NCBI GenBank assembly: GCA_016860985.1
Contig: BOKM01000001.1
Coordinates: forward strand, 2,310 to 66,309
Source of the DNA: Patescibacteria group bacterium
GTDB taxonomy: Bacteria; Patescibacteriota; Dojkabacteria; GCA-002793355
Reading direction: 5' to 3'
Length of the DNA stretch: 64,000 nt
In this document: positions 1-64,000 of the stretch, in pieces
How positions within the stretch are numbered: the first letter of the stretch is position 1
How the letters are laid out: every line of letters begins with the position of its first letter
Translations under genes and position numbers: made by a program
The notes under the pieces: generated by a model
What the model was told of the DNA's origin: nothing
The model's database searches: none
The model's input: the letters and a program-made list of their open reading frames with translations, nothing else

Positions 1-1
1 A

Positions 2-1417
2 TTTTCGTCTACTTCGAATTCAACTGCGCAAACTCAAGGCCCCATTAAAGCAAGGGCAATTGAGTACGATAGAGATGCATTGATTGGGAAATCTTTTACG
101 GTTTCTTTCGGTGGGTTACAAGAACTGCAGAGCTATAAACAAGAAACTACTTCTTCTGGATTTAAGTACACAAAAAAGAGCGAGAAGGAACTAACAACTG
201 AAGAAAAAAACAGGAAAACTGCAATATCAAAATATTGGGATTATGCAAAAATTTCTAAACCACTAACATTTACATTTATTGTTGCTGGAATTTCGGAAGG
301 CACAGATAAAACAACCGCGTTTGTTCCGCAAGAATTCGCAACAATACTTATGAAAGAATACCTGAGTGTTCCAATAAATGCTCGAACAAAAACATCGATG
401 CCTTCAACCGACTACAATGTCACCTACATTGGATTAGTTTACGACGGTGTAACATTACAAGAAGATGCAACAACATCTATTTTTGCTGGAATACGTAATT
501 CTGTAACAGACCAGGTAAAATCTCAATTTAACACGATAAATAAGCAGATTGCTTCACAAAACAGTCGTATTGCCTCAACTAATCAACAAATAGACCAAGC
601 AAACAGAGAGGCAACACGACCACCAGGAATGCCCCCAGGAACAAGGCGGGTTGATATTAGCAAAATTGGGAGCATAGGTTCACTTGATTCCAACGATATA
701 AAGATAAAGTTTCCTGATGCCTCAACTTCTTACTCAATTCCTGGGCTTGTATTTAAAAAAGATAGAACCACTAACGCTCTGTCTGGCGAATACAAGAGTT
801 TCGATTATACAAAACCTCTGCCATTAGTCAGTAATTCAATATTATTGAAATTGAAAAATACAAGCTCAAGAGAAACAGTAGTAGCCAAACTAAACGAAAC
901 TGGCTTCAACTACACCGATTACAGCAAATACAAGCAGTACGAGGTATTAGAAGGTTATATTTCTACAATATTACTTGCTGCATCTGGTTCAGTCGTTGCC
1001 ATTACTGGCTTGTTCGTACTCATAAATATGGCAAAGTTCGTTTCTGAGAGTAAAAAGGAAATCGGAATATTTAGAGCAATTGGAGGAACTAAAGCTGACA
1101 TCAGAAAGCTTATCATGAACCAATCCCTTAACTATATTTCTGCGGCTTTAGTTCTTGGCGGTATCACAGGCGTGCTAATAAATTATACTGCTTCAAATAG
1201 TATGATGACTTCGGCGCAGAAGTTTATTACAAATACACTTGGAAGCAATCTGATACTAAATGGCAACCTAAATGCGGCACAGTTCCAAGCCCTTGATATT
1301 GAAAAAATCGGATTATACGCTGTTGGATTGATTGTGATTTCTCTAATCGTAACACTTATACCAGCGGCTCAGGCAGCGCGAGTTAGCCCTGTCGAAGCTA
1401 TGAGGGGAGCATCCTAA
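2..1417 (+). CDS. ABC transporter permease, FtsX/MacB-like C-terminal domain (5' partial, reading frame is open to the window edge)
   Basis: The frame of ORF 80..1417 has no stop back to nt 2. The C-terminal third has four TM helices ([20 protein letters not shown]..., [32 protein letters not shown]) typical of the FtsX permease domain. Confidence 0.6.
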
Positions 1418-2181
1418 TAATCGCTTTTGGGAGGCAAAGGAATAAACGCACTTGTTCTCATTGCGTAAGCCTTAAAATCTTCTCTGTCTTTATACTTTGC
1501 TTCAAGCATTGGAACACCAGAAACATATCGCAAAAGCCAGTTAATAAGCAGCGGGCTAACAATCAATAGAATGTTTCCCGTCACTGCAGCAACTGATATA
1601 AAGATCCCCCACCACATCGTTGCTTCACCGAAATAATTTGGATGTCGGGTATACCTCCACAATCCTTGGGTCATAAGCTTCCCTTTATTTTCCGGAATAC
1701 TGATAAAGTGGCGTAATTGAGCATCCCCTACAACTTCGAAATAATATCCAACGAGCCAAACTAGAATTCCTAATACAAATAACGGCGAAGTCATGTAAAA
1801 GTCAGACAAGTTAACGGACATTACTGGTAAGGCGATTATGTATATGAATAACCCTTGTAAAAGAAATATCTGCAGGTAACTTCGCACATAGAAGTATTTC
1901 CATGTGTTTCGCCACTCTTGATAACGGTAATCTTCTGGCTTTTTAAGGTTCCTTTTTGCAATATGATACGCAAGTCTTGTTCCCCACAAGGTAACAAGTA
2001 CATTGACTACCAGTGCAATTTCGCTTTGGCCACCAATATAAAACGATACCCAGGCAACTAGCACAAAGCCTAGTCCCCATGCAATATCGGCGAGATCGTT
2101 TCTTTTGAATAACAACGCAATCAAATACCACGTTGTCATATAACCGAGTAAAATGACGGCAAGCAACAGAAAGGGGCTCAT
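1414..2181 (-). CDS. DUF1295 / steroid-5-alpha-reductase-like polytopic membrane protein (putative methyltransferase/reductase fold)
   Basis: Multi-TM protein with the C-terminal RHPNYFGE...WWG motif characteristic of the DUF1295/ICMT-like family. It overlaps the upstream gene by 4 nt. Confidence 0.6.
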
Positions 2182-2597
2182 AGACCTAACTTTTTAGCAA
2201 TAAGATAAGAGACTACCGACACAATTGTAGAGAGTGACGTTCCCCAGATAAGATCAACAACTGTAACCAATAGTGGCCACTCTTTAATTGTTGCAAGATT
2301 CGTTAAGTCGTAAGTCGCATACGTCATTAGGCCAAATAGTGCACCTGCAAAAACTGCATACGTTAAGCTATTCTTTTCTAGCGCAGGTGTTAGCACAAAA
2401 AACACTACGCCCCCGATAAATAGAAAGTAAAACAACAAAGCAGCGACCCAATTTACATTGGTCTTCATTAAGTAGCCAATTTGCTGGCTATAAAAATTCT
2501 TTGCCACAAGTCCTAACCAAACCATGTCGATTGCAAAAAAGACAGGTAAGGCGATGAAATATAGTTTGATAAACATAACAAATGATAACATAGACAC
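2178..2597 (-). CDS. small integral membrane protein (4 TM), co-transcribed with the DUF1295 gene
   Basis: 139-aa hydrophobic ORF with a 4-nt overlap (ATGA) with the downstream DUF1295 gene. Confidence 0.4.
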
Positions 2598-2628
2598 ATC
2601 TGTTTACACAGGTGTACAGTAGTGGCAT

Positions 2629-3378
2629 ATGGTAAAAAATACTGAGCAAAATGGTGTTACTGCGGGAGTCTTAATTATGAGTGCAGGGATAATTGGTATG
2701 GTTACTCCCTCAATGCTCTCATGGGACATGATGAAGGTTGGGTATGGCACAATTGTTTTATCATTTTTCTTTTTTACACTTGGGCTTATAACCTACCTCA
2801 TTTACAATAGTAGAAGAAAGAAATTTGACCTTATCATGAACGGTAAAGATCTTCTTGCACACTGGGTTTATGATAATGGAGACTACGTCAAAAAAATTGA
2901 AAGAACTTACAAGGAAGCTGTTCAACAAAACAAATCTATTTACACCATCATCATTACATTCTTTGCAATTCTCGTTCCATTATTTGCAATATTTGGTTTT
3001 AGTTCAACAGCAGACGACGAACGAAATCTATTTCTACTGCTTATGGGCTTTATCATTACAATTATTAGCCTCGCAGCATTTATTTCGGCACCACTGCAAC
3101 GTCGTGCTGCTTTAAAAAGCCTCCCTGAAGCAATAATCTCAACACATGGACTAATATATCTTGGCAAATTGCATACTTGGGGCTCGCCTTTGTTCTTTCT
3201 AGCAGGAGTAGATTTAGGAAAACGAAACAAGGAAGTAATCTTTGCGATTAAGTATTTTACTCGTGTAGGATGGTATAAATACGAGACGTACCAAGTAGCT
3301 GTAGAAATCCCACAAGGAAGGGTTGACGAAGCAAAAAGTATTGTTAAAGAGTTACAGCCGTATGTTGGTTTACAATAG
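2629..3378 (+). CDS. hypothetical membrane protein
   Basis: 249-aa ORF with several predicted TM segments and no recognisable catalytic motif. Confidence 0.4.
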   Translation: MVKNTEQNGVTAGVLIMSAGIIGMVTPSMLSWDMMKVGYGTIVLSFFFFTLGLITYLIYNSRRKKFDLIMNGKDLLAHWVYDNGDYVKKIERTYKEAVQQNKSIYTIIITFFAILVPLFAIFGFSSTADDERNLFLLLMGFIITIISLAAFISAPLQRRAALKSLPEAIISTHGLIYLGKLHTWGSPLFFLAGVDLGKRNKEVIFAIKYFTRVGWYKYETYQVAVEIPQGRVDEAKSIVKELQPYVGLQ

Positions 3379-4161
3379 CTTCTTAATCATTGGAATCTTT
3401 TCTGACATTGCATTGTAACCAGCTGTTATTACTGCTGCTCTTTGCTGAAAGTTACTAATCCAATCCCTTGATTGGAAGGCAGGCTCAATGACCACGTCAG
3501 CTGCTTTGCAATTTGCCCGCGCAAGTCCCTTTAGTATCAAATTCATGTAGTTTTGCATTACTGCAACGTTACTCTTTTTATTGTAAGGAACATCACTCTC
3601 TGAAAGATTGACCGCAATCACAATATCAGCTCCCATATCCTTAACTATATCAACGGGGACTTGTTGCATCACGCCACCGTCAACCAACTCGCCTAACTCC
3701 TTATGCTTAAAAGGAGAAAATAGAATAGGAATTGAGGAGCTAGCCCTCATGGCATCGGCTAAAGAACCATTGGAAATAAGCACTGCGTCGCCTGATTCCT
3801 TTTCAGCAGCGACAGCGGTAAAAGGTACGTTGCAATCATCTATGTTTAATTCTCCGACTAAGTTTTTTAGAAGCGAAAGAAAACGATCGCCCTTAATAAT
3901 CCCGTCACGCAGGTTAATATCGGAGAAAGACTTTATCATCTCCATATAAGGGAGCGTTTCAATAAAGGATTCCAGTTTACTTAAATCAGATTCAACGGCA
4001 AAGGCTCCACCAACAATCGCACCTGCACTACAACCAGCAATGTAATCAATAGGAATATTATGTGCTTGTAGTGCCTTTATAGCCCCAATATGTGCAAAAC
4101 CTCTTGTACCACCACTACCAAGGGCGAGGCCAACCTTTTTTCTAAAACCAAAGAATCCCAT
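3370..4161 (-). CDS. patatin-like phospholipase
   Basis: GLALGSGGTRGFAHIG oxyanion/Gly-rich loop, GCSAG nucleophile elbow (GxSxG) and a downstream DGG/DGGV Asp motif. The start was trimmed to the Met preceding KKVGLALGSGG (CAT at 4159-4161). Confidence 0.8.
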   Translation of the reverse strand: MGFFGFRKKVGLALGSGGTRGFAHIGAIKALQAHNIPIDYIAGCSAGAIVGGAFAVESDLSKLESFIETLPYMEMIKSFSDINLRDGIIKGDRFLSLLKNLVGELNIDDCNVPFTAVAAEKESGDAVLISNGSLADAMRASSSIPILFSPFKHKELGELVDGGVMQQVPVDIVKDMGADIVIAVNLSESDVPYNKKSNVAVMQNYMNLILKGLARANCKAADVVIEPAFQSRDWISNFQQRAAVITAGYNAMSEKIPMIKKLL

Positions 4162-4483
4162 ATCATCAGTATACACAATAAAGTGAGACAAATAAAAGAC
4201 TTTACCACCATTAAAACCAAGAAGAATGCTAGTCAATACACTTCACACGAGACCTATAGTATGTTATAATTATGTGTTATTGAGTTCACTCATAACATGG
4301 TTCTGAATGTTGGGACCATTACTAGCCCCAATATTTTAGAGCCGGTTCTTTGACAACCGGAAGTCAAATAATTTCCTTGTGAGCATATCAGGTTAAGCTA
4401 TTCAAGTTAGTTTTCTCTTATATGCTCATGAGGTTTCAACCTTTGAAGTTCACTTCACTGATGTTGAGTAAAATCCCATCCTA

Positions 4484-5143
4484 ATGCGCAGAAGAAAGGA
4501 ACGGTTCCCAATGATTAGGCGAATCTCCTTAGTAGTGTTCTTCGTTTCGATGTTCGTGCTTGCATCATGCGGCACCCCGCCCGAGGCTTACACCCCCAAC
4601 ATGCTCGCGGTCGCTTTCAGCGATGGTAACGCGACTGTCTATAAGGGGTCAAACTTCGTGTGGGTTGAGAATGTGGGACTCTCGCAGGTATATGGCAACG
4701 TGCCGGTAGAGGTCATTACGTTCAAAGCAAACGATGTCATCTGCCTCGCAGTCCTCAACCCAGACTCTGGAACAACGACTGGCGCACCCGATTGCCGCAC
4801 CGCTGAACTGCAATCCGCGGAAGTTGGGACTCCCATTGTCGAAACTCCTATGGAGATTTTCGATGCTATGTCGCTGGACATGGTATGGAGTACTGATTTT
4901 ACGGAAAGCGCAAGCGACGCGGGCTTTTTGGCAATTTTCTTTGATGAAGATGGTAACCCCATCGAGAATGAGTCCGTAAGGGCGAAATTCCTCATGCTCA
5001 ACCGCAACAACGGCATGATTATCACTGAAAAAGGCATCCTCTCTGATACCCCTGGGTACAGCACCTCCGTGTGCGTTTACCTAAACGACCTTGTGAACGA
5101 ATATGGGCTCAGAGAGTGCATGAAATTGCCAAACTCCAAGTAG
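4484..5143 (+). CDS. hypothetical lipoprotein (signal peptide plus lipobox Cys) in a GC-rich islet
   Basis: N-terminal basic/hydrophobic leader followed by LASCG (lipobox-like). The local GC is about 52%, versus about 35% in the flanks. Confidence 0.5.
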   Translation: MRRRKERFPMIRRISLVVFFVSMFVLASCGTPPEAYTPNMLAVAFSDGNATVYKGSNFVWVENVGLSQVYGNVPVEVITFKANDVICLAVLNPDSGTTTGAPDCRTAELQSAEVGTPIVETPMEIFDAMSLDMVWSTDFTESASDAGFLAIFFDEDGNPIENESVRAKFLMLNRNNGMIITEKGILSDTPGYSTSVCVYLNDLVNEYGLRECMKLPNSK

Positions 5144-5162
5144 GGATAAGATGACTATGGCA

Positions 5163-5194
5163 GGAGCCTGAGTGAGCGTTTGCTCGGGCTCCTG
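5163..5194 (+). terminator. GC-rich hairpin downstream of the lipoprotein gene (possible terminator, weak U-tract)
   Basis: GGAGCCTGAG-tgagcgtttg-CTCGGGCTCC is a 10-bp stem (one G-U pair) with a 10-nt loop, 20 nt after the stop codon. Confidence 0.35.
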
Positions 5195-5271
5195 TTCGGT
5201 TGAATTGAATATGTCTACTCTGTAGATTAATCACTTCTTCCATCCTGACTTCCGGTTGTCTTTCCCCTTTT

Positions 5272-5703
5272 TTATGATTCAGGTGAGAGAATTGCTTTTG
5301 CCGTTTGATACGCCTTATCAATGACGGATTCCAAAACAGCAGTATTTACGTCACTCAACTTGTTGATATATAAACAAGAGCCACCAGACTTCTTGCATTT
5401 TCCGAGCTGTGGGAGAAATTCATTAACTATCTCGACACTTGGCATAAAATAAAGTGTGAGGTTCTGTTTTCTTGGAGAAAATGCTACTAACGGCCAATCA
5501 CCTTCTTGCCTGCTTCGCTCAGATTTATAGTGATACTTTCCAAAGCCAACAATACTTGTACCCCACATTTTTGCCTTTTGTTTTGTCACTTTTTCAAACA
5601 ATTTGAGTAGTTGTTTCGCATCATCTCTTTTTGATTCATCCATAACAGAATCAAGAAAGGCAGAAACAGAGGCATCGTTCGGTAAAGTTTTTAATGTTGA
5701 CAT
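5272..5703 (-). CDS. DUF1801 (YdhG-like) domain protein
   Basis: Sequence starting MSTLKTLPNDASVSAFLDSV...KQLLKLFEKVT... fits DUF1801. The longer ORF to 5820 would overlap the divergent gene start, so the start is taken at the internal Met (CAT 5701-5703). Confidence 0.55.
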   Translation of the reverse strand: MSTLKTLPNDASVSAFLDSVMDESKRDDAKQLLKLFEKVTKQKAKMWGTSIVGFGKYHYKSERSRQEGDWPLVAFSPRKQNLTLYFMPSVEIVNEFLPQLGKCKKSGGSCLYINKLSDVNTAVLESVIDKAYQTAKAILSPES

Positions 5704-5748
5704 AAGTAGTGTAACACGTTTAACCCCTTGTTGTGATATTATTTTGTA

Positions 5749-6741
5749 ATGGAACAGAACAAAAAATTCGCACTTGGTGTTGAACGACTCATAAACCCAA
5801 TTACCGTTGGTACAATGCACTTTTTACAGGGACTAAACAGTTTGCTTCCCCGTAAAATTCAGAACAAGATGATGAATAGTACTTCCGAAAAAGTACCGTA
5901 CATGGGGTTTGTTGTTGAGCCATATAGTACCTTTCTTTGTTACGAAATTGCAGATGTTGAGGCGGCAAAAGCGCTATTGCCTGATCACTTTGAACTAGTA
6001 AAAACCAGTGTGTTTGATAATGATGAACCAAAGTATTACTGTATTTTCGGCTGTATCAATGTGCACACGAGTGCGTTTTGGGGATCAAGAGTCGAGTTTT
6101 ACATAATTGCCGAAGATACTCGAACAAGATTACTCAGCTGGATTATTGTTGACTACGATACCAATACCATTAGTTATGACAAAAAAAGTGGCTTGCGCGC
6201 ACCAAACAGCCCAACAGCCGTTATTACAACGAACCATAGGGGGCGCCTTTTTGCAGACATTTTAAACACAAAGGACTCACGCCACCTCTCCTTTGATTAC
6301 ACGCTTACAGACGGAATAATGACTCCACTCGCACAGCGATTGTGGCTCGAAGGGAACTTATCAATTGGCTACGGAAAGATACTTTCAGAAAATGAAGCGG
6401 ACATTTTTTCGTTAAAGTTTGAACCCTGCGAGGTCGAAAAAGCACTGTATATTGATCCAGCACAGGTGACAGTTAATGCAAACACGTGGTTCCCAGGATT
6501 ATTTCATGAAAAGCCTGCCGTAGTAGCTTGCTTCCCTTATGCACAACACTTCGTTTCTGATACACCGGGGCACGCAAGTCTACTAAAAGATGAAAAAGAG
6601 TTGGAAGAAGCAGTAAAAAGTATTGATTTTACCAAAATATCGAGCTTCTCTGTTGAATTTCTGCTCCCAATGTTTATCGGAGGAATGATATTGTCATTGC
6701 TGACAACGATTGTGCTTGTCGCATTGCTGATAATTACGTAA
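5749..6741 (+). CDS. hypothetical protein with a C-terminal TM anchor
   Basis: 330-aa ORF. The last 30 residues are hydrophobic (GGMILSLLTTIVLVALLIIT). No recognised motif. Confidence 0.4.
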   Translation: MEQNKKFALGVERLINPITVGTMHFLQGLNSLLPRKIQNKMMNSTSEKVPYMGFVVEPYSTFLCYEIADVEAAKALLPDHFELVKTSVFDNDEPKYYCIFGCINVHTSAFWGSRVEFYIIAEDTRTRLLSWIIVDYDTNTISYDKKSGLRAPNSPTAVITTNHRGRLFADILNTKDSRHLSFDYTLTDGIMTPLAQRLWLEGNLSIGYGKILSENEADIFSLKFEPCEVEKALYIDPAQVTVNANTWFPGLFHEKPAVVACFPYAQHFVSDTPGHASLLKDEKELEEAVKSIDFTKISSFSVEFLLPMFIGGMILSLLTTIVLVALLIIT

Positions 6742-6809
6742 GGTCTTTATACGAAAGCTGTAATGCTCCCATGCTCAGATTCTTTAAAATATCTCGTCAT
6801 ATACTTGGA

Positions 6810-7097
6810 TTATCGAGTATTCTGCGTCTGAACGTACAACCACAAAAAGAAATACGATAAAAGAATTCCAAGAAGTCCCAGCGCAAGTCGACCATACCAT
6901 TTATCTGGCAAAGAATATCGTTTTGCAACGACCTGCAAGATGCTTGTAATAACCACAGAGGCACCACTGATTATCAGCATGAGCATTCCAACAATATCAC
7001 CAAAATACCCCCCTGTTTTCGGTACGAGGTAAAGCATATACAGTCCGTATATTGCAGTAATAAGTGGAAAGAAATAGAGTTGCAGATATTTCATCAC
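6810..7097 (-). CDS. small membrane protein (3 TM)
   Basis: 95-aa hydrophobic ORF. Confidence 0.35.
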   Translation of the reverse strand: MMKYLQLYFFPLITAIYGLYMLYLVPKTGGYFGDIVGMLMLIISGASVVITSILQVVAKRYSLPDKWYGRLALGLLGILLSYFFLWLYVQTQNTR

Positions 7098-7163
7098 TCA
7101 TTGTGCCAAGCTTGTCACCAAAAGGCAAGGTGCGATTCATTGTAAATTAGAGTAAACTCAAGT

Positions 7164-7616
7164 ATGGACACAACACTTATAGAACAATTCTTACTTTCGG
7201 CTCGTACAAAAACCTATGCTGGGGCAACAAGAAAATCTGAGGCACTACTTCCTGGCGCTGTGCAATATGAACACGTTGAAGAAAAACTCTCCTACCGCGA
7301 TACGTACTATTTGGGTAATGGCATTTTTGCAGGCCTCGAAACTGTTTTCCTAGAGGGCAAACCAGTATGGACAATGTCGTACTTTGGAGATTTTTCAAAG
7401 ATGACAGAGGAGCAAGCAGACGGTATGCTTCGCACTGCACTTCAAGATTTATGGCAGACCACGCGAATGTACACAGTTGTCAAGAAATCGTACCCAACAT
7501 TCGAATATTCCTGCGAAGGAGATGGTACATTTGAAAAGGTCTCGGGTACTGAACTTATCAAAGTAGCTGGAAACGTAATTTACAATTTTTACTACGCAGG
7601 TGGCTTTATTGGTTAG
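7164..7616 (+). CDS. hypothetical soluble protein (possibly DUF5680-like)
   Basis: 150-aa ORF with good coding appearance. The family assignment is from memory only. Confidence 0.35.
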   Translation: MDTTLIEQFLLSARTKTYAGATRKSEALLPGAVQYEHVEEKLSYRDTYYLGNGIFAGLETVFLEGKPVWTMSYFGDFSKMTEEQADGMLRTALQDLWQTTRMYTVVKKSYPTFEYSCEGDGTFEKVSGTELIKVAGNVIYNFYYAGGFIG

Positions 7617-7622
7617 GAATTA

Positions 7623-8315
7623 CTACTTATTCTCAACTTTGATTTCTGGTAACCACACGCCTTTAGGTCGTTCAATCAAAAACGAGACTACTTTTGCGAG
7701 TTCTTCGGTAGGAATAAATGTTGCTAGTTTCTCCTCTGCAAAGTTTTCACCAGCTTTATTGAACATTTGTGTGTTAGTTCCGCCTTGGTAAATACCTGCT
7801 ACACGAATTCCGCTATCAAGCAGATCTTCGCGTAATACTTCGGTAAAACCTCGAACGCCGTACTTTGTTGCCGAATACACAGATTGCCCCGCCTGAGCAG
7901 CATATCCGGAGCGTGAAGAAATGTTAACAACAAAACCGTTCTGTGATTTTCGAAGAAGCGGAAGTACCTTTTGCGTCAAGGAAATGAGCCCAGTAAGGTT
8001 TGTTGCAATTACGTTTAATAATTCTGATTCAGGAATTTCATCTAATGGCGACTTCTTTTGCCATATACCAGCGTTATTGATAACACCATCTAGCTCCTTC
8101 AGCTGCTGACAAAAATCCGAGATTTGTTGAGAATCGCGCAAGTCAACACTAAATACAGACGCTGATAAAGCACCTTCTTTTGCACACATATCTTTAACGA
8201 GATTTAATTTTTCGGTATTTCGCGCCAGCAAGAGAAGCTCATGCCCTTTCTTTGCTAATTCGAGTGCGATTGCTTTTCCAATCCCTTCGCTTGCACCGGT
8301 TATTAGTACTTTCAT
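7623..8315 (-). CDS. short-chain dehydrogenase/reductase (SDR) family oxidoreductase
   Basis: N-terminal TGASEGIGKA (TGxxxGxG), NNAG motif, and the catalytic YSATKYGVRGF (YxxxK). Confidence 0.85.
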   Translation of the reverse strand: MKVLITGASEGIGKAIALELAKKGHELLLLARNTEKLNLVKDMCAKEGALSASVFSVDLRDSQQISDFCQQLKELDGVINNAGIWQKKSPLDEIPESELLNVIATNLTGLISLTQKVLPLLRKSQNGFVVNISSRSGYAAQAGQSVYSATKYGVRGFTEVLREDLLDSGIRVAGIYQGGTNTQMFNKAGENFAEEKLATFIPTEELAKVVSFLIERPKGVWLPEIKVENK

Positions 8316-8397
8316 TTTTCAAACTCATTTGACTTATTCTCAATTATACGTCACTTATAAAATTTGTTCTTAAAATAGGAACGGCATATAATCGTAA

Positions 8398-9126
8398 ATG
8401 CCATATCGCGGTCTTTACGATTCTGAAAAGCAGGATTCCTACAAAATTTCTCGTTCAGGTATTGAATACTTTGTCCAGTGCCCACACTGTTTTTATCTTG
8501 AGAAATGCCTTGGTCTTAAACGACCGTCCGGGCCGCCTTTTTCTTTAAACTCTGCGGTAGATCACTTATTAAAAAAGGAATTCGATGCGCATCGAGTAAG
8601 ACAAGAAGCTCACCCTTTAATGAAAGAGTACGGCATTAATGCGATTCCGTTTTCTCACGAGTCTTTGGATACCTGGCGGAGCAATTTTAAAGGAGTGCAA
8701 TTTCTCCATCAACGAACTAACTTATACGTTTATGGTGCAGTCGACGACGTGTGGTTAAGTAATTCCGGAAAATTAATTGTCATTGATTATAAATCTACTG
8801 CAAAGGATACCGAGGTTTCGCTCGATGCAGAGTGGCAGATGGGCTATAAACGGCAAATGGAAGTATATCAATGGCTTTTGAGGCAGAATGATTTCGAAGT
8901 TCAAGATACCGGTTATTTTGTGTACTGTAATGGAAAGAAGGATGCGCAAGCGTTTGATGGTAAACTAGAGTTTTCAATCAAATTAATTCCTTATATCGGA
9001 GACTCGTCGTGGGTCGAAGAAATACTTTATCAGATTAAGGATTGCCTCAACTCAAACGCTGTTCCGAAATACACTGATAATTGTGAATGGTGTGCATATC
9101 AACATTTATATAGCACTCTATCATGA
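8398..9126 (+). CDS. PD-(D/E)XK nuclease, Cas4/RecB-like with Fe-S cysteines
   Basis: N-terminal CPHCFYLEKC, core D...IDYKS (D-x(n)-(D/E)-x-K) and a C-terminal CEWCAY cysteine cluster, the Cas4/DUF83-like arrangement. No CRISPR array is nearby. Confidence 0.5.
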   Translation: MPYRGLYDSEKQDSYKISRSGIEYFVQCPHCFYLEKCLGLKRPSGPPFSLNSAVDHLLKKEFDAHRVRQEAHPLMKEYGINAIPFSHESLDTWRSNFKGVQFLHQRTNLYVYGAVDDVWLSNSGKLIVIDYKSTAKDTEVSLDAEWQMGYKRQMEVYQWLLRQNDFEVQDTGYFVYCNGKKDAQAFDGKLEFSIKLIPYIGDSSWVEEILYQIKDCLNSNAVPKYTDNCEWCAYQHLYSTLS

Positions 9127-10199
9127 AGCCTAATCGTATTGAGGCAATCGATTTGTTAAGAGGGCATTTTTTGGTTGCAATGATTGTAGACCATCTAGCA
9201 TTTATCTTCTCGCCATCGGTGTGGGAATTTTATAACGGAAATGGAAAGCTATGGGTTTCTGCAGCTGAGGGGTTCATCTTCCTTGCTGGATTAATGGTTG
9301 GTTATTTATTTGTAGCTGTACCGAAGTATGACTTTGGGCAGGCAACAAGAAAATTACTTTTCCGATCTGTATCGCTATATGCGGTTACGGTAACGGTGAC
9401 CATAATTACTAGTCTGTTCTTATGGGGAGAAAAACTTCCACTTACCGGAATATTTTCATTGCAACAAACAATGCCCGAAATATTTGAACTAATAGGCGCA
9501 TCTTTACTTCTTCAGCACAGATACGGATGGGTAAATATACTCACGCTTTACGCTTGCTTATTTTTTATTTCTCCAGTTATCGTTTTTCTCTTGCATCGTA
9601 AGCACGTGCTACCCGTTGTAATAATTTCAATCATAATATGGCTCTTATCACAGTTTGGGTTAATACGTGCTTATATGCATGGAATATATGATTTATTTTC
9701 ATGGCAATTGCTATTTGTCTTGGGGGCAGTTCTCGGTACACATCTCGTTAAGGTGAGAGCAACTTTCTTAGGAATTACTTCCAAAAAATTTGCGCGACTT
9801 TCTACGGTAATTCTTACCCTTGTAATCGCCCTACTTAGCGTAAAAATTGGGAACGATATGAATTACTTTGGGATTCAGCCCTTCACGAAAAATGTTCTGG
9901 GTGTAGGCAGGTTATTTCTTTTCCCAATTTGGTTAACTGGTACTTATACTATACTTACAATTGCAACAAAAGTTTTACCTAAACAGGTTAAAACTTTCTA
10001 TCTTTGGTTTGGGCAACATTCACTGCAAATTTACATATTGCACGGTGTAATACTAACAGTTTTGGCAAGTAGTGAGTTACATACTTCTAATTATTGGATA
10101 AATACGTTTGCAATTACTGGTGTGCTGCTAGCAACACTGGGCTTGTCTAATTTGTTATCTAGGTTTAAATATCGTAAAGAATGCGACAGTAGAATATAA
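9123..10199 (+). CDS. polytopic membrane protein, acyltransferase-3/DUF1624-like
   Basis: N-terminal RIEAIDLLRG motif typical of the OpgC/acyltransferase-3/DUF1624 family, followed by about 10 TM segments. Confidence 0.45.
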   Translation: MKPNRIEAIDLLRGHFLVAMIVDHLAFIFSPSVWEFYNGNGKLWVSAAEGFIFLAGLMVGYLFVAVPKYDFGQATRKLLFRSVSLYAVTVTVTIITSLFLWGEKLPLTGIFSLQQTMPEIFELIGASLLLQHRYGWVNILTLYACLFFISPVIVFLLHRKHVLPVVIISIIIWLLSQFGLIRAYMHGIYDLFSWQLLFVLGAVLGTHLVKVRATFLGITSKKFARLSTVILTLVIALLSVKIGNDMNYFGIQPFTKNVLGVGRLFLFPIWLTGTYTILTIATKVLPKQVKTFYLWFGQHSLQIYILHGVILTVLASSELHTSNYWINTFAITGVLLATLGLSNLLSRFKYRKECDSRI

Positions 10200-10205
10200 T
10201 ACATA

Positions 10206-11063
10206 ATGAATTGGTTTATTCTTACCCTTATTTATGTTTTCTTTCTTACCACTGCCTCTGTCATTAACAAGAAATCGTTAAATGCCGAAAAATTAGATGA
10301 AATTGTATTTGGGGCTTCTGTTCAGGTCGCTACAAGTATCGTAAGTTTACTACTCGCACTTGCGACAGGTTGGGCATTTACTTTTAATGCAGCTTCTATA
10401 CCGTTGTTTGTTGGAATGGGTGTTGTTTACTTTTTTGCCGTAAGTATGTATTTTACGGGACTAAGTAAAATTGAACTTTCAACAGTTACCATACTTGAAG
10501 CAACTGGAGCAATTTACTCACTACTACTTGGAATATTTCTTTTAGGTGAGTCTTTTACAGCAATGAAGTTGCTGGGTATTGCACTTATCATCGCAGCGGT
10601 GTTAATCGTTTCGCTCAGTAAAGAGAAGAAATCATTTTCAAAGTATTCTTTAATAATTTTGGCTGCAATATTCTTTTATGCACTTGGAGCGGTACTCGAT
10701 AAGCAGTTAAATGCTTTTGGTAACCCCTTAAGCTATCTTACGTTGTCGTTCGCAACTGCAGGGATTTCGATGTTACTCATCTACTTTAAACGAACAAGGG
10801 CTGCATTGAACGGAACCTTCAAACTCAAAGTTTTTTGGCAGGGAATAATTACAAATGGAATACTGTATTCTCTCGGCTTCTGGTCACTTTTTGAAGCTTA
10901 TAATCGAGGAGGTGAAGTATCTAGAATGTTTCCGATTACGCTTTCAATGTCTGTTCTTATCCCTCTCATGGGGATTTTGTTTTTAAAAGAGCGTAATTAC
11001 CTCCCACGAAAAATAATTGCGATTGTCGTAATGATTGTTGGTCTTTGGATTCTTGGCAACTAA
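10206..11063 (+). CDS. EamA/DMT-family transporter
   Basis: 285 aa, about 10 TM helices in two repeated halves, typical of drug/metabolite transporters. Confidence 0.55.
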   Translation: MNWFILTLIYVFFLTTASVINKKSLNAEKLDEIVFGASVQVATSIVSLLLALATGWAFTFNAASIPLFVGMGVVYFFAVSMYFTGLSKIELSTVTILEATGAIYSLLLGIFLLGESFTAMKLLGIALIIAAVLIVSLSKEKKSFSKYSLIILAAIFFYALGAVLDKQLNAFGNPLSYLTLSFATAGISMLLIYFKRTRAALNGTFKLKVFWQGIITNGILYSLGFWSLFEAYNRGGEVSRMFPITLSMSVLIPLMGILFLKERNYLPRKIIAIVVMIVGLWILGN

Positions 11064-11108
11064 TTGATTGTTGTGCTATACAATAAAAGCTAAATTTCAA
11101 GATACATT

Positions 11109-11930
11109 ATGAAAAAACTAGGCATACTTCTTCTATTAGTACTTATTGTTGGTGGTGGCGCATATTGGTACTTCACAACATACTCCCCCAAAAAGGCAGA
11201 CAAAAATACAACGCAGAATAGTAATCTAGTGAAAGATAACAGAAACACAAATACCGTTATGGACGGCGAACTTCTTGATATAGTTTTCTATAAACAAGTG
11301 TCTCTTAGTTCGAGTAAATTTTTTTATAACGATGACCCCAGTAGTTCCTCCATTTTCGGAGAAAAGCCGTATGCCTACTTTAATGTCGTTTACAAATCGA
11401 GTGGAACCCAAACCGAGGTACTCGAATATTACAAGAACATCTTCACTAAACCGATTGAAAGAGAATATCCTGATTCAGATATGGTAACTGGCTATATCGA
11501 TGAGTATAAAGTATCTGCAACTCGCTACGAAGCTGACAACACCGTTTACCTTCAGATTCATTTCCCCAGCGAAAAGGTTACAAAGGACTCGATATATTTG
11601 AATAAATTTCCCTTAGAACTTAAAGCATCTTCATATCTCGAGGAGCACGAATTGTCCTATGGTGTACTTGAGCAGAACGGTGGCGAAGTTGAGTACACTA
11701 AGTACTATACAATTATCGATTCTGGTGACAAAAACCAAGATGGCAAAGACGATATCGATGAATATGATGAAGTACTTACAGATTACAAGGCCACCTATAA
11801 ATACGAACCTAACTATGTATTTGATGAGAAATTGCAACAGCTAACGTGGGAATATGAAGGCTACAAGGTTACCGTTGCATTTGCTGATTCTCACGATCGC
11901 GTGTACGTAATGATGAGAAAGAAATTATAA
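11109..11930 (+). CDS. hypothetical membrane-anchored/secreted protein
   Basis: N-terminal TM/signal segment (LGILLLLVLIVGGGAYWYF), acidic C-terminus. Confidence 0.4.
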   Translation: MKKLGILLLLVLIVGGGAYWYFTTYSPKKADKNTTQNSNLVKDNRNTNTVMDGELLDIVFYKQVSLSSSKFFYNDDPSSSSIFGEKPYAYFNVVYKSSGTQTEVLEYYKNIFTKPIEREYPDSDMVTGYIDEYKVSATRYEADNTVYLQIHFPSEKVTKDSIYLNKFPLELKASSYLEEHELSYGVLEQNGGEVEYTKYYTIIDSGDKNQDGKDDIDEYDEVLTDYKATYKYEPNYVFDEKLQQLTWEYEGYKVTVAFADSHDRVYVMMRKKL

Positions 11931-11934
11931 ACTT

Positions 11935-12591
11935 CTACACCTTCTGACTATCGATTAATTCTTTCAATACTGCTTTTACTTCACTATAAGAAAAACCGCG
12001 ACCAAGAAGTCGGTTCGTTACTTTTTGTTTTAAGTCGTACGCATCTTTGGCTTTAACTGTTTTTAGCAGTTTTTGGGCAAACACTTTCAATTTCTCGCCT
12101 TGATCAGCCGCATTTGTAGGGTCTTCGCTATGTTTTGAAAGTACGTTTGTAATTATTTTTAAGGATACTCCTTTAGCCAGCAATTCAGATTTGATTTTGT
12201 TATGTCCTTGCGTTCCAGAAGAAAGCTTATACGTCGCATACCATTCTGCAAAACGTTCGTCTGAAAGCATGCCAAGATCAGTTAGTTTCTCGATTACTTG
12301 CTGTGTTTCTTCTTCAGTGTATTTTTTACGATAAACTAAGTAACTTTTTAACTCTGCGATTGATCTCGGGCGCAAGGCAACAAAACGATACGCTCGTTCA
12401 AGTAATTTGCCTGAGGCTGCTACTGCTTCGATTTTCTCTTTCTCTTCTTGAGTTAAGACCTTTTCTTTAATGAGCTTAAGCGCGACCATATCATTTTTCG
12501 AGATGCCAAGCCAAAACGCACCATTTAGAAATACATTAACCCTTTCAGAATTCCGCTTTGCTTGCGAGATGTTGGTGATGACGTACAACAT
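11935..12591 (-). CDS. recX: RecX family regulatory protein
   Basis: Three-helical-repeat architecture and length (218 aa). The sequence (…LERAYRFVALRPRSIAELKSYLVYRKKYTEEE…KLTDLGMLSDERFAEWY…) matches the RecX family pattern. Confidence 0.65.
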   Translation of the reverse strand: MLYVITNISQAKRNSERVNVFLNGAFWLGISKNDMVALKLIKEKVLTQEEKEKIEAVAASGKLLERAYRFVALRPRSIAELKSYLVYRKKYTEEETQQVIEKLTDLGMLSDERFAEWYATYKLSSGTQGHNKIKSELLAKGVSLKIITNVLSKHSEDPTNAADQGEKLKVFAQKLLKTVKAKDAYDLKQKVTNRLLGRGFSYSEVKAVLKELIDSQKV

Positions 12592-12941
12592 TATGGAAAT
12601 ACAAGATACAGCCAGTTTACGATTTGTGCGGCAAATAATAAAACAATATAAGGAATAATATATCCATATATTGCATCAATTACGCGAATAGCTACACGGA
12701 ACAGTTTTGCAAGGATGATCGCCATAACAGGGAAGCATATAAATTCAAGCACAATTGCTCCCATCCAAAAAACGAGCCCCGCCATTGCTACATTTGGGTC
12801 ATTAAGTTCTGGGAAAAAATACAAAACAGGCTTTAAAAATTGAATACTTAAATATCCAGCGCCAAAAACAAACGAAAAAAACAGATACAATATAAAACTT
12901 ATAATACCAATCCAGTGGCCAGTTGTAATTTTACGTTTCAT
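12591..12941 (-). CDS. small membrane protein
   Basis: 116-aa hydrophobic ORF with 4 TM, immediately upstream of recX and overlapping it by 1 nt. Confidence 0.4.
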   Translation of the reverse strand: MKRKITTGHWIGIISFILYLFFSFVFGAGYLSIQFLKPVLYFFPELNDPNVAMAGLVFWMGAIVLEFICFPVMAIILAKLFRVAIRVIDAIYGYIIPYIVLLFAAQIVNWLYLVFP

Positions 12942-12981
12942 ATATTATCGTAGTCCTTTCTTATTATGATGTCTATAAAAT

Positions 12982-13338
12982 CTACTCATTTGCCCTTAAG
13001 ATCTTCTCCATCGGCTTTCCTTTTGCTAGCTCATCAATCAGTTTATCGAGATATCGAATTTGCTGCATCAGTTTGTCTGAAATTTCTTCTACCCGAACGC
13101 CACACACTATTCCTGTAATTTTCGAAGAAAGTGGATTAAAATGCGGTGCTTGGTCAAAAAAGGTTCTGAAATCGACTTCTTTGGTAACTTGTTCTTGCAA
13201 AGATTGCAACGTGTAACCGGTAAGCCAGCAGATAACCTCATCAACTTCTGCCTGGGTACGCCCTTTGCGCTCTGCTTTTTTAACATATAACGGATACACT
13301 CGAGAAAAAGCCATTGAATATATTCTATTTTCTTGCAT
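12982..13338 (-). CDS. DUF2200 family protein
   Basis: [42 protein letters not shown] matches the conserved N-terminus of DUF2200 as recalled. Confidence 0.45.
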
Positions 13339-14059
13339 ACAAAGTATACTATGTCTATGATGAAAAATATCAAAAAGATTCTACTTGCACTCGTTGTTGT
13401 GCTATTGGCCACAACTGGAGGTTTTCTGATTTACGCAACCGACTACTACAAAGCAGACGAAACAGCCCAACAATTACTACAGTCAAATGCAGCAATAAAT
13501 GACAACGGCTCACTCGTTACCATAACCCCCACACAACAAACCGAAACCGCTCTCATTTTTTTACCCAGGGGCAAAAGTCGAACATACTGCGTATCTCCCA
13601 CTTCTTGAAAAGGTGAGCCGAACGTCAAACATCAAGATTTTCCTTGTTCGAATGCCACTTCGCTTTGCAATTTTTAATCAAAACGCTGCAGCACGAATTA
13701 TGTCTCAAAACCCAGACATTACAAAATGGTACCTTGGCGGGCATTCCCTAGGTGGAGCGATGGCAAGTAGCTTTGCCTCAAATAATCAGGATAAAGTTCA
13801 AGGACTCATATTGCTTGGTGCGTATGTGTATGGAAGTTACCCAAAGGAGAAGTCACTGACAATCTATGGAACCTTAAATACTACTGTGTCAGAGAAGGTT
13901 GATTACACTGAAAATGTAGTCGCGATTGAGGGCGGTAATCATGCGCAGTTTGGAAATTATGGAAAGCAAAAGGGTGACCAAGAGGCCACCATAACGTCAG
14001 TACAGCAACAACAAGCAGCAGTTGAGGCAATTAAGGACTTTCTTTCAAAGGCAGAGTAA
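13333..14059 (+). pseudogene. alpha/beta hydrolase (GHSLGG nucleophile elbow) disrupted by a +1 frameshift in a T7 homopolymer
   Basis: ORFs 13333..13608 and 13613..14059 are in adjacent frames. Removing one T from the run at 13556-13562 yields a continuous protein (...ALIFYPGAKVEHTAYLPLLEKVSRTSNIKIF...WYLGGHSLGGAMAS...), the classic fold signature. Confidence 0.6.
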
Positions 14060-14099
14060 CGCTCTTCTAGAAAATTCTAGATTGTGCTACCGTAGAATA

Positions 14100-14366
14100 A
14101 TGAACAAAAAACTTTTTTGTCAAAGTTGCGGGTATCCAATGGAAGCAGGTTCTGAAAAATGCGGAACAAATGCCGACGGATCCAGAAGCGACAAGTACTG
14201 CTCCATGTGCTATATGGATGGAAAGTTTCTCTCTCCTCCAGAAGTCGACACAGCGGAAAAGTTCCAGAAATACTGCATGCAGGAGATGAAAAAAGATGGA
14301 ATGAACGGCTTAATGGCGTGGTTTTTGACCAGGGGTATCCCAAGGTTGGAACGGTGGAGAAAATAG
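14100..14366 (+). CDS. zinc-ribbon domain protein
   Basis: CQSCGYP...C-x16-CSMC: two CxxC pairs. The start is taken at the internal Met MNKKLF. Confidence 0.4.
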   Translation: MNKKLFCQSCGYPMEAGSEKCGTNADGSRSDKYCSMCYMDGKFLSPPEVDTAEKFQKYCMQEMKKDGMNGLMAWFLTRGIPRLERWRK

Positions 14367-14558
14367 TCTACAGTTTATTGATAAATTTTCGATACTGCCC
14401 TTTTGTCAAAAACACCCGATGTACTGATCTATTTTCAGTATTTCCTGTAAGTGTCGCTGTCGGAGATATTCCGTGCGCAACAACTTTCATTGTGCCTAGG
14501 TTAATATCCAAATAGTAGTACTCCTTATTTTTATTCATTCTCGTTTGTATAATCAAAG

Positions 14559-15035
14559 ATGACTTCTATTTTAGTGTACACCTTTTTCGGCTATGCGAAA
14601 GCTACTTCAAGAGGTTTGTACAACTACAATGACCAAACAATGCCTTTTGACAAACTTTTTATACCAAACCGTTTTGGAACCAGCAAGCTAATTGAAAAAC
14701 TGCATCTTTACGATTATGTACTTGGTATTGCAGACCACAATAAGAATGCAACAAAATCAAGATTTGACCCGGTGTATATCAATAAATATTCCAATAGAAT
14801 GTTAAAAGCTGACAGCCCTGAACAAATTTCGGCAAATCTCAACCTTACACTTCCTGAGACCTTTTATACTTTTGCAGGTACTACAAATGGGCCTTGCAAC
14901 AGATCTGCCTATCTTTGTATGAACGAGATCACTTTAAAGTGCTTACACACAACATTTGGATTCTTTCACCTACACAAAAAGAGATGGGAGAGTGACCTTG
15001 CAACGTTACTTCGTTTGATTACGAGTCATTCGTAG
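14559..15035 (+). CDS. hypothetical protein
   Basis: 158-aa ORF with no motif recognised. Confidence 0.3.
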   Translation: MTSILVYTFFGYAKATSRGLYNYNDQTMPFDKLFIPNRFGTSKLIEKLHLYDYVLGIADHNKNATKSRFDPVYINKYSNRMLKADSPEQISANLNLTLPETFYTFAGTTNGPCNRSAYLCMNEITLKCLHTTFGFFHLHKKRWESDLATLLRLITSHS

Positions 15036-15407
15036 TGCAGAATAATAAACAAGATAACAGTAACTCGCCAAGAGAGTGAGTGGCGCAAACATGAACCGTT
15101 CAAAATCTGTTTTCGCAAATACGTTACCGACAGTATTTAGAAGCATTAACAAGGCTAACGAGAAAAAGAGATAGATATAAAACCGGTTTCCAACACCTTT
15201 TTCAATTTTGAAAGAAAGTATAAACCAAAGAAGAAGCATTTGAACCGCAATTGAGATAGCCTCAAAGGTATACATTTGTTCGACTGTTTGTAGCTGGCCG
15301 CCCCACACATTCACAAAATCAACAAATCGAGTAACAATGAGCGCATGGTATACAAGAGCAATCACATTTATTGAAACAAGAATGGATTTTGCAGTTTTTA
15401 GGGTCAT
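15006..15407 (-). CDS. small membrane protein
   Basis: 133 aa, 4 TM. Confidence 0.35.
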   Translation of the reverse strand: MTLKTAKSILVSINVIALVYHALIVTRFVDFVNVWGGQLQTVEQMYTFEAISIAVQMLLLWFILSFKIEKGVGNRFYIYLFFSLALLMLLNTVGNVFAKTDFERFMFAPLTLLASYCYLVYYSALRMTRNQTK

Positions 15408-15521
15408 CTTTATGGTAACCTATGAATTTATTACACGTAGTTAACTTTTTACCAACTCGGTGAATTTCGGTCAAGGATTGAATTTATTGCAGATACCCAG
15501 GAGAAAAGATATAGTGTTTTA

Positions 15522-15914
15522 ATGAAGCGAAAACTAAACGCAAAAGGATATATGGTTATTCTTGCATGTTTTATCTATTCACTAGTCCTTTTCAACGCGC
15601 TGGATTTCCATTCTTTTGCATATGCGACACGAATTGCACCTTTCTATTACATTACAGAGTTGCTTGTAATAGTCTACTATATTACAAATGCCGGGACGAT
15701 GGTTTTCTTAACACCGTTAATTCTTTTACTCGGAGAAAAGGCTTCTGACAAAATTTTCTGCGGAGAGTGTATTGCTCCAATACCTGTAATTACAACTTTT
15801 ACGACTTTCATATTTTTATCGGCATTTTTGCTTGTCCTCTTTAACAAATGTTTATTCACTGAGCGGGCAAAACCAATAAAAAGTAAAACTAGTAAGACTA
15901 AGCGAGTTTCTTAA
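15522..15914 (+). CDS. small membrane protein
   Basis: 130 aa, 3-4 TM. Confidence 0.35.
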   Translation: MKRKLNAKGYMVILACFIYSLVLFNALDFHSFAYATRIAPFYYITELLVIVYYITNAGTMVFLTPLILLLGEKASDKIFCGECIAPIPVITTFTTFIFLSAFLLVLFNKCLFTERAKPIKSKTSKTKRVS

Positions 15915-16365
15915 TAAACCGTTGCGCTTTTGTTTCAAAGCCATACTTTTTGTAGAAGCTGTGTGCACGATCTAGTCCATTTTCTGACTCTAGATTTACT
16001 TTCACAACATTGTTTTCCTTACACCATTCAAAAAAGGCATCCATGAGTTTGATTGCATTTCCTCCACCTCGGTGAGTTTTTTGCAAAAAGAATTCTTCGA
16101 CTTCTGCTCTATTCCCGCCATTTCTGAGCATGGGGCATAAATATCCAGTAACGATTCCAATAACTTCGTTTTCAGGGGTCTCGAGTAAAAAGATTGCGTA
16201 ATCGTCACGAGCGAGTAGCGTTTCAAACACTTTGCTGCCACCGTCTCTGGCGCTTGTTGATTCGCACTGTTCTCCAGTTATCTGTTCCATACAATCCGCT
16301 CTAAAATCATCTAAGATTTTGAGAACTGCAGCTTTGTCTTGAATAGTTGCTTTGCGTGTTTGCAT
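15898..16365 (-). CDS. GNAT family N-acetyltransferase
   Basis: 155 aa with an acetyl-CoA binding segment (…LQKTHRGGGNAIKLMDA…) in the GNAT fold order. Confidence 0.65.
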   Translation of the reverse strand: MQTRKATIQDKAAVLKILDDFRADCMEQITGEQCESTSARDGGSKVFETLLARDDYAIFLLETPENEVIGIVTGYLCPMLRNGGNRAEVEEFFLQKTHRGGGNAIKLMDAFFEWCKENNVVKVNLESENGLDRAHSFYKKYGFETKAQRFIKKLA

Positions 16366-16432
16366 GGGGAATTATAACACTTTAGGTATTTCAGATATTC
16401 AGAACGATAATAATGATCTATAATTTAATACA

Positions 16433-16888
16433 ATGGAAAACATCAGTATCGTTCAAGCAAATCAAGATGATGCCGAATTACTTCTAGAAATCGAGCAAGC
16501 AACCGAATCAATAACATACTCAACGGTTAAGAATATTTCACAGGCGAAATCATATATTAATAGTGCTAAAATTTTATGGCTCTACAAAAACAACGTAGTA
16601 ATAGGCAAGGTATCATACGTTCTTTCGGAAGATAAGACTGTAGAGATCACTGGGCTTATTATCTTGCCTGCTTACAGAAAAAAGGGGTATGGTAAATACC
16701 TTGTTAAGCATGTTATTGCTCTATTTCCCAACGCTAAAATGAAATTAACCGTTCACCCTGAAAATAATTCTGCAATATCTTTATATTACTCACTAGGTTT
16801 TACCTCTCAAGATACACTAACTAACCCATATGGCGATGGAGAGCCACGATTGCTAATGATTAGGAATCCAGCAACACACCAGAAGTAA
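16433..16888 (+). CDS. GNAT family N-acetyltransferase
   Basis: ILPAYRKKGYGKYLVKHVI is the R/Q-x-x-G-x-G/A acetyl-CoA motif. Length 151 aa. Confidence 0.8.
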   Translation: MENISIVQANQDDAELLLEIEQATESITYSTVKNISQAKSYINSAKILWLYKNNVVIGKVSYVLSEDKTVEITGLIILPAYRKKGYGKYLVKHVIALFPNAKMKLTVHPENNSAISLYYSLGFTSQDTLTNPYGDGEPRLLMIRNPATHQK

Positions 16889-18404
16889 CAAGATACTTTT
16901 TTAATGTGTTTGCCTTCTTCAGAATTTTGTTTGCAATTTCAGTATCCAGCCCTCTTTTTGTGTGAATTGGGCCATTTACCGCACAATAACAAATAGTTTC
17001 GATCATTGCAGCCAAAAATGGTTGATAGTCGGAGTGCGTTGCACCTTCTCCATTATATAAATTCAATGATGCTCCATTGCCTAAAATAGTTAATGTTTTC
17101 CCGTTTGAAAGTTTATAAATTCGAGCGAAGTTATCAATGAAATTTAATTCACTTGACTCATCGAATTTGTGGTACGATTGCTTAATCTCATTAGAGGATA
17201 CAGTTGCAATATACGTGTCCCTTTCAATTTTTGACAGATTATCGTACGTTAGTGCATCCAATCCAGTGCATCCAACAACTAAGACAGGCTTAAACTCTTT
17301 TAACAGATAGACCAGATCTTTCGACACGGGGAAACCATCAGATAATGATTCAAAAACTCGGTAGGGTTCAATATCGCAAACATATACCGCCATGCCGTGA
17401 TTCCTCAAATCCTTCGCAATAACTTTGCCTAATGCTCCGTAACCAACAACTACTGCGATTTGGCTCTGTAAACCTATTTGAGGGATGAGTTCATAGATTC
17501 TATTGGTGATGGAGTGACCAATCACGGGGCTCATCAAGTTCTTTATTTCGGAATCGGCTAAGTTTACTACAGTAATGTCCAGATCTTGTCGTGCATTAAT
17601 TGCGTGCATTCCACCTTTTGTTGTTTCTATAAAACCGCTTGTAATATCCCCGTATTTAGCACCGAACAGGTCGATAACCGTTGTAATCATTAACCCTCCG
17701 TCGTCAAAAACGATTACCTTTTTATTCTCTTTTCGGGCTCTCACAAAGTAAGGATTAAGCTCATTAAATACTCTATCTGCTGACTCGGGTAGTATTGTTT
17801 CGTCTTCGGTTTTACCTGTTGGCGACACTGACTCAAATGGGCTCAAGACAAAGACGCCAATACCCAACGCCTTAAATGATTCCTCAATTCGATAAATATT
17901 TTTACATCTGTCACCCTTAGAGTAATAGACTGTGTTTTCAGGTTTAAGTCCAAGTTTAAACAATTCTTTGAAAACATTAAAGACTGATATTAAGCTATGT
18001 TCCCTGAATATTACAATGGCATTGCTTAATACTTGATCGCGGACGTATTCTTCTGAAACCATTTTACTTAGCAAAGGCGTATATTCGTAAAGTTTTTTTT
18101 CCTCTTCAGGAGAAAACACCTTACTCATAGTCTCAACGTAAGTATGGAGTTCCTCTACGCCTTCAGTATCAACAATCACCTCCATTCGTTTCAAGCCAGT
18201 TTGGTAGTACTCAAGAAATCGTTGGGGAGGCAAAAACTGAAATATAACTCTGATGTTATTTTCACAGGAGACGAAGGAAAGTGAGTTTTTATCATCCTTC
18301 TTCGATACTGGTTGTTTTGCAAATGCTTCCATCCACTCCTTTACGGACAAGATGACACGTGCAAAATAATTATCAGATCCGTAAAACTGGTTATGAGTAA
18401 TCAT
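16860..18404 (-). CDS. adenosylhomocysteinase-family protein (divergent, with an extra N-terminal region of about 130 aa)
   Basis: ETTKGGMHAI (compare ETTTGVHRL) and the NAD-binding stretch VVGYGALGKVIAKDLRNHGMAVYVCDIEPYRVFESLSDGFPV (compare GYGDVGKGCA...TEIDPI...EGFxV of SAHH). Confidence 0.5.
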   Translation of the reverse strand: MITHNQFYGSDNYFARVILSVKEWMEAFAKQPVSKKDDKNSLSFVSCENNIRVIFQFLPPQRFLEYYQTGLKRMEVIVDTEGVEELHTYVETMSKVFSPEEEKKLYEYTPLLSKMVSEEYVRDQVLSNAIVIFREHSLISVFNVFKELFKLGLKPENTVYYSKGDRCKNIYRIEESFKALGIGVFVLSPFESVSPTGKTEDETILPESADRVFNELNPYFVRARKENKKVIVFDDGGLMITTVIDLFGAKYGDITSGFIETTKGGMHAINARQDLDITVVNLADSEIKNLMSPVIGHSITNRIYELIPQIGLQSQIAVVVGYGALGKVIAKDLRNHGMAVYVCDIEPYRVFESLSDGFPVSKDLVYLLKEFKPVLVVGCTGLDALTYDNLSKIERDTYIATVSSNEIKQSYHKFDESSELNFIDNFARIYKLSNGKTLTILGNGASLNLYNGEGATHSDYQPFLAAMIETICYCAVNGPIHTKRGLDTEIANKILKKANTLKKYLVTSGVLLDS

Positions 18405-18490
18405 TGGTAAGGATAGAACTAATTAATCGGGAGGTCAAGAGAAAGAATATCTGGAACCTAAAAATTGATACTGAAGACCCTTTGGTTATA

Positions 18491-18577
18491 GATAGGACTG
18501 ACGGGACTTGAAGCAGCCATTACAATAATGCGGAACTGGAAGGTCTGGTACATGGAATGAGACAGTATAAAAAGGAT
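18491..18577 (+). repeat. copy A (short form) of a conserved noncoding element family (GATAGGACTGACGGGACTTGAAG...AATGCGG...GGTCTGG...GAGACAGTATAAAAAGGA)
   Basis: About 80% identity to 24714-24826 and to the split copy at 47538-47600 plus 47830-47866. Same orientation in all three. Confidence 0.6.
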
Positions 18578-18602
18578 GTCTCAGCGTGTCATTATCCAGA
18601 TA

Positions 18603-19253
18603 TTACCCTTCTACCAAACGCTCAGGAATGAACATTTCTGCATAAACTGGACCACCATGGCTCTTCATTAGTTTCCCAAGAAGGTATGGATGCAAATACT
18701 CTGAAGGAACAATTTGACAGAATGCTTTAATCATTTGGGGATCAATCAATTTCGCATACTTAAAAATAGATAAGACTTTCATTTTTTGCTCAATTTGCTC
18801 ATTGCTCCCAAAGAAAAACATCTTTGGAATAAAGTTGGTCGAATAGGGAGATCTAAAGTAAATAAGGTTTTCAGCAGAACGACTTGCAATATTGACACAC
18901 TTTGCAACGACTTCGTGATCAGTATGGTTGTCTTGCGGGAAATGAGTATAGATAGTATCGGGTTTAAACTCTTCAACAAGTTTTTCTAACTCCTTTTTCA
19001 CTTCCGTTGTATATTTTTCAAGTTCAGAGTCTGGATACTCAGAAAAAGAGTAATCTTTAACTCCCATTAATGTCGCAGCATCTAGAGCTTCCTTTGTCCT
19101 GATTTCTTCATATTCTTTTGCTTTTATCCCGCCTCTCGTTACACAGTGAATCTTTACTTTCGCCCCGTTCTTGATTAAATCTTCAATCTTCATTGACATG
19201 CTGATTTCAGCATCGTCTGGGTGCGCAACAATAATTAGAACTCGTTTTATCAT
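18603..19253 (-). CDS. PIG-L/LmbE-family deacetylase
   Basis: N-terminal VLIIVAHPDDAEI (AHPDD zinc-binding motif) and downstream HxDH-type motif (DNHTDHE). Confidence 0.75.
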   Translation of the reverse strand: MIKRVLIIVAHPDDAEISMSMKIEDLIKNGAKVKIHCVTRGGIKAKEYEEIRTKEALDAATLMGVKDYSFSEYPDSELEKYTTEVKKELEKLVEEFKPDTIYTHFPQDNHTDHEVVAKCVNIASRSAENLIYFRSPYSTNFIPKMFFFGSNEQIEQKMKVLSIFKYAKLIDPQMIKAFCQIVPSEYLHPYLLGKLMKSHGGPVYAEMFIPERLVEG

Positions 19254-19255
19254 TT

Positions 19256-20167
19256 TTAGTAGTTAGTAATCATAAGTTCTGATATAGAGCCTCTACTCGT
19301 CCCCTTAGAGTTAATATTCCTATTTGCGCGTACCTTTTTAATAAAGAATTTTTTGTACAGGGATTCAAAAAAGTTATCATTTATATCTGAATTATGTGGG
19401 TCAGAGTTGCTAAGTATAAGATTTGCGCCAAGATTATCCATTCGCTTGTAATAATCAGCTAAACGTTTTTGATCTTCGTCCGTGAATCCCTCTTTCGAGT
19501 AACTTGTAAAACTTGCTGCCTGCTTTAGTGGACGATATGGAGGATCAAGGTAAATCAAAGTGCCCTTTGTCACATAGTCTTCAGATAGCTGAAAATCTCC
19601 ACAAAGGATAACAGTCTTTTTCAATGACTTACTTACCTCAAATAGATTCTCCTTATCACAAATTTTTGGGTTCACATATCTTCCAAAAGGTACGTTGAAT
19701 TCCCCTTTCTTATTTTGTCTAAACAAACCATTAAAGCAAGTTCGATTAAGAAAGATTATCAACACCGTTCTCTCAATCCAATTAGGATTATAATGTGCAT
19801 AATCTATACCTTTTTGGGTCTCGTTATACAACATTCTCTTCAAATAGAAGAACTTTTCTCTCTCTGTTGAGACAAGACTTAAATACTCCTTCTGAATATT
19901 TTCCAATCTCTCGATAACCTCTTTTACATGAAGCTTTATTGTCTTGTACGCTAACACAAGGTCAGGATTAATATCAATTATTACTGACTTACCAATTTCA
20001 TAATTGTTGTTCAGATAGAAGAAGAAGGAACCACCACCAATAAAAGGCTCAATATATGTGGCAATCTTTTTTGTTTTAGTTACACTATTTGGTAGTCGTG
20101 CAATTAGATCATTCATTAACTGCCTTTTGCCACCTGCCCATTTTAGAAAGGGTTTTGAGTTAATCAT
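19256..20167 (-). CDS. Dam-class (D12) N6-adenine DNA methyltransferase, DpnM/MboIA-like
   Basis: N-terminal FLKWAGGKRQL and catalytic DPPY with EPFIGGGSFFF (AdoMet motif I). Last gene of a three-gene R-M operon on the minus strand. Confidence 0.85.
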   Translation of the reverse strand: MINSKPFLKWAGGKRQLMNDLIARLPNSVTKTKKIATYIEPFIGGGSFFFYLNNNYEIGKSVIIDINPDLVLAYKTIKLHVKEVIERLENIQKEYLSLVSTEREKFFYLKRMLYNETQKGIDYAHYNPNWIERTVLIIFLNRTCFNGLFRQNKKGEFNVPFGRYVNPKICDKENLFEVSKSLKKTVILCGDFQLSEDYVTKGTLIYLDPPYRPLKQAASFTSYSKEGFTDEDQKRLADYYKRMDNLGANLILSNSDPHNSDINDNFFESLYKKFFIKKVRANRNINSKGTSRGSISELMITNY

Positions 20168-20925
20168 TTAATTAAATACCTCGCAGAGTTAAGCAATTTA
20201 ATGCCATTGTATTCATACAGGTCTTTAAACCCAAAGTGCCAAAGATAGTACAAATCCCCTCGCTTCTCAAAAAACAATGTTGTTACCTTCTTGTCTGTAT
20301 GTTCCTGCCATTGTCGATATGGATAGTAAAGCTGTCTAATAATTTCGTTCGAGGTACTTGAGTTTTTTGCCTCAACAAGCACTACTGAATCTCTTCCTTC
20401 ATACCCTGCATCGACCTCAGTTTGTACACTTTGAGTTGAAATTGTTTGAGTTCCAACTTTAAATGAAAATTCCGGTGTATATTTGCGTCCTCGAATCGTT
20501 AAAACCAAAGTAGGATCTTTAGTAAAGGTTCTAATAATACTCGAAGCGTACGTAAAATCTAAATGCTGCATCTCAGAATTCCCAACTTTTGTAGTCTCAA
20601 GGGTAAAATCAAGGATTGATTTATGGATTTCTGGTTCTGAGGTAATATCAGGGATGTCAACGTATCCTTCTCCTTTTATTATTGCATATGTTCCATTTTT
20701 TATCGGCAATAAAAACAATCCAAGTTTTCTAAAAATTTGTGGTCTGGAGTCTCTTGTATCCTGTTTACATAGGATCCTAGGCTCAGTAATCCCATCTGAA
20801 ACAAAATCTTTACAACTCTTTTTTATCTGAGTCGCTGTGATAGTCAGTGGCTCTTTTGAAAAATCATGATTGGTAATTCCAACATCTTCTCCAATCTTAT
20901 CCCACGCTCTATCTCTTGCTGTCAT
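20164..20925 (-). CDS. putative type II restriction endonuclease (candidate DpnII/MboI-like GATC cutter)
   Basis: 253-aa ORF sandwiched between two DNA methyltransferases with 1-4 nt overlaps (translational coupling). Gene order and sizes resemble the DpnII/LlaDCHI three-gene systems. No independent motif confirmation. Confidence 0.4.
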   Translation of the reverse strand: MTARDRAWDKIGEDVGITNHDFSKEPLTITATQIKKSCKDFVSDGITEPRILCKQDTRDSRPQIFRKLGLFLLPIKNGTYAIIKGEGYVDIPDITSEPEIHKSILDFTLETTKVGNSEMQHLDFTYASSIIRTFTKDPTLVLTIRGRKYTPEFSFKVGTQTISTQSVQTEVDAGYEGRDSVVLVEAKNSSTSNEIIRQLYYPYRQWQEHTDKKVTTLFFEKRGDLYYLWHFGFKDLYEYNGIKLLNSARYLIK

Positions 20926-21725
20926 TACGTATATTGTAATATTTTATTGATAAGGGCATGATATCGGGCTTTCGATACAGAAAGATATTCCTCTGACGTA
21001 TCTATTCCAATATACTTTCTTTTCAACCTATTTGCAACAATTCCTGTTGTAGAACTACCACAAAACGGGTCTAATACTAAATCGCCTTCGTTAGTGCTTG
21101 CAAGGATTACCCTCTTAAGTAGTTCTTCGGGCTTTTGTGTAGGGTGCTTTCCCTGAGCTTTATCACTCATTTTTGGAGTACCAATTGACCAAACGGAACG
21201 CATTTGTGTGTTCGGCTTTTTGATAGAATCTTCTTTCCAATCGCCATTTTTCATTTCTTGGTAATTAAACGTGTGCTTAGCTTTTTTCTCTTTTCTCACC
21301 CATAAAAGATTCTCATGACTGGCTGTGAAGAATCTGCAGCTAAGGTTTGGTGCTGCATTAGGCTTAAACCATGTAATATCATTTAAAATGTGAAATCCAA
21401 GTCGTTGAATTGCATAACCTATTTGATATATAGAATGGTACGTACTGCTGACCCAGAGTGTTCCATTTGGTTTCAAGACGCGCTTACAGGACTCAAGCCA
21501 TCTCATATGAAAATCGAAATTCTCGCCCAAACTCCTTCCCATATCCCATTCACCTTTTTTGACTGAAACCATTTTTCCATTTTGACAAGTAAAGCTTCCG
21601 TCAGAAAGAAAGTACGGAGGATCGGCAAATATCATATCAAACGTATTCTCTTTGTACTCGTTCAATACGTCATTACAATCTCCGTGATGCAATGTGAACG
21701 AATTATTCGAATAATACGGAGTCAT
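20925..21725 (-). CDS. beta-class N6/N4 DNA methyltransferase (DpnA-like)
   Basis: FADPPYF (motif IV) precedes VLDPFCGSSTTGIVA (motif I), the circular permutation typical of beta-class amino-methyltransferases. Confidence 0.8.
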   Translation of the reverse strand: MTPYYSNNSFTLHHGDCNDVLNEYKENTFDMIFADPPYFLSDGSFTCQNGKMVSVKKGEWDMGRSLGENFDFHMRWLESCKRVLKPNGTLWVSSTYHSIYQIGYAIQRLGFHILNDITWFKPNAAPNLSCRFFTASHENLLWVRKEKKAKHTFNYQEMKNGDWKEDSIKKPNTQMRSVWSIGTPKMSDKAQGKHPTQKPEELLKRVILASTNEGDLVLDPFCGSSTTGIVANRLKRKYIGIDTSEEYLSVSKARYHALINKILQYT

Positions 21726-21770
21726 GAATCCATTTTATAGGATAAATTATGATTTGGGAAATAATTCAAA

Positions 21771-22421
21771 TTAGGAAATATCACTTTTTTTACGTTCCTC
21801 CAACTGAAGCACTTCTTCTATTTTGACATATTTCACTTTGTTTACATATAAGTAGGCTAGAAGTTCTACAAGCGAATACGTGACAATATTGTCGTACTTA
21901 TTAATTCTATCGATTTGTTTTTCATGAGCGGCAATATTTCCAACAATCCTAATACAGTGGGCCAATTTTTTAATTCTTTGTGGCCATTTTGCTAATCCTA
22001 TCCATTTAGAAAGTGACTTGAATTTTGGTATCTGTACCTTTTGGTCTTTCAGTATTTCTTCAACAATTTTCCGTAACCTAACAGAAAACTGTTCCTGAGA
22101 TCGTTGTTTCAACCTGAATGTTTCAAGGACTAAGTCTCTAACGTGATGCGGAACAGCCTCATCAATTACGATTTCGACTGGATACAGTTGAAACCAGTCG
22201 TCCTTCGTCAGTCTGATCGTTTCGTCTTCAATTGCACCAATATATCCGTCATCTATTGTTTTCAAGATATACCGTGAACATGTTGAACATTTAAGAACAC
22301 AGGTATGCATGTAATTCTCCCAATAGTCATTTGACGATTTCGGAAGAAAAACATCAGTTATATCAACTACAGTACAAAGAGTTCTATTCCCACAGTTGCT
22401 ACAAAACGCTAGTTCTTCCAT
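21771..22421 (-). CDS. DUF4145 domain protein with an N-terminal zinc ribbon
   Basis: C-terminal IRIVGNIAAHEK matches the conserved R-x-x-G-N-x-A-A-H-E motif of DUF4145. N-terminal CSNCGN...C...CSTC. Confidence 0.5.
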   Translation of the reverse strand: MEELAFCSNCGNRTLCTVVDITDVFLPKSSNDYWENYMHTCVLKCSTCSRYILKTIDDGYIGAIEDETIRLTKDDWFQLYPVEIVIDEAVPHHVRDLVLETFRLKQRSQEQFSVRLRKIVEEILKDQKVQIPKFKSLSKWIGLAKWPQRIKKLAHCIRIVGNIAAHEKQIDRINKYDNIVTYSLVELLAYLYVNKVKYVKIEEVLQLEERKKSDIS

Positions 22422-22504
22422 TCTTTATTATACTCTCTGAGTTATTTGTAATAATAATTATCTTGGAACTAGACTTACATCAAGATTCGCGGTACTTGTG
22501 GTGT

Positions 22505-23845
22505 ATGGAAAACACAATAAAAGTACCTGACTTGCGCTACTGCCTCTATGCTCGAAAATCCTCCGAGTCGGACGAAAAGCAGGCGATGAGTATAGACAGC
22601 CAACTTCACGAAATGAGTGATCTAGCAAAGCGAGATAATATAAACATTGTCGATATTATTACAGAAAGCCATTCTGCTAAAGAAACTGGCCAACGACCAC
22701 AGTTTAACCTTATGGTTGAAGGAATTAGTAGTGGAAAGTATAACGGCATCATAACGTGGGCTCCAGATAGAATTTCAAGAAATGCAGGCGACCTTGGACG
22801 GATAGTCGATTTAATGGATCAAGGGAAGCTTTCTCTAATCAAAACACATTCTCAAACCTTTACAAACAACCCTAATGAGAAGTTCCTATTAATGATACTC
22901 TGCTCACAAGCAAAACTGGAAAACGACAATAGGGGAATAAACGTAAAGCGTGGACTAAAGAGTAAATGTCAGACAGGGGTAAGACCAACAATGCCACCTC
23001 TCGGATATATTAATATCATGAGAGCAAATAGAATCTCAACTGTAATACTTGATCCCGAAAAATCCCCAATAATTAAACAAATGTTCGTATATGTCGCGGA
23101 CAAAGGACTTTCAGGAAGAACCATCCGAAAATGGCTAAGAAAAATTGGATTCAAATCAAGAACAGGAAAAGACCTCGTTTTAAGTCTAATCTACAAAATG
23201 CTCAGAAATCCCTTTTATTATGGATATTTTAAATACGGTGAGAAAATATACAAAGGTTCACATGAACCTCTCATATCCAAACAAGTATTTGATAAGGTAC
23301 AAATACAGTTGCAAACAACACCACGACAGTGGAATAAACAGCTCTACCCTTTCAAGAAAATTTGCAAATGTGGAAGTTGTGGTAGTAGTATAACTGCAGA
23401 AACTAAGTTTCGAGTAGTTCAGAATGGGGATGTACATCCTCATATCTATTATCACTGCAATAGAATAAATGACTACGATTGTCATGAACCTTATATAACT
23501 GAAGCTGAACTCATACAGCAACTTGTTGCTCTTATGCCGCAAATCAAACTCGACAAAGAATACATTTGGAACCTATTCCAAGACGAAATCAAACGATTAA
23601 ATCATCTACAACAAATAATGAATCTGAAAAACAGCGTAGCTTTTGAAACAACTCCACATAGGAACATGTCCAAATCCATAAGTGCGATTAGTGAAAGAGA
23701 AACAGAAATGATCAAAGATTACTTCTTACACATTCTGCAGTATGGAACACCGGAAGAAAGGCAGAATGTATTAACAGGAGTTAAGTCAATCTTTATCCTA
23801 AAAGAACGGGAGCTTCGTCTTAAAGGTCAGATTAACGCTTTATGA
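22505..23845 (+). CDS. large serine recombinase (resolvase catalytic domain + recombinase domain + zinc ribbon)
   Basis: N-terminal YCLYARKSSESDEKQAMSIDSQ with the catalytic Ser, central recombinase domain, and CKCGSCGSS...YYHCN zinc ribbon. About 97% aa identity to the copy at 44850-46190. The start is set at MENTIK by comparison with the paralog; the longer ORF from 22331 overlaps the divergent gene. Confidence 0.85.
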   Translation: MENTIKVPDLRYCLYARKSSESDEKQAMSIDSQLHEMSDLAKRDNINIVDIITESHSAKETGQRPQFNLMVEGISSGKYNGIITWAPDRISRNAGDLGRIVDLMDQGKLSLIKTHSQTFTNNPNEKFLLMILCSQAKLENDNRGINVKRGLKSKCQTGVRPTMPPLGYINIMRANRISTVILDPEKSPIIKQMFVYVADKGLSGRTIRKWLRKIGFKSRTGKDLVLSLIYKMLRNPFYYGYFKYGEKIYKGSHEPLISKQVFDKVQIQLQTTPRQWNKQLYPFKKICKCGSCGSSITAETKFRVVQNGDVHPHIYYHCNRINDYDCHEPYITEAELIQQLVALMPQIKLDKEYIWNLFQDEIKRLNHLQQIMNLKNSVAFETTPHRNMSKSISAISERETEMIKDYFLHILQYGTPEERQNVLTGVKSIFILKERELRLKGQINAL

Positions 23846-24605
23846 CAATTTGTTGGAACATATCATCAGTATCATCTTTCCATTGCCCCGACCACGATAG
23901 TTTTAGCTCAATTAGCGAAGGACTAGCATTTTTTGCGTAAACACAAATCTTTAATTTGTAATCACCAGGAGTTAAACAATCCTTTTGGGCAAAAACTATA
24001 TCCTTACTTTCCAAAAAAAACATAGTCTTCTCTTTTTCTTCCGAAGAGTATCCCCTGTACTTTGAGGATGGCTTACACGTAGCAGGATTTGCAATCGAAC
24101 CAATATCAACAAAAAACATATTTCCCGACTGAATTGTCAGTACTCGTATCTCTTGATTATACTTTGCCGACCAGTTAAGAATTATTGGGGTAAAATTCTT
24201 TTCTTCAATAAAATCTCCTGAGCTATCTTTTTTAGAAATGCTTTCTAGGTATGTACTGCAATCTTCAGCTGCAAGCTTTCCTTCATTTTTTACCGCGATT
24301 CTGAAGAAATATACATCGATTCCTAAATCTGTTGTAGTTTTATGACAGAAGGGACTACCAAGTTTGAATAGGATTTTATTTTTTGGGGAGCGAAAAGTGT
24401 ATTTGAAATGTTCCGACATAAGTGGGCCGATAAATGCGACGAGTAGCGCAATAAGGCCAATTGCTATCTGTATGTAATCCGAAACAGATAACATTGATAC
24501 TACTGCAGGAACTAATGTTGGTGTCATCATTAATTGTACATTCTTTCCGACATACATACCAGAATTGTACTGGCATGTACTTTGCGTTCCAAAGCTTAGA
24601 ACCAA
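23832..24605 (-). CDS. hypothetical membrane-anchored protein
   Basis: 257-aa ORF with an N-terminal TM segment (IAIGLIALLVAFIGPLM). Confidence 0.4.
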   Translation of the reverse strand: MVLSFGTQSTCQYNSGMYVGKNVQLMMTPTLVPAVVSMLSVSDYIQIAIGLIALLVAFIGPLMSEHFKYTFRSPKNKILFKLGSPFCHKTTTDLGIDVYFFRIAVKNEGKLAAEDCSTYLESISKKDSSGDFIEEKNFTPIILNWSAKYNQEIRVLTIQSGNMFFVDIGSIANPATCKPSSKYRGYSSEEKEKTMFFLESKDIVFAQKDCLTPGDYKLKICVYAKNASPSLIELKLSWSGQWKDDTDDMFQQIVIKR

Positions 24606-24611
24606 GGAGTA

Positions 24612-24826
24612 TTTATTTTTGCAATTTTTAGATGATTTTGCGTATTACAGGACTACGTTGACACTTTTCCAATTTGGGGTATCCGTAAGTAATGGTAAGT
24701 TGGACATTTCCAGATAGGACTGACGGGACTTGAAGCAACCGTTGCAAAAATGCGGAGCATGTGGGTCTGGCACCGTACAATGGCTGGTTGGTAGAAAAAA
24801 TGAGACAAAAGAGACAGTATAAAAAG
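24612..24826 (+). repeat. copy B (long form, about 215 nt) of the conserved noncoding element, ending in an RBS-like AAAGGA just before the ATG of the next operon
   Basis: 24612-24720 matches 47432-47545 (AAGGAGTATT..TTTTAG....CGTATTACAGGACTACGTT.ACAC.TTTCC...GATAGGACTGACGGGACTTGAAG). The core also matches 18491-18577. Confidence 0.6.
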
Positions 24827-24830
24827 GAAA

Positions 24831-25937
24831 ATGATTTGTCTCAATCTAGAAAAATTGCTTATCACTTATCCACACAATCTGATGAATTTCTGTTATAATC
24901 CACAGCAATATGTAACAATACTATTGCACATGATTCAACCTACAAAGTCTTGGAATAATCCAAATCAACATTATAAGGATGCGCTGACTACTCCTTGGTA
25001 TAAAGTCTTGACTGGCCTACAAAGCGATTTCGTTAATGCGACAGTTTCATTTTATAAAGAAATTGGTTATGATTTTACCCTTCTTCCGATAACTACAGGT
25101 GCTATTTCTAGCCCTATGGGGTTAGGAAGTGACTCGTCACCGGTTCAAGTGAATATTGGAGGTGTCGAGACATATCTTGCCGATTCAATGCAATTCATGC
25201 TTGAGTATGCATGCAGAGTTAGAAAAAATGGATGCTATTATTTGGCACCATCGTTTAGAGGAGAACTTGCAGATGCAAGACACTTATGCCAATTTTATCA
25301 TTCAGAAGCAGAAATAGAAGGTACGATTACGGATGTAATGTCACTTGTAGAGAGATACGTAAAGTACCTTGCACAGTGGTATAAAGATCATAGCAAAAAT
25401 GAACTATTAACTGTAACTGATAATATTTCACATCTGGATACACTTATCAATATTGAAAAGATCCCAACAGTCACTTTCGCTGAAGCAGTCGATATCCTTG
25501 AAAACAATAGCGAATACATTCAAAATCATGGTATTTACCGAACAATTAACCATGCAGGCGAAAAGAAATTAATTGAGAAATATGGCGGATTTGTCTGGTT
25601 AACCCATTTTGATCATCTTGCAGTTCCATTCTATCAGAAGAATACTGATGACACATTTACGACTGCAATTAACGCAGATCTGCTTATGGGAATCGGAGAA
25701 ACAGTTGGCTCTGGTGAGCGACACTTCTCAAGAAGAGAAACAGAGAAAGCACTTGATTTTCATAAGGTGAGTAGAGATCATTACGAATGGTATTTAACAA
25801 TGAAGGAACTTGTACCAATGCAAACATCAGGCTTCGGACTTGGAGTTGAAAGATTCTTGTTATGGTTAACTAATCAAAATGATATTAGAGATATGCAATT
25901 AGTACCAAGATTTAATGGAGAAAAGGAGATACTATGA
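24831..25937 (+). CDS. class II aminoacyl-tRNA-synthetase-like catalytic core without an anticodon-binding domain (AsnRS/AsnA-like amino-acid ligase)
   Basis: Motif 2-like YYLAPSFRGELADARHLCQFYHSEAEIE and motif 3-like SGFGLGVERFLLWLT. No N-terminal OB fold, as in archaeal-type asparagine synthetase A paralogs. Confidence 0.55.
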   Translation: MICLNLEKLLITYPHNLMNFCYNPQQYVTILLHMIQPTKSWNNPNQHYKDALTTPWYKVLTGLQSDFVNATVSFYKEIGYDFTLLPITTGAISSPMGLGSDSSPVQVNIGGVETYLADSMQFMLEYACRVRKNGCYYLAPSFRGELADARHLCQFYHSEAEIEGTITDVMSLVERYVKYLAQWYKDHSKNELLTVTDNISHLDTLINIEKIPTVTFAEAVDILENNSEYIQNHGIYRTINHAGEKKLIEKYGGFVWLTHFDHLAVPFYQKNTDDTFTTAINADLLMGIGETVGSGERHFSRRETEKALDFHKVSRDHYEWYLTMKELVPMQTSGFGLGVERFLLWLTNQNDIRDMQLVPRFNGEKEIL

Positions 25938-26770
25938 AAAAATATACAGTAGAAGAAATAACAAAAATTAATTACACAGATTTTATCTCTTTGATTAAGG
26001 AAACGAATCGTTGCCCTGGAGGTAAAGACACAATTCGAAAGATAGTGCAGAATACTTTCATCGACGAAAACAGTAGGGTTCTCGATGTTGGTTCAAATAC
26101 AGGATTCACGTCTTTAGAACTTTCCCACATTTCAAAAGCAAAAATTTCGGGAATTGATGTTTCAGAAGCATGCGTAAATACTGCTAATGCACTGCTGGCA
26201 ACAGATATCGAAGAAGTGAGAAAAAGAGTCGATTTCCAAGTTGGTAGTGCATACGAGATTCCTTTCGAAAATGATACATTCGATCTTGTTGTAACTGGTG
26301 GTGCGACGTCATTTATGGATAAGAAACAACAGGCAATTTCAGAGTATAAACGAGTACTAAAACCATGGGGGTTTTTGAGTGCAACTCAATTATTCTATAC
26401 AACAAAACCACCCCAAGCTGTGGTTGATGCAGTTTCGAATGCAATTGGCGTCACGATAAATCCATGGTTGGAACAAGACTGGAAAAATGTATTCTTAGAA
26501 ACCCAAGAAAGTGGAGTACTTGAGCTGTATTATTATGAAAAGAACGAACTACAATCAAGGCCAGCTGACGTTATTGAAGAATACATGGAATACTTTATGG
26601 CGAAAGATCACCTAAAAGAATATTCTGAGGATGTTCGTAATGCGATTAGGAAAAAGTGGAAAATGTACATTGATGTATTCAATGAAAATCACAAGTATCT
26701 TGGTTACTTTATTTCATTATTCAGAAAAACTCAGTATCCAGAGGAGCCTGAATTATTTATAAGAAAATGA
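25934..26770 (+). CDS. class I SAM-dependent methyltransferase
   Basis: VLDVGSNTGFTSLEL (motif I) and DLVVTGGA (motif II region). Start overlaps the upstream gene by 4 nt. Confidence 0.7.
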   Translation: MKKYTVEEITKINYTDFISLIKETNRCPGGKDTIRKIVQNTFIDENSRVLDVGSNTGFTSLELSHISKAKISGIDVSEACVNTANALLATDIEEVRKRVDFQVGSAYEIPFENDTFDLVVTGGATSFMDKKQQAISEYKRVLKPWGFLSATQLFYTTKPPQAVVDAVSNAIGVTINPWLEQDWKNVFLETQESGVLELYYYEKNELQSRPADVIEEYMEYFMAKDHLKEYSEDVRNAIRKKWKMYIDVFNENHKYLGYFISLFRKTQYPEEPELFIRK

Positions 26771-26774
26771 TTCA

Positions 26775-27839
26775 GTGAAAGACCGTAACCAAAAATCCAA
26801 AAAAGGACAGAGTAAATCGGGAAAGCCCTTAGAGAAAGCAGACACATTGTTTATAGATAAACATGAAAGGGATACATTTTTACCGTTGCTGAGATATCTG
26901 TATGGGATCGAATTCCAAGACAAAATAGAGTTTGTGTCGTCATTATCTCTTACCTCACGAAAGTGTTTAATTTTCGATAATGAAGGGGTTAAGTATTTTC
27001 TTAAGCGTAAACCAGAGTATTCATTACAAGAACCATTGAGAACAAGAGCTATAAGGCTTCAGTCTCTACTTGCGACAAAAGTTCCCTTTATTCCCCAAAT
27101 CATATTTACAAAGACAGATAATCAACCACTGGGTGTTATTAATAGTAGTCATTATCTGCTTACTAAATATGTAGATGGTCAAATATTTGGAGGTCGGATT
27201 GAACAGTCAATTACGGGTGCATCAAAACTAGGGTTGATGCATAAAATTGCGAATCAAAATCTTGCAGAGGAGTCTTCGCCTGTTGACTCAAATGAGTCAG
27301 TTAAAACATTTATCGGTTACGCCGAGAAAATGAGTTTTTCTGATGCAAAATTGCAGAATGAAGTACTTGATAAAATAAGAAAGAAAGTACAGACATTAAA
27401 ATCCGAGAATAAGGGAAAAATGAGTTGGATTCACTCGGATTTCGCTCCATTTAATCTTGTATTTTCCGGTGACGAGGTCGTTGCCGTTAATGATTTTGAC
27501 AATGCAACGTTTGGTAACATATCTAAAGATGTTGCAGAATGCATTATTTCATTTGCAGATATTAACTATAATGGGGCGACGTCGTTTCTTAACAAGGTGA
27601 TCAGAACCTCAATTGATGAACGCTCTATGGCTAGATTGCTTGAGGCATATATGAATACATCTGAAAGTTCAATTAGTGATTTAACAGATTTACCAAATGA
27701 AATGAGTTTAATGTGGTTAAAATTGATGGTCCTAGGATTGCTTAGAGGTGATTTCGCATTAGAGGATGTTAATGTGGTACTGAATCACGCAGATGATCTT
27801 AATGTGGTAGGAAATGAATTACTACACTCTCTAAAATAG
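26775..27839 (+). CDS. aminoglycoside-phosphotransferase-fold (APH/choline-kinase-like) kinase
   Basis: WIHSDFAPFNLVF...VNDFDNATFGN corresponds to the HxDxxxxN catalytic loop plus the DFD/DFG metal-binding motif of the APH fold. GTG start 5 nt after the upstream stop. Confidence 0.55.
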   Translation: MKDRNQKSKKGQSKSGKPLEKADTLFIDKHERDTFLPLLRYLYGIEFQDKIEFVSSLSLTSRKCLIFDNEGVKYFLKRKPEYSLQEPLRTRAIRLQSLLATKVPFIPQIIFTKTDNQPLGVINSSHYLLTKYVDGQIFGGRIEQSITGASKLGLMHKIANQNLAEESSPVDSNESVKTFIGYAEKMSFSDAKLQNEVLDKIRKKVQTLKSENKGKMSWIHSDFAPFNLVFSGDEVVAVNDFDNATFGNISKDVAECIISFADINYNGATSFLNKVIRTSIDERSMARLLEAYMNTSESSISDLTDLPNEMSLMWLKLMVLGLLRGDFALEDVNVVLNHADDLNVVGNELLHSLK

Positions 27840-27840
27840 T

Positions 27841-28836
27841 ATGCGAGAACTTATCTATCCAACGAAGATGAGAGCAGGTCAAAAGCTAGGTGTTTTTGCA
27901 TCTTCAAGTCCCGCCTTATCATTCCCAAATGCAAATGATTCATACAAGTATATTAATGCAAAAGGCGTAAACGTTTTTGAGCACAAACAATGCAGAATAA
28001 AGAACAGACACACTGCAGGAACGGTGGTTGACAGAGTATCGGCAATTAATGACTTACTGCTCGATAATTCAATTGGTATTCTCATGGCTTATTGGGGAGG
28101 TACAAATACCAATGATTTATTAAAGTATCTTGATTATGAGTTATTTGCTAGATATCCCAAAATAATTATTGGATATTCTGATACAACGGCATTACTTCAG
28201 GCAATAACATCAAAGACAGGATTAGTCACTTTTATGGGGCCAGCCGCAATTACGTTTATTAAACCTGAACCCTTTGAGTATTCTTGGAGTTACTTTTATA
28301 AAATGTGTATTGCACCTGAGGATGAGGTTGTTATTGAAGATTCGCCAGTTTTTGCAGATGACGAATACTTTCTTCGAGAAGATAGTAATCACCGAATAAT
28401 TCGACCAAATTCTGGTCGCCAAGTTTTTAAAGATGGAAATTTCAAAGGGGCGTGCATTGCTAGCAATCTCGAGACTTTATTGGCGTTAGCCGGTACTGAA
28501 TATTTTCCAAATCTCGAAGGGAAAGCCCTTTTTATTGAGGAAAGTGAAGAAGAAAATCTATCAACGGTAAATAGAAATTTTAGGCAATTATCGCAGGTCG
28601 ATGGCTTCGATAAGTTGAGTGCTTTGTTGATAGGAAGGTTTTGCGAAAAGAGTGGATTTTCTGATCAAGATTCTGTCGAAATGATGTTAGAAGATACTCT
28701 AGTAAACACAAACTTTCCTGTTATCTATAATCTTGATTTCGGCCATTCTGATCCATTATTCACTATTCCCAATGGTGGTAGCGTTATTATTGATACAAAA
28801 CAGAAAGTTTTACAATTTTCAAAAGCTGTCGTCTAA
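27841..28836 (+). CDS. S66 peptidase (LD-carboxypeptidase LdcA / microcin-C immunity MccF-like)
   Basis: IIGYSDTTALLQAI (catalytic Ser in G-Y-S-D-x-T-A-L) and C-terminal DFGHSD (His). Start is 2 nt after the kinase stop. Confidence 0.7.
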   Translation: MRELIYPTKMRAGQKLGVFASSSPALSFPNANDSYKYINAKGVNVFEHKQCRIKNRHTAGTVVDRVSAINDLLLDNSIGILMAYWGGTNTNDLLKYLDYELFARYPKIIIGYSDTTALLQAITSKTGLVTFMGPAAITFIKPEPFEYSWSYFYKMCIAPEDEVVIEDSPVFADDEYFLREDSNHRIIRPNSGRQVFKDGNFKGACIASNLETLLALAGTEYFPNLEGKALFIEESEEENLSTVNRNFRQLSQVDGFDKLSALLIGRFCEKSGFSDQDSVEMMLEDTLVNTNFPVIYNLDFGHSDPLFTIPNGGSVIIDTKQKVLQFSKAVV

Positions 28837-29828
28837 TAACGATTGTCGACTGGTGTTGCCTCATAAAGATACCAATCTGCGTCAAACTGGTCTGATATCA
28901 ATAAGTCTCCTCTTTCATTCAAAAGATGTACGTTTGAATGTTCTCCATCTACTAATAACCAATGTCCATTAAAGTGTAAACTGTCCTGTAACCAAACAGT
29001 CTTGATTGAGACTTTATTTTCAAGAATAAATTTACCAGACGCAATCTTCCCGTAATATGCTTCACCCCTCGCAGTATCAGAAAAACTTATTCTTTTATCT
29101 GCATATACTCTAACTGAATGTGGCCTTTTAAGATCGCTCATTATTGGAGTAATTTCACCTGTCGTTTTGTTGATAGTATTAAGCGTTCCTTGCATGAATA
29201 AAGTTACTAATATGGTATTGTCGTCGTATTCTGCGGCTGCATTCGGATGTGCTGTATGTAACCACGTATCATATTCTACATACCTGTGATCAATATCCTT
29301 GCTCAAGGTACGATTAATTCCGAAGGCATCAGTCATGAAACCGTGATCCATGGCCCACCATTGCCAAAGTACCTCTTTCCCATTCTCTGATAGTTCAAAT
29401 ATAGCATCAACCCCAGCAGAAGTAAGTAAAAATCCTTTTTTAGTTTTGCGCATAGAGTGTAAAGCATTAAAGGATTTTAGAGATGACAGTTCAGTGCTTT
29501 TAGTAAGATCAAGAGAATGAATTCCAATTGAGTGATGTGATGCGCTCAAAATGCCATTATCGGTAACCATAATTCCATGTAGGAAATCCGATTGCGCAGT
29601 CGCTACAATGGTACCTTCCTTGTTAATCTTTGCTATTAATCCTGCATATGGATTGTCAATTTCTGGTATATTCCACTCTTTTATGCTTGGACGAACTCGT
29701 TCTTGGTTCTTTTCTCTGGCCCAACGTTCCTTTCTTTTTCCAAGATCTCGATATGTAACGGACAAAAAATATTCAGGCATACTAGAAGAACTGTCATATA
29801 CAGTACGAACGAGAGGGAATTTACTCAT
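28833..29828 (-). CDS. hypothetical protein (possible beta-propeller), downstream of the NUDIX gene
   Basis: 331-aa ORF, 2-nt spacing from the upstream NUDIX gene and 4-nt overlap with the convergent peptidase gene. Confidence 0.4.
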   Translation of the reverse strand: MSKFPLVRTVYDSSSSMPEYFLSVTYRDLGKRKERWAREKNQERVRPSIKEWNIPEIDNPYAGLIAKINKEGTIVATAQSDFLHGIMVTDNGILSASHHSIGIHSLDLTKSTELSSLKSFNALHSMRKTKKGFLLTSAGVDAIFELSENGKEVLWQWWAMDHGFMTDAFGINRTLSKDIDHRYVEYDTWLHTAHPNAAAEYDDNTILVTLFMQGTLNTINKTTGEITPIMSDLKRPHSVRVYADKRISFSDTARGEAYYGKIASGKFILENKVSIKTVWLQDSLHFNGHWLLVDGEHSNVHLLNERGDLLISDQFDADWYLYEATPVDNRY

Positions 29829-29829
29829 T

Positions 29830-30276
29830 TTACTTTGTAATCTTTAATCTGATTGCTTCAGCTTTTTCCATACTTGCGAGAATCCAAGGTGGAGTATTTG
29901 GATTTGATTTGATTTCTTCAAATGTCATCCAAGATACTTCATCAACTTCATCCTCTATCATTGCCGATGGATCACCTGATTTGTATTCTGCAATAAAGAC
30001 AATATCAATGACATGGTTGCCTTTAGCACTTACAAACATCTTGCTTTCTACATATTCGAGCTTTTCTTGAACTTGTACGTTAACTTCTTCCAAGATTTCT
30101 CGTTTTACACCAAATTCTAGTGTATCAGTAAGTGCGTCTGAATAATCAACTTTTCCGCCAACCATAGAAAGAGTACCACCTGCATGATCTTCTTTTTTTG
30201 ATCGTAAAATCATGAGCCATTTATTATTTTGAAAAATAGCTGCTTCAACATTTACTATAAATTTTGGAGGTTCCAT
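29830..30276 (-). CDS. NUDIX hydrolase
   Basis: Nudix box GGKVDYSDALTDTLEFGVKREILEEVNV (GX5EX7REUXEEXGU). Confidence 0.8.
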   Translation of the reverse strand: MEPPKFIVNVEAAIFQNNKWLMILRSKKEDHAGGTLSMVGGKVDYSDALTDTLEFGVKREILEEVNVQVQEKLEYVESKMFVSAKGNHVIDIVFIAEYKSGDPSAMIEDEVDEVSWMTFEEIKSNPNTPPWILASMEKAEAIRLKITK

Positions 30277-30349
30277 AGCACTGATTATAGCATAAAATTA
30301 TTGATAAATAGGTTTGGGAGTATAAGGACTTTAGAGTACAATATTCTAT

Positions 30350-30673
30350 ATGATATATTCAAAAGAAGATCAAGAATTGATCCAAAAAGCAATTAGTTTC
30401 TTAGTTGAGAACTTCAATAAATCAGGTAACAACAATAAGCCTGTTATCCTTCATAGCATTCGGCTTGCGATGCGCCTTTACGACAAAGGGAAAAAGGCAT
30501 CAGTAGTTGTTGGAGCTCTTCTGCACGATTTGTTGGAAGATACACAGGTTACATTGTCTAACATTACGTCGAAATTCGGTATTGTACATAGTTCTTTTAA
30601 CGCTTGTAGCTCATTTTCCACTCGTTTTACAAAAACCTCTATCTCCATATATTCATTATACAGTGATTTATAA
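30350..30673 (+). pseudogene. truncated HD-domain (RelA/SpoT-type hydrolase-like) gene fragment
   Basis: HSIRLAMRL...ALLHDLLEDT are HD-domain metal ligands, but the ORF ends after 107 aa in low-complexity sequence where the family normally continues. Probable remnant. Confidence 0.4.
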
Positions 30674-30833
30674 TAGTATTATCCTAAGCTAATCTGAATT
30701 CCAACATGCGCCCAAGTCCTTATTGGTGTAGATGATTGGGATTCAGTAATACAGGCCGATTTAAACCTGACGTTTGACATTGGCAAGCTGCCTAAATTTA
30801 TCTTAGAGTAGCTAGAGTATATTCCCATAGTAA

Positions 30834-33104
30834 TTGTTGTATAATTCTTATATGTGGAAACTTCTTAAGAATTGGCGTGAAGTTCTAATTAAGTCCGACT
30901 TCGAGGTAAACCAAAAACTAAAACACTTGCTAGAAACAACCACAGGTTCGATTCTTGTAAGTGGGGACAGAGGTGTAGGCAAAACACATATTATTCAAAC
31001 CATCTCAAGGGAAAAGTCAGATTCAATGATATTTATTTGGCTAAATACAATAAAGATAAACGCAGTAAGTGAAAAGGGAACCAATTTGCCAGACCAAGTT
31101 GAAAGCCTGAACATTCTATTTATATTGAAATTTCTTATTGAGGAACTTTCCTCTTTAGGCTTGCCGGAACAAAAAATCTTAAAGAGCATAAAAAAAGATT
31201 TATATATTACTGAAAAAGCTATCACCTCAGATTCTAAACTTAGTGTAAACAACTCTGGGGCAGAGGTCGGTTATCGACAGTCAGTAAACGAAAAATGGCA
31301 AGGATACACTACAGCACAACTATCTTCAACACTTGCGAATTACTTAGTTGATGTAAAGGGTCATATAGGTATGACTGGCTTTGAGAAGATTATGCACGCT
31401 TTTGGTTCTGTCGGGATTGGAATCGGAAACGCGTTCCAAAAGTTTTTCAATAAACGAACTGAGCGAATTGTCTTTGTATTCGATGAACTTGATGATATTG
31501 GTGACATTAATTTGCTACTTGACCTAATTAAAAAGTTCAAAAATCTTTTCATGAGATCTGGCATTAGCTTTTTATTTATTACCTCTTCGAATGTATATGA
31601 GACTGTGACAAACCTAGAATCAGCTTTTACCTCAGGACAAGAAGACAAATATCGAACAATATTTTCAGACATAGTTTACATTCGTAGATATACTATATCC
31701 ACGTTGACCAAACATATCAGCAATCTGACTTTAGTTAAGTCAGATAATTTTGATGCTTTGTCCACATATTTAGCAATTGAGGCTAAAGGAAATATCTATA
31801 ATTTGAGACGTACAATAGCAGCAAGAGAAGTTTTTGATGGAGACGAAATAGTACTCAGACATTCAGATATTGATAAGAAATCGGTAAGTGTAGTAAATTA
31901 TGCATTTAGAATCGGAGAATTACTAATAGAAAAGTGTGGATTTGAGCAATATATCGAAGATCTGTTATATATGACGCTTTATGAATATACCTCCGATCTT
32001 CTGCTTTATTTGTCAGGCACAAGGCAAGAAAGTAGAAAGACACGCTTTGAACTGTATCAGAAAAACACTAGTTATACGAAGTCAAAAAAGAATTTAATAG
32101 AAAAATTTATTAACGAATTTTTTGAAACACTATCTGTAATCATTACATCGCAACCAAACGGAATTAACTTTGGTGAGGAATCCCAAACTATTTCGTGGGA
32201 GGATGTAAAAGAAAAAATTGACAGCAATATTGACGTGTTGGATCTTTTATGGTCAATTACTCCAAGCCATCGTCGTTTCTACGAGAAGTACCTAAGTGTC
32301 ACTGAGATGGTAAAAATTGTATTCAAGCAAGATGATATCCTAAAATCTTCTCAATTAAGGGAACACGAAATGATTAATGATGAAACTTCGCTAGAAATCA
32401 AGAATGCACTTGAGCAGGCAACACTTACAGTACGTAAAGGATCTTCTTCTGTGACAGAGAGGGGAACGGCAATTCTCACTGATATTGAAAACAAGATAAA
32501 TAAGTATTGGGATTTTTCAAAAGGTATTCTGCTAAGAAAGGATACAGACGGAATCGAGTATAATCGAACTGAGCATACTGTCAAATTTAATCAGCAAAAT
32601 GCGATTACATCTTCACCAACAACCAGATTGTATACTCACCTACTTGAAGGTTCATATAAAAGCAAATTTGACATAGAATATACGGTGAAGACATCCTACA
32701 ACAAGTCAACTGTTGATGTTCTACTCTATTTTGCTGAGCAATATACCGGGACAGCGTCAGACGCATACTATATTGTAAGAATTACTGCACAAGATCCACC
32801 TTCAGAATTTAATAGAGCTGGAATTTTGCTTAAGGATTCCAATATTGAGTATGATAAAGCTTGGTATCTCATTAACCAACCAGTTAAAGTCAAGGCAATT
32901 GGTTTAAACGAACCCTATACCATAAGAATAAAACTTGATAAAGGAATAATAACATTATATTTAAAGAAACAATCGAAAGAAAAGTACACATCAACTGATA
33001 CTGTAGAATCGTATCAAGTAAATCAAGAAAGTAGTTTTAGTCATATCATCACGACAAGTCAAGGACATCCAATAGAGATTTTAAATATAATAAAGAAGGA
33101 ATAG
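30834..33104 (+). CDS. P-loop NTPase, KAP-family-like (756 aa)
   Basis: Walker A GDRGVGKTH and a distant Walker B RIVFVFDELDDIGD about 170 aa downstream (KAP-like spacing and hhhhDxLD form), with a long non-catalytic C-terminal half. Confidence 0.5.
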   Translation: MLYNSYMWKLLKNWREVLIKSDFEVNQKLKHLLETTTGSILVSGDRGVGKTHIIQTISREKSDSMIFIWLNTIKINAVSEKGTNLPDQVESLNILFILKFLIEELSSLGLPEQKILKSIKKDLYITEKAITSDSKLSVNNSGAEVGYRQSVNEKWQGYTTAQLSSTLANYLVDVKGHIGMTGFEKIMHAFGSVGIGIGNAFQKFFNKRTERIVFVFDELDDIGDINLLLDLIKKFKNLFMRSGISFLFITSSNVYETVTNLESAFTSGQEDKYRTIFSDIVYIRRYTISTLTKHISNLTLVKSDNFDALSTYLAIEAKGNIYNLRRTIAAREVFDGDEIVLRHSDIDKKSVSVVNYAFRIGELLIEKCGFEQYIEDLLYMTLYEYTSDLLLYLSGTRQESRKTRFELYQKNTSYTKSKKNLIEKFINEFFETLSVIITSQPNGINFGEESQTISWEDVKEKIDSNIDVLDLLWSITPSHRRFYEKYLSVTEMVKIVFKQDDILKSSQLREHEMINDETSLEIKNALEQATLTVRKGSSSVTERGTAILTDIENKINKYWDFSKGILLRKDTDGIEYNRTEHTVKFNQQNAITSSPTTRLYTHLLEGSYKSKFDIEYTVKTSYNKSTVDVLLYFAEQYTGTASDAYYIVRITAQDPPSEFNRAGILLKDSNIEYDKAWYLINQPVKVKAIGLNEPYTIRIKLDKGIITLYLKKQSKEKYTSTDTVESYQVNQESSFSHIITTSQGHPIEILNIIKKE

Positions 33105-33190
33105 GACGTCTTCTTCGTGAATATTGCGGTTATCTTAAAGGTAAAATCCTCCATGGTGTATAATAAATGTATTGATGCTTTTCGCATTAA

Positions 33191-33275
33191 TCATATTCAC
33201 GGAAATTCGATATCATTCAAAAAATATTCATAGAAATTTAAGGAAATTCAAAAAAATATTCATGGGCATTCAAAG
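33191..33275 (+). repeat. iteron-like direct repeats (ATTCAAAAAA(A)TATTCAT x2 plus partial copies) upstream of the ParB-methyltransferase gene
   Basis: 33215-33231 and 33246-33263 are near-identical 17/18-mers 14 nt apart. Partial copies at 33191-33210 and 33268-33276. Confidence 0.5.
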
Positions 33276-33278
33276 TGT

Positions 33279-33310
33279 TTGTGTGTAACGCGCAAATACA
33301 ATTGTATAAT
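33279..33310 (+). promoter_or_regulatory. candidate sigma70-type promoter (TG-TATAAT -10 element) for the ParB-methyltransferase operon
   Basis: TGTATAAT at 33303-33310, 18 nt upstream of the ATG at 33328. A weak TTGTGT -35-like hexamer lies 20 nt upstream. Confidence 0.35.
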
Positions 33311-33327
33311 TTTTTACTAACAATTTA

Positions 33328-34656
33328 ATGGACAATTCACTAACCATCGTCAATGTTTTAATTGACGACTTAATTAGTGCCGACTACAATCCTCGCAAGT
33401 GGGATCAGAAGGCTTTAAACGACCTAAGAGCGAGCATTAAGAAGTTCGGTCTGGTTGACCCTGCTCTAGTAAATGGTGCAACCAATCGCAAAAACATTGT
33501 CATTGGTGGCCACATGCGTATTGCAGCAGCAAAATCACTAGGTATTACCGAAATGCCTGTTGTTTATCTAAACATTCCTGATTTAGAGAAGGAAAAGGAG
33601 CTTAATCTTAGACTGAATAAAAATCAGGGAGAGTTTGATTTCAAACTACTTGCACACTTTGCAGAAGATTTTCTTACTGACATTGGTTTCAATTCAGAAG
33701 AGATGGACTCCATCTTTGATTGGGAAGACGATACACCTGAAGTATTCGATCTTCAAAAGGAACTTGAGAAACTCAACATCAGTAAAATTGAGATAGAAAA
33801 GGGAGATGTCTGGCAACTTGGAGAGAATCGATTAATGTGTGGTGACTCCACAATTCAAGAAGATATTCAAAAGCTACTTAATAACGAGAAAGCTGACATG
33901 GTTATGACTGACCCACCGTATATTCTTGATTACTTGCATGGGAAAACTAAGCACGGTAAAGCGACAGAAGGATTCGGTTATAAACGAGACAGAAAGTATT
34001 TAGAAACAGATTCCATACCTGAAAACTTCACAGAACTGTGGATGAAGAATATCTCAGAAGTAGCCAAAGAGAACTTTCATATAATTGTCTATGAAAATTG
34101 GAAAAACATTAGGACTATTTGGGCAGAGATGGAAAAGTACTGGAAAGTTAAGAATATGATTGTCTGGCATCTACCTAACCGCAACCAAAGTTTTGCAGCA
34201 AAGTACAAATTCTTTTCTAAACATGATATTGCTATGGTTGGCTCTTCTTATACCGAAGAGGCCTTTAATCTTGAAATGGAGGAGAAACTCCTACAAAACG
34301 AGTATGAGACTGCACTCTATGCAATATCAGGTAAACCACATTGGGAAGGCTACGAAAAAGGTAAGAAGATTCAGCCAACTGACTTTCTTGAATACAATGC
34401 TTCAGACGAGAAACATTCGGGTCAAGGAATTGTCTTTGGTACAAAACCTATTGAGATCCTAATTCCATATATCAAAGTACTTACTAAGCGTGAAGATTTA
34501 GTAGTAGAACCATTTGGTGGAAGTGGATCTACACTTATTGCGTGTCAAAAACTAAAAAGGAGATGTTTTATCATGGAAAAATCGCCAGTATATGCTGAGG
34601 TCATTCGCAACCGATGGGAGAAACTCACTAAACTTAAAGCTACGAAGATAGTGTGA
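33328..34656 (+). CDS. ParB-like nuclease domain fused to an N6/N4 DNA methyltransferase (phage-type orphan methylase)
   Basis: N-terminal ParB/Srx motif (LVDPALVNG...IVIGGHMRIAAAK), central MTDPPY, and C-terminal EPFGGSGST (motif I). About 78% aa identity to 56133-57479. Confidence 0.85.
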   Translation: MDNSLTIVNVLIDDLISADYNPRKWDQKALNDLRASIKKFGLVDPALVNGATNRKNIVIGGHMRIAAAKSLGITEMPVVYLNIPDLEKEKELNLRLNKNQGEFDFKLLAHFAEDFLTDIGFNSEEMDSIFDWEDDTPEVFDLQKELEKLNISKIEIEKGDVWQLGENRLMCGDSTIQEDIQKLLNNEKADMVMTDPPYILDYLHGKTKHGKATEGFGYKRDRKYLETDSIPENFTELWMKNISEVAKENFHIIVYENWKNIRTIWAEMEKYWKVKNMIVWHLPNRNQSFAAKYKFFSKHDIAMVGSSYTEEAFNLEMEEKLLQNEYETALYAISGKPHWEGYEKGKKIQPTDFLEYNASDEKHSGQGIVFGTKPIEILIPYIKVLTKREDLVVEPFGGSGSTLIACQKLKRRCFIMEKSPVYAEVIRNRWEKLTKLKATKIV

Positions 34657-35036
34657 AAATTTCTTTAAAGAAACAGGTTCTTGAACAACTTAAGAAGACT
34701 CCGATAATTCAAGTAACCTGCGAAAAACTAGGAATAGCACGTGCTACCTTCTATCGATGGAAACAACGTGACCAGAAGTTCTCAACTTCGGTAGACAAGG
34801 CTTTACTTGAAGGCTCACTGCTGATTAACGATATGGCTGAGAGTCAACTCATTACGCAAATCAAGAATGCTAACATGACTGCAATTATCTTCTGGCTTAA
34901 GTACCACCATAGAGGATATACAAAAGAAGTTCTGGCTACTCTACCAAATCAGCCGACAAAAATTAAGGTGGAGATTATAAGAAGTAAATCTGATCTTGAG
35001 AATTCGGATAAGAAGGAAGTTCGTAAAGTAAGTTGA
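34653..35036 (+). CDS. terminase small subunit-like HTH protein
   Basis: GIARATFYRWKQRD (HTH) and AIIFWLKYHH. Paralog of 57476-57874. GTG start overlapping the upstream stop (GTGA). Confidence 0.5.
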   Translation: MKISLKKQVLEQLKKTPIIQVTCEKLGIARATFYRWKQRDQKFSTSVDKALLEGSLLINDMAESQLITQIKNANMTAIIFWLKYHHRGYTKEVLATLPNQPTKIKVEIIRSKSDLENSDKKEVRKVS

Positions 35037-35078
35037 TCTGCTAGATTTCTTGACGCGAAAAGAATAAAATTACATCAC

Positions 35079-38000
35079 ATGAGTGCTATCGAAAAATATA
35101 TTGAAGAAGTAATAAAGACTTATAAGACTGGGCATGCACGCGAGCATGCATATAGACCTGCGCTAGAGACTCTTATTGAAGAGATAAATCCCAATATAAA
35201 TGCAGTAAACGACCCTAAACAGCAAAAGGTGGGTGCCCCTGATTTCGTATTGCTTAAGGGGAAAACACCAATTGGTTACATTGAAGCAAAAGACATTGAT
35301 GTAAATCTGGAGAGCGAATTCAAAACAAAGAATCAATTTAATCGATATAAGTCTTCACTCAACAATATTTGTTTTACTAATTGTCTGGATTTTCATTTCT
35401 ATGTAAATGGAGAAGCAATCTCGAGAGTCAGTGTTGGAAAACTGGAAGCTGGAAAAATATCAATACTCACTGAAAACCTTCCTTTACTTGAAAGCTTGCT
35501 TGTCAATTTTACGACACTGAAGTCAATCTCAATTCGTAGTCCAAAAGAACTAGCATTCTTAATGGCTGAGAAGGCTAAAATGCTCAAAAATGTAGTCTAC
35601 TTATCGCTAAAAGAGGGATCTGAAGTGAAGGGACAGGTAGAACAACAATATGAAGTTTTTAAACAGATGTTAATCCACGACCTTTCATTGGAGCAATATG
35701 CTGATATATATGCCCAAACAGTCGCATATGGGATGTTTGCTGCGCGCTTCCATGATAAATCTCTTGATACATTTACAAGAGATGAGGCAAATAACTTATT
35801 GCCAAAATCAAATCCTTTTCTGAGAAATTTCTTTCAAACGATTGCTGGATACAATATCGATGAGCGTATTGTATGGATAGTTGATGATCTTGCAGAACTT
35901 TTCAATCACGTAAATGTCCGCGAATTGCTTGAAAATTTTGGAAAGGATACGAAAAGGAGCGATGTAATTGTCCATTTTTATGAAACTTTTCTTTCCGAAT
36001 ATGATGCAAAGATGCGCAAAGCCAGAGGTGTCTATTACACACCAGAGCCAGTCGTTGATTTCATTGTGAGAGCCGTTGATGATATTTTAAAAACTGAGTT
36101 TGGCATAACTGATGGCCTTGCTGATACAAGTAAAATTGACGTTGAAAAGGAAGTTCAGGGATTAAAGAAAAAGCAGAAGGTAAAGGAACATCGTGTCCAA
36201 GTACTTGACCCCGCAACTGGAACAGGTACATTTTTAGATCACGTTATCAAACATATCTACAACACAAAATTTAAAGGACAACAAGGTATTTGGCAAGGTT
36301 ATGTTGATGAGCACCTACTACCTAGGCTACATGGATTTGAAATTCTCATGGCAAGTTATTCAATGGCACATCTTAAACTTGATATTACTCTTGCAGAGAC
36401 TGGCTATGATTCATCTAAAGGGCAAGGGAAGCGTTTAGGTGTATACCTCACAAACTCACTCGAAGAGCCCGAAGCACATCAAAAAGACCTGTTTTCTCAA
36501 TGGCTAACGACTGAAAGTATGGAAGCAAACGAGGTGAAGAAGGAAAAGCCAATTATGGTGGTTATGGGAAATCCGCCTTATAGCGGTGAGAGTTCAAACA
36601 AAGGCAAATGGATTATGGATTTAATGGAAGACTACAAATTTGAACCAGGAGGCCAAGAAAAGTTAAACGAACGAAATCCCAAGTGGATCAATGATGATTA
36701 TGTGAAGTTTATTAGATTTGCGCAACATTATATCGAAAAAAATGGCGAGGGAATACTTGCATTTATTAATCCTCATGGCTTTTTAGATAATCCTACGTTC
36801 AGGGGAATGCGATGGAAGTTGTTATCTGTTTTCGACAAGATATATACTATTGATCTACACGGGAATACAAAAAAGAAGGAACTTACGCCCGATGGATCCA
36901 AGGACGAGAATGTGTTTGACATAATGCAAGGAGTAAGCATAAATCTTTTTGTAAAAAAGCGAGATTCAAGAAATAAGTTGGCAAATGTTTATTCTAAGGA
37001 TCTTTACGGTAAAAGAAATATAAAATATGATTTTCTGTCTACTAATAGAATTGGGGATATAAAATGGAACAAACTAGATCCCCATAATGACATGTATTTC
37101 TTTGTTCAGAAAGACTTTGAATTACTTAACGAATACGAACAAGGTATTAAGGTTAACGAGTTATTTCCAGTAAATAACGTTGGCATCGTTACTTCAAAAG
37201 ATGCGATTTTAGTTTCCGAAGATGAGGAGAAGTTACTCAAGAATGTACAAGAACATTATCAGATTAATACTGATAAAAACAAAGTTAAGAGAATTTCTTA
37301 TAGACCTTTTGATGATAGATTTGTCTATTATGATACAAAATTGATAGAGAGAGCAAGATACGAAGTAATGCAGCACTTAATAAAAGGTGCGAATTACGGA
37401 ATAATAATTCCAAGACAAGCAATTACAGACAACTATTCACACGTAAATATAACTCGGTATATGACTGACAATCGGTATCAATACAGCAATAAAGGAGTAA
37501 CAACAGAAGTTCCTCTCTATTTATACAAAGACTCCACACTACTTACAGCGACAAGAGAACCAAATCTTAGCAGAACGCTAATTACAGATATTGCCACAAA
37601 ACTAAAGCTCCAGTTTATGAACGACCATGAGCATGCAGATTCAGGAAAAGCAGGCACATTCAATCCATTAGATATTCTCGATTACATTTACGCAATCTTA
37701 CACTCACCATCATACCGAGAACGCTATAAAGAATTTCTTAAAATTGATTTTCCACGAATCCCGTTTACATCAGATCAAAAGTTATTCTGGTCTTTAGTAG
37801 AAAAAGGGAGAGAAATTCGACGATATCACTTAATGGAGCATACAAACAGCAGTTCATTAATAACACAGTACCCTGTTTCTGGTGAAAATGAAGTTATCAA
37901 CCCTAGATACTCCGATAATAAAGTTTGGATAAATGATACGCAGTATTTTGATGATGTACCTCAAATTGCATGGGGATTTTACATTGGTGGATACCAACCA

Positions 38001-38147
38001 GCACAGAAGTGGCTAAAGGATAGAAAAGGAACGAAGCTAACTTTTGACGATGTGTTACATTATCAACAGATTATTGTTGCCTTGACTAATACAGACAGAA
38101 TTATGCACGAGATTGATAGTTTGGCGATGACTTGGCCTCTAAAATAG
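35079..38147 (+). CDS. Type IIG restriction-modification enzyme (MmeI-like: N-terminal PD-(D/E)XK endonuclease + gamma-class N6-adenine methyltransferase + target-recognition domain)
   Basis: N-terminal GAPDFVLLKGKTPIGYIEAKD (PD...EAK), central LDPATGTGTF (motif I) and VVMGNPPYSGE (NPPY), about 400 aa of C-terminal target-recognition domain. 1022 aa. Confidence 0.75.
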   Translation: MSAIEKYIEEVIKTYKTGHAREHAYRPALETLIEEINPNINAVNDPKQQKVGAPDFVLLKGKTPIGYIEAKDIDVNLESEFKTKNQFNRYKSSLNNICFTNCLDFHFYVNGEAISRVSVGKLEAGKISILTENLPLLESLLVNFTTLKSISIRSPKELAFLMAEKAKMLKNVVYLSLKEGSEVKGQVEQQYEVFKQMLIHDLSLEQYADIYAQTVAYGMFAARFHDKSLDTFTRDEANNLLPKSNPFLRNFFQTIAGYNIDERIVWIVDDLAELFNHVNVRELLENFGKDTKRSDVIVHFYETFLSEYDAKMRKARGVYYTPEPVVDFIVRAVDDILKTEFGITDGLADTSKIDVEKEVQGLKKKQKVKEHRVQVLDPATGTGTFLDHVIKHIYNTKFKGQQGIWQGYVDEHLLPRLHGFEILMASYSMAHLKLDITLAETGYDSSKGQGKRLGVYLTNSLEEPEAHQKDLFSQWLTTESMEANEVKKEKPIMVVMGNPPYSGESSNKGKWIMDLMEDYKFEPGGQEKLNERNPKWINDDYVKFIRFAQHYIEKNGEGILAFINPHGFLDNPTFRGMRWKLLSVFDKIYTIDLHGNTKKKELTPDGSKDENVFDIMQGVSINLFVKKRDSRNKLANVYSKDLYGKRNIKYDFLSTNRIGDIKWNKLDPHNDMYFFVQKDFELLNEYEQGIKVNELFPVNNVGIVTSKDAILVSEDEEKLLKNVQEHYQINTDKNKVKRISYRPFDDRFVYYDTKLIERARYEVMQHLIKGANYGIIIPRQAITDNYSHVNITRYMTDNRYQYSNKGVTTEVPLYLYKDSTLLTATREPNLSRTLITDIATKLKLQFMNDHEHADSGKAGTFNPLDILDYIYAILHSPSYRERYKEFLKIDFPRIPFTSDQKLFWSLVEKGREIRRYHLMEHTNSSSLITQYPVSGENEVINPRYSDNKVWINDTQYFDDVPQIAWGFYIGGYQPAQKWLKDRKGTKLTFDDVLHYQQIIVALTNTDRIMHEIDSLAMTWPLK

Positions 38148-38192
38148 TTAGATTAGGAATAAATGACTTTAATAAGAAAGTTCTAGAAATAT

Positions 38193-38684
38193 ATGGTAAA
38201 CATACCTGATACTAACTTATTCATAGGTTCACGATTTGATCTAAGGTTAACCAATGAATCCGAATGGGCATACGCGCACGTTACAAAAAAGAGTCACCAA
38301 GAAAAACTTGGATATTTTAAAGCATTACCACCGACACATCCCAATTACATATTTTTTGAGGATACAAATCATATGTACGTGAATTGGGTAGATACACCAC
38401 AAGCAAGGTTCTACGATTTCCCAACTGGACAAGGTGTTCCTAATTTTATTCGTGTTTTAGATTTCATAGAAAAGTGGATTAAGAACCGCAAAGTGTTAGT
38501 GCATTGCGACCTTGGGGAATCTCGTAGCCCTACTACAAGCCTAACCTATTTGGCTAAACGTACTGAGATTTTACCAAACACTAGCTTTGAAGATGCTAGA
38601 AAAGAGTTTACTAAAATGTACCCAAGCTATAACCCGAGTGGAATCGCAAACTTTGTCTCAGATAATTGGAATTTGATCATATAA
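38193..38684 (+). CDS. dual-specificity/tyrosine protein phosphatase-like protein
   Basis: VLVHCDLGESRSPT is the CX5R(S/T) P-loop signature of Cys-based phosphatases. Confidence 0.7.
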   Translation: MVNIPDTNLFIGSRFDLRLTNESEWAYAHVTKKSHQEKLGYFKALPPTHPNYIFFEDTNHMYVNWVDTPQARFYDFPTGQGVPNFIRVLDFIEKWIKNRKVLVHCDLGESRSPTTSLTYLAKRTEILPNTSFEDARKEFTKMYPSYNPSGIANFVSDNWNLII

Positions 38685-38686
38685 TT

Positions 38687-40108
38687 ATGTTAACAAAGTC
38701 CGATTTTGTTGCATACATTGATTCCCCAAGGCACCTATGGGCAATCAAACACAATAAACTTACCGAAGTAGAACATAATGCATTTCTCAATCATTTGTTC
38801 GAGCAAGGATATGATGTTGAAGAGTATGGCGAAAAATATATTAGGGAAATATTGGTTCCAGAATACGAAGTTTCTAGCAACAATATCTTATTCCAACCAA
38901 CCGCCAATGATGGAGAGTTTGAAGCTCGGGCTGATGTACTGATCAAAAACCCTAAAACGAACAAATGGGACATGTACGAGATTAAAAGTTCGACAGAAGT
39001 AAAGAGACAGCACAGGTATGATGTTACGTTTCAGTCACTTGTATTTGGGAAGAATTATGAATTAGGCGAGATATTCATACTCCATCTGAACCCTGATTAT
39101 ACAAGAACCGGTGAAATCGATATTGCGAAACTTTTTACGAGAACTAATCTTACAAAAGTTGTCTCTGACTTAATTCATGAAGTCCAAATATTACGATACG
39201 AAGCGCTTGAGGTTATATCTGAAGACGACTATTCATTAGTACAGTCATGTATTCGCCCGAAATTATGCCCTTGCTTGGGAATTTGCCATCAAAACTTACC
39301 AGACTACTCCATATACGATATCAATAATCTGACAGCAAATGAAAAGAAAATTCGCGAACTGGAAAAATTGGGCTTTATTAGCATCGATGACGTTCCACTC
39401 AATTTCGCACTCTCAGAAAAACAAAGGTTTCAAGTTCAGATTGCGCAAAATAATCAAACATACATTAATTCTAATTCTATTGAGAAAAGTTTCGAAAAGT
39501 TACAGTATCCGATTTACTTTGTTGATTATGAATCGTTCAATCCGGCAATACCCATGTTTGATAGTTACAAGCCATACGACCAAATTCCATTCCAGTGGTC
39601 GCTTCACATAAAAGAAGATTTAACATCTGAATTGAAACATTATGAATTTATTGAAACACAACAGATTGATCCTATTGTTAATTTTCTAAGTGCTATGCAG
39701 GCCGTAGTCGGGACAAATGGTTCAATCATAGTATGGAACAAGGCATTCGAAGGCACGCAGAACAAAAGAATGGGGGAAATTCATTCAGAATTTAAAGATT
39801 ATTGTGAAAATATGAATTCGCGGCTATTTGATCTTATGGAAATTTTCAGAGATGGACTATACGCAGATCGAAAATTTAAAGGTAGTTATTCAATTAAAAA
39901 AGTTCTGCCAGTACTTGTACCTTCACTTAGTTACAAAGGTATGAATATTGCAGAGGGTGCGACAGCGATGGCGAGTTGGAATGATATGGTTTTCGGAAAT
40001 ACCGATGACGAACAAAAAGCACAGCTTAGGGCTGATCTTTTAAAGTACTGTGAGCTTGATACTTTGGCGATGGTAAGGATTTTCGAGAAACTCGCCGAAT
40101 TGCTTTAA
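38687..40108 (+). CDS. DUF2779-like protein (PD-(D/E)XK-type N-terminus plus C-terminal RNase-H-like region)
   Basis: EARADVLIK...YEIKSST (D/E-x-K) at the N-terminus, and YFVDYESFNPAIPMFDSYKPYDQIPFQWSLH matches the conserved DUF2779 motif as recalled. Start 2 nt after the phosphatase stop. Confidence 0.5.
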   Translation: MLTKSDFVAYIDSPRHLWAIKHNKLTEVEHNAFLNHLFEQGYDVEEYGEKYIREILVPEYEVSSNNILFQPTANDGEFEARADVLIKNPKTNKWDMYEIKSSTEVKRQHRYDVTFQSLVFGKNYELGEIFILHLNPDYTRTGEIDIAKLFTRTNLTKVVSDLIHEVQILRYEALEVISEDDYSLVQSCIRPKLCPCLGICHQNLPDYSIYDINNLTANEKKIRELEKLGFISIDDVPLNFALSEKQRFQVQIAQNNQTYINSNSIEKSFEKLQYPIYFVDYESFNPAIPMFDSYKPYDQIPFQWSLHIKEDLTSELKHYEFIETQQIDPIVNFLSAMQAVVGTNGSIIVWNKAFEGTQNKRMGEIHSEFKDYCENMNSRLFDLMEIFRDGLYADRKFKGSYSIKKVLPVLVPSLSYKGMNIAEGATAMASWNDMVFGNTDDEQKAQLRADLLKYCELDTLAMVRIFEKLAELL

Positions 40109-40146
40109 ACCCCAGACTTCATCCTTCTTTGCGTTACTTGTTGTGC

Positions 40147-40203
40147 ATGGAACAACCAACCAATACACCACTCACCTACTGCCTCTATACCAGAAAGTCA
40201 TCT
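40147..40203 (+). pseudogene. 5' remnant of a serine recombinase gene (first about 19 codons: MEQPTNTPLTYCLYTRKSS) with the conserved recombinase leader
   Basis: 40113-40146 aligns to the 34 nt upstream of both intact recombinase genes (…CAGACTTC.TCCTTCTTTGCG.TACT.GT.GT..ATGGAA). The coding similarity ends after the KSS codons, then a stop follows at 40222-40224. Confidence 0.55.
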
Positions 40204-40300
40204 ATGTTAAGTTACAAGTTTTAATAAGACCGTATTTATCCCAATTGTTGTTACAGTTCCTTCTTCAGCGTATAATTCAAGATAATGTGTTTTTGTAATC

Positions 40301-43300
40301 ATGAATACAGCCACTAAAGAGTTCATATATTGCAAACGCTGTAACGTCATCCTCCGATTGTCTAGTAATGACATGAAGGAAGAGAGTGTATCTTGTCCAA
40401 AATGTAACACCATAAATGAATTAGTTACTGCTGTATCCCCAGCGTACTCTCCTAGAAAAGTAAATTGTACGAACTGCAATTCAGTATTAATGCTAAATAA
40501 TAAGGAGCGATTACGTGGTGCTTTAATACATTGCCCAGAGTGCAAGATGGACTTCAATAACACCCTCGAGCGACTTAACGAGATTCCGGAAGAATTAACA
40601 GTTGAATCGACAGCGGATAATAATAACGAACAGTCAAATATTTCTAAGTTTTCTACTCCACCTATATACCACAACGATAGTGCTCTTTCTGAGAATACTG
40701 ATAACAACGAAGCTATTCAAAAGTCAGAAGCAAAGGTTTCGCAAATTAAGTTCGACAAAACATTTATTAAACGTTTACTTGACAAACTAAAAGTTGGGAA
40801 TGCGAGATCAATTCATCTCAATGCAGTTCCTGGTAGATCTGCCACGAGACTTGACCTGTATCAACTTTCTGATATTGATAAGGATTTGCCAAAAAACTTC
40901 CTCGACAAGTTGATGACTAACGATTCTTTTTCGTTCACGATTTCGTATGATAAAGTAAATCTCGGAGAAATTGACGATGAAGCGAAAAGAAAACTTGCTT
41001 TGATTACGAAACGATTGAACACAATAGTCATTGAAAATACAGACAGCCTTTTAGAGTATGGATTAGAGAATTTTGGTTTTGGATATCCATTACTAATCAA
41101 GAGAGATCACAATGATCCAAGCAAGGTCGTAAAAGCACCATTATTCATCTGGAATTTGAACTTAGAGAGGTCCACTCAAAATAAAAACACATGGGTTATA
41201 AAAAGAGGCGAAGATTACCCAATAAAAATCAATGAGCTTTTGATCTCTCACATAACAAAGGATGAATCAATTCAGATAGAAAAGATACCTAAAGATATTC
41301 TCGAAGATGGCATCCTGGATGAAAGTGAACTCCTTAAATTAACAAAGGTTATTTTATCCCAATTAAATACCACAAGCATCCCCTCTGAAATTAAGTTAGA
41401 AAAGTGCCCGGACGCAAAGGAGATTGATGATATCGCAAATTCGAAGCCATGGATTCAATGGAGTGGAATATTCGGCATCTATAGGTCTCAGAATGAAACA
41501 ATAATTCACAGTACTGAGGAGTTGCTTTCACGTTTAGATGAGTTTTCAAGTGAAAGTTTGACTTTAGAACCATTTCAAACATCCACAGTAACTTCAGTAG
41601 AAACAGACCCAAGCAAAGAGGAGATCGTAAACACACTAACAAAGGATGAAATAAAGTTGATCCAAGGACCACCAGGTACAGGAAAAAGCCAAAGTATTAC
41701 AGCTATTGTTTCAAATGTTTTATCCAACAATGGGAAATGTTTAATCGTATGCGAGAAGAAGACAGCATTAGATGTTATATACACGATCTTAACTAAAATA
41801 GGGTTAGGGCAATTATCCATACTTATTGACGATGTAAACAAGGATAGAAAGCTAGTAATTGAAAAAGCCAGAACAATACGAGAGAGTCCAGGAGCTCCAT
41901 ATTTCTCCCAGCGAAGTTATAATGACCTTTATGCAAAGTTTTCAGCATTGAAGGAGAAAATAAATTCAAAGTATTCTGAGTCACTAAGAAGCGTGCTCGG
42001 TGATTTAAACTGGAAACAATTAATTGGTTTGTATCTACGATATTCGAAAGAAGTTTGTTTCAACGATATTCTGGGAAGACTAAACTACAATGATTGTAAT
42101 TTCAACTACGATGAGTACTCTCTCTTGGTATCATTCATTGAGGAGGCAAGTCAACTTTATAGTGAATTGGGTAATGATTCTGAATCGGCATTTGAGATTG
42201 TAAACAAGTCGATTTTTTCAACGCGTTATAAATGGACTGAACACGAAAAATTAAAGAGCGTAACATCCGAGTATCTTGATATCATTTCTGCGTTAGAGAA
42301 ATTTACTGCAGGAAAAAAACAAGGCGAGTTTGAGAAATTTGGTGTATCAACTTTTGATGTGGATGCGATTAATAACTCACTGAGCTTAATCAATTTGCTT
42401 ATCGAATCACTCGAAAAAGCCGTCAAATCATTTAGAAAAGGAACAGGGCTCATCGGAAAGGAGTTTTGGTGCCAAAATGCTTTCACAAAATTCATAATGA
42501 GAGCAAAAGCTCTATACACAAATAAGTATAAGACTTCCCTTTTGTTGGAAAAAACCATAATAAAGCACTTTAAAGAAGCGAAGAGCTTAATCTATGGGCT
42601 TCGAAAATATAATATTTCAATTAGTGAATTGGTACAAAGTAGTAAATACGAAAGTACTGAAGAAGAGCTCTCATATATTGGGAATATTATTATTGAGGCA
42701 AACACTATCAGACTTCAGATTGAAGATCTCGCTAAATACCGAGCATTTCTTGAAGACATTGAAACGCGACTATTGAAACTTGAGTCCACAAACGTCGTGA
42801 ACTATAAGAATACTAGGCTCGCCGACATCAAAAGCCTCAGTTCACTAAACAAATTTAAGGATCAACTCAAGCTTTTGTTTGAGCGATTATCATTACATCT
42901 TGACTCATTTGAAAGTTATCATAACTGGAAATACTTTTTAGGAAATATAGATAATTATAAGACTAAACTTGTAACAGCATTTCTTGATATTCCTCCTGAA
43001 AATTGGAGAAATTTATTCATCGCATGGTATTACCGAGGAGCTTTGCATAATTTTGAGAGTAAATCGAGTATCGGATTTAATAATTCCGACACATCTCTGA
43101 ATCAATTAAGTGATTTTTATTCTGAATTGAAAAAACAACAAATTGATCAAATAAAGTTCACATGGAGTACAAATCAATTCAAGCTTTTTGAAAAAACCAC
43201 TTACAATTTCAACCTGCTTTACAATTTAAGAAAGAACCATGTTGGTCCCAAAAACTCTCTTAGGAACCTTATTGAAAAGGACTTTAATCTATTTACGACA

Positions 43301-44719
43301 ATGTTTCCAATAATCTTAACAAACCCTGCGGCGGCTAACGCCATCCTCCCTCTAAAACAAGGCCTTTTTACCGTAGTAATCTTTGATGAAGCGAGTCAGC
43401 TAAAAGTATCTGATACTTTTACGACATTCATTAGGGGCCAGTACAAAATCATTGCAGGAGACGAACACCAAATGCCACCTTCCTCTTATTTTCAAAGTAA
43501 TGCAGATTTACTGGACATTGACGAAGATGATACAAATGATGTCTTCACAGAGACTGACGAGCAAATTGCTTTGTCAGAAAGTGAATCACTGCTTCAATAT
43601 GCGACAGACTTACCACACGTTAATAAATCGTACTTAGATTTTCACTACAGATCCAATCATCAAGCCTTAATTAACTTCTCAAACAACGCTTTCTATGGTG
43701 GCAATTTAGTTACATTCCCTCATTTTGAAGTTTACAGACCAATTGAATTTAGAGCGGTAAATGGGCGCTATGAAACAAGAACAAACCCATCCGAGGTAGC
43801 AGAAATCTTGAAGATTCTTCAGATAGAGATTCACACAAATCAAAATGGGAAATACCCTTCAGTTGGCATAGCAACATTTAATATTAACCAAAGAAACTTA
43901 ATAATTGAAACACTAAACAGGGTTGCCGAAGAAGATCCCACCTTTGGAAGTAAGTTACGTGAACTGAAAGAGAACGGGTTGTTTGTCAAAAATCTAGAAA
44001 ATATTCAAGGTGACGAAAGAGATATTATTATTATTTCAACAACATATGGTATTCAGCCAGACGGAACCTTCTCCCAGAATTTTGCTAGATTAAATAGAAT
44101 CGAGGGGTATAAACTTCTAAATGTATTGATTACCCGAGCAAAACATAAACTATATGTATGCACCTCAATTCCAAAAAACAAGTACATTTCCTACCCTGAA
44201 TTAATTAAAAGTGAGGGCAACAATAAAAGAGGAATTCTTTACGCTTATTTAGCGTATTCAGAAGCAATATCCGCAGGTGATAACGATACTGCAGAAGGAA
44301 TTTTGGAATTACTAAAAACCCAAAGTTATGAAAAACCTAGAATAATGTCTGCGAACGACGGACTATCAGAATCACCCTTTGAAGAAGAAGTATACGACCT
44401 GTTATCAAAACATTTCCCTGCGGAAAAGATCATTCAGCAGCATAAAGTCGGTGGATTCCGCCTTGATTTTATAATTAAGTCCAAAATTAAGGATATCGTA
44501 ATCGAATGTGATGGTAAGGCATACCATTCCACAGAAGAAGCATATGCTTATGATATGTTTAGACAAAAGGAGTTGGAAAAAATGGGATTCATTATATATA
44601 GAATTTGGTCAACCAACTGGTTTAGAGACAAGGAATTAGAAATGAGAAAACTTTTGGGTTTTGTATCAATTACTAACAATGAAAGTCCTGAAGTATTACA
44701 AAAATCATTGCCACTCTAA
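40301..44719 (+). CDS. 1472-aa SF1B (Upf1/DNA2-like) helicase with N-terminal tandem zinc ribbons and a C-terminal DUF559/Vsr-like PD-(D/E)XK endonuclease domain
   Basis: Four CxxC pairs in the first 90 aa. Walker A GPPGTGKSQS, motif II VVIFDEASQL, motif VI VLITRAKHKLYV. C-terminal GFRLDFII...IVIECDGKAYH...FRQKELEKMGFIIYRIW fits DUF559. Confidence 0.7.
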   Translation: MNTATKEFIYCKRCNVILRLSSNDMKEESVSCPKCNTINELVTAVSPAYSPRKVNCTNCNSVLMLNNKERLRGALIHCPECKMDFNNTLERLNEIPEELTVESTADNNNEQSNISKFSTPPIYHNDSALSENTDNNEAIQKSEAKVSQIKFDKTFIKRLLDKLKVGNARSIHLNAVPGRSATRLDLYQLSDIDKDLPKNFLDKLMTNDSFSFTISYDKVNLGEIDDEAKRKLALITKRLNTIVIENTDSLLEYGLENFGFGYPLLIKRDHNDPSKVVKAPLFIWNLNLERSTQNKNTWVIKRGEDYPIKINELLISHITKDESIQIEKIPKDILEDGILDESELLKLTKVILSQLNTTSIPSEIKLEKCPDAKEIDDIANSKPWIQWSGIFGIYRSQNETIIHSTEELLSRLDEFSSESLTLEPFQTSTVTSVETDPSKEEIVNTLTKDEIKLIQGPPGTGKSQSITAIVSNVLSNNGKCLIVCEKKTALDVIYTILTKIGLGQLSILIDDVNKDRKLVIEKARTIRESPGAPYFSQRSYNDLYAKFSALKEKINSKYSESLRSVLGDLNWKQLIGLYLRYSKEVCFNDILGRLNYNDCNFNYDEYSLLVSFIEEASQLYSELGNDSESAFEIVNKSIFSTRYKWTEHEKLKSVTSEYLDIISALEKFTAGKKQGEFEKFGVSTFDVDAINNSLSLINLLIESLEKAVKSFRKGTGLIGKEFWCQNAFTKFIMRAKALYTNKYKTSLLLEKTIIKHFKEAKSLIYGLRKYNISISELVQSSKYESTEEELSYIGNIIIEANTIRLQIEDLAKYRAFLEDIETRLLKLESTNVVNYKNTRLADIKSLSSLNKFKDQLKLLFERLSLHLDSFESYHNWKYFLGNIDNYKTKLVTAFLDIPPENWRNLFIAWYYRGALHNFESKSSIGFNNSDTSLNQLSDFYSELKKQQIDQIKFTWSTNQFKLFEKTTYNFNLLYNLRKNHVGPKNSLRNLIEKDFNLFTTMFPIILTNPAAANAILPLKQGLFTVVIFDEASQLKVSDTFTTFIRGQYKIIAGDEHQMPPSSYFQSNADLLDIDEDDTNDVFTETDEQIALSESESLLQYATDLPHVNKSYLDFHYRSNHQALINFSNNAFYGGNLVTFPHFEVYRPIEFRAVNGRYETRTNPSEVAEILKILQIEIHTNQNGKYPSVGIATFNINQRNLIIETLNRVAEEDPTFGSKLRELKENGLFVKNLENIQGDERDIIIISTTYGIQPDGTFSQNFARLNRIEGYKLLNVLITRAKHKLYVCTSIPKNKYISYPELIKSEGNNKRGILYAYLAYSEAISAGDNDTAEGILELLKTQSYEKPRIMSANDGLSESPFEEEVYDLLSKHFPAEKIIQQHKVGGFRLDFIIKSKIKDIVIECDGKAYHSTEEAYAYDMFRQKELEKMGFIIYRIWSTNWFRDKELEMRKLLGFVSITNNESPEVLQKSLPL

Positions 44720-44849
44720 ATCCTTCAACGTTACTAATGTTTGGTAACTTTATTCAAGAAATTGAATCTAATAACTGCTATCCATAACTCATCGCAGTTT
44801 TGTTATATACCTACTAGACTTCCTCCCTTCTTTGCGGTACTAGTGTTGT

Positions 44850-46190
44850 ATGGAAAACACAATAAAAGTACCTGAATTACGCTACTGTCTCTATGCTCGG
44901 AAATCCTCAGAGTCTGACGAGAAGCAAGCAATGAGTATTGATAGCCAGCTTCACGAAATGAGTGATTTGGCAAAGCGAGATAATATCAACATCGTCGACA
45001 TCATTACAGAAAGCCATTCTGCTAAAGAAACTGGGCAACGACCACAGTTTAACCTTATGGTTGAAGGAATTAGTAGCGGAAAGTATAACGGCATTATAAC
45101 GTGGGCTCCAGATAGAATTTCGAGAAATGCTGGTGACTTAGGTCGAATAGTCGACTTAATGGATCAAGGCAAACTCTCACTTATTAAGACGCATTCCCAA
45201 ACATTTACCAACAACCCAAACGAGAAGTTCCTCCTCATGATTCTCTGCTCCCAAGCAAAACTAGAAAACGACAATAGAGGAATTAATGTAAAGCGTGGTC
45301 TAAAGAGTAAATGTCAGACAGGAGTAAGGCCAACAATGCCACCTCTCGGATATATTAACATCATGCGAGCAAATAGAATCTCAACAGTAATCATAGACCC
45401 AGAAAAGGCTCCAATTATTAAACAGATGTTCACGTACGTTGCTGACAAAGGACTTTCAGGAAGAACCATCCGAAAATGGCTAAGAAAAATTGGATTCAAA
45501 TCAAGAACAGGAAAAGACCTCGTTTTAAGTCTAATCTACAAAATGCTCAAAAATCCCTTTTATTATGGATATTTTAAATACGGTGAGAAAATATACAAAG
45601 GTTCACATGAACCTCTCATATCCAAACAAGTATTTGATAAAGTACAAATACAGTTGCAAACAACACCACGACAGTGGAATAAACAGCTCTACCCTTTTAA
45701 GAAGATTTGCAAATGTGGAAGTTGTGGCAGTAGTATAACTGCAGAAACGAAGTTTCGAGTAGTTCAGAATGGAGACGTTCATCCTCATATCTATTATCAC
45801 TGCAATAGGATAAATGACTATGATTGTCATGAACCCTATATAACGGAAGCTGAACTCATACAGCAACTTGTTGCTCTTATGCCACAAATCAAACTCGACA
45901 AAGAATACATTTGGAACCTATTCCAAGACGAAATCAAACGACTGAATCATCTACAACAAATAATGAATCTGAAAAATAGTGTAGCTTTTGAGACAACTCC
46001 ACATAGGAACAAGTCCAAATCCATAAAGGCGATTAGTGGAAAGGAAACCGAAATGATCAGAGATTATTTCCTACACATTCTTCAGTATGGAACACCGGAA
46101 GAAAGGCAGAACATATTAAGGGGCGTTAAGACGATATTCAAATTGAGAGATCGAGAACTAATGATCAAAAAAACGTCATTGATTACCTAA
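44850..46190 (+). CDS. large serine recombinase, paralog of 22505-23845
   Basis: Same domain signature (YCLYARKSSESDEKQ, CKCGSCGSS zinc ribbon). Identity to copy 1 is mosaic at the DNA level: about 88% in the 5' third, about 99% in the middle. Confidence 0.85.
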   Translation: MENTIKVPELRYCLYARKSSESDEKQAMSIDSQLHEMSDLAKRDNINIVDIITESHSAKETGQRPQFNLMVEGISSGKYNGIITWAPDRISRNAGDLGRIVDLMDQGKLSLIKTHSQTFTNNPNEKFLLMILCSQAKLENDNRGINVKRGLKSKCQTGVRPTMPPLGYINIMRANRISTVIIDPEKAPIIKQMFTYVADKGLSGRTIRKWLRKIGFKSRTGKDLVLSLIYKMLKNPFYYGYFKYGEKIYKGSHEPLISKQVFDKVQIQLQTTPRQWNKQLYPFKKICKCGSCGSSITAETKFRVVQNGDVHPHIYYHCNRINDYDCHEPYITEAELIQQLVALMPQIKLDKEYIWNLFQDEIKRLNHLQQIMNLKNSVAFETTPHRNKSKSIKAISGKETEMIRDYFLHILQYGTPEERQNILRGVKTIFKLRDRELMIKKTSLIT

Positions 46191-46215
46191 AATGAGTTAC
46201 TACGTATCTTCAGAG

Positions 46216-46644
46216 TTACAACTTTTTATAGTAAGCTAGTCCCAAAAAAATGAACCCAGCGAAAGACATAAAAGCGAAACCGATGATCTGGGTTATAACT
46301 CCAATATAATCAAACGATGAATCTATTAATGATGACGAATCGGCAATCCTGTAAGTTGAAAGAGAGGAGGATTGTGTAGTTGGAGTGTAAGTGGAGCTTG
46401 TATCTTGCCGTTTCTTAGTTCCTTCTACACCAGTATATGGATTGGTGTTTCCTTCTACACTCCAATTATTATTTACAATTCCGTCTGGGTCACTTCGATA
46501 ATATCCCTCGACTCGTGTTCCATCTTTCTTTGTATAGCCATTAACCCATACATCTGCATAAGCTGGAGAACTAGTAATGGCCACTGTTGCGAAAGAAAAG
46601 ACGATGAGAATTAGCACCAAAAGAAATTTGAATGCAGAAAACAT
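46216..46644 (-). CDS. hypothetical secreted/membrane protein (signal peptide, Ser/Thr-rich, C-terminal TM)
   Basis: N-terminal FKFLLVLILIVFSFATVAITSSPAYA and C-terminal hydrophobic segment. Confidence 0.4.
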   Translation of the reverse strand: MFSAFKFLLVLILIVFSFATVAITSSPAYADVWVNGYTKKDGTRVEGYYRSDPDGIVNNNWSVEGNTNPYTGVEGTKKRQDTSSTYTPTTQSSSLSTYRIADSSSLIDSSFDYIGVITQIIGFAFMSFAGFIFLGLAYYKKL

Positions 46645-46733
46645 TTACAATTATACTAAATTTATAGTAACAATTATATAAACAGCAATGGAGACAATAT
46701 TGACTTATAGAAGTGTCAAATATATATTGAGTC

Positions 46734-47375
46734 ATGCCGAATCAAATTTCAAATACACTAAAAGGATACTGCCCACATTGTTTTACAAGTAGAAATTTCA
46801 ACCTTGACGAAAGGAGAGGGGCAATTATTAATTGTGCGAATTGCGAGAAGAACTTTACTGTACTCGATTCAGAAAAGATTATACTATCTGAAATAACTGA
46901 AGGTATGTGCCCACATTGTGGATCTGGTGTTCATTTTACATTACAACAACGTGCCGGAAGTCCCGTACTTTGTGTAAAATGCAAAAATGACTTTCTTCTT
47001 TCCGACATACACATTCTGCCCAAATATTCAGAGATAAACTATGTAAAAAAACTTGAAGAGTTGATGTCCCCAAATGGTAAAGTTGGAAGGAAAGAGTTTC
47101 TTTATAGCTACTTTGGAATCGCCTTAGGGAATTTCGTATTTATAACATTTCTGGTAGCGATTTTTGGTAATACTAATGAATACATGCTGTCGTCTATTCT
47201 AACTCTGATTGTCTTCCTCGCTTGGGGAATATCGGCGTGGGCTGTAATTTGTTTAGGAATTAGAAGATTGAGGGATATTAACGAACCTCCCGCAACAATT
47301 ATAGTCGCGTTTATTCCCATTCTTAATATTATTCTACTTTTGTGGCTTCTTTTAACTCCTTCAAAGAACAAATAG
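46734..47375 (+). CDS. zinc-ribbon + DUF805 family inner-membrane protein
   Basis: Two CxxC...CxxC ribbons at the N-terminus. C-terminal GRKEFLYSY...RRLRDINEPPA with 3 TM matches the DUF805 (YhaI-like) pattern. Confidence 0.55.
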   Translation: MPNQISNTLKGYCPHCFTSRNFNLDERRGAIINCANCEKNFTVLDSEKIILSEITEGMCPHCGSGVHFTLQQRAGSPVLCVKCKNDFLLSDIHILPKYSEINYVKKLEELMSPNGKVGRKEFLYSYFGIALGNFVFITFLVAIFGNTNEYMLSSILTLIVFLAWGISAWAVICLGIRRLRDINEPPATIIVAFIPILNIILLLWLLLTPSKNK

Positions 47376-47404
47376 AATTTTTTTGAACTACTAATGTAGA
47401 CACA

Positions 47405-47458
47405 TTCGGTTCCGAAGCTTCGAACAAAGGAGTATTATATTTTCTGATTTTTAGTGGT
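47405..47458 (+). terminator. possible intrinsic terminator after the DUF805 gene (imperfect palindrome TTCGGTTCCGAAGCTTCGAAC followed by a T-rich tract), coinciding with the start of conserved-element copy C
   Basis: GTTCCGAAG/CTTCGAAC near-palindrome at 47409-47425, then TATATTTTCTGATTTTTAGTGGTTTTT. Confidence 0.3.
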
Positions 47459-47600
47459 TTTTACGTATTACAGGACTACGTTTACACATTTCCGAAAGTA
47501 CCTCTCAAAACAATCGGAGACTTGGTCACTAATTGATAGGACTGACGGGACTTGAAGGAATTCAATGCAAAATGCGGGACATGTGAGTCTGGAACATAAA
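47432..47600 (+). repeat. copy C (5' part) of the conserved noncoding element. Its 3' part (GAGACA...GACAGTATAAAAAAGAG) lies at 47830-47866 after an inserted micro-ORF.
   Basis: 47432-47545 aligns with 24612-24720. The core GATAGGACTGACGGGACTTGAAG is at 47538-47560. Confidence 0.55.
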
Positions 47601-47646
47601 AGCACTTAATATTGACTACGCTGGCATTTATATTGTACAAAAATAA

Positions 47647-47811
47647 ATGAAAGACAATTCTGTAAAAAAATTTTTAATACTAGTTGGTGTAGGCGCAGTG
47701 ATTGGATATGGAGTATTAGGTGACTTTGAAGGTGCATTCAGGGGAGGATGCGGTGGTGCTGTATTTGGCTTTTTCGCTGCATTAATTGATGACCAGTTAA
47801 AAAATTCTTAG
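47647..47811 (+). CDS. 54-aa glycine-zipper membrane micro-protein (not in the ORF track because it is under 60 aa)
   Basis: MKDNSVKKFLILVGVGAVIGYGVLGDFEGAFRGGCGGAVFGFFAALIDDQLKNS is one TM helix with GxxxG repeats, sitting between the two halves of element copy C. No clear Shine-Dalgarno sequence. Confidence 0.25.
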   Translation: MKDNSVKKFLILVGVGAVIGYGVLGDFEGAFRGGCGGAVFGFFAALIDDQLKNS

Positions 47812-47884
47812 GTCTGTTATTTTTTTATCGATATTAAACGAGACAAATGGGACAGTATAAAAAAGAGAAATATTGAATTGCTAA

Positions 47885-48607
47885 TCAGTTATTCTTCTCA
47901 CTTGCAATCTCATTTAATGCTTCTCTCGTAAAATCATTAATATTATTAAGAATACTTTTCCTGACCAGATAATCAGTTAGATCATTAGTATCAGATTGAA
48001 ATTGACTCAATTGATACTTCATCTCTGCAGTGATTACCATTTTTACATACTCAAAAGTCGAATCGTTATTGATTGGATTATGCTTTTCTTTATTAAAGTA
48101 GAAATCATTACCATCGTAAGACCAGCCAGACCTTGCTTTAATCGCGTTGACCAGAGAATTAATCAATTCTGAATTTTGATAACGTGAATAAGTGCGAGCA
48201 CTGCGTAACAACATTTGAATCGAGTACTTCACATCTTCAGTAATAACCCATTGTGTTAAAGTTTCTTGCTTTCTTAGATTTTCTATATTCTCATTCGACC
48301 ACTCGCAGTTTTGAAGAATTAAAGCAGTGACGTGAATAGGGTTTGATGTTCTCTTCACGGTCTCAAATATTCTTTTTGCATCAACATCAGTAAGTTGGTT
48401 AAAAGGCTCACGATATCTTAACCAATTAACTATATAATTTAATGCTTCCTCGTGTGATTTACCTGTCTGAGTAAGAGTCTTGTAAGACGCCATAGACTGG
48501 GTATAGACTGACCATTTTAACGAAAAAGTGATTCGAGGAATAAGGTATATGGCCGTGATGAGTACTAATAGGAATATAAACCACCCCCACATGCAGTATT
48601 CAAGCAA
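47885..48607 (-). CDS. hypothetical protein with an N-terminal TM anchor
   Basis: 240-aa ORF. N-terminal WGWFIFLLVLITAIYLIP. Confidence 0.4.
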   Translation of the reverse strand: MLEYCMWGWFIFLLVLITAIYLIPRITFSLKWSVYTQSMASYKTLTQTGKSHEEALNYIVNWLRYREPFNQLTDVDAKRIFETVKRTSNPIHVTALILQNCEWSNENIENLRKQETLTQWVITEDVKYSIQMLLRSARTYSRYQNSELINSLVNAIKARSGWSYDGNDFYFNKEKHNPINNDSTFEYVKMVITAEMKYQLSQFQSDTNDLTDYLVRKSILNNINDFTREALNEIASEKNN

Positions 48608-48700
48608 TTTAATTATAACTTTTATACTTAATTAGTAATCGCGTCAATACAACGACGTTTTGGTTTATCAATAATGCAGCTGGGGGTATATAATTGAATC

Positions 48701-49423
48701 GTGTCATTGCAGAAAACAACGATAATAGATACCAAGTACAACTTCCAAGCAGAGACTGAACCTCTCGACGCTGACAAATACAGCAAAACACTTCAAGAAT
48801 ACCATCGATTACTCTGGAGCAAACCACTTCCAAGGGGAAAGATGTTTGAGCTATCAAAGATTGGTCAAAACAGGCTTTATCATAAATCTGAGTTAGGTGA
48901 AGTTACTCTATCAAGTGACAGAGCAATTGCGACTTTTTCCCGATGGAAGAAAATGAGCCGTATAGTTAATATGATTCCCAGAGAGAAGATTACGGAATTC
49001 GTTAATACAACCGAGACAATCGGAGCTATTATGATTTGGCCGAGTAATAGAATCGGACAAATGACAACAATCAATGGAGAACGTGGATTTAACAGAAAAA
49101 TTAGTGACCGTTTAGACTTAACTATTGAATGCATTAGGCGCTACTATTTGGGGATTCCAAGTCCGCTTTATGTAGTATTTAAAAGATACGCTAGCTTCTT
49201 TTCTTTGTTTGGTGACTTTCGCGGATACATTGATTTCTTTCTACTCCAAGATGCAGTTTCTACTGATTATTTGAATGTAAATACTTCGCAACCATTCGAT
49301 AATTTCGAATCACAACCACTACCAAAGAATGTTGATGAGTATATTGAATATATGGAGAATACAATTGAGTTTGTTAAAGCAAGAAATCGAAGGATTGAGC
49401 AATATTCGATAAATTTGCAATAA
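48701..49423 (+). CDS. hypothetical protein (first gene of a two-gene unknown operon)
   Basis: 240-aa ORF. The next gene starts 10 nt after its stop. Confidence 0.4.
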   Translation: MSLQKTTIIDTKYNFQAETEPLDADKYSKTLQEYHRLLWSKPLPRGKMFELSKIGQNRLYHKSELGEVTLSSDRAIATFSRWKKMSRIVNMIPREKITEFVNTTETIGAIMIWPSNRIGQMTTINGERGFNRKISDRLDLTIECIRRYYLGIPSPLYVVFKRYASFFSLFGDFRGYIDFFLLQDAVSTDYLNVNTSQPFDNFESQPLPKNVDEYIEYMENTIEFVKARNRRIEQYSINLQ

Positions 49424-49432
49424 TATATCTAC

Positions 49433-50194
49433 ATGAATTACTGGAACAAGCTATACGACGAAATCTTAGGTTACTATTTCTGGGAACCCCAGCATCTAGG
49501 AAGGCAGAAAGGTGACAAGAACATCTTTAAAATATCAGATTACAAGAAACTTATTGAGCACTCAAAAAAACTAGAAGTTTCTCTGAATCATCAACTTTCG
49601 CTTTTCTTTAGCCTTGCTCCGAATGAGTTTATTGAAAAATTTTTTAACCAATCGTTTTCCAGACAATTCAATGATTCATTTGTATTTGATATTGCCGAGA
49701 TAAATGATTTTGTTGTCGGATTAAAGGATTTTTCACAACCTGACTTCTGGTTTGTTGGAGAAAAGCATATCATTGCGGTCGAAATGAAACTGGAGGCTCA
49801 ATCATCGGTACTTCAGTTTTTAAAATATTTAACTCTAAACATTCTTTATCAAGAAAGCAAGAAGACCAACAAAGAGTTTCACTTGCTTTACTTAACAAGA
49901 AACGGTATTGACCAATTGTGGGACAAAAGAGATGTCAATTTTGAGAACCTATATGACAAGGTACATGATATCGATCTAAACGCATTCAAGGGGAAAGGTT
50001 CTATAAAGCTTGAGTCATACAGACAACAAGTACTATCTTTAGTGCAAAATACGGAACAACTTGTTGCACATACCAATTACAAATCGTTTGGCGATTTACT
50101 GAAGCAGGAATTAGATACTACTGAAAATGAGATATTTAAGAAACTTCTATTAGGGACTATTGATGAGTTAAAAGACCGGAACTTGATCAATTAG
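49433..50194 (+). CDS. hypothetical protein, possible PD-(D/E)XK fold
   Basis: DFWFVGEKHIIAVEMKLEA resembles a D...E-x-K nuclease core. Weak. Confidence 0.35.
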   Translation: MNYWNKLYDEILGYYFWEPQHLGRQKGDKNIFKISDYKKLIEHSKKLEVSLNHQLSLFFSLAPNEFIEKFFNQSFSRQFNDSFVFDIAEINDFVVGLKDFSQPDFWFVGEKHIIAVEMKLEAQSSVLQFLKYLTLNILYQESKKTNKEFHLLYLTRNGIDQLWDKRDVNFENLYDKVHDIDLNAFKGKGSIKLESYRQQVLSLVQNTEQLVAHTNYKSFGDLLKQELDTTENEIFKKLLLGTIDELKDRNLIN

Positions 50195-50292
50195 TTGTGA
50201 TAGCTCCAAATTTATTCTAAAAAACATTTAGTGAACAGACATTAGATTTAGGTGTTTTAATAAAACCAAGAATGTTGAATTTATACAACAAT

Positions 50293-51114
50293 TTACTTAT
50301 GTAAATTCCAAATAAGTATTGATGTATGGAGAACAAATATTGCCTCATCTTTTGTAGGTTGCCTTCCTTTGCCTTCAGTATGTTGACCACGAATATTGCT
50401 TACTTCTTTTAGTAAATTCGTTAGTAAATTCTTAGGTGTTACAATTGTATCTCCCTTATATGCGAGCACCACTGGATTTTCTTCAAAGGAATGAATAAAT
50501 TTCTTGAGTTGTGGTTTAGGATCATTCGGGAAATAGATTTTCCCTAAAAAGCTTTCGAGGAAGTCGCATACTCTTGTTACAGTTTTCTCATAATCAGGGG
50601 ATCGTGAATAGCAATATTTCCATGCATCACTTAACAAAGAACTACTTTCTAAGGCAGTTTTTGAAACTTCATTGACTATCTTATCCACCCTTTCAATTAA
50701 AATGTATGCACCTTTGTCATACTCAGAAGCGTCTTTCTCTGATTTAAATACATCATATGCTGATCCAGACACTTCAAGTATTTTCGATAAGTTTTGGGCA
50801 TCACGTTCATCAGCGAAATTCTGAAGGAGTAAGGTAAGAACGTTGGCAGTTCTGTCGGAATCTTCAAGAGCAAAACTTATAAAATCATGAAGCTTATTTG
50901 GTACTTTTTCCCTTAGGATGAGCTGGAAATTATTATGAACAGACGAAACAATATATCGATAATTGTAGTAACTATCAATTTCCACAACACCGTTTGTTGT
51001 ATTCAACACATCTGCAATCCAATCCGACAAAGGATTATGCATGAATACCGGAAAATCTCTAACTAATACACTATTGTCAAAGTCGTATTTTTTCCCAAAA
51101 GGTTTGAATTTCAT
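50293..51114 (-). CDS. hypothetical protein (third gene of a three-gene unknown operon)
   Basis: 273-aa ORF, 9 nt downstream of the zinc-ribbon gene. Confidence 0.4.
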   Translation of the reverse strand: MKFKPFGKKYDFDNSVLVRDFPVFMHNPLSDWIADVLNTTNGVVEIDSYYNYRYIVSSVHNNFQLILREKVPNKLHDFISFALEDSDRTANVLTLLLQNFADERDAQNLSKILEVSGSAYDVFKSEKDASEYDKGAYILIERVDKIVNEVSKTALESSSLLSDAWKYCYSRSPDYEKTVTRVCDFLESFLGKIYFPNDPKPQLKKFIHSFEENPVVLAYKGDTIVTPKNLLTNLLKEVSNIRGQHTEGKGRQPTKDEAIFVLHTSILIWNLHK

Positions 51115-51123
51115 ATCAAATAA

Positions 51124-51603
51124 TTAAGGAAAAAGTATTTTCTTGGCAGTTTCAGACAATACGTCGACCACTAAAGAGCGGATTGCACTGATTCCTGATT
51201 CGCCTATTTTTTTGAAATTCTGCTTAAGCTTTACTGCCGCGACATCTCCTGCTGGTGATGCATTAACAAGTGCGGGGACTGATGACTTTATTTCTGCTTT
51301 TTCGGTATCATTCAGCCCTTCTGACATGCTAATAATTTCCTCGACACCTTTAATTATATTAGATGTCCAAGGATACGCGCCACCACATTCATAACAGTAA
51401 AGTGGTAATGACATTGTCCCATTCGAGATTACGGAAGGAATAACATATGCTCCTCTAATATTTGCACTACACAAATTGCATTTTGTAATTGTTTGAGCAC
51501 CACACTTGGAACAATATTTTTTATTACGTTCAGGTGAACCACTAGCATTGGAATTAATAATATGTCCGTTCTGGCAAATCTGCGCTGTGTTGTAATACCC
51601 CAT
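51124..51603 (-). CDS. zinc-ribbon protein (DUF2321-like)
   Basis: CQNGH...C-x2-C...C-x2-C...CYECG cysteine pairs within the first 85 aa. The N-terminal YNTAQICQNGHIIN resembles DUF2321 as recalled. Confidence 0.4.
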   Translation of the reverse strand: MGYYNTAQICQNGHIINSNASGSPERNKKYCSKCGAQTITKCNLCSANIRGAYVIPSVISNGTMSLPLYCYECGGAYPWTSNIIKGVEEIISMSEGLNDTEKAEIKSSVPALVNASPAGDVAAVKLKQNFKKIGESGISAIRSLVVDVLSETAKKILFP

Positions 51604-51635
51604 TCTAAATATGAATTATAACTGAACCCTTGGTA

Positions 51636-53261
51636 TTATAACCTAATTTCCCATCCTTGTTCATCTCTGTAAGTGACTGGAATACTGAACTCTTTCTCAG
51701 GATACCTTTCTAAAAACCACTCATTGTCCTTCTTCAGAAATACCGTTAAGTAGGGCTTTCCATCTCTATCCTTCAACTCGATACCCTTTAATTCACCCAA
51801 TCTGATTAACTTCCTCATTGTGGAAGCAACAATTCCGTACCTATACCGAATATCATCACTGCTGAACCAGCGCTTCTTATACTTACAAAGCTTGGCTGAA
51901 ATAACGCCATTTTTGATATTCATCTGGCAAACATCACATCGCATACCGTATTTGTCATACCAAGTATCTCTTCCTCGGTGCCATTGGTCACAGATACTGC
52001 ACTTAAAGCTATTATCATCCTCTGATTCTAAAAAGTACCTCTCAGAAAATTCATTAAGCTTCCGCTTTCTCAAGAGCTCTTTACCGTGGAATTGCGCTAA
52101 GGTTATAGAAAGTCGCACAAGGTTTGAATAACCATACTTATCCTGCCTTATTGGATCGAGTTCCTTAATTTTTCGTTTCTTCTTACCCTCGAACAACTTC
52201 GTAATGTCTTCTTCTCGTTCGTAACCCTTAAATCTGCCAGATAAATAACCGAGACGGAACGAGATGCTATCTTCTTTCATCAATCGCCAATTTGTATTCT
52301 CCAAGAGGTCGTTTACTGTCGCTGTGAAGCATTGAATACTTCTCTCAGCTGTTCTATCGCTTCCCGTATCTTGAATAGAGAAGGGGACAATTACAAATTT
52401 TTCTATCACTACTCTACCAAAATTCAGTTTCCTATAGCCTTCTAGTAACAACTTCGAATTAAGTAACCGTTCCAATGCACTAATGTTTAGCTTCTTTACT
52501 TGAAAGGATTTCTCCCGTGCGGGATCACTGTACTTACTAAGCTCATAAGTATAGACCTCGTTGGCAAATTTCATCTGCTCGAGAACATCCACCGCTACTT
52601 TTCCTTCTTCTTCATTCAAGCAAAACTGCTCTCGAAATTGCTGAAGAAGTTCACCATCCTTTTTCCTCTCTGCTTCAAGTTCGCGTGTGAACTGTTTATG
52701 GTCATGAACACCCTTTTCTCGGTGCCCACACTTCGTGCACCTGTAGAAATAAGTAGTAACGTCGTCTGAAAATGTACACTCGCTTTTCACAATTGCTTTA
52801 CACTTCGAGCACCGTTCTAGCGTTGGGACAATTTCATCTCCATTTTCGTAAACATGCTTTACGATACGGCAGTCCTCGCAAATCAGAGTGAACGTTATTC
52901 TTGACTTCAAATAGTCGATTCCATCAAAATCACGGGACAATTCTTTGAATTTTCTGCCGCACTGCTCACATCTAATGTTCGGTGAAATTGCAGAATCATA
53001 CCGTTTCTGTATTTTCTTATCGTCTTCCACCCATTTTTTGATGGTTTCCTCCTTCTTTTGGTATTCGTGAGTCTTGAGAAAATACAGTTGTTGATGAATA
53101 ATCTTATCAATCTCATGTTTGTTCTTACCGTTCGGGTATTTCTTCTGCAACTTCTTGTCAGCGTACATCTTATCTCTGACATCGAGAGCCATCAGGCATA
53201 GTTTGATAGTGCTAACGTCGTAACGATCCAGATAAAACTGACGTTTGTGGAGATACTGCAT
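51636..53261 (-). CDS. 541-aa multi-zinc-ribbon protein of unknown function
   Basis: At least six CxxC pairs (CEQCGRKF, CEDCRIV, CSKCKAIV, CTKCGHRE, CSICDQW, CDVCQMN) and a basic, Lys/Arg-rich composition. Confidence 0.4.
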   Translation of the reverse strand: MQYLHKRQFYLDRYDVSTIKLCLMALDVRDKMYADKKLQKKYPNGKNKHEIDKIIHQQLYFLKTHEYQKKEETIKKWVEDDKKIQKRYDSAISPNIRCEQCGRKFKELSRDFDGIDYLKSRITFTLICEDCRIVKHVYENGDEIVPTLERCSKCKAIVKSECTFSDDVTTYFYRCTKCGHREKGVHDHKQFTRELEAERKKDGELLQQFREQFCLNEEEGKVAVDVLEQMKFANEVYTYELSKYSDPAREKSFQVKKLNISALERLLNSKLLLEGYRKLNFGRVVIEKFVIVPFSIQDTGSDRTAERSIQCFTATVNDLLENTNWRLMKEDSISFRLGYLSGRFKGYEREEDITKLFEGKKKRKIKELDPIRQDKYGYSNLVRLSITLAQFHGKELLRKRKLNEFSERYFLESEDDNSFKCSICDQWHRGRDTWYDKYGMRCDVCQMNIKNGVISAKLCKYKKRWFSSDDIRYRYGIVASTMRKLIRLGELKGIELKDRDGKPYLTVFLKKDNEWFLERYPEKEFSIPVTYRDEQGWEIRL

Positions 53262-53280
53262 TCGCAGAAAATAAAATTTA

Positions 53281-53967
53281 TTGGGGAGTTATTTGAGTGT
53301 ACAATATCCAATGCCAGATATTAATATTCAGCTTGAGAATTTGGAAAAGCTTAAACGACTACTTCTTGACAAGTATCTTGAAGCAGACAATAAGTGGAGA
53401 GATTTTTTAGATTTAATCGGTGGTGACGTCCTTTCTGATAAAAAGCTATTAATTCATAAACAACTAATCGAAGAACTCTCTGGAAGAAAATATATCTACG
53501 ACACGTTTAATAGAAATTCTTTTGCTATTGAAAACTTGGTGCATGCATTGAAGGATCTTTATGAAAATGATGAGAACTTAATAAATCAAAGCGGACAAGA
53601 GAGAGCGATTTCCTCAGCTCTCGCGCATCGTATGGGAATGTATTTTGAGAATACATACGATATCGATTGCGAATACAATAAGCATTTGAACGAACAAAAA
53701 TTAATTACTCAAGATGCGAAACGATCTGAACGTCCAGATATAATTGTTCACATGAGAGGAACAGATGCAAAAAACTTACTCGCCCTCGAAATAAAACAAA
53801 ATGAAATAAGTAAAGCTGATAAAGATAAACTTTCTGCGTTATCACTCGCTAACGGCCAGTATATATACAAATTCGCGATTGGCATTGAGATTAATGATAT
53901 TTTTGCACATATTTATATATATATTGATGGTGAATGCATAAATATTAGCAAGATTATTACTAGGTAG
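53281..53967 (+). CDS. hypothetical PD-(D/E)XK-like nuclease-fold protein
   Basis: DIDCEYN...RPDIIVH...LLALEIK follows the D/E...PD...(D/E)xK order. Confidence 0.4.
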   Translation: MGSYLSVQYPMPDINIQLENLEKLKRLLLDKYLEADNKWRDFLDLIGGDVLSDKKLLIHKQLIEELSGRKYIYDTFNRNSFAIENLVHALKDLYENDENLINQSGQERAISSALAHRMGMYFENTYDIDCEYNKHLNEQKLITQDAKRSERPDIIVHMRGTDAKNLLALEIKQNEISKADKDKLSALSLANGQYIYKFAIGIEINDIFAHIYIYIDGECINISKIITR

Positions 53968-55960
53968 TTTTGGATTCTCCGTTGAATACCGCGTTCAAAA
54001 ATGACTCAATTTCATCAGTCTGGAAGATTGCTGAAATATTTCTCGTCTTATTCTTGTTAACTATCTCACTAATTTCATATATTGAGTCATTGCTCAATTT
54101 TCTACTTTTTGGAGAAACCAATTTACTGTCGAGAGAAAGATCTTCGACTTCTCCATCAAGGATGCATATTCCATGCTTTCTAAGTGTTTCAAAGAATGCG
54201 ACTGCATTTTCTTTTACTTTAGGTAACTCGTCTATATTTGAAGCAAGATAGAACTCTCTTTCGTAACTGACCTTAAGCTGTGATCTTGTTCTTTGTATTT
54301 TTTTGAATATTTCTTCACCTTCAAGACCAAAAGTACATGATTGAGTAAAGAACTTGAGTCCAAGACTTTGTACCGACTCACTAGGTTTTGAACTATATTC
54401 AGCACATTTCTCGGTATCTTTATCTCTTAAATAATAATCAAAATCAGCTACCAAATAACATTCTAGGCCAAGCATTCTAACTAACTCAGCGTACTTGTGG
54501 ATATTATTCTTACCACCACAATTTAGAATTGTTGTATTATTCGCATTTAGTTGCATTGGGAACTTTTCGTCAGCAATCCATTTAATAATATGGCTATCCA
54601 GTCCCTCACAGAGAATAACTTTATCTGCGAAAAATATCTCATTATGATTATCGTCAAGAAGTAGAGACTGAAATTCCCTAATTTCAATAGGTGTTATAAC
54701 GGTTTTTTTGTTGATTCTTTTGACAAGAATAATATTCAATTCAGTTCCTGTAGTTTTTATGAACTCCGGACTATGTGTAGTCATAATTACCTGATTCTTT
54801 CCATTCTCAAGAAACTCATCGAACCTGTCGCTAATAACCCTTCGAGCATGTGGATGTAAATATAATTCTGGTTCTTCTACACATAACAAGGCACTTGCTT
54901 TTGAATTATATTGTCTTACATAATAACTAAACAGGCCAATTATAGTTGCACTTTGTATTCCAGCCCCCTTATCTGACAAGGGTGATTTAACACCGTCATC
55001 AATATAAATTTTAGAATCCTTATAGGTTTCTGTACTCTTATCTTCATTTAATTGAAACGATATGTCTGCACCAGGGAATGCAACATTTATAGTACTAGTC
55101 TGAATTTTTTCTCTTGCTACAGTAAATATTTTATCTGTTACTGACTTGACCTGACTATATGCAGTCTCTAACTCCTCGAAGTATGGGTGATCTTGAGTAA
55201 TATGTTTAAGTAGCTTGCCATACCAAGTATAACTTGTCGCACGCAATTGGATAACTGGATCCCTGAAACTACTAATTACAGCGCTCTGCAATAATTCTCC
55301 TCTTATAGGTGAGTTGAGAGCCAATATCCAACCTTTTTCAGGGCTTTCTCTATAAAGAAACCGCATATATTTTTCAACTCTGTGATTAATAACCTTTGCC
55401 CGAAAAACATACATAAACTCAAACTTGTTGTTCAGTTCATCTTCAAATTTGACAACATTACTGAGTTTCCCATCTACCCATCTCTTTCCTACGATATATC
55501 CACCTGCGGTTGGGTCGTCGACATCCTTGTCAAGAGTAAAAATCGAATCGAATTCGTCTGTAGTATAAGTATCAAAATGAAATCTTTTTTCAATATCCGC
55601 TTTTGGCCCTAGTTTAAAATCTGGTTTTGCAGAAAGAACTTTGTAAAATCCAGTAGTTTCGTTTATTGCAGCAAAATTAAGTTCTTCCTCGTTTTCTCTT
55701 TTTAGTATACAGGCTATTGTAAGTTCCGTTGCTGACTCTACAATGGCTTCATTCCTAAACGAGTGGAAATCTAACTCAGTTACATTGTCTGACTTGGCAT
55801 ATGTTGGGGACGATTCACCTAATAAAATATCAATCGCTTTTAGAATATTGCTTTTACCAGCATTGTTTCTTCCTACAATGACATTCTTGCCTTTACCAAA
55901 TGTTAGGTCTGCTTCATTGATAGATCTGAAGTTTTTAATAACTAGCCTTGATAAATACAT
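53960..55960 (-). CDS. OLD-family ATP-dependent endonuclease-like protein (ABC/AAA-type ATPase N-domain + Toprim-like C-domain)
   Basis: N-terminal LSRLVIKNFRSI...VIVGRNNAGKSNILKAI (Walker A). C-terminal region with DKVILCEGLDS (Toprim Glu) and LVADFDYYLRDKD (DxD). Confidence 0.6.
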   Translation of the reverse strand: MYLSRLVIKNFRSINEADLTFGKGKNVIVGRNNAGKSNILKAIDILLGESSPTYAKSDNVTELDFHSFRNEAIVESATELTIACILKRENEEELNFAAINETTGFYKVLSAKPDFKLGPKADIEKRFHFDTYTTDEFDSIFTLDKDVDDPTAGGYIVGKRWVDGKLSNVVKFEDELNNKFEFMYVFRAKVINHRVEKYMRFLYRESPEKGWILALNSPIRGELLQSAVISSFRDPVIQLRATSYTWYGKLLKHITQDHPYFEELETAYSQVKSVTDKIFTVAREKIQTSTINVAFPGADISFQLNEDKSTETYKDSKIYIDDGVKSPLSDKGAGIQSATIIGLFSYYVRQYNSKASALLCVEEPELYLHPHARRVISDRFDEFLENGKNQVIMTTHSPEFIKTTGTELNIILVKRINKKTVITPIEIREFQSLLLDDNHNEIFFADKVILCEGLDSHIIKWIADEKFPMQLNANNTTILNCGGKNNIHKYAELVRMLGLECYLVADFDYYLRDKDTEKCAEYSSKPSESVQSLGLKFFTQSCTFGLEGEEIFKKIQRTRSQLKVSYEREFYLASNIDELPKVKENAVAFFETLRKHGICILDGEVEDLSLDSKLVSPKSRKLSNDSIYEISEIVNKNKTRNISAIFQTDEIESFLNAVFNGESKTT

Positions 55961-56023
55961 GTTGTATTATATTCTTTTGTCTTTTTCTGTGCCAATCTTG
56001 GCGTAACTTTAGATATGTACAGG

Positions 56024-56041
56024 AGTTCTTGCGAAAGAACT
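56024..56041 (+). promoter_or_regulatory. perfect inverted repeat AGTTCTT-GCGA-AAGAACT (candidate operator) immediately upstream of the promoter of the second ParB-methyltransferase gene
   Basis: 7-bp arms with a 4-nt spacer. Located 15 nt upstream of the -35 hexamer. Confidence 0.4.
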
Positions 56042-56055
56042 TTCTTCCCATCATA

Positions 56056-56084
56056 TTGACACTTTCGATGTGTAGTGTTATTAT
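56056..56084 (+). promoter_or_regulatory. near-consensus sigma70 promoter (TTGACA - 17 nt - TATTAT)
   Basis: TTGACA at 56056-56061 and TATTAT at 56079-56084, 48 nt upstream of the ATG at 56133. Confidence 0.45.
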
Positions 56085-56132
56085 AAATCACCTAAACGAC
56101 GAGTAGGTAAATATAATTTATTCTATTCGTTT

Positions 56133-57479
56133 ATGGGAAACTCAATCCCCACATCTAACAAACTGGAAACGGTCTACGTTTCAATAGATCAGCTGAATCC
56201 AGCTGGCTACAATCCACGCAAGTGGGATAAAAAGGCTCTTGATGATCTCAGGAAGAGCATTAAGAAGTTTGGTCTAGTCGACCCTGCTATCGTAAATGGA
56301 GCCTCTAACAGAATGAACGTTGTTATTGGTGGTCATATGCGAATTGCAGCAGCCAAAGAGCTCGGTATTACTGAAATACCAGTAATTTACCTCAATATTC
56401 CCGATGTTGAAAAAGAAAAGGAACTGAATATTCGACTGAATAAGAATCATGGAGAATTCGACTTTAAGCTTCTTGCAAACTTTGCTGAGGAATTTCTAAC
56501 AGATATAGGCTTTAATTCTGAAGAACTAGACTCGATCTTTGACTGGGATGACGACACTCCCGAGGAATTTGATCTCAAGAAAGAATTAGAGAAACTTGAT
56601 ATACAAAACATCGAAACAAAGAAGGGAGACGTTTGGCAGTTAGGAGAGAATCGACTCATGTGTGGCGACTCTACCATTCAAGCTAACATGCTTGAACTTC
56701 TCTCTGGAGATAAGGCAGATATGGTAATGACTGACCCGCCTTACCGCTTGGACTACCTCCATGGTAAGAAAAAGAACGGTAAACCAACAGAAGGGTTCGG
56801 ATACAAACGAGATAGAAAATATCTTGAGACCGATACTCTACCTGATGATTTTACGGAACTCTGGATGAAAAACATCAAAGTGATTTCAAAAGCAGACTTC
56901 CATATTATTGTCTATGAAGCGTGGAAAAATTTGCGTGAAATTTGGGGCGAGCTCGAGAAGCACTGGAAGGTAAAGAATATGATTGTATGGCATCTGCCGA
57001 ACAGGAATCAAAGTTTTGCTGCGAAGTATAAATTTTTCAGCAAATATGACATTGCTATGGTCGGTTCTTCACACAGTGAAGAAAATCTAAACACTGAATC
57101 CGAGGAGCAATTACTCCAGGAAGAATACGAAACTGCACTGTACGCTATTTCAGGAAAACCGCATTGGGAAGGCTACCAAAAAGGTAAAAAGATACAGCCA
57201 ACAGACTTCATTGAGTTCAACGCTTCAGACGAGAAGCATTCAGGACAAGGAATAATCTTTGGTACAAAACCAATCGAGATACTTATTCCCTACATCAAAG
57301 TACTCACGAAACGAGGAGATTTGGTCGTAGAACCGTTCGGAGGAAGTGGATCGACTCTTATTGCCTGTCAGAAAATGAGGCGGAAATGTTACATCATGGA
57401 AAAGTCTCCTGTGTATGCCGAGGTTATCAAGAAGCGATGGGAAAAATTGACTGGATTAATAGGAGTAAAGATAACATGA
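56133..57479 (+). CDS. ParB-like nuclease domain fused to an N6/N4 DNA methyltransferase (second copy)
   Basis: Same architecture as 33328-34656 (LVDPAIVNG...GGHMRIAAAK, MTDPPY, EPFGGSGST). Confidence 0.85.
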   Translation: MGNSIPTSNKLETVYVSIDQLNPAGYNPRKWDKKALDDLRKSIKKFGLVDPAIVNGASNRMNVVIGGHMRIAAAKELGITEIPVIYLNIPDVEKEKELNIRLNKNHGEFDFKLLANFAEEFLTDIGFNSEELDSIFDWDDDTPEEFDLKKELEKLDIQNIETKKGDVWQLGENRLMCGDSTIQANMLELLSGDKADMVMTDPPYRLDYLHGKKKNGKPTEGFGYKRDRKYLETDTLPDDFTELWMKNIKVISKADFHIIVYEAWKNLREIWGELEKHWKVKNMIVWHLPNRNQSFAAKYKFFSKYDIAMVGSSHSEENLNTESEEQLLQEEYETALYAISGKPHWEGYQKGKKIQPTDFIEFNASDEKHSGQGIIFGTKPIEILIPYIKVLTKRGDLVVEPFGGSGSTLIACQKMRRKCYIMEKSPVYAEVIKKRWEKLTGLIGVKIT

Positions 57480-57874
57480 AAAAGGCCAACAAACCCGAGC
57501 TGATCGAACAGCTCAAAAAAACTCCGATAATACAAGTTGCTTGTGAAAAGGTAGGTGTAGCGAGAGCCACTTTCTACCGATGGCGAAAAGAAGATACTGA
57601 CTTTGCCGAAAAAGTTGAAGAAGCTGTAAACGCTGGATCACAACTCATTAACGATATGGCAGAAAGTGTTCTAATCACAGCAATAAAGAATGGAAACATT
57701 ACCGCCATAATCTTTTGGCTAAAGAATCATCACAAGATGTATTCCCCAAAAATGGAAGTAACAACAAAGAATGGCGATATTCCTTTAACTGACGAGCAAA
57801 AGGAACTCATACGAAAGTCACTCGACTTAGCCTTTGCAGATCAGTTAACAGATATCAAGCATGGAGAACAGTGA
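57476..57874 (+). CDS. terminase small subunit-like HTH protein (second copy)
   Basis: ATGA overlap with the upstream gene. GVARATFYRWRKED and AIIFWLKNHH, paralogous to 34653-35036. Confidence 0.5.
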   Translation: MKKANKPELIEQLKKTPIIQVACEKVGVARATFYRWRKEDTDFAEKVEEAVNAGSQLINDMAESVLITAIKNGNITAIIFWLKNHHKMYSPKMEVTTKNGDIPLTDEQKELIRKSLDLAFADQLTDIKHGEQ

Positions 57875-59312
57875 GATTTTTGAATATACGCCACAACTAC
57901 GGGATAAGATTGTAGAAAACCAGCCTCTCAGAAGAGCTCTTGCGAAAGAAAGCCACTTCTGGTTCTTTCATATCTACTTTCCTGATTATATTCATTTTTC
58001 ACCTGCGCTATTCCACAGAGAGCTCTTCTCCATAACAGAGGATAGCAGCATACAATTGGCTTCAATCGTTGCATTTCGAGGTAGTGCAAAATCAACAATA
58101 ATTACCATGTCTTCAGTAATCTGGTCTGTGATCGGCAAACTGCAGAAGAAATTCATCGTTATCATGTCGTTAACGCAAAGTCAGGCAAAACAACACTTAC
58201 GTAACGTTAAGATTGAATTTGAGTCGAATTTACTCCTTAGAAAAGACTTTGGTGAGATACAAGAAATTACTGATGAATGGGGATCGTTTTCACTATTCCT
58301 TCCAAAGTATAACGCTAAAATAATTGCCGTATCTACCGAACAAAGTATTCGAGGTATTCGTCATATGTCGTACCGCCCCGATTACATAATCGGTGACGAT
58401 ATTGAAGACCAGAACGCCGTAAAGACAAGAGACTCAAGAGATAACACCTACAACTGGTTCAAAGGTGAAATAATCTCATTAGGTGACGAGAATACCAAGA
58501 TTATCCTTATTGGGAACCTCCTACACGAAGACTCGCTTCTTATGCGAATAAAGAAAGAGATTCAGGAAGGTGCATTGTCAGGAATTGTTAGAGAATACCC
58601 TTTTATGGATGAACATGGAGTTCCTCTATGGAAAAGCAGATATCCCGATGAAGAATCAATTCAGAAAGTCAAAAGTAAGTTGGGTGATGAAAAGACTTGG
58701 CAACGTGAATTCATGTTAAAAATCATTCCCGATGCAGATCAGATTATAAAGAAGGAATGGATTCACTATTGGGATACTTTACCCTTAGACCGGAAAGACT
58801 TTCGATATTCAGTATTGTCAGTTGATCCAGCCATATCGGAACAAGGAGACTACACAGCAATGGTAATAATGCACGTTTTTGGACGCAGAGGTAGTCTAAA
58901 GATATACGTTGACGCACAGATTGTTAACAAACGCCTAAATTTTCCAGACTCAATAAATCAAATCAAGAATTTTGCAGTAAACAATAAGCTGAAGAAATAC
59001 CGACTAAGAATATGTGTTGAAAGCGTCGCATTTCAGAAATCAATAGTGCAAATTCTTGAGAAAGATAATTTCAAGGCTAATGCAATTTCAGTTGCTGGGA
59101 TGAGTAAGCGTGAACGACTGGCATCCGTGTCAATGCTCTTTTCGCAAGGTAAAATCTTCTTCCCAAACAAAGGTGCAGAACAGCTTATTCAACAAATACT
59201 CTACCTTGGAGTCGAAAAACACGATGACCTCTGTGATGCAATGACTTTAGGGCTAAATTACATACTGAGTCAAGATACAAATGAAGAAGACTTGTTGTTA
59301 AGTTGGGTGTAG
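57861..59312 (+). CDS. phage terminase large subunit-like protein
   Basis: N-terminal ATPase (deviant Walker A AFRGSAKST; Walker B YIIGDDIED) and a C-terminal RNase-H-like nuclease region (VLSVDPAISEQGDYTAMVIMHVF). 483 aa. Overlaps the small-subunit gene. Confidence 0.55.
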   Translation: MENSEIFEYTPQLRDKIVENQPLRRALAKESHFWFFHIYFPDYIHFSPALFHRELFSITEDSSIQLASIVAFRGSAKSTIITMSSVIWSVIGKLQKKFIVIMSLTQSQAKQHLRNVKIEFESNLLLRKDFGEIQEITDEWGSFSLFLPKYNAKIIAVSTEQSIRGIRHMSYRPDYIIGDDIEDQNAVKTRDSRDNTYNWFKGEIISLGDENTKIILIGNLLHEDSLLMRIKKEIQEGALSGIVREYPFMDEHGVPLWKSRYPDEESIQKVKSKLGDEKTWQREFMLKIIPDADQIIKKEWIHYWDTLPLDRKDFRYSVLSVDPAISEQGDYTAMVIMHVFGRRGSLKIYVDAQIVNKRLNFPDSINQIKNFAVNNKLKKYRLRICVESVAFQKSIVQILEKDNFKANAISVAGMSKRERLASVSMLFSQGKIFFPNKGAEQLIQQILYLGVEKHDDLCDAMTLGLNYILSQDTNEEDLLLSWV

Positions 59313-59376
59313 ATAAAAAGTGGACTTGTTGCAGGAAAACGAATAAAATATCATATTAAAAGGACATGCTATTTGT

Positions 59377-62300
59377 ATGAATTTCGATCAAATACTCAAC
59401 AAGCACCGCGAGCTCGCATTTTCCGAAAGAAATAAAGGTGATCGTTTCGAAAGATTAATACAACTCTATCTTCGTACCGATCCAACTTATGCTACAAAGT
59501 TTACAAAAATTTGGTTATGGAACGAGTTCCCATTCAGAGGAGATTTTGGAGGGAAAGATACTGGCATTGACTTGGTTGCGTTGACTACTGAAGGAACGTA
59601 TTGGGCGATTCAATGTAAATGCTATCAAGAAGATTCGCTAATTGATAAAGCTGAAGTTGATACCTTTCTTTCGACATCAGGGAAAAGTTTTGTTGACGGA
59701 ACAGGTGAACGTGTGAGTTTTATACAAAGACTTTGGATCTCTACTACGAACAATTGGTCTTCAAATGCTACTGAATCACTTCACAATCAGCAACCTCCAG
59801 TTAATAGGCTTAACCTCTCAGATTTACAGTCATCACCAGTTGATTGGGGAAAAATAGATGACGGGGTATTTGGTGACGATGCAAGAAGTTCAAAGAAGGA
59901 TCTTAGACCTCATCAAAGCGAGGCATTAACTAAGACTTTGGAGTATTTTAAAACGAACGATCGAGGTAAGCTAATAATGGCATGTGGAACTGGAAAAACG
60001 TTCACCTCGTTAAGAATTGCCGAAGGAGTCGTTGGTAACAATGGTATTGTATTGTTCTTGGTTCCATCAATTGCACTTCTCGGTCAGACGTTACGTGAGT
60101 GGTCAGCGGATGCTCTCGAGGAAATTAACCCTATTTGTATTTGTTCGGATGCTGAAGTATCAAGAAAAAAAGTATTAAATGATGACACAGACACCTATAG
60201 CGTTATTGACCTAGCACTTCCAGCCTCAACAAGTGTCACCCAAATATTGAAGCAGTTTGAATCGATAGAAACTTCAAATAAAAAGGGACTGACAGTAGTT
60301 TTTTCAACGTACCAATCTATTGATGTAATTGCTAAAACGCAGAAACGACTCGAAAGTATCGGCAGTAAATTTAAAAATTTTGACCTTATAATTTGTGATG
60401 AAGCACATCGTACCACCGGTGTTACCCTTTCTGGAGCAGAAGATGCAGCTTTTGTTAAGGTTCATAAGAATGAAATTATACAGGCGAGTAAAAGACTGTA
60501 TATGACGGCAACTCCTCGACTTTATGGAGAAGAGTCTAAGAGTAAGGCAGCTCAAGCAGACGCGGTCCTATGTTCAATGGATGATGTAAAACTATATGGA
60601 GAGGAAATCTATAGAATTGGTTTTGGAGAAGCTGTAGAAAAAGATCTTCTAACTGACTATAAAGTTCTAATACTTACACTGTCAGAAAGTGATGTTACGC
60701 CAGAAGTTCAAAAGTTATTTAAAGGGGAATCTGACGAAGTTAATACTGATGATTTATCAAAACTTATTGGTTGTATTAACGCAATGTCAAAACAGATTGT
60801 TGGTGATAAAAACCTGCTTGATGCCAATGATCCAGAGCCTATGAGAAGAGCTGTTGCATTCTGTTCAAGTATTAAAGTGTCAAAACAAATAACAGATACC
60901 TTCAATACAATTAGCGGTACTTACAAAGCTTCAGTCAATGAATTAAAGCAAAGAACTATGGTCAACCTAAAATCAGACCACATTGACGGGACAATGAGTG
61001 CTACAGATAGAGATAGACTAATGTCTTGGTTAAAAGAAGATCCTAAAGACCCCCTCGAATCTAGAATTTTAACGAATGTTAGGTGCTTGAGTGAAGGAGT
61101 CGATGTGCCATCACTTGATTCAGTTATGTTCCTTTCAGCAAAAAACTCGCAGATTGATGTCGTTCAATCGGTTGGTCGAGTTATGCGACGAAGCCCTGGG
61201 AAGAAATACGGTTATATTGTCATTCCTATTGTTATTCCTTCAGACATAAAGCCAGAAGATGCATTGAATGATAACGCAAGATACAAAGTTGTTTGGACTG
61301 TATTAAACGCACTTCGAGCCCATGATGACCGGTTTAACGCTACAGTCAACAAAATAGAACTAAACAAAAGTAGACCTGCCCATATTTTGGTAGGAAGAGT
61401 TGACCCAGATGGAGACAGCAACGAACAAAACGACGATGTTGATGCAAAGAAAAAAAGGAAGGAAGCATCAGAACAAATTACCATGCATTTTGAAAAACTT
61501 TCGACTGTTATTTATGCAAAACTCGTAGAAAAAGTTGGAGACAGACATTATTGGGAAACATGGGCAAAGGGCGTTGCGGAGATTGCTGAAAAACAAATCA
61601 AACGTATTCATAAAATTGTCTCACAAGGTGGTTCACATCGTGAACAATTCAACGACTTTTTACGAGGTCTTCAGAAAAATATTAACCCTTCAATTACGGA
61701 AGAACAAGCTATTGAGATGCTCTCACAGCATATAATTACTAAACCAATCTTTGATGCACTTTTTGAAAAATACTCTTTCGTAAAAAACAATGCAGTTTCT
61801 GTGTCTATGCAAGAAGTACTTGATGTAATTGAAGCAAGCGCGCTTGAAAAAGAAGATGAACAATTACTCGCTGAATTCTATGCTTCGGTTAAACGAAGAG
61901 TTGAAGGAATTGATAATGCTGAAGGAAAGCAACGCATAATTGTTGAACTTTACGACAAGTTCTTTAAGGTGGCATTCCCAAAAATGGTCGAACGACTGGG
62001 AATTGTATACACTCCAGTTGAAGTCGTTGATTTCATTATCCATTCGGTAAACGATGTATTAAAGAAGGAATTCGGGAAAACGTTATCAGACGAAAACGTA
62101 AACATATTAGACCCATTTACAGGAACAGGCACTTTCATTACGAGATTGTTACAAAGTGGTCTTATTAGTCGAGAGGATTTACCTCGCAAGTATAAACAAG
62201 AGATATTTGCTAATGAAATTGTACTTTTAGCTTATTATATTGCAGCAGTAAACATCGAAAATACATATCACGATATTGTTGGAAGTGAATCATATGAAAG

Positions 62301-64000
62301 CTTTGATGGAATTGCGCTTACCGATACGTTCCAAATTAACGAGAACGATGATCCAAGACTAATATCAAATTCACTTGCAGAAAACTCCGAGCGTGTGAAG
62401 AAGCAAAAAGAAGTTCCAATTCAGGTCATTGTCGGTAATCCGCCATATTCAATCGGGCAAAAGTCTGCAAATGATGATGCTCAAAATCAGAAATATCCAA
62501 AGTTGGATGAACGAATATCTTGTACTTACGCAAAGCAATCTTCAGCAGGTCTCAGTAAATCTCTTTATGATGCTTATATAAAAGCCTTTAGATGGAGTAC
62601 AGATAGATTAGACTCAAAATCGGGTGGAGTAATTGCATTTATTTCAAACTCAGGTTGGTTGAATGGGAACGGATTGGATGGTTTTAGAATTGCAATTGAA
62701 AAAGAATTTAGTTCTATCTATGTAGTTGATTTGCGAGGTGCAATTAGAGGGCGATCTGGAGATATTGCACGCAAAGAAGGCAAGGGGGTATTCGATATCA
62801 TGACGGGGGTAGCTATAACAATTCTAATTAAAAGAACTCCCCCAGATAATAAAATGACTGAAATTCGTTATTTTGATATTGGAGATTACCTAAATAAAAA
62901 CGAAAAACTCGAAAAACTAATTGGTCTTAAGTCATTATTTAATGATCAAATTAATTGGACTTTATTAAAACCGAATAAAAGCGGAGATTGGCTAGACCAA
63001 AGAAGTGAGAAATATTCAGATTTATTTTCTTTAGCACCCGAAAAGAAGCAAAACCCGCTATCCGAATCAGTATTTATCACGTATTCGCTTGGTACAGCTA
63101 CAAATCGGGATAACTGGGTTTATAATTTTTCAAAAGCTAAGCTCGCAGGCAATGTTAAATTGACAATTGGACATTACAATCACGAAAGACTCAGAATTCT
63201 GAGAGAGAAAGCAATAAACCCAGTAAGAGATTCCAAAAAAGGTAATTGGTCGAGAGACTGGTTGAATCTATTGAAACGAAACAAGGAAATAACCATTAAT
63301 AGTAAGGAATTCCGTTTCTCGATTCATCGTCCATTTACGAAGATTAATAGTTATTTTGATGACGATTTGAATCAAGAGAGATACCAATTACCAAAGCTTT
63401 TTCCTAATGCAGATAATGAAAATATTGCAATAATAATTCCAGGAATCGGAGAAAGAAGAGGTTTTGCTAGTTTAATGATAAAGGATATACCTGATCTCAA
63501 CAATTTTGATGGTGGAACACAATGTTTCCCACTGTACTACTATGAGAAGCATGAAAGTTTACAGCAAGGAATGTTTACAGAGGAAAATAGCGGTTACAAA
63601 AGACATGAAGGAATTACTGATTTCATACTTGAACACGCACAAAGACAGTATTCTGCCAAAAACATTAGTAAAGAAGATATTTTCTACTATGTATACGGTA
63701 TACTTCACAGCACCGACTACAGAACCACATTTGCTAATGATCTCAAGAAAATGCTTCCAAAAATCCTATTAGTCGCTGATGTTCGGGACTTCTGGGCATT
63801 CAGCAAAGCAGGAAGAAAATTAGGTGAACTTCACGTTAATTATGAAAAAGTGCCACCTTACGAAGGATTGAAGGTAAGTGGAACACAACATGCAAAATAC
63901 GGAATTACAAAGATAAAGTTTCTTGCTAAGGATAGAAAAGACACAATTATCTACAATGATTACATTAAAATTGAAAACATACCTGCGAAAGTATATGAAT
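59377..64000 (+). CDS. Type ISP-like restriction-modification enzyme (Mrr-like nuclease + SF2 helicase-like ATPase + gamma N6-adenine methyltransferase), 3' partial at the window edge
   Basis: N-terminal GIDLVAL...YWAIQCKCY (PD-(D/E)XK), helicase motifs MACGTGKTFTS (I), LIICDEAHRTTG (II, DEAH), YMTATPRLY (III). Downstream methyltransferase motif I LDPFTGTGTF (about 62130) and VGNPPYSIG (about 62440). No long minus-strand ORFs in the track and the frame stays open to nt 64000. Confidence 0.7.
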   Translation, partial: MNFDQILNKHRELAFSERNKGDRFERLIQLYLRTDPTYATKFTKIWLWNEFPFRGDFGGKDTGIDLVALTTEGTYWAIQCKCYQEDSLIDKAEVDTFLSTSGKSFVDGTGERVSFIQRLWISTTNNWSSNATESLHNQQPPVNRLNLSDLQSSPVDWGKIDDGVFGDDARSSKKDLRPHQSEALTKTLEYFKTNDRGKLIMACGTGKTFTSLRIAEGVVGNNGIVLFLVPSIALLGQTLREWSADALEEINPICICSDAEVSRKKVLNDDTDTYSVIDLALPASTSVTQILKQFESIETSNKKGLTVVFSTYQSIDVIAKTQKRLESIGSKFKNFDLIICDEAHRTTGVTLSGAEDAAFVKVHKNEIIQASKRLYMTATPRLYGEESKSKAAQADAVLCSMDDVKLYGEEIYRIGFGEAVEKDLLTDYKVLILTLSESDVTPEVQKLFKGESDEVNTDDLSKLIGCINAMSKQIVGDKNLLDANDPEPMRRAVAFCSSIKVSKQITDTFNTISGTYKASVNELKQRTMVNLKSDHIDGTMSATDRDRLMSWLKEDPKDPLESRILTNVRCLSEGVDVPSLDSVMFLSAKNSQIDVVQSVGRVMRRSPGKKYGYIVIPIVIPSDIKPEDALNDNARYKVVWTVLNALRAHDDRFNATVNKIELNKSRPAHILVGRVDPDGDSNEQNDDVDAKKKRKEASEQITMHFEKLSTVIYAKLVEKVGDRHYWETWAKGVAEIAEKQIKRIHKIVSQGGSHREQFNDFLRGLQKNINPSITEEQAIEMLSQHIITKPIFDALFEKYSFVKNNAVSVSMQEVLDVIEASALEKEDEQLLAEFYASVKRRVEGIDNAEGKQRIIVELYDKFFKVAFPKMVERLGIVYTPVEVVDFIIHSVNDVLKKEFGKTLSDENVNILDPFTGTGTFITRLLQSGLISREDLPRKYKQEIFANEIVLLAYYIAAVNIENTYHDIVGSESYESFDGIALTDTFQINENDDPRLISNSLAENSERVKKQKEVPIQVIVGNPPYSIGQKSANDDAQNQKYPKLDERISCTYAKQSSAGLSKSLYDAYIKAFRWSTDRLDSKSGGVIAFISNSGWLNGNGLDGFRIAIEKEFSSIYVVDLRGAIRGRSGDIARKEGKGVFDIMTGVAITILIKRTPPDNKMTEIRYFDIGDYLNKNEKLEKLIGLKSLFNDQINWTLLKPNKSGDWLDQRSEKYSDLFSLAPEKKQNPLSESVFITYSLGTATNRDNWVYNFSKAKLAGNVKLTIGHYNHERLRILREKAINPVRDSKKGNWSRDWLNLLKRNKEITINSKEFRFSIHRPFTKINSYFDDDLNQERYQLPKLFPNADNENIAIIIPGIGERRGFASLMIKDIPDLNNFDGGTQCFPLYYYEKHESLQQGMFTEENSGYKRHEGITDFILEHAQRQYSAKNISKEDIFYYVYGILHSTDYRTTFANDLKKMLPKILLVADVRDFWAFSKAGRKLGELHVNYEKVPPYEGLKVSGTQHAKYGITKIKFLAKDRKDTIIYNDYIKIENIPAKVYE

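Follow-up and report, generated by a model that had tools for sequence, protein, structure and literature searches.

The locus considered here raises the question of how the first codons of a large serine recombinase gene came to lie, parted from the rest of that gene, directly ahead of a long helicase-nuclease gene in a patescibacterial genome, and what, if anything, they still do there. The window analysed, a stretch of 64,000 nucleotides, carries two complete genes of this kind on its forward strand, rec1 (22505-23845) and rec2 (44850-46190), each headed by an intact copy of a short upstream motif (22469-22504 and 44814-44849, respectively). The two genes are 91% identical in nucleotide sequence, and both encode proteins of 440-odd amino acids with Resolvase, Recombinase, and Zn_ribbon_recom domains that match the phrog_95 integrase family. 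Between them on the same strand lies a feature of 115 bases, consisting of a promoter-like region and an open reading frame (ORF) of 25 codons, which was taken in the original prediction to be a recombination scar; that interpretation is partly supported by the analysis described here. The feature, hereafter the stump, is very probably a non-functional pseudogene fragment left by the illegitimate deletion or replacement of a resident recombinase gene of the type found in the related loci L002 and L192.

The stump and its intact counterpart

Recombinase-like similarity spans positions 40110-40203, starting two bases past the stop codon (40106-40108) of a gene for a DUF2779 protein and ending at codon 19. 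Its first part (40110-40146) is a relic of the recombinase upstream motif, as judged by alignment to L002 and L192 and by family-wide motif statistics, in which block 1 reads CCAGACT (40112-40118; family form CTRGACT) and block 2 reads GCGTTAC (40131-40137; family form GCGGTAC or GCGTCAT). The ORF runs from an ATG at 40147 to a TAA at 40222-40224 and is translated as MEQPTNTPLTYCLYTRKSSMLSYKF. Its codons 1-19 (40147-40203) align with the N-terminus of an L002/L192-type large serine recombinase, including the YxLYxRKSS catalytic-serine motif, while codons 20-25 and the stop codon are unrelated to recombinase. Of the resolvase catalytic domain, recombinase domain, and zinc ribbon that characterize a functional large serine recombinase, the stump thus retains 19 homologous codons only.

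The similarity is real. When the rec2 5' region (44813-44912) was compared by the Smith-Waterman method with all 200-nt tiles of the two strands of the window, it scored 54 at the stump and 28 at the next unrelated tile (z = 17 against 5000 shuffles), so that the resemblance did not fall below chance, and an independent repeat search clustered the stump with the 5' copies of rec1 and rec2 (families D6 and D8). Its degree had been put at about 80%, but a gapped global alignment gives 69% identity to rec1 and rec2 (68 of 99 columns). Nor is the leader the same as that of these neighbours, as had been supposed, because the stump stems from a distinct allele: its best match is L002:9963-10057 (85 of 95 positions, 89.5%, E 4e-29), which covers the upstream region and codons 1-19 of a recombinase beginning MEQTTNTPLTYCLYARKSSESD and sharing 74% protein identity with rec1 and rec2. 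To L192, 82 of 95 positions (86%) are identical. The 60 nt flanking the stump on each side show background similarity of 46-50%. The junction is not an assembly artefact of this window alone, since a Logan contig (DRR258782_12645) is 100% identical over window positions 28687-45032, junction included, and ten further contigs from other sequencing runs also carry it.

The intact counterpart of the stump was found through its neighbour. A search with the DUF2779 protein returned a relative at 98%, present on 16 contigs, and another at 86%, on a single 26-kb contig, L192, which encodes an nSTAND NTPase, a ParB-methylase, the small and large terminase-like proteins TerS and TerL, a type IIG restriction-methylase, a DSPc phosphatase, and DUF2779, and on which the motif and an intact recombinase gene begin two bases past the DUF2779 stop codon. 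L192:6359-11518 and window 35044-40203 form one collinear blastn block on the forward strand, 92.6% identical over 5161 nt, that ends at 40203, i.e., at codon 19; within it lie, by their domains, the type IIG restriction-methylase (35079-38147), the DSPc phosphatase (38193-38684), and DUF2779 (38687-40108) genes, all on the same strand. Past codon 19, L192 runs on into a recombinase that is identical to that of L002 at 113 of 117 amino acids over the assembled part, whereas in the window the next sequence is the region ahead of the helicase-nuclease gene (40204-40300, forward strand), which has no match in any other locus examined. The stump thus has an intact orthologue at the corresponding genomic position, which bears out its identification as the 5' end of a third recombinase gene, and the break proposed to lie inside that 5' end can be placed exactly after codon 19. 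As the left border of the stump is identical in L192, this border is native and the only break is at 40203/40204. The search that had been suggested for a genome without the segment from 40.2 to 44.8 kb therefore succeeded for the left side, which is undamaged in L192, but not for the right, as that contig stops 351 nt into the recombinase gene.

It had also been suggested that the helicase block was simply inserted into a recombinase gene. A mobile segment made up of the helicase gene and rec2 would then have entered at codon 19/20 and displaced the 3' part further downstream, and such an event would account for the abrupt end of the 5' fragment and for the foreign DNA behind it, which carries a recombinase gene of its own. 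However, tblastn searches of the 64-kb window with the L002 recombinase and rec2 returned no 3' remainder or other recombinase fragment down to E = 20, no relation to recombinase is seen in the sequence that follows the next conserved repeat (47596 onward), and rec2 is complete, of another allele, and equipped with an upstream motif of its own. A split gene is therefore scarcely credible; as no 3' fragment is present in the window, the recombinase gene was removed or replaced from codon 20 onward.

To the right of the break, and between the stump and rec2 as originally described, lies the helicase-nuclease gene (40301-44719, forward strand), encoding a 1472-aa protein with DUF4011, AAA_11/AAA_12, and MTES_1575/DUF559 domains. 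It matches the single-gene candidate defence system PDC-S37 (PADLOC, 2.4e-130) and Hhe, and is cargo. Its only close homologue (99%) belongs to strains that share this junction, all others being at most 62% identical, and homologue searches did not recover the original left context of the gene. The possibility that 40204-40300 is a retained left-end signature of an element (AGACCGTAT compared with GAGACAGTAT) was considered and rejected, the alignment being unconvincing.

As a separate observation, helicase-nuclease homologues of about 60% identity adjoin recombinases of this family in six loci (L087, L102, L091, L103, L100, and L093), in three of which DUF2779 genes are also nearby. The order in L102 is recombinase, helicase, a 403-aa gene, DUF2779, and tRNA-Asn, and in L091 the helicase gene is followed directly by DUF2779; in the window, the helicase and DUF2779 genes flank the stump in the reverse order. 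This recurrence hints that helicase and DUF2779 may form a linked system.

The upstream motif and the cargo slot

A motif stands ahead of the recombinase gene in about 65 of 80 Patescibacteria loci, consisting of CTRGACT, a gap of 12-13 nt, and GCGGTAC or GCGTCAT, with the ATG 9-13 nt further on. It persists down to 45% recombinase identity, and a search of 1.36 Mb with a loose pattern yielded only about one copy for each locus. In standard loci, it starts 0-7 nt past the TerL stop codon; in L006-L013 and L023, it stands ahead of small non-recombinase ORFs. Its spacing is that of a sigma-70-type promoter, with TRGACT, 17 nt, TAC..., and an ATG 6-10 nt past the second hexamer in most of 71 copies. 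This geometry would fit a promoter for leaderless or near-leaderless mRNA, with a second hexamer that is poor, as it is in the GCGTCAT class.

A variant of the motif, TGGACT-17-TAAAAT, follows TerL, with the ATG of a cargo gene 7-8 nt on in three of four cases and 27 nt on in the fourth. It is found in the window at 35040-35078 (after a truncated TerS gene) and 59320-59376, and at L192:6355-6392 and L002:3781-3818; the cargo genes behind it encode a type IIG enzyme, a type I HsdM, and a type ISP enzyme (the 27-nt case). L192 and L002 share TerL and the variant (85% identity) on one side and the motif and recombinase (89%) on the other, while the cargo between is unrelated, which indicates a slot for defence cargo between TerL and the recombinase gene. 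The motif may be read as a promoter-like element bordering this slot.

The original prediction favoured a recombinase-associated rearrangement. In a site-specific form of this reading, the stump would be an att-like or cassette-boundary site at which a serine recombinase inserted or exchanged the helicase block. Module homology among rec1, rec2, L001, L002, and the stump does always start 0-3 nt from the left edge of the motif, and the wholly different TerL-to-recombinase cargoes of L192 and L002 have their borders at motif copies. But everywhere the distance from the end of the upstream gene to the motif is 0-15 nt, so that tight borders follow from compact intergenic regions, and the motif also heads small non-recombinase ORFs. 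The left border of the stump is native, and its sole break lies in coding sequence, 66 nt past block 2, with no inverted-repeat att-like structure there. An att site would be expected as an imperfect inverted repeat of 40-50 bp, centred on a dinucleotide, at the element border; a pattern search over 1.36 Mb returned no inverted partner half-site beside the motif, for which reason it is not regarded as an att site, and the L192-orthologous block crosses it unbroken. That the stump arose by site-specific recombination is thus highly improbable. A related candidate, in which the motif would be an att half-site with its partner in a tRNA-like remnant, was rejected because there is no inverted partner and the resemblance is confined to the hexamer CCAGAC.

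There is likewise only a very slim chance that the motif copies, that of the stump among them, are sites for a dedicated motif-directed exchange of defence cassettes in the slot between TerL and the recombinase gene, with a large serine recombinase serving an integron-like platform and the stump recording an exchange that misfired. Were this so, it would amount to an integron-like platform in satellite-like elements of Patescibacteria.

Two other properties of the leader region were noted. At 22485-22545, at 44830-44890, and in most related loci, inverted repeats pair the region of block 2 with codons 3-10, and the loop between them contains the start codon. The sequence of the stem varies from locus to locus, the single-sequence folds have a mean z of -1.4, and RNAalifold applied to the alignment gave no consensus RNA structure. 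In several distant loci (L050, L059, L074, L075, L076, and others), DnaA-box-like sequences (TTATCCAC or TTACCAAC) occur 10-20 nt upstream of the motif; the motif copies of the window are without them.

Decay of the stump

The ten further contigs with the same junction (L182-L191) come from other sequencing runs and are 97.5% identical to the window over 37603-46111. In these sister strains, the ATG of the stump has become ATA, and GAC in block 1 of its motif has become GTC. The stump differs at 7 of 115 nt (6.1%), compared with 14 of 1422 (1.0%) in the DUF2779 gene (Fisher p = 5e-4), and the helicase gene differs at 56 of 4422 (1.3%). The stump thus changes faster than its neighbours and has acquired a disabling change in relatives, as is expected of a pseudogene or neutral relic. 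Of these arguments, start-codon loss and the faster rate are the stronger and the motif changes alone are weak evidence of decay, because conserved motif positions are changed upstream of the intact recombinase of the L182-type strains also. That recombinase is itself divergent, with 8.7% differences between rec2 (44850-46111) and L182:14803-16064, about as much as between rec1 and rec2, against 1.0-1.3% in the flanking genes, a contrast that may reflect an exchange of alleles, or gene conversion, between copies of the recombinase.

These observations bear on a further alternative, that the stump was retained as a promoter, its motif driving or co-driving the helicase-nuclease gene and its 25-codon ORF being an incidental leader. 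The geometry of the motif described above is promoter-like, the motif precedes non-recombinase genes in L006-L013, the variant with consensus TAAAAT heads different cargo genes directly after TerL, and no terminator-like sequence separates the stump from the helicase ATG. Against this, the stump is the sole copy among about 70 in which a T of block 1, constant elsewhere, is replaced by C, this block is altered further in the sister strains, and the rate of change of the region is six times that of the genes beside it. The helicase gene, moreover, has a better sigma-70-like site of its own (TTGTTA-17-TATAAT, 40248-40276), the best in the 5.4-kb region scanned, of which the spacer is altered in the sister strains and both hexamers are unchanged. 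A promoter function for the stump is accordingly considered unlikely, and its interpretation as a decaying pseudogene fragment is preferred.

A tblastn search over 80 related genome loci found no stump-like N-terminal fragments, and a motif-based search of related loci returned two relic motifs upstream of intact recombinase genes, at L034:7889 and L057:3032. The former (7889-7950) consists of the motif followed by about four codons of an L054-type recombinase and a stop, and the latter (3032-3090) is a motif without an ORF, 385 nt ahead of an intact motif.

The mosaic island and the origin of the junction

The recombinase has 480 relatives among the genome contigs; most of the 80 examined are labelled as metagenome-assembled genomes (MAGs) of Patescibacteria (CPR), and the closest relative, with 82% amino acid identity, is in a Dojkabacteria MAG. 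A near-identity DNA search with window positions 38-48 kb against plasmid and phage collections gave no match. More than 25 related loci keep the gene order ParB-like methylase, TerS-like HTH protein, TerL (phrog_38), and recombinase, and in most of 40 related loci scanned, a minus-strand tRNA gene lies 0.1-3 kb downstream of the recombinase, being tRNA-Ser in the closest clade and tRNA-Gln in many others. An integrase beside a tRNA gene, as in element arrays, is therefore seen in the relatives and not in the window itself. Modules of ParB-like methylase, TerS, TerL, large serine recombinase, and opposite-strand tRNA recur in numerous Patescibacteria genomes, e.g., in L003, L005, L016, L019, L021, L022, and L056, and the window has a corresponding segment at 56133-59312. 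No capsid, portal, or tail genes were recognised among the few flanking proteins scanned near the module, which suggests that these are satellite-like or domesticated elements; some module loci are listed as viral contigs in IMG/VR (L162-L181). The literature searched contained no description of this Patescibacteria module family or of its motif.

Downstream of the recombinase genes is a conserved non-coding segment of about 190 nt, present in the window as degenerate copies at 24586-24773 and 47409-47595 and as a partial one at 18490-18551. In L001, the counterpart of this segment leads into a called tRNA-Ser gene on the minus strand, which it enters at the 3' end; the L002 counterpart closes with tRNA-3'-like sequence where the contig stops. 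The three degenerate window copies align with this tRNA-adjoining segment, and there is no intact tRNA within the 64 kb, beyond which the right end of the island lies: ARAGORN and Rfam called none in the window and gave only chance-level matches in the repeat segments, below gathering thresholds.

The module that bears the stump begins with a ParB-like methylase gene (33328-34656) and a truncated TerS-like gene (34653-35036), both on the forward strand. Homology to TerS2 is lost at 34909, and at 34909-35040 the large terminase gene is missing, though it is present in L192, in L002, and elsewhere in the window (57861-59312); the loss of TerL and of the 3' end of TerS is a second scar in the same mosaic region. 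The cargo of the island is largely defensive and includes type IIG and type ISP restriction enzymes, an OLD-family nuclease, a type II restriction-modification system, and the helicase-nuclease. Taken together, the window reads as a decaying, mosaic island of several such modules.

Several further features of the island were recorded. Positions 18552-24773 hold a short module with type II restriction-modification genes (Dam-like and N4/N6 methylases and a DUF6996/6997 restriction enzyme), PIG-L, and DUF4145, with rec1 behind them; it contains neither ParB-methylase nor terminase genes and appears to be a further island member in reduced form. The intervals from repeat segment to ParB-methylase are nearly equal, 24774-33348 measuring 8575 nt and 47596-56171 measuring 8576 nt, and share no DNA or protein similarity except one 34-nt match, so the equal length may be a coincidence. 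The region from 47.6 to 56 kb is independently confirmed by one exact-protein match. Two tandem 31-nt direct repeats (ATATTCAcgGAAATTcgAtAtcATTCAAAAA) at 33193-33254, upstream of the ParB-like methylase gene, could be binding sites.

Within this setting, the origin of the junction can be outlined. The ancestral order would have been ParB-methylase, TerS, TerL, the cargo (type IIG restriction-methylase, phosphatase, and DUF2779), and, directly after DUF2779, the recombinase gene. A single deletion or replacement, non-homologous and not site-specific, would then have taken out the recombinase gene from codon 20 onward, so that what was left came to abut the sequence ahead of the helicase-nuclease gene, behind which stands the complete rec2 of another allele. 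The most economical route would be the fusion of neighbouring integrative elements, with a module of the L192 type becoming joined to one of the rec2 type. If the lost part was organised as in L002, the deletion would have extended over about 1.27 kb of recombinase sequence, then over a small gene and the conserved repeat segment, and into the next element at its left edge, some 2 kb or more in all. No undeleted right-hand parent was found, nor a close helicase homologue outside the junction-carrying strains, and for this reason the size of the deletion, and whether it occurred in a tandem array or the gene was replaced by incoming DNA, are what we infer. The stump would now be idle; the helicase gene has a promoter-like site of its own.

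On this reconstruction, the stump is a dated scar of two integrase modules that were once adjacent, one of which was lost, and it helps in reading the region as a mosaic of successive gains and deletions. It also proved useful as a marker, having led to the sister lineage in which the arrangement is intact (L192). In itself it is of little importance, and the promoter-like motif and the cargo slot of the relatives are matters separate from it.

Comparison with known systems

The integrases of phiC31, Bxb1, A118, and PLE are large serine recombinases of temperate phages and satellites. Pfam and PHROG matches place rec1, rec2, and the parent gene of the stump beside them, with Resolvase, Recombinase, and Zn_ribbon_recom domains and membership of phrog_95; the stump differs in that its 19 codons, although they include the catalytic-serine motif, cannot encode an enzyme.

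The slot between TerL and the recombinase gene, with its unrelated cargo in L192 and L002, resembles the hotspots of P2-like prophages and P4-like satellites, in which a variable anti-phage slot lies between conserved element genes, by the integrase (Cell Host Microbe 2022, PMC9122126). The element family and the type of recombinase are unrelated, however, and the stump is a by-product of slot turnover, not a part of the hotspot mechanism.

The closest parallel for the fragment is provided by the tycheposon islands of Prochlorococcus, which lie beside tRNA genes and have fragmented integrases and partial tRNAs scattered through them (10.1101/2020.12.28.424599). Successive integrations at one tRNA push older elements inward, and a minority of tycheposons use large serine recombinases (10.1101/2020.12.28.424599). 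Like these islands, the window has module segments in repeated copies and an integrase fragment, and its degenerate non-coding segments may represent tRNA-3'-like ends. Unlike them, its host belongs to the Patescibacteria and its core consists of ParB-methylase, TerS, TerL, and serine recombinase genes, in contrast to the tyrosine integrase and replication genes of the tycheposon core. The stump is thus another instance of an already described type of relic, an ordinary trace of the turnover of genes in a presumably mobile island of defence functions.

What the first reader, a model, noticed from the sequence alone, without database searches (positions are those of the whole stretch)
40301..44719. 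Giant zinc-ribbon / SF1B helicase / DUF559 endonuclease fusion as stand-alone cargo
A single 1472-aa polypeptide combines four N-terminal CxxC zinc-ribbon units, a Upf1/DNA2-like helicase core (GPPGTGKSQS, DEASQ, motif VI) and a C-terminal Vsr/DUF559-like PD-(D/E)XK nuclease. It sits between a recombinase stump and an intact recombinase. Helicase-nuclease fusions of this build are recurrent in defence islands but are mostly uncharacterised. It has no partner gene here, so it is a candidate single-gene system.
Basis: partly seen in the sequence, partly recalled or inferred. Interest (0 to 1): 0.6.

Follow-up and report, generated by a model that had tools for sequence, protein, structure and literature searches.

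The report
Hhe/ProA-like helicase–nuclease defence gene
A real 1472-residue gene fuses a Upf1-type motor to a DNA-cutting domain and sits alone in a mobile defence island; it is a diverged member of an already catalogued single-gene anti-phage family (Hhe / ProA / PDC-S37), so it is solid but not a new kind of system.

Summary
ORF 40301-44719 (+) encodes 1472 aa: two N-terminal zinc ribbons (four CxxC, residues 11-81), a DUF4011-like domain, a Upf1/IGHMBP2/DNA2-like SF1B helicase split by a ~440-aa helical insert, and a C-terminal Vsr/MTES_1575 nuclease. All catalytic motifs are invariant in 40 homologues. DUF3320 is absent. A ~90-nt remnant of a serine-recombinase 5' end lies upstream and an intact recombinase lies downstream.

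The protein belongs to a known superfamily. Its best PADLOC match is candidate PDC-S37 (E 2e-130), followed by Hhe. NCBIfam gives ProA 413 bits (cutoff 1500) and Hhe 313 bits (cutoff 2000), so it is an equivalog of neither.

The closest relatives (~60% identity) are in Patescibacteria MAGs, the next tier in Bacteroidota. No neighbour is conserved across 78 related loci, which fits an autonomous single-gene unit, and neighbours often carry other defence genes. The double zinc ribbon is private to this protein and its 99% copies. The same module is fused to TerB_N in one other protein.

The likely mechanism is inferred, not shown: ATP-driven 5'-3' translocation on invader nucleic acid, coupled to DNA cleavage.

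Verdict: a new member of a known kind, of modest interest.

The parts
40114..40203 (+). Remnant ('stump') of a large serine recombinase gene: about 33 nt of 5'UTR plus codons 1-19 (MEQPTNTPLTYCLYTRKSS). The frame then diverges and stops at 40222-40224.
   Evidence: Aligns with the 5' regions of both intact recombinase genes. blastn matches 40114-40188 to 44816-44894 at 73%. Conserved in L001/L002, where the ATG has mutated to ATA.
40248..40276 (+). Sigma-70-like promoter candidate, TTGTTA-17-TATAAT, about 25 nt upstream of the start codon.
   Evidence: Matches 10 of 12 consensus positions. This is a consensus match only, and the region has fewer such sites than shuffled sequence.
40301..44719 (+). 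Complete ORF of 1472 aa: Hhe/ProA/PDC-S37-like helicase-nuclease.
   Evidence: Versus the 97.5%-identical copy in L001 there are 33 synonymous and 20 nonsynonymous codon differences, indicating purifying selection.
40301..40570 (+). N-terminal double zinc ribbon (residues 1-90; CxxC at 11, 32, 56, 78).
   Evidence: The module is 47% identical to the N-terminus of P0121, a TerB_N protein. It is absent from all other homologues examined apart from the 99% twin P0001. In residues 1-146, comparison with L001 shows 4 synonymous changes and 1 nonsynonymous change (A144S, in the linker), so none falls in the ribbons.
40571..40738 (+). Low-complexity, probably disordered linker (residues 91-146).
   Evidence: pLDDT is about 27-38. 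There is about 3% identity to homologues and one indel versus L001.
40739..41590 (+). Conserved DUF4011-like alpha/beta domain (residues 147-430); start of the family-wide core.
41591..41887 (+). RecA1 lobe, N-terminal part: motif I (Walker A, G456-Q464) and motif Ia (C484-E-K486).
41888..43210 (+). All-helical insert of about 440 residues (530-970) between motifs Ia and II; the fastest-evolving part of the core.
   Evidence: AF2 predicts long confident helices. Identity to homologues is only 25%. It holds 11 of the 20 nonsynonymous changes versus L001.
43211..44200 (+). RecA1 C-terminal part and RecA2 lobe (residues 971-1300): motifs II (DEASQ 1029-1033), III, IV, V and VI.
44366..44665 (+). 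Vsr-like PD-(D/E)xK nuclease, MTES_1575/DUF559 type (residues 1356-1455): E1361, D1389, E1402-C-D1404-G-K1406, H1409, D1418, R1421.
   Evidence: Pfam MTES_1575 at E 2e-23. Residues invariant across homologues. Profile hit to PDB 3HRL at E 3.5e-6.
44816..44894 (+). 5'UTR and start of the intact recombinase gene. It forms a diverged direct repeat with the stump, so the two bracket the helicase gene.
44850..46190 (+). Intact large serine recombinase (446 aa), 96% identical in protein to the copy at 22505-23845.
   Evidence: Pfam Resolvase, Recombinase and Zn_ribbon_recom. NCBIfam gives CcrB/XisF-like matches below cutoff.

Best explanation
**What it is.** A self-contained, single-gene anti-phage/anti-MGE enzyme of the DUF4011 - SF1B helicase - Vsr-type nuclease superfamily. 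That superfamily contains Hhe, NCBIfam ProA and PADLOC candidate PDC-S37. The gene is carried as terminal cargo of a serine-recombinase mobile element inside a dense defence island.

**Shown.**
- Intact, invariant ATPase/helicase and nuclease motifs.
- A Upf1-like fold.
- Autonomy: no conserved partner gene.
- A mobile, defence-rich context.
- Purifying selection on the ORF.

**Inferred mechanism.**
1. The conserved DUF4011-like domain and the variable N-terminal module (here two zinc ribbons) recognise a feature of invader nucleic acid or an infection-induced DNA-metabolism intermediate.
2. The SF1B motor loads on a single strand and translocates 5'->3' using ATP.
3. The large, fast-evolving helical insert gates or scaffolds this step.
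4. Translocation delivers or activates the C-terminal Vsr-like endonuclease. It nicks or cleaves DNA and so stops phage replication, either directly or through abortive damage to the cell.
For: **Domains and motifs.**

**Family links.**
- PADLOC: PDC-S37 at E 2.4e-130 and Hhe at E 8e-69.
- NCBIfam: ProA 413 bits and Hhe 313 bits.
- A bona fide ProA (1781 bits) has the same domain order and is 24-30% identical.

**What is published on Hhe.**
- It is a single gene with helicase and nuclease domains, active against lambda, T3, T7 and PhiV-1.
- Its nuclease mutant E1731A loses defence.
- Several T7 class II DNA-metabolism genes behave as triggers.
- Phage-encoded counter-genes exist.

**Autonomy.**
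- No neighbour family is shared by more than 5 of 78 loci.
- The window's neighbours are absent from relatives' loci.
- ORFs downstream of relatives are unrelated to each other.

**Defence context in the window.** Type II, Type IIG and Type ISP R-M systems, an OLD nuclease and a PD-Lambda-3-like gene.

**Defence context near relatives.** In a random sample of 148 neighbours, strong hits include Drt4, Drt6, HamA, SduA, DpdF, PsyrT, PDC-S01/S06, Type I MTase and WYL. A Bil-like ubiquitin-type system and an AAA_13 protein lie next to P0002.

**Mobility.**
- The 8.5-kb block 37603-46111 is 97.5% identical in two other samples with a different upstream context.
- A serine recombinase is adjacent in 4 relatives' loci.

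**Selection.** 33 synonymous versus 20 nonsynonymous codon differences.
Against: - No experiment exists for this subfamily. PDC-S37 is only a candidate, and no paper in the library mentions it.
- I found no primary paper for ProA.
- Scores are far below the equivalog cutoffs of both Hhe and ProA, so function is transferred across about 25-30% identity.
- The mechanism of Hhe itself is unresolved. One study even suggests a link to NAD+/adenine metabolism.
- Upf1-like motors often act on RNA, so the substrate is uncertain.
- Some superfamily members sit in conserved chromosomal positions: within-genus synteny in Chryseobacterium-like and Capnocytophaga genomes, and a core DUF4011 gene flanking a P. 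aeruginosa hotspot. Not every member need be a mobile defence gene.
- The neighbourhood-enrichment test had no matched control.
Confidence: 0.65

Rival explanations
1. It is an RNA-directed surveillance enzyme. Like UPF1, SETX and the Mokosh MkoA/MkoC helicases, the motor tracks along phage transcripts or R-loops rather than DNA, and the Vsr-like domain cuts the DNA or hybrid it reaches. This would still be defence, but with a different substrate and logic.
For: The best structural matches are RNA helicases: UPF1, IGHMBP2, SETX/Sen1, Aquarius and ZNFX1. PADLOC also gives MkoA (82 bits) and MkoC (70 bits).
Against: DNA2 and RecD2 match almost as well, and IGHMBP2 and SETX also act on DNA (my own knowledge). 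The nuclease is of the Vsr/DUF559 DNA-endonuclease type. The Mokosh PLD nuclease is absent. The reported T7 triggers of Hhe are DNA-metabolism genes.
Confidence: 0.15
2. It serves the mobile element rather than the host. It would be a replication, recombination or inter-element competition factor of the serine-recombinase element, for example processing element DNA or attacking rival elements or the host chromosome.
For: It lies directly next to the recombinase gene here and in four relatives' loci. It travels with the element in an 8.5-kb block. ParB-MTase and terS-like genes lie nearby in the window, L017 and L051.
Against: Most relatives (74 of 78 loci) have no adjacent serine recombinase or ParB-MTase. 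The family is almost absent from phage genomes (3 weak hits among 50,697 records) and from IMG/VR (one full-length relative). The slot next to an integrase is a typical accessory-gene position (my own knowledge). Anti-MGE activity would in any case be a form of defence.
Confidence: 0.1
3. It is a housekeeping DNA-repair or replication helicase-nuclease, analogous to DNA2 or AddAB, that happens to lie in an island.
For: The DNA2-like combination of a 5'-3' SF1B motor and a PD-(D/E)xK nuclease. Within-genus conserved synteny in some Bacteroidota. A core DUF4011 gene in P. aeruginosa.
Against: There is no family-wide synteny. Distribution is patchy, with near-identical copies in different contexts. 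The domain order is the reverse of DNA2. The gene sits between recombinase sequences inside a block of R-M and OLD genes. Its GC content is 35.3% against 39.1% for the host-like flank. Its nearest named relatives are annotated as anti-phage.
Confidence: 0.07
4. It is a decaying, non-functional remnant, like the recombinase stump beside it.
For: The adjacent stump shows that this junction has undergone deletion or rearrangement.
Against: The ORF is an uninterrupted 1472 codons. Every catalytic residue is intact. Synonymous changes outnumber nonsynonymous ones versus the close relative.
Confidence: 0.03

Closest known systems
PADLOC phage-defence candidate PDC-S37 (single-gene candidate; PADLOC-DB v2)
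   Same: It is the best-scoring defence model (E 2.4e-130, 434.6 bits, two matched stretches; the best covers residues 732-1460, i.e. insert, RecA lobes and nuclease). It is also a single-gene architecture.
   Different: The profile is 1550 positions long and extends about 200 positions past the end of the best matched stretch, so it probably carries a C-terminal extension that this protein lacks. PDC-S37 is a computational candidate, and no paper in the library mentions it. The double zinc ribbon is not part of the family core.
Hhe (HheA) single-gene anti-phage system, first described by Gao et al. 2020 as cited; NCBIfam NF042953
   Same: A single polypeptide with the same domain order: DUF4011-type N-terminal region, SF1 helicase (AAA_11/AAA_12), Vsr/MTES_1575 nuclease. 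The nuclease is needed for defence in Hhe (E1731A). HMM similarity: 230 bits in PADLOC and 313 bits in NCBIfam.
   Different: It scores 313 bits against the equivalog cutoff of 2000, and only the RecA2 and nuclease part aligns well. It is 300-450 residues shorter than the Hhe profiles (1797 and 1911 positions). It has no DUF3320/wHTH tail. Its N-terminus is different. Its lineage is Patescibacteria/Bacteroidota rather than Enterobacteria.
ProA ('anti-phage protein ProA', NCBIfam NF058533); example WP_039047814.1 on A. baumannii plasmid pOXA58_005078
   Same: The same domain order, DUF4011 - AAA_11 - AAA_12 - MTES_1575, and it also ends just after the nuclease. Like this gene it lies next to an integrase. 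It is the best NCBIfam match, at 413 bits.
   Different: It scores 413 bits against the cutoff of 1500. Pairwise identity is 30% over residues 987-1452 and 24% over 224-589. ProA has an extra N-terminal region of about 350 aa and no zinc ribbons. I found no primary literature on ProA.
MTES_1575-type proteins (Anantharaman et al. 2013, PMC3710099)
   Same: The C-terminal nuclease belongs to the 'novel Vsr-REase' family that the paper defined as fused to an SF-I helicase.
   Different: MTES_1575 itself also carries HEPN, transglutaminase and two wHTH (DUF3320) domains. None of these is present here.
Upf1-like SF1B helicases (UPF1, IGHMBP2, SETX/Sen1, Aquarius, ZNFX1, DNA2)
   Different: The insert is about 440 residues and all-helical, far larger than the Upf1 1B/1C domains (my own knowledge of Upf1). 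A Vsr nuclease is fused at the C-terminus, whereas DNA2 has its nuclease at the N-terminus. This is a prokaryotic mobile-island gene.
Hachiman (HamAB) and other nuclease-helicase defence systems
   Same: The logic is a helicase sensor coupled to a nuclease effector that responds to the state of DNA (abstracts).
   Different: Hachiman is a two-protein system with an unrelated helicase (HamB, a DEAD/DEAH-type helicase by my own knowledge) and an unrelated nuclease (HamA, DUF1837). There was no PADLOC Ham hit for this protein.

Membership tests
Hhe (NCBIfam NF042953 / PADLOC Hhe) | Equivalog-level sequence match to the Hhe model | tested here: not met
   312.9 bits against the curated cutoff of 2000. 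The PADLOC Hhe hit (230 bits) covers mainly residues 977-1445.
Hhe (NCBIfam NF042953 / PADLOC Hhe) | N-terminal DUF4011 domain | tested here: inconclusive
   PF13195 scores 21.0 bits against the gathering cutoff of 22.2, over residues 135-315. Homologues at 40-49% identity carry PF13195 in their precomputed Pfam lists.
Hhe (NCBIfam NF042953 / PADLOC Hhe) | SF1 helicase core (AAA_11/AAA_12) with intact ATPase motifs | tested here: met
Hhe (NCBIfam NF042953 / PADLOC Hhe) | C-terminal Vsr-type (MTES_1575/DUF559) nuclease with conserved acidic residues | tested here: met
   MTES_1575 scores 82.7 bits against a cutoff of 38.2. E1361, D1389, E1402 and D1404 are invariant. The domain profile hits 3HRL.
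Hhe (NCBIfam NF042953 / PADLOC Hhe) | Works as a single gene (no obligatory partner) | tested here: met
   No neighbour is conserved across 78 loci or among metagenomic contexts. This is genomic evidence only.
Hhe (NCBIfam NF042953 / PADLOC Hhe) | Confers phage resistance that depends on the nuclease | not testable with these tools
   Requires cloning and phage challenge. Shown for E. coli Hhe (E1731A) in the paper read.
ProA (NCBIfam NF058533) | Equivalog-level sequence match to the ProA model | tested here: not met
   413.1 bits against the cutoff of 1500. A true ProA scores 1781 bits. Pairwise identity is 24-30%.
ProA (NCBIfam NF058533) | Domain order DUF4011 - AAA_11 - AAA_12 - MTES_1575 | tested here: met
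   The same order appears in the reference ProA and in the query.
PADLOC PDC-S37 | Significant match to the PDC-S37 HMM as the best defence model | tested here: met
   E 2.4e-130, 434.6 bits, two stretches, top of the list. The tool shows no curated cutoff, and the profile's last ~200 positions lie beyond the best matched stretch.
DUF3320-bearing helicase-nucleases (MTES_1575 type) | C-terminal paired wHTH (DUF3320) | tested here: not met
   There is no DUF3320 hit at E <= 0.01. The protein ends 20 residues after the nuclease. DUF3320 overlaps the two wHTH domains according to PMC3710099.
Upf1-like SF1B helicase superfamily | Two RecA lobes with SF1B motifs I-VI and a Upf1-like fold | tested here: met
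Mokosh (MkoA+MkoB / MkoC) | PLD-family nuclease partner or domain | tested here: not met
   Only the helicase parts match MkoA and MkoC (82 and 70 bits). There is no PLD domain in the protein or its neighbours.
DNA2 / Nhi-type nuclease-helicases | Nuclease N-terminal to the SF1B helicase (architecture recalled from my own knowledge) | tested here: not met
   The nuclease is C-terminal (residues 1356-1455). There was no Nhi model among the PADLOC hits.

The most novel reading that the evidence does not exclude
The protein represents a third, Patescibacteria/Bacteroidota-centred branch of the Hhe/ProA superfamily. In this branch a swappable N-terminal module sets trigger specificity. The module here is a tandem zinc ribbon, which is otherwise found fused to a TerB_N domain.

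Separately, the gene is bracketed by diverged direct repeats of the recombinase 5' region (40114-40203 and 44816-44894). This could record cassette-like capture of defence genes at the 5' end of the serine-recombinase gene. That would be a dedicated cargo-exchange hotspot, rather than a random deletion within a tandem array of elements.
Probability: 0.12. Interest if true: 0.6.

Novelty: new member of a known kind. Interest (0 to 1): 0.3.

Why it matters
Hhe-type helicase-nucleases are widespread: this search found more than 1000 homologues, and 517 plasmid records carry distant relatives. They are reported to defend as single genes, yet how they sense infection and what they cut is still unknown.

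This protein offers a compact, diverged representative for comparative and structural work. It has no DUF3320 tail and all catalytic residues are intact. It has a clearly delimited variable N-terminal module and a fast-evolving helical insert.

It also adds to the picture of serine-recombinase elements carrying stacked defence genes in what may be a reduced-genome (Patescibacteria-like) lineage. It does not reveal a new kind of system.

Tried and rejected
**Partner-gene hypotheses**
1. DSPc phosphatase and DUF2779 nuclease as partners: rejected. They co-travel only in the 97.5%-identical copies. They occur in 0 and 2 of 78 related loci.
2. A small ORF plus a ~170-190-aa ORF downstream of relatives as a partner: rejected. 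They share no similarity with each other.
3. De novo clustering of flanking ORFs found only within-genus synteny, in at most 5 loci.

**Literature**
4. 'PDC-S37' gave 0 papers. I found no relevant paper for ProA. Gao et al. 2020 is not held, so facts about Hhe are taken from citing papers.

**Structure searches**
6. The AFDB library was unavailable.

**Host taxonomy**
7. Two flank genes gave only unnamed metagenomic hits. The Patescibacteria assignment rests only on the helicase's nearest relatives.

**Phage origin**
8. There were 3 weak hits among 50,697 phage records and one full-length relative, at 33% identity, in IMG/VR. It is not a typical phage gene.

**The 62-nt repeat**
9. It is neither a tRNA nor a known RNA family.

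**Other**
10. One tblastn call failed on a frame error and was not repeated.

Full report
**1. The observation**

The ORF 40301..44719 (+) is real and encodes 1472 aa.

Its four CxxC motifs are at residues 11, 32, 56 and 78. They are the only CxxC motifs in the protein and hold half of its 16 cysteines. They make two zinc ribbons, each with two knuckles. AF2 predicts beta-hairpins there at moderate confidence.

Pfam recovers these domains:
- MTES_1575 (residues 1360-1452): 82.7 bits, cutoff 38.2.
- DUF559: 28.5 bits.
- AAA_12: 52.1 bits.
- AAA_11: 47.1 bits.
- DUF4011: 21.0 bits, just below the cutoff of 22.2.
- DUF3320: no hit. The protein ends 20 residues after the nuclease.

I aligned the query with 39 full-length homologues of 38-60% identity. 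Every SF1B motif is invariant:
- I: GPPGTGKSQ 456-464
- Ia: C484-E-K486
- II: DEASQ 1029-1033
- III: GDxHQMPP 1053-1060
- V: QGDExD 1236-1241
- VI: NVxxTRAK 1274-1281

The nuclease residues are also invariant: F1360-E1361, D1389, E1402-C-D1404-G, H1409, D1418 and R1421. K1406 is at least 90% conserved.

**2. Structure**

- *Helical insert.* Between motifs Ia and II lies an all-helical insert of about 440 residues (530-970), predicted confidently.
- *Nuclease.* A profile of the C-terminal domain hits the DUF559 structure 3HRL (E 3.5e-6), with the D / ExDG / H / D..R positions aligned.

**3. Conservation profile**

| Region | Residues | Identity to the 39 homologues |
|---|---|---|
| Zinc ribbons and linker | 1-146 | 3% |
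| DUF4011-like domain | 147-430 | 56% |
| RecA lobes | 431-529 and 971-1300 | 63-69% |
| Helical insert | 530-970 | 25% |
| Nuclease | 1356-1455 | 64% |

Against the 97.5%-identical copy in L001 there are 33 synonymous and 20 nonsynonymous codon differences. Eleven of the 20 nonsynonymous changes fall in the insert, and none falls in the zinc ribbons. The ORF, including its N-terminus, is therefore under purifying selection, and the insert is the least constrained part.

**4. The N-terminal module is private**

- Among the 66 of the 120 best homologues that could be anchored on the core motif, 37 have no N-terminal extension and 23 have a single ribbon. Only the 99% twin P0001 has four CxxC (examples).
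- A search of 1.84 billion representative proteins with residues 1-100 found 20 hits at E <= 1e-3.
- The only close hit, P0121 (47% identity over 81 residues), joins the same tandem ribbon to a TerB_N domain.
- This looks like a swappable adaptor, not part of the catalytic core.

**5. Family placement**

| Library and model | Score for this protein | Reference |
|---|---|---|
| PADLOC PDC-S37 | E 2.4e-130, 434.6 bits | |
| PADLOC Hhe | E 8e-69 | |
| PADLOC MkoA / MkoC | helicase parts only | |
| NCBIfam 'anti-phage protein ProA' | 413 bits, cutoff 1500 | |
| NCBIfam 'DUF4011 domain-containing anti-phage protein Hhe' | 313 bits, cutoff 2000 | |

- An Acinetobacter plasmid protein scores 1781 bits for ProA. 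It has the same domain order and is 24-30% identical to the query.
- Three relatives of the query, from Patescibacteria, an unnamed JGI metagenome contig and Bacteroidales, likewise score only 427-467 bits for ProA.
- The protein therefore belongs to the Hhe/ProA/PDC-S37 superfamily. It is an equivalog of neither named member.
- The nuclease family was defined by Anantharaman et al. 2013 as a Vsr-type REase fused to SF-I helicases and to paired wHTH domains, which overlap DUF3320. Those wHTH domains are missing here.

**6. Distribution and synteny**

- More than 1000 homologues were found.
- Apart from one 99% cluster, the closest (54-62% identity) are almost all from Patescibacteria MAGs. A second tier (30-45%) is Bacteroidota.
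- Distant relatives (26-39%), annotated as DUF4011 or DUF3320 proteins, occur on 517 plasmid records.
- Phage genomes and IMG/VR contigs almost lack the family.
- Across 78 reference-genome loci, the window's neighbours are not conserved: DSPc 0, DUF2779 2, Type IIG 1. No flanking family occurs in more than 5 loci, and those few reflect within-genus synteny.
- ORFs downstream of four metagenomic relatives are unrelated to each other.
- A random sample of 148 neighbours gave strong PADLOC hits to Drt4, Drt6, HamA, SduA, DpdF, PsyrT, PDC-S01, PDC-S06, Type I MTase, MADS and WYL regulators. One relative lies beside a Bil-like ubiquitin-type system and an AAA_13 protein. I had no matched control for this sample.

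**7. Local context**

Positions 1-18.4 kb look like host chromosome. From 18.5 kb to the window end lies a mosaic island:
- A Type II R-M system at 19256-21725.
- Two tandem units. Each consists of a serine recombinase, an att-like repeat, about 8.6 kb of cargo, a ParB-methylase with a terS-like gene, and then defence genes.
- The two recombinases are 96% identical in protein.
- Unit A ends with a Type IIG enzyme, a DSPc-like phosphatase, a DUF2779 protein, the recombinase stump (40114-40203) and the helicase-nuclease.
- Unit B starts with the recombinase at 44850. It carries a PD-Lambda-3-like gene, an OLD nuclease and a Type ISP enzyme.

The stump matches the 5'UTR and the first 19 codons of the intact genes. 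It is decaying in the close relatives. The block 37603-46111 recurs at 97.5% identity in two other samples with a different upstream context. A serine recombinase is also adjacent in four relatives' loci, and ParB-MTase in two.

Two readings of the stump remain open:
- A third, mostly deleted unit of a tandem array, of which only the terminal cargo gene survived.
- Cassette-like insertion at the recombinase 5' end.

**8. Mechanism**

*Shown:*
- An intact SF1B ATPase and a Vsr-type nuclease in one polypeptide.
- No conserved partner gene.
- A mobile, defence-rich setting.
- Purifying selection on the ORF.

*From papers on Hhe:*
- It defends as a single gene and needs its nuclease.
- T7 DNA-metabolism genes act as triggers.
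- Phages encode counter-genes.

*Inferred for this protein:*
1. The DUF4011-like domain and the zinc ribbons recognise the target.
2. The motor translocates 5'-3' with ATP.
3. The helical insert gates this step.
4. The nuclease cuts DNA.

The substrate (DNA or RNA) and the outcome (direct or abortive defence) cannot be decided here.

**9. Verdict**

The gene is a diverged new member of a known, partly validated kind of single-gene defence enzyme. Its distinguishing marks are a private double zinc ribbon, the lack of DUF3320, and a probable Patescibacteria-type host. Interest is modest (0.3).

Noticed in passing
window 24774-33384 and 47596-56207: The two tandem island units share their flanks (att-like repeat; ParB-MTase + terS-like). 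The cargo between those flanks shows no nucleotide or protein similarity, yet it is 8611 vs 8612 nt long with the same GC content (35.4% / 35.6%). I have no explanation; it may be coincidence.
   Followed up: partly
window 18490-18551, 24712-24773, 47534-47595: A 62-nt repeat (core GATAGGACTGACGGGACTTGAAG...AAATGCGG...GTCTGG.AC) sits at the host/island junction and downstream of each recombinase module. It is not a tRNA and matches no Rfam family. It may be an att-site remnant or an unknown regulatory or RNA element.
   Followed up: partly
window 38193-40108: A DSPc-like phosphatase (163 aa) overlaps by 19 nt a DUF2779 / TM0106-type RecB-like nuclease (480 aa). This could be a two-gene module. 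DUF2779 also lies near helicase homologues in L005/L006 (there with a NERD protein), L068 and L073, but it is not a conserved partner.
   Followed up: partly
window 35079-38147 vs L001 4713-7847: The Type IIG R-M enzyme is 89-97% identical to its counterpart in L001 except for about 600 nt (36991-37603), which find no match. This suggests a swapped target-recognition region.
   Followed up: no
window 56133-64000: A second ParB-methylase, a terS-like gene and a terL-like gene (Terminase_6C) are followed directly by a Type ISP restriction enzyme of more than 1544 aa (PADLOC 2122 bits) that runs off the window. It is unclear whether this is a prophage, a satellite or a degraded element.
   Followed up: partly
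window 53281-55960: A 228-aa protein resembling PD-Lambda-3_A (E 1e-12) converges on an OLD-family AAA_15 + TOPRIM nuclease (666 aa, on the opposite strand); their 3' ends overlap by 8 nt. They may be one or two further defence units.
   Followed up: no
window 30834-33104: A 756-aa protein has only a weak AAA_16 (STAND-like) hit and no PADLOC or NCBIfam match. It lies in cargo A beside NUDIX, HD, APH and a truncated-looking class II aaRS-like gene. It is an uncharacterised candidate NTPase.
   Followed up: no
L087 (A. baumannii plasmid pOXA58_005078) 2663-7819: This bona fide ProA (1781 bits) aligns 'IIVDG' where the query family has the invariant 'ECDG' nuclease motif. In addition, the FRLDF aspartate has no aligned counterpart in the BLAST alignment. 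Either the ProA nuclease site differs or the alignment is off in that region.
   Followed up: no
L003/L004 1776-3610: A 59%-identical relative (P0002) lies in an element that carries a Bil-like ubiquitin-type system (Multi_ubiq, ThiF/E1, BubE), a LexA-like repressor, a serine recombinase, an AAA_13 ATPase and ParB-methylases. This is the same kind of element as in the window, with different cargo.
   Followed up: no

Follow-up and report, generated by a model that had tools for sequence, protein, structure and literature searches.

A conserved element occurs three times, always on the + strand, in the window, by which we mean the whole 64-kb stretch of DNA analysed here. A repeat search and an nhmmer profile located copy B (profile match 24580-24774, E 2e-61), copy C (47403-47596, E 4e-56) and a partial copy A that retains just the last third of the element (18486-18552, E 3e-13). 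Immediately to the right of each copy lies a second conserved stretch, the 3' box, whose sequence GACAGTATAAAAAG occurs exactly three times in the window (at 18561, 24813 and 47851). The number of occurrences expected was 0.07, and none of 100 shuffled sequences gave three.

The original prediction was that core and box are 45 nt apart in copy B and 240 nt apart in copy C, where a 230-nt insert separates them. Comparison with copies A and B bore out both the wider gap and the extra DNA of copy C, and the figures were roughly right: between the last bases of the core (GTCTGGnAC) and the first of the box (GAGACA) we measured 7 nt in A, 28 nt rather than 45 nt in B, and ~244 nt in C, the excess over the other copies being ~215 nt rather than 230 nt. 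In copy C the 5' core occupies 47402-47595 and the 3' box 47836-47874, and the extra DNA is the site of an ORF of 54 amino acids (47647-47811), referred to below as the micro-ORF. The same spacer lengths were found in relatives, 28 nt at one site (L009c) of the chromosome L009 and ~244 nt in L026, a single short-read contig of 12 kb. Terminal inverted repeats around the insert in copy C were short, AT-rich and no better than chance. The features on which the analysis turns are as follows.

18490..18592, + strand: copy A; last ~40 nt of the element (18490-18530), junction segment, 7-nt spacer, 3' box, and a candidate minus-strand promoter (18592-18564)
24579..24844, + strand: copy B, the uninterrupted reference form; modules 1-3 (24579-24752), junction segment (24753-24773), 28-nt spacer, 3' box, and a candidate minus-strand promoter (24844-24816)
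44850..46190, + strand: large serine recombinase of the putative island that ends in copy C (Pfam Resolvase, Recombinase and Zn_ribbon_recom)
47402..47574, + strand: modules 1-3 of copy C, a conserved non-coding segment and putative island right terminus, found by nhmmer and ending in ...GCAAAATG
47575..47595, + strand: junction segment CGGGACATGTGAGTCTGGAAC, putatively the first bases of the right-hand DNA; aligns with CGGGGATTGTGATTCTGGAAT of L026
47606..47634, + strand: promoter-like site TTAATA-17-TATATT (promoter scan, 9/12 matches; weak -35)
47647..47811 including the stop codon, + strand: micro-ORF, predicted to encode a 54-aa, two-helix, glycine-zipper membrane protein (L026 homolog, codon score, AlphaFold2)
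47836..47874, no strand assigned: 3' box GAGACAAATGGGACAGTATAAAAAAG..., 82% identical to 24798-24836 in copy B
47885..48592, - strand: convergent gene for a 235-aa protein with an N-terminal TM helix and an all-alpha body; same arrangement in L026

Equivalents of the junction segment of copy C are present in A, B and L009c, and in copy C this segment sits where the 3' end of a tRNA stands in other genomes. The 3' box was also found in L009c and L026, and the right flank of copy A, which carries a PIG-L gene, is syntenic with L009c.

Conservation and expression signals of the micro-ORF

The translation of 47647-47811 is exactly that quoted in the original prediction, and the sequence exists as a protein in an NCBI record. 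Both a word search of 5.8 billion proteins and an exhaustive phmmer search of 1.84 billion representatives returned the query itself only, and there was no match in viral contigs, phage records or PDB sequences. The sole homolog was reached by synteny, via the neighbouring 235-aa gene. L026 has a called 54-aa homolog (MKDNSVKKFVILVIIGAAIGLSILGNFEGVFRGACGGAVAGFFAALIDEQFKNS) that aligns without indels and that occupies the same convergent position beside the homolog of the 235-aa gene. The two ORFs are identical at 41/54 amino acids (76%) and at 108/165 nucleotides (65%), and their differences at codon positions 1/2/3 number 11/7/39 (chi-square p 1e-7), with pN 0.148 and pS 0.976. Because synonymous sites are saturated and the protein is kept, we conclude that purifying selection has acted on this frame. 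Loss of the frame in homologous loci, which the original prediction had named as a refuting outcome, was not seen: in L026, frame and length have been kept together with 41 of the 54 residues.

Codon usage was scored with a table trained on 27 window genes, most of them with Pfam domain support. The micro-ORF scored 0.279 bits per codon, the top value among small ORFs outside the training genes; windows of 54 codons from real genes scored 0.22 +/- 0.09, and 132 spurious ORFs taken inside known genes had a mean of -0.02 and a maximum of 0.185. That the micro-ORF is a chance ORF within a non-coding spacer is hardly credible on these figures, even allowing that 54 codons is not a rare length in DNA of 36% GC, that the window has many spurious ORFs of 40-90 aa, and that no homologs came from the protein databases. 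Its length and frame have been kept despite saturated synonymous sites, and its codon score is above that of every other small ORF outside the training genes; the chance reading is refuted by the conservation in L026, provided that L026 is no assembly artefact. The comparison of the two alleles shows that the 54-codon ORF has evolved as a functional gene under purifying selection.

The -10-like hexamer of the micro-ORF ends 12 nt before the ATG both in the window (TATATT) and in L026 (TATAAT), and is followed in both by GTACAAA. Promoter-like hits in this AT-rich DNA are no commoner than in shuffled sequences. Among 32 window genes, a Shine-Dalgarno motif was found at only three, and a TATAAT-like hexamer that ends 4-14 nt upstream of the start codon was found at 13, compared with 7.7% of random ATGs. 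The scarcity of Shine-Dalgarno motifs and the frequency of TATAAT-like boxes near starts suggest that leaderless mRNAs may be the norm in this organism. The micro-ORF would probably be transcribed from its own -10 into an mRNA that has a very short leader or none; neither copy C nor L026 yielded an intrinsic terminator. Other examples of starts with a TATAAT-like box are those at 29830-30276 (- strand), 48701 (+), 51603 (-), 55960 (-) and 10206 (+).

The 5' core and the boundary at copy C

An exact scan for a 19-nt motif of the element through genome, metagenome and viral collections yielded two true homologs, L008, which is a Saccharibacteria contig, and L009, which is a Dojkabacteria chromosome; the rest were chance hits. 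A scan of viral contigs with a second motif gave no hit. In L008 the element runs directly into the 3' end of a tRNA-Asp on the opposite strand. We also fetched contigs encoding close homologs of the window serine recombinase, and in L017-L024 the element lies just past the recombinase gene and one small opposite-strand gene. The distance from the recombinase to the element downstream is 0.7-1.2 kb, both in the window (copies B and C) and in L017-L024.

In all copies the similarity stops at the same point, ...AAAATG/CGG (the slash marks the break). What stands beyond this break differs: a whole tRNA in some cases (Asp in L008 and L009b, Ser in L017b), a 3' fragment of a tRNA in others (L009a, L017a and L023a) and, in the window and L009c, the non-tRNA segment CGGrGCATGTGGGTCTGGCACC followed by the 3' box. 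In L008, L009 and L017 the adjoining tRNA sequence reads as its reverse complement. In L027 and L029, which are more distant members of this island family, a tRNA-Ser likewise faces the recombinase end. We considered whether junction segment and 3' box together might be a decayed tRNA and rejected this, there being no significant similarity to tRNA-Asp (p 0.4-0.99). From these arrangements we infer a mobile defence island whose non-coding right terminus is formed by the 5' core, and the crossover and att sites would be placed where the similarity ends. No serine integrase is known to require ~190 nt of conserved flanking DNA, which counts against this reading as regards modules 1-2.

Other identities for the element were tried and set aside. 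As a structured regulatory RNA it has no stable fold and no Rfam match: Rfam gave nothing for the element, either with the whole window at gathering thresholds or with copy B and L008 at E 10, and folding of copy B and L009a on both strands gave z-scores of +0.6 to +1.4, no better than shuffled sequences. As a coding sequence it offers short recurring frames such as IGLTGLEATVAKMR, but with stops just upstream and with frames that shift between copies, and by our own count the differences between B and L009c fall 4/3/2 by codon position. A divergent gene lies upstream of the element and is homologous between the window and L017 (64%). Because the gene there is not homologous in L023, L008 and L009, the element is not simply its leader.

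Within module 3, an invariant core, TGACGGGACTTGAA..GCAACC, recurs at 24718-24741, 47540-47557 and 18496-18519 and in L008 and L009. It resembles the reverse complement of the T-arm and acceptor region of tRNA-Asp (shuffle p ~0.005-0.01), and could be either a relic of the integration target or a mimic of it.

L026 comes from a very close relative, in which the proteins of the core genes at window positions 8758-16397 are 96-100% identical. Its order is shared core genes, two unrelated genes, then CGGGGATTGTGATTCTGGAAT, a -10 box, the micro-ORF, the 3' box and the 235-aa gene; an nhmmer search of L026 found no element. Since the micro-ORF and the box occur there without the core, core and box appear to be separate entities, and the micro-ORF and box would both belong to the right-hand DNA. 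Because this right-hand DNA stands in L026 without the element, we place the island boundary at copy C at ~47574/47575. The proposal that the ORF splits one repeated regulatory element did not survive this comparison: the 5' core is best read as the right terminus of serine-recombinase islands, and the box lies beyond the island boundary, beside the micro-ORF in the core-less L026. It appears instead that an island terminus landed ~70 nt upstream of the ORF, and that no single functional element was interrupted.

The ~215-nt unit of promoter plus ORF is absent from the left ends at A, B and L009c, so that it represents either a gain here or a loss elsewhere. The gain of such a cassette would predate the divergence of the window and L026 alleles, whose DNA identity is 65%. 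Hendrix and co-workers are said to have described prophage "morons" as self-contained promoter-plus-ORF units between conserved phage genes. The unit at copy C is similar in being an extra ~215 nt with its own -10 and one small ORF, lying between two segments that adjoin each other in A, B and L009c; it also lies near the att end of mobile DNA and has a small membrane protein as its predicted product. Unlike a moron, it has no terminator that we could find, and the element that hosts it is a recombinase and defence island rather than a complete prophage.

Putatively stacked recombinase islands and their cargo

The window recombinase has >8000 homologs at E below 1e-20, mostly from Patescibacteria. 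The gene set of the islands consists of a ParB_N-methylase gene, an HTH/terS-like gene, a TerL-like gene and the large serine recombinase gene, and the cargo is restriction-modification and other defence genes. The same block recurs in many Patescibacteria contigs (window 33328-35036 and 56133-59312; L023, L027, L031 and L032), usually with such cargo and with no capsid genes.

We read the window as at least three units placed head to tail. Unit 1 (A to B) contains PIG-L, two methylases with DUF6996/6997 between them, and a recombinase (22505-23845). Between B and C, unit 2 contains an asnA-like gene and others, the ParB-methylase, a Type ISP enzyme, a fragment of a recombinase gene (40123-40202), the gene for a helicase/nuclease of 1472 aa, and its own recombinase (44850-46190). 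Unit 3, which starts from C, contains the micro-ORF, the 235-aa gene, DUF6994, an OLD-family nuclease, the ParB-methylase, terS- and TerL-like genes, and a Type ISP enzyme. In such a stack, copies B and C would be joints between one island and the next. At each of them the right end of one unit would be fused to the left end of the next, and the product would resemble the attP of the circular form. All of the DNA to the right of ~47575, i.e., the junction segment, the micro-ORF, the 3' box, the 235-aa gene and DUF6994, would then belong to the next unit.

On the minus strand, AGTATA in the box of copy C (47854-47859) reads as a -10 hexamer, TATACT. The boxes of A and B supply the -10 of 10/12 sigma-70-like minus-strand promoters, ATGACA-17-TATACT and TTGAGA-17-TATACT (18564-18592 and 24816-24844, respectively), and by our reading the same arrangement is present in L009c (~6700-6740). 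At C and L026, the TATACT lies on the strand opposite to the micro-ORF, ~43 nt past its stop codon; the promoter scan called no promoter at the box in either place, the -35 being poor. The box promoters point out of the left end of the unit, across the joint, into the neighbouring element, and it is a possibility that a promoter so placed reaches a gene only in circular or tandem forms.

Islands that occupy tRNA genes and are stacked in tandem (the Islander/TIGER islands, PMC4383910) resemble those described here in several respects. In both, the islands end against tRNA 3' ends, older joints are marked by 3' fragments of tRNAs (here L009a, L017a and L023a), several islands are stacked at one hot spot, and the cargo comprises restriction-modification and defence genes. 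The islands described here differ from them in carrying a large serine recombinase rather than a tyrosine integrase, in having a terminal non-coding element of ~190 nt that is kept across phylum-level lineages and, in the window, in having the tRNA position filled by a non-tRNA segment and the 3' box.

Several further observations concern individual parts of these units. The fragment at 40123-40202, ~80 nt long and directly before the helicase/nuclease gene (40301-44719), comes from the 5' end of another, third serine recombinase gene; it looks like a remnant left when an island end was replaced or truncated. In both units, exactly 8770 nt separate the element from the ParB-methylase gene that follows it (24579 versus 33349, and 47402 versus 56172), and three separate repeat pairs stand at an offset of 22823 despite unrelated intervening DNA, possibly by chance. 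At 20164-20925 on the - strand, between Dam-type and N4/N6 DNA methylases (19256-20167 and 20925-21725), lies the gene for a DUF6996/DUF6997 protein, which is probably the nuclease of a restriction-modification system. An ATPase-nuclease resembling OLD and Gabija GajA is encoded at 53960-55960 on the - strand, as defence cargo. Type ISP restriction-modification enzymes are encoded at 35079-38147 and 59377-63999 on the + strand, the first of them without the N-terminal nuclease and helicase part.

The predicted membrane protein and its possible roles

AlphaFold2 modelled the micro-ORF peptide as two helices, residues 3-24 and 27-52, with a pLDDT of 85 for the best model and of 63-67 for the other four, and its hydropathy profile has two peaks. 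The peptide had been described as a single TM helix with GxxxG repeats. The model gives a two-helix hairpin in place of the single helix; the repeats are indeed present, as small-xxx-small motifs including G33xxxG37xxxG41xxxA45, and are kept in the L026 homolog. Also conserved between the two homologs are the loop, (D)FEGxFRG, the N-terminus, MKDNSVKK, and the C-terminus, D(D/E)Q(L/F)KNS. The product is predicted to be a small integral-membrane helical hairpin, with helix 1 at about residues 9-25 and the zipper on helix 2.

Family searches gave no assignment. The peptide had no family match in Pfam, NCBIfam, PHROG or PADLOC, including toxin, holin, defence and glycine-zipper families; its lone Pfam hit, to EpuA, was sub-threshold (19.4 bits versus a cut-off of 27) and covered one helix (residues 10-29). 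A Foldseek search with the model gave no significant match (E at least 0.14). The top matches, all non-significant, were glycine-rich hairpins, i.e., a chain of the Legionella Dot/Icm outer-membrane cap, microcin E492, and small subunits of complex I and photosystem I. With glycine-zipper hairpins in general (the Pfam families, microcin E492, and the photosystem I and complex I subunits), the peptide shares the GxxxGxxxGxxxA motif and a predicted helix-turn-helix shape. Against the Pfam glycine-zipper families themselves (Gly-zipper_Omp, Gly-zipper_YMGG and Rick_17kDa_Anti) it scored below threshold, although the motif is present, and it differs from cationic bacteriocins in having a net charge of about 0 and no leader peptide. 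The peptide founds a two-member family of small proteins that has no family assignment.

The 235-aa proteins P0122 and P0123 are 68-69% identical, and P0123, encoded on L026, was the single homolog found; the protein belongs to no Pfam, NCBIfam or PADLOC family, and its AlphaFold2 model (pLDDT 60) was of too low quality to be used in a fold search. Left of the micro-ORF in the window, at 46216-46644 on the - strand, lies a gene for a 142-aa protein with hydrophobic N- and C-terminal segments (phrog_29674, E 2e-15), which is presumably exported or membrane-bound. Its homolog in L026 (2781-3191) lies on the opposite side of the pair formed by the micro-ORF and the 235-aa gene, showing that the neighbourhood has been rearranged.

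The most likely role of the peptide, to judge from its conservation and linkage, is that of an island-borne membrane accessory protein, perhaps acting with the convergent 235-aa protein (e.g., in exclusion or envelope-linked defence). This role is favoured, with modest confidence, because the termini and the loop are tightly conserved and because the linkage to the membrane-anchored 235-aa protein has been kept. An addiction toxin appears less likely than a membrane accessory protein.

A narrower proposal, to which we would give a fairly small chance, has the peptide serve the membrane-anchored 235-aa protein as a regulator or small subunit, in a non-toxic membrane module of two genes. The pair has been kept convergent, ~75 nt apart, in both genomes while other neighbours were rearranged; both products are predicted membrane proteins, and the best Foldseek matches, non-significant as they are, include two-helix subunits of large membrane complexes. 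Telling against it are a linkage seen in two genomes only, a structure model of the 235-aa protein too poor for the interface to be tested, and the convergent orientation itself, because of which the two genes would not be co-transcribed.

We consider it improbable that the peptide is the toxin of a type I toxin-antitoxin-like addiction module at the island joint, in which a depolarising peptide would be held in check by an antisense RNA that starts from the 3' box and overlaps the 3' end of the mRNA, the two together stabilising the island end. In some respects the case is like that of type I toxins such as Hok, Fst, TisB, TxpA and BsrG: the peptide is small (<60 aa), hydrophobic and conserved, with two predicted hydrophobic helices, it is located in mobile DNA, and past its stop codon there is a possible opposite-strand promoter, with a TATACT that is conserved at C and L026 and a box that gives 10/12 promoters at A and B. 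At C and L026, however, the scan finds no promoter and the -35 is a poor one, and A, B and L009c have the box as well but no ORF for it to repress; the latter argues that the primary role of the box is something else. In type I systems, translation is usually controlled via a structured 5' UTR, whereas the mRNA of the micro-ORF appears leaderless. The known toxins also have one helix rather than two, and no toxin model in Pfam, NCBIfam or PADLOC matched the peptide. Its charged termini and loop are as conserved as its helices, which suggests specific contacts with a partner. No type I system is known from this ultra-small, host-dependent lineage.

A holin or pinholin of a decayed prophage is very improbable: the two short hydrophobic helices with glycine-zipper motifs, and the terminase-like genes of the islands, would fit, but no lysozyme, amidase or other endolysin domain was found in the neighbours (Pfam, NCBIfam and PHROGs), the peptide has no PHROG or Pfam holin match, its C-terminal tail (DDQLKNS) is short (7 residues) and acidic with a net charge of -1 rather than long and basic, and the gene lies at the att-proximal end with no lysis cassette and no capsid or tail genes.

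Returning to the membrane accessory protein, we regard the account as a whole, i.e., that the micro-ORF is a real gene, that copies B and C are island joints, and that the product has an accessory role at the membrane, as reasonably probable. It adds a small, predicted membrane protein, with two known family members, to a Patescibacteria genome, and it replaces the picture of a split regulatory element with one in which the joints of stacked, recombinase-borne defence islands mimic a single repeated element. The apparently leaderless starts bear on gene calling in this lineage, and the island family may inform how tiny genomes gain restriction-modification and other defence genes.

What the first reader, a model, noticed from the sequence alone, without database searches (positions are those of the whole stretch)
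48701..53967. Five-kb block of tightly packed unknown genes (a 3-gene zinc-ribbon operon, a 2-gene operon and a PD-(D/E)XK-like singleton) next to an OLD-family nuclease
On the minus strand the genes 51636-53261 (541 aa, six or more CxxC zinc ribbons), 51124-51603 (159-aa zinc-ribbon, DUF2321-like) and 50293-51114 (273 aa) are separated by 32 and 9 nt. On the plus strand 48701-49423 and 49433-50194 (possible D..ExK core) are 10 nt apart. 53281-53967 has a PD-(D/E)XK-like triad and overlaps the 3' end of the OLD gene. None has a recognisable function. Their operonic organisation inside a defence island between element copy C and OLD makes them prime candidates for one or more previously undescribed systems.
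Basis: inference. Interest (0 to 1): 0.65.

Follow-up and report, generated by a model that had tools for sequence, protein, structure and literature searches.

The report
Patchwork of small defence genes
The six tightly packed genes are real, but they are a patchwork of independently swappable, mostly one-gene nuclease-type anti-virus modules in a defence island, not one or two new multi-gene systems; one 541-residue zinc-ribbon protein remains unexplained.

Summary
All six ORFs exist at the stated coordinates, and the block lies in a defence island. The reading as a 3-gene operon, a 2-gene operon and a singleton forming new systems is not supported.

- 48701-49423 is DUF6994, predicted to be HNH-like.
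- 49433-50194 belongs to a family of at least 313 clusters, absent from Pfam, with invariant PD-(D/E)XK and QxxxY nuclease motifs.
- 51124-51603 is DUF2321, a lone opposite-strand gene in temperate phages.
- 53281-53967 is a distant, partner-less homologue of PD-lambda-3 component A.
- 51636-53261 (541 aa) has three Cys4 zinc ribbons, a ferredoxin-like domain and a helix-turn-helix-like C-terminus. It has no informative structural relative.

Co-occurrence fails. The 541 family meets the HEPN family in 1 of 84 loci and DUF2321 in none, and the 253-aa gene occurs without DUF6994. A sister genome keeps the 541, DUF6994 and 253-aa genes but swaps DUF2321+HEPN and OLD+228 for other Abi-type genes. 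Defence function is inferred, not shown.

The parts
48701..49423 (+). DUF6994 protein (240 aa), a predicted HNH-like beta-beta-alpha-metal nuclease of type IV restriction flavour. Most likely a stand-alone gene.
   Evidence: Pfam PF22507, E 2.1e-85, full-length match. The Pfam paper PMC11701544 predicts an HNH-like fold with the catalytic His replaced and two invariant Asp. Homologues on plasmids and in a phage contig are solitary or have unrelated neighbours. A promoter-like site at 48665-48694 scores 10/12, but such sites are not enriched over shuffles.
49433..50194 (+). 253-aa member of an undescribed PD-(D/E)XK nuclease family with a RecB/Cas4-style QxxxY motif.
   Evidence: The word-indexed search found only 4 homologues. 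A full HMM search found 313 representative clusters at E<=0.001, nearly all about 250 aa. In 66 sequences E48, N52, D104, K119, Q128 and Y132 are invariant and E117 nearly so. Eight of 66 members weakly match Pfam PDDEXK_4, and a few weakly match PADLOC PDC-S26. In L016 the gene occurs without DUF6994, and homology to the window starts 19 nt upstream of its ATG.
50293..51114 (-). 273-aa protein: an N-terminal alpha+beta domain (weakly AbiJ-NTD4-like) plus a C-terminal HEPN-fold domain carrying an invariant R242-G-Q-H245..G248.G250-R251.P253 loop.
51124..51603 (-). DUF2321 zinc-ribbon protein (159 aa).
   Evidence: Pfam PF10083 at 1.5e-48 and phrog_16447 at 2.3e-45. It is a solitary, opposite-strand gene in the early regions of Staphylococcus and Lactobacillus temperate phages. 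A 111-aa form lies inside a type I restriction-modification operon together with a 273-family gene. A promoter-like site at 51663-51635 (10/12) lies just upstream, which is weak evidence.
51636..53261 (-). 541-aa protein of an undescribed family. Domain order: helical N-domain, two invariant Cys4 zinc ribbons, coiled coil, ferredoxin-like alpha/beta domain with an invariant NW.L...G...E...D signature, then a third zinc ribbon and a helix-turn-helix-like C-terminus.
53281..53967 (+). 228-aa PD-(D/E)XK protein, a distant homologue of PD-lambda-3 component A with an N-terminal extension of about 80 aa. No B (HEPN) partner is present.
   Evidence: PADLOC PD-Lambda-3_A at 1.1e-12, residues 84-204 against profile positions 18-145 of 159. 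A genuine PD-lambda-3 on an E. coli plasmid is A (159 aa) followed by B (267 aa, annotated TIGR02391). None of the window proteins scanned matched the B component. Solo relatives occur on Photobacterium and Xanthomonas plasmids, and a shorter annotated ORF occurs in Pukyongiella.
53960..55960 (-). OLD-family ATPase/TOPRIM nuclease. It lies outside the finding, but it is exchanged together with the 228-aa gene.
   Evidence: Pfam AAA_15 at 7e-40 plus OLD-like_TOPRIM at 4e-15; PADLOC Old at 5.9e-54. Window 53292-56094 has no counterpart in L001, where it is replaced by a 307-aa gene, DUF2188, a LexA-like gene and an AbiJ-type Abi_C gene.
50231..51633 (-). Exchangeable cassette holding DUF2321 and the HEPN gene.
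   Evidence: blastn of the window against L001: the flanks 48736-50230 and 51634-53291 are 84-88% identical, and this interval has no match. L001 carries PDC-S32 (AbiJ_NTD4) plus NERD in the same slot.

Best explanation
The 5.3-kb block is a mosaic of independently exchangeable defence-type cassettes. It sits in a hypervariable slot of a defence island in a small, low-GC genome, probably a Patescibacteria/CPR bacterium.

The units I infer are:

1. **DUF6994.** A stand-alone HNH-like nuclease, most likely acting on foreign or modified DNA.
2. **The 253-aa protein.** A stand-alone PD-(D/E)XK/QxxxY nuclease.
3. **DUF2321 plus the 273-aa NTD-HEPN protein.** A cassette whose effector is a latent HEPN RNase of the AbiJ/PrrC type. 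It would be held inactive until an infection cue, or the loss of a guarded partner, releases it to cut RNA and abort infection.
4. **The 541-aa protein.** A zinc-ribbon, helix-turn-helix-like protein with no catalytic domain. It is a conserved anchor that elsewhere trails restriction-modification, KAP-NTPase or helicase genes. It most likely binds nucleic acid as a sensor or regulator rather than acting as an effector.
5. **The 228-aa PD-lambda-3_A-like nuclease together with OLD.**

What is shown: gene existence, family and fold assignments, conserved motifs, gene neighbourhoods and cassette exchange. What is inferred: every biochemical activity, any anti-phage effect, and which genes act together.
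For: **Family and fold assignments.**
- DUF6994 at 2e-85 and DUF2321 at 1.5e-48.
- PD-Lambda-3_A at 1e-12.
- PD-(D/E)XK and QxxxY invariants in 66 sequences.

**Modularity.**
- blastn against the sister locus L001 shows three conserved blocks: the ParB-MTase/TerL-like/Type ISP block (90% identity), the 541-aa gene (88%) and DUF6994 plus the 253-aa gene (84%). They are separated by two non-homologous cassettes.
- DUF2321+HEPN is replaced by PDC-S32+NERD. The 228-aa gene+OLD is replaced by a LexA-like gene, AbiJ and others.
- L016 shares only the 253-aa gene.
- L037/38 keep ParB-MTase and the 541-aa gene, with other flanks.

**Lack of co-occurrence.**
- 541 family with the HEPN family: 1 of 84 loci. 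With DUF2321: 0 of 84.
- The 378 neighbours of 541-family genes fall into 243 clusters.

**Defence association.**
- The HEPN family lies inside type I and type III restriction-modification operons in at least 7 distinct loci.
- 541-family genes lie downstream of HsdR, Res-like helicases, KAP NTPases, DEAD helicases and ParB-MTases.
- DUF2321 is an opposite-strand solitary gene in temperate phages.
- The island holds OLD, a ProA/Hhe-like helicase and Type ISP enzymes.
- The PrrC paradigm, and at least 16 HEPN clades linked to restriction-modification, are documented in PMC3710099.
Against: - The three minus-strand genes are only 32 and 9 nt apart with no terminator-like site, so they may be co-transcribed and could cooperate here.
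- In both the window and L001 the 541-aa gene is followed directly by a protein with AbiJ-NTD4 similarity. The similarity is weak for the window's 273-aa protein and clear for L001's PDC-S32. This could mean a real, lineage-specific partnership.
- DUF2321 and the HEPN family share a locus in two independent contexts, the window and the L006-type operon.
- The HEPN loop is R-x2-H, not the canonical R-x4-6-H, so RNase activity is uncertain.
- The cassette comparison rests on a few close relatives.
- The ORF maps of the metagenomic loci are my own crude calls, and many contigs are short.
- No experiment links any of these families to phage resistance.
Confidence: 0.6

Rival explanations
1. The three minus-strand genes form one true three-component abortive-infection system. 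The 541-aa protein senses phage nucleic acid through its zinc ribbons and helix-turn-helix-like C-terminus. DUF2321 acts as an adaptor or antitoxin-like inhibitor. The HEPN protein is the RNase effector.
For: - Same strand, with gaps of 32 and 9 nt and no terminator-like site between the genes.
- In sister locus L001 the 86%-identical 540-aa gene is followed 8 nt later by PDC-S32, another AbiJ-NTD4-type protein.
- hhalign shows weak similarity between the 273 family and PDC-S32 (E 6.5e-4, probability 27%).
Against: - The HEPN family co-occurs with the 541 family in 1 of 84 loci. DUF2321 does so in 0 of 84.
- L037/38, whose 541-family protein is 67% identical, carry a 229-aa protein with no match to any window gene downstream. 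It looks like a membrane protein to me.
- The HEPN family functions in restriction-modification operons without the 541 family.
- The cassette boundary falls exactly between the 541-aa gene and DUF2321.
- A promoter-like site sits just upstream of DUF2321.
Confidence: 0.15
2. The 541-aa family is a defence-island transcription regulator or shared accessory subunit, analogous in role to BrxR/CapW-type regulators. It is recruited next to many different effectors. Here it would control or assist OLD upstream and/or the DUF2321-HEPN cassette downstream.
For: - The C-terminus holds a zinc ribbon and a helix-turn-helix-like module.
- No catalytic fold was found.
- The gene keeps its position while both flanking cassettes change.
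- In 18 of 74 loci with upstream sequence, a same-strand protein of at least 500 aa lies upstream. These include HsdR, Res-like helicases, KAP NTPases and DEAD helicases.
- ParB-MTase is nearby in 9 of 84 loci.
Against: - At 541 aa, with a strongly conserved non-DNA-binding core, it is large for a plain regulator.
- Nine of 34 family members lack the C-terminal module altogether.
- In 18 loci a small protein, an HTH_3 protein in L003, already lies within two genes of it, mostly upstream on the same strand, which suggests the 541-aa gene is itself regulated.
- No operator-like repeats were seen.
- The BrxR comparison comes from my memory and was not tested here.
Confidence: 0.2
3. The block is cargo of a prophage-like or satellite mobile element and serves element biology such as replication control, packaging or superinfection exclusion, rather than dedicated host defence.
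For: - Adjacent genes include a ParB-MTase, a small-terminase-like HTH gene, a TerL-like gene and a serine recombinase.
- DUF2321 belongs to a PHROG and occurs in temperate phages.
Against: - No structural phage genes are present. A Type ISP restriction enzyme follows the TerL-like gene.
- The 541, 273 and 253 families have no relatives in IMG/VR.
- There is no nucleotide match to 50,697 phage records.
Confidence: 0.1

Closest known systems
PrrC / restriction-modification-embedded HEPN RNases (PrrC-EcoprrI paradigm; HEPN clades in restriction-modification operons, Anantharaman et al. 2013, PMC3710099)
   Same: - The 273-aa protein has a C-terminal HEPN fold.
- Its relatives lie between HsdS and HsdR of type I operons, and between Mod and Res of type III operons. 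PrrC is likewise embedded in a type Ic hsdMSR neighbourhood.
- The inferred logic is the same: a latent RNase that backs up restriction.
   Different: - There is no ABC-ATPase N-domain.
- The motif is R-G-Q-H (R-x2-H), not R-x4-6-H.
- The copy in this window is not inside a restriction-modification operon. It follows DUF2321 and the 541-aa gene instead.
AbiJ / PADLOC candidate PDC-S32 (AbiJ_NTD4-containing proteins)
   Same: - The architecture is an N-terminal alpha+beta domain followed by a C-terminal HEPN-type domain.
- There are weak AbiJ_NTD4 matches: E 0.015 for this protein, and 3 of 44 family members match.
- PDC-S32 occupies the same slot in the sister genome.
   Different: - No BLASTP similarity to PDC-S32.
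- hhalign gives only 27% probability.
- No Abi_C match, and no PADLOC hit at E<=0.1.
PD-lambda-3 (Vassallo et al. 2022; two genes A+B; abortive infection)
   Same: - 53281-53967 matches the A component, and it carries its own PD..ExK motif. PD-lambda-3 is listed as carrying a PD-(D/E)XK domain.
- PD-lambda-3 acts by abortive infection (PMC13190303).
   Different: - The match is distant, 1e-12 against 2e-100 for a true A component.
- An extra N-terminal region of about 80 aa is present.
- No B (HEPN, annotated TIGR02391) gene is present. The adjacent gene is a convergent OLD.
Type IV restriction / HNH (beta-beta-alpha-metal) nucleases, as predicted for DUF6994
   Same: 48701-49423 is a full-length DUF6994. 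That family is predicted to share the minimal beta-beta-alpha-metal fold with type IV restriction enzymes.
   Different: The catalytic His is replaced in the family, and no activity has been shown. No partner gene is conserved.
RecB/Cas4-like PD-(D/E)XK nucleases (Pfam PDDEXK_4)
   Same: - The D, ExK and QxxxY motifs are invariant or nearly so in the 253-aa family.
- Eight of 66 members weakly match PDDEXK_4.
   Different: - No member reaches Pfam significance as a family. The window protein itself has no hit.
- No Cys cluster, no helicase partner and no solved relative.

Membership tests
PD-lambda-3 (two-gene system) | A component: PD-(D/E)XK protein matching the PD-Lambda-3_A profile | tested here: met
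   E 1.1e-12, residues 84-204 against profile positions 18-145 of 159. The match is distant: a genuine A component scores 2.3e-100.
PD-lambda-3 (two-gene system) | B component (HEPN, annotated TIGR02391) encoded immediately downstream | tested here: not met
   None of the ten window proteins scanned matched PD-Lambda-3_B. The downstream gene is a convergent OLD. A genuine locus has B 21 nt after A.
HEPN superfamily | Four-helix HEPN fold | tested here: met
HEPN superfamily | R-x4-6-H catalytic motif | tested here: inconclusive
   R242-G-Q-H245 (R-x2-H) is invariant in the loop between the last two helices. The spacing is non-canonical, and I could not superpose side chains.
HEPN superfamily | Metal-independent endoRNase activity | not testable with these tools
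   This needs biochemistry.
PrrC-type restriction-modification-guard RNase | Gene embedded in a restriction-modification operon | tested here: not met
   Met for the family: type I in L006-9/L021, L022, L023 and L031; type III in L010-13/L024, L025 and L029. Not met for this copy, whose neighbours are DUF2321 and the 541-aa gene.
PrrC-type restriction-modification-guard RNase | N-terminal ABC-ATPase regulatory domain | tested here: not met
   No ATPase domain in Pfam or NCBIfam. The model shows a small alpha+beta N-domain.
AbiJ | AbiJ HEPN domain (Pfam Abi_C) and an AbiJ-NTD | tested here: inconclusive
   No Abi_C hit. AbiJ_NTD4 scores E 0.015, below the cut-off, and 3 of 44 family members match weakly. 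hhalign against an Abi_C protein gives 0.2% probability.
PD-(D/E)XK nuclease superfamily (253-aa protein) | Conserved D ... (D/E)xK catalytic motif, here with QxxxY | tested here: met
   D104, K119, Q128 and Y132 are invariant and E117 is at least 90% conserved in 66 sequences of 20-41% identity.
PD-(D/E)XK nuclease superfamily (253-aa protein) | Restriction-endonuclease-like fold or significant profile match | tested here: inconclusive
   Only 8 of 66 members match PDDEXK_4, best E 1e-4. No PDB sequence relative.
DUF6994 (PF22507) | Full-length profile match above the gathering score | tested here: met
   286.5 bits against a cut-off of 27, covering positions 1-226 of 226.
DUF2321 (PF10083) | Full-length profile match above the gathering score | tested here: met
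   164.8 bits against a cut-off of 24, covering positions 1-156 of 157.
Multi-gene defence system (trio or pair as one unit) | Members co-occur as neighbours across unrelated genomes | tested here: not met
   541 family with HEPN in 1 of 84 loci and with DUF2321 in 0 of 84. The 253-aa gene occurs without DUF6994 in L016. DUF6994 is solitary elsewhere. DUF2321 occurs with HEPN in only one other distinct locus type.

The most novel reading that the evidence does not exclude
The 541-aa family is a new, widespread accessory component of defence operons. It has at least 216 metagenomic relatives, many apparently from candidate-phyla-radiation (CPR) lineages, and is absent from Pfam, PADLOC and the PDB. 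It would act as a nucleic-acid sensor or licensing factor that plugs into interchangeable effectors: OLD, HsdR or Res enzymes, KAP NTPases and HEPN RNases. In this locus it would couple OLD upstream to the DUF2321-HEPN cassette downstream.
Probability: 0.15. Interest if true: 0.65.

Novelty: new member of a known kind. Interest (0 to 1): 0.42.

Why it matters
The block shows how a bacterium with a contig of only about 1 Mb stacks many small nuclease and RNase modules in one hypervariable slot, and exchanges them gene by gene.

It yields three uncatalogued families that could be tested:
- a restriction-modification-embedded HEPN family with a non-canonical RGQH loop;
- a PD-(D/E)XK/QxxxY family of about 250 aa with hundreds of clusters;
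- a 541-aa zinc-ribbon family that trails restriction-modification and NTPase genes.

None of the three is in PADLOC 2.0 or Pfam, so current defence finders would miss them. The kinds of system involved are already well known: Abi-type HEPN RNases, solitary nucleases, and restriction back-up genes.

Tried and rejected
**Searches that found nothing.**
- Nucleotide search of 44.8-64 kb against phage records: no match.
- Exact-protein look-ups of the window's own 541-aa protein: not on record.
- Viral-contig scans with DUF6994 and with the 541, 273 and 253 families: no relatives.
- tblastn of the 253-aa and 273-aa proteins against plasmids: no match.
- PDB sequence searches for DUF6994, DUF2321, the 228-aa protein and the 253 family: nothing meaningful.
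- Rfam scan of 44-60 kb: no hit.
- Repeat search for shared cassette-boundary sequences: only short matches that look like chance.

**Searches with uninformative results.**
- Promoter and terminator scans found no more sites than shuffled sequence, so operon boundaries stay unresolved.
- The afdb50 fold library was unavailable.

**Ideas tested and rejected.**
- The 253-aa protein of L010 is related to the window's 253-aa protein. Rejected: BLASTP E 0.63.
- The gene after the 540-aa gene in L001 is an orthologue of the window's 273-aa protein. Rejected: BLASTP E 0.99.
- The region is a prophage. Rejected: a Type ISP enzyme follows the TerL-like gene, not structural genes.

Full report
**1. Observation**

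The six ORFs exist exactly as listed.
- On the minus strand, 51636-53261 (541 aa), 51124-51603 (159 aa) and 50293-51114 (273 aa) are separated by 32 and 9 nt.
- On the plus strand, 48701-49423 (240 aa, GTG start) and 49433-50194 (253 aa) are 9 nt apart.
- 53281-53967 (228 aa, TTG start) overlaps the 3' end of the convergent OLD gene (53960-55960) by 8 nt.
- The 541-aa protein has six CxxC motifs, at C98, C128, C151, C175, C421 and C442. These form three Cys4 ribbons, not six ribbons.
- The exact 228-aa translation is not in the protein collection, while four of the other five window proteins are (the OLD protein was not looked up). The true start may therefore be the ATG at 53311.

**2. Context**

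GC content is 34-40% throughout, and the block shows no marked compositional break from its surroundings. The block lies in a long defence island.
- Upstream are an AAA_16 ATPase; a ParB-N6/N4 methyltransferase, HTH and Type-ISP-like methylase module (33328-38147); a DUF2779/Cas4-like gene; a 1472-aa PDC-S37/ProA/Hhe-like helicase; and a large serine recombinase.
- Downstream are OLD, a second ParB-methyltransferase, a small-terminase-like HTH gene, a TerL-like gene and a full Type ISP enzyme that runs off the window.
- There is no nucleotide match to phage records, no tRNA and no Rfam hit.
- The identical proteins sit on a 1.05-Mb NCBI contig. The named relatives are mostly from Patescibacteria/CPR MAGs. 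A CPR origin is therefore likely but not proven.

**3. What each gene is**

*48701-49423.* This is a full-length DUF6994 (E 2e-85). Pfam's curators predict an HNH-like beta-beta-alpha-metal fold related to type IV restriction enzymes, with the catalytic His replaced and two invariant Asp (PMC11701544). On plasmids and in a phage contig it is solitary or has unrelated neighbours.

*49433-50194.* The word-indexed search found only four relatives.
- The exhaustive profile search found 313 representative clusters, nearly all about 250 aa.
- In 66 of them (20-41% identity) E48, N52, D104, K119, Q128 and Y132 are invariant and E117 nearly so. This is the PD-(D/E)XK signature with a RecB/Cas4-type QxxxY.
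- Eight of 66 weakly match PDDEXK_4, and a few weakly match PADLOC PDC-S26.
- No solved relative exists by sequence.

*50293-51114.* Forty-five homologues of 39-63% identity were found, 43 of which went into the alignment. They share an invariant R242-G-Q-H245..G248.G250-R251.P253 loop.
- The AF2 model (pLDDT 89.9) has an alpha+beta N-domain and four C-terminal helices.
- The motif spacing (R-x2-H) is non-canonical, so RNase activity is inferred only.
- Pfam gives only a sub-threshold AbiJ_NTD4 hit.

*51124-51603.* This is DUF2321 and phrog_16447. In Staphylococcus phages phiRS7 and phi879 and in Lactobacillus prophage Lj928 it is a lone gene on the strand opposite to the early genes, the usual layout of a lysogeny-expressed accessory gene.

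*51636-53261.* The word-indexed search found 34 family members, and the JGI metagenome scan found 216. None is in IMG/VR.
- The alignment shows a helical N-domain, two invariant zinc ribbons, a coiled coil and an alpha/beta domain with invariant N324-W325, L327, G338, E348 and D352. In 25 of 34 members a third ribbon and a helix-turn-helix-like tail follow.
- The model is confident (pLDDT 86.4).
- Foldseek returns nothing at E<=0.001, with ribosomal S24e best.
- No catalytic domain is detectable.

*53281-53967.* This protein matches PADLOC PD-Lambda-3_A at 1.1e-12 and carries PD...ExK.
- A genuine PD-lambda-3 on an E. coli plasmid is A (159 aa) plus B (267 aa, annotated TIGR02391).
- No B gene is present here.
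- Apparently solo relatives occur on Photobacterium, Xanthomonas and Pukyongiella plasmids.
- PD-lambda-3 acts by abortive infection (PMC13190303) and is listed as carrying a PD-(D/E)XK domain (PMC10952713).

**4. Are the operons systems?**

*Neighbourhoods of the 541 family.* I called ORFs in 84 loci carrying a 541-family gene.
- The 378 flanking genes fall into 243 clusters.
- The HEPN family appears once, 4.7 kb away. DUF2321 never appears.
- The commonest neighbour is a small protein of about 82 aa within two genes, mostly upstream, in 18 loci. It is an HTH_3 protein in L003.
- In 18 of 74 loci with upstream sequence, a same-strand protein of at least 500 aa lies upstream. Those I scanned are HsdR, Res-like or DEAD helicases, KAP NTPases, a C5 methylase, a DUF2779/Cas4-like protein, or have no Pfam match.
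- ParB-methyltransferase homologues are present in 9 of 84 loci.

*Neighbourhoods of the HEPN family.*
- It lies inside type I operons. The L006 type reads HsdM, Bro-N, DUF2321, HsdS, HEPN, DUF3644, HsdR. L022, L023 and L031 are also type I.
- It lies inside type III operons (Mod, HEPN, ..., Res) in L010-13/L024, L025 and L029.
- It also occurs alone.

*Cassette exchange.* blastn against a sister contig, L001, gives three conserved blocks:
- window 56095-62708, at 90% identity;
- 51634-53291, the 541-aa gene, at 88%;
- 48736-50230, DUF6994 plus the 253-aa gene, at 84%.

Two cassettes between them are non-homologous.
- 50231-51633 (DUF2321+HEPN) is replaced by PDC-S32 plus NERD.
- 53292-56094 (228 aa+OLD) is replaced by a 307-aa gene, DUF2188, a LexA-like gene and an AbiJ gene.

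L016 shares only the 253-aa gene, starting 19 nt before its ATG, and has no DUF6994. L037/38 keep ParB-methyltransferase and the 541-aa gene but have different flanks.

**5. Mechanism**

These are my best inferences. None has been tested.
- *HEPN protein.* It most likely works like the restriction-modification-linked HEPN RNases exemplified by PrrC. The RNase is held latent by its N-domain or a partner, and is released when infection perturbs that partner (PMC3710099). In this window the partner cannot be a restriction-modification enzyme encoded next door. DUF2321 is the only candidate, because the two are exchanged together and share one other locus type.
- *DUF6994, the 253-aa protein and the 228-aa protein.* I read these as stand-alone nucleases.
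- *The 541-aa protein.* It has nucleic-acid-binding-type modules and no catalytic fold. I favour a sensor or regulator role attached to whatever effector lies beside it.

**6. Rival explanations**

- A true three-gene system, 0.15.
- The 541-aa protein as a defence-operon regulator or adaptor, 0.2. This is compatible with the main model.
- Mobile-element cargo without a defence role, 0.1.

**7. Novelty and verdict**

The kinds of module are known: Abi-type HEPN RNases, solitary PD-(D/E)XK and HNH-like nucleases, and restriction back-up genes. The specific 273, 253 and 541 families are not in Pfam or PADLOC. They are new members of known kinds, plus one protein of unknown role. Its 'new multi-gene systems' interpretation does not. 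Interest is moderate.

Noticed in passing
window 56133-64000 and 33328-38147: A repeated module is present. It comprises a ParB_N+N6/N4 methyltransferase, an HTH_Tnp_1_2 (small-terminase-like) gene, a TerL-like gene (only in the 56-59 kb copy) and a Type ISP-type enzyme. No phage structural genes follow the TerL-like gene. The same module occurs in L001 and L037, and ParB-methyltransferase and TerL-like homologues occur in L072/74. Its function is unexplained.
   Followed up: partly
L041, L066, L067, L072, L077, L099, L116 and others (541-family loci): 541-family genes often sit at the 3' side of HsdR, type III Res-like helicases, KAP NTPases or DEAD helicases on the same strand. ParB-methyltransferase homologues lie nearby in 9 of 84 loci.
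   Followed up: partly
L030:7992-8825: In a Saccharibacteria MAG, a 273-family HEPN gene lies between what look like infA and rpsM in the ribosomal-protein cluster. The gene names come from my reading of the translations.
   Followed up: no
window 40301-44719: A 1472-aa helicase with CxxC pairs at its N-terminus and a weak C-terminal DUF559 (NF007294) match. It hits PADLOC PDC-S37 at 2e-130 and NCBIfam ProA at 2.5e-123, below the equivalog cut-offs.
   Followed up: no
window 47885-48607 (-): A 240-aa ORF directly beside the block has no hit in Pfam, PHROGs, NCBIfam or PADLOC.
   Followed up: no
window 46734-47375 (+) and 46216-46644 (-): One gene encodes a DUF805 protein with CxxC pairs at its N-terminus, probably a membrane protein. 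The other encodes a small protein matching phrog_29674. Both lie between the serine recombinase and the block.
   Followed up: no
window 48676-53306 (25 nt upstream of each of the six genes): No obvious Shine-Dalgarno sequence lies upstream of any of the six genes. There is no tRNA in the whole 64 kb.
   Followed up: no
L006:4593-4928 and L006:6840-7823: The type I operon that holds a 273-family gene also carries a truncated DUF2321 (111 aa), a Bro-N protein and a DUF3644/PDC-S19 protein. That makes four accessory genes inside a single hsdMSR operon.
   Followed up: partly
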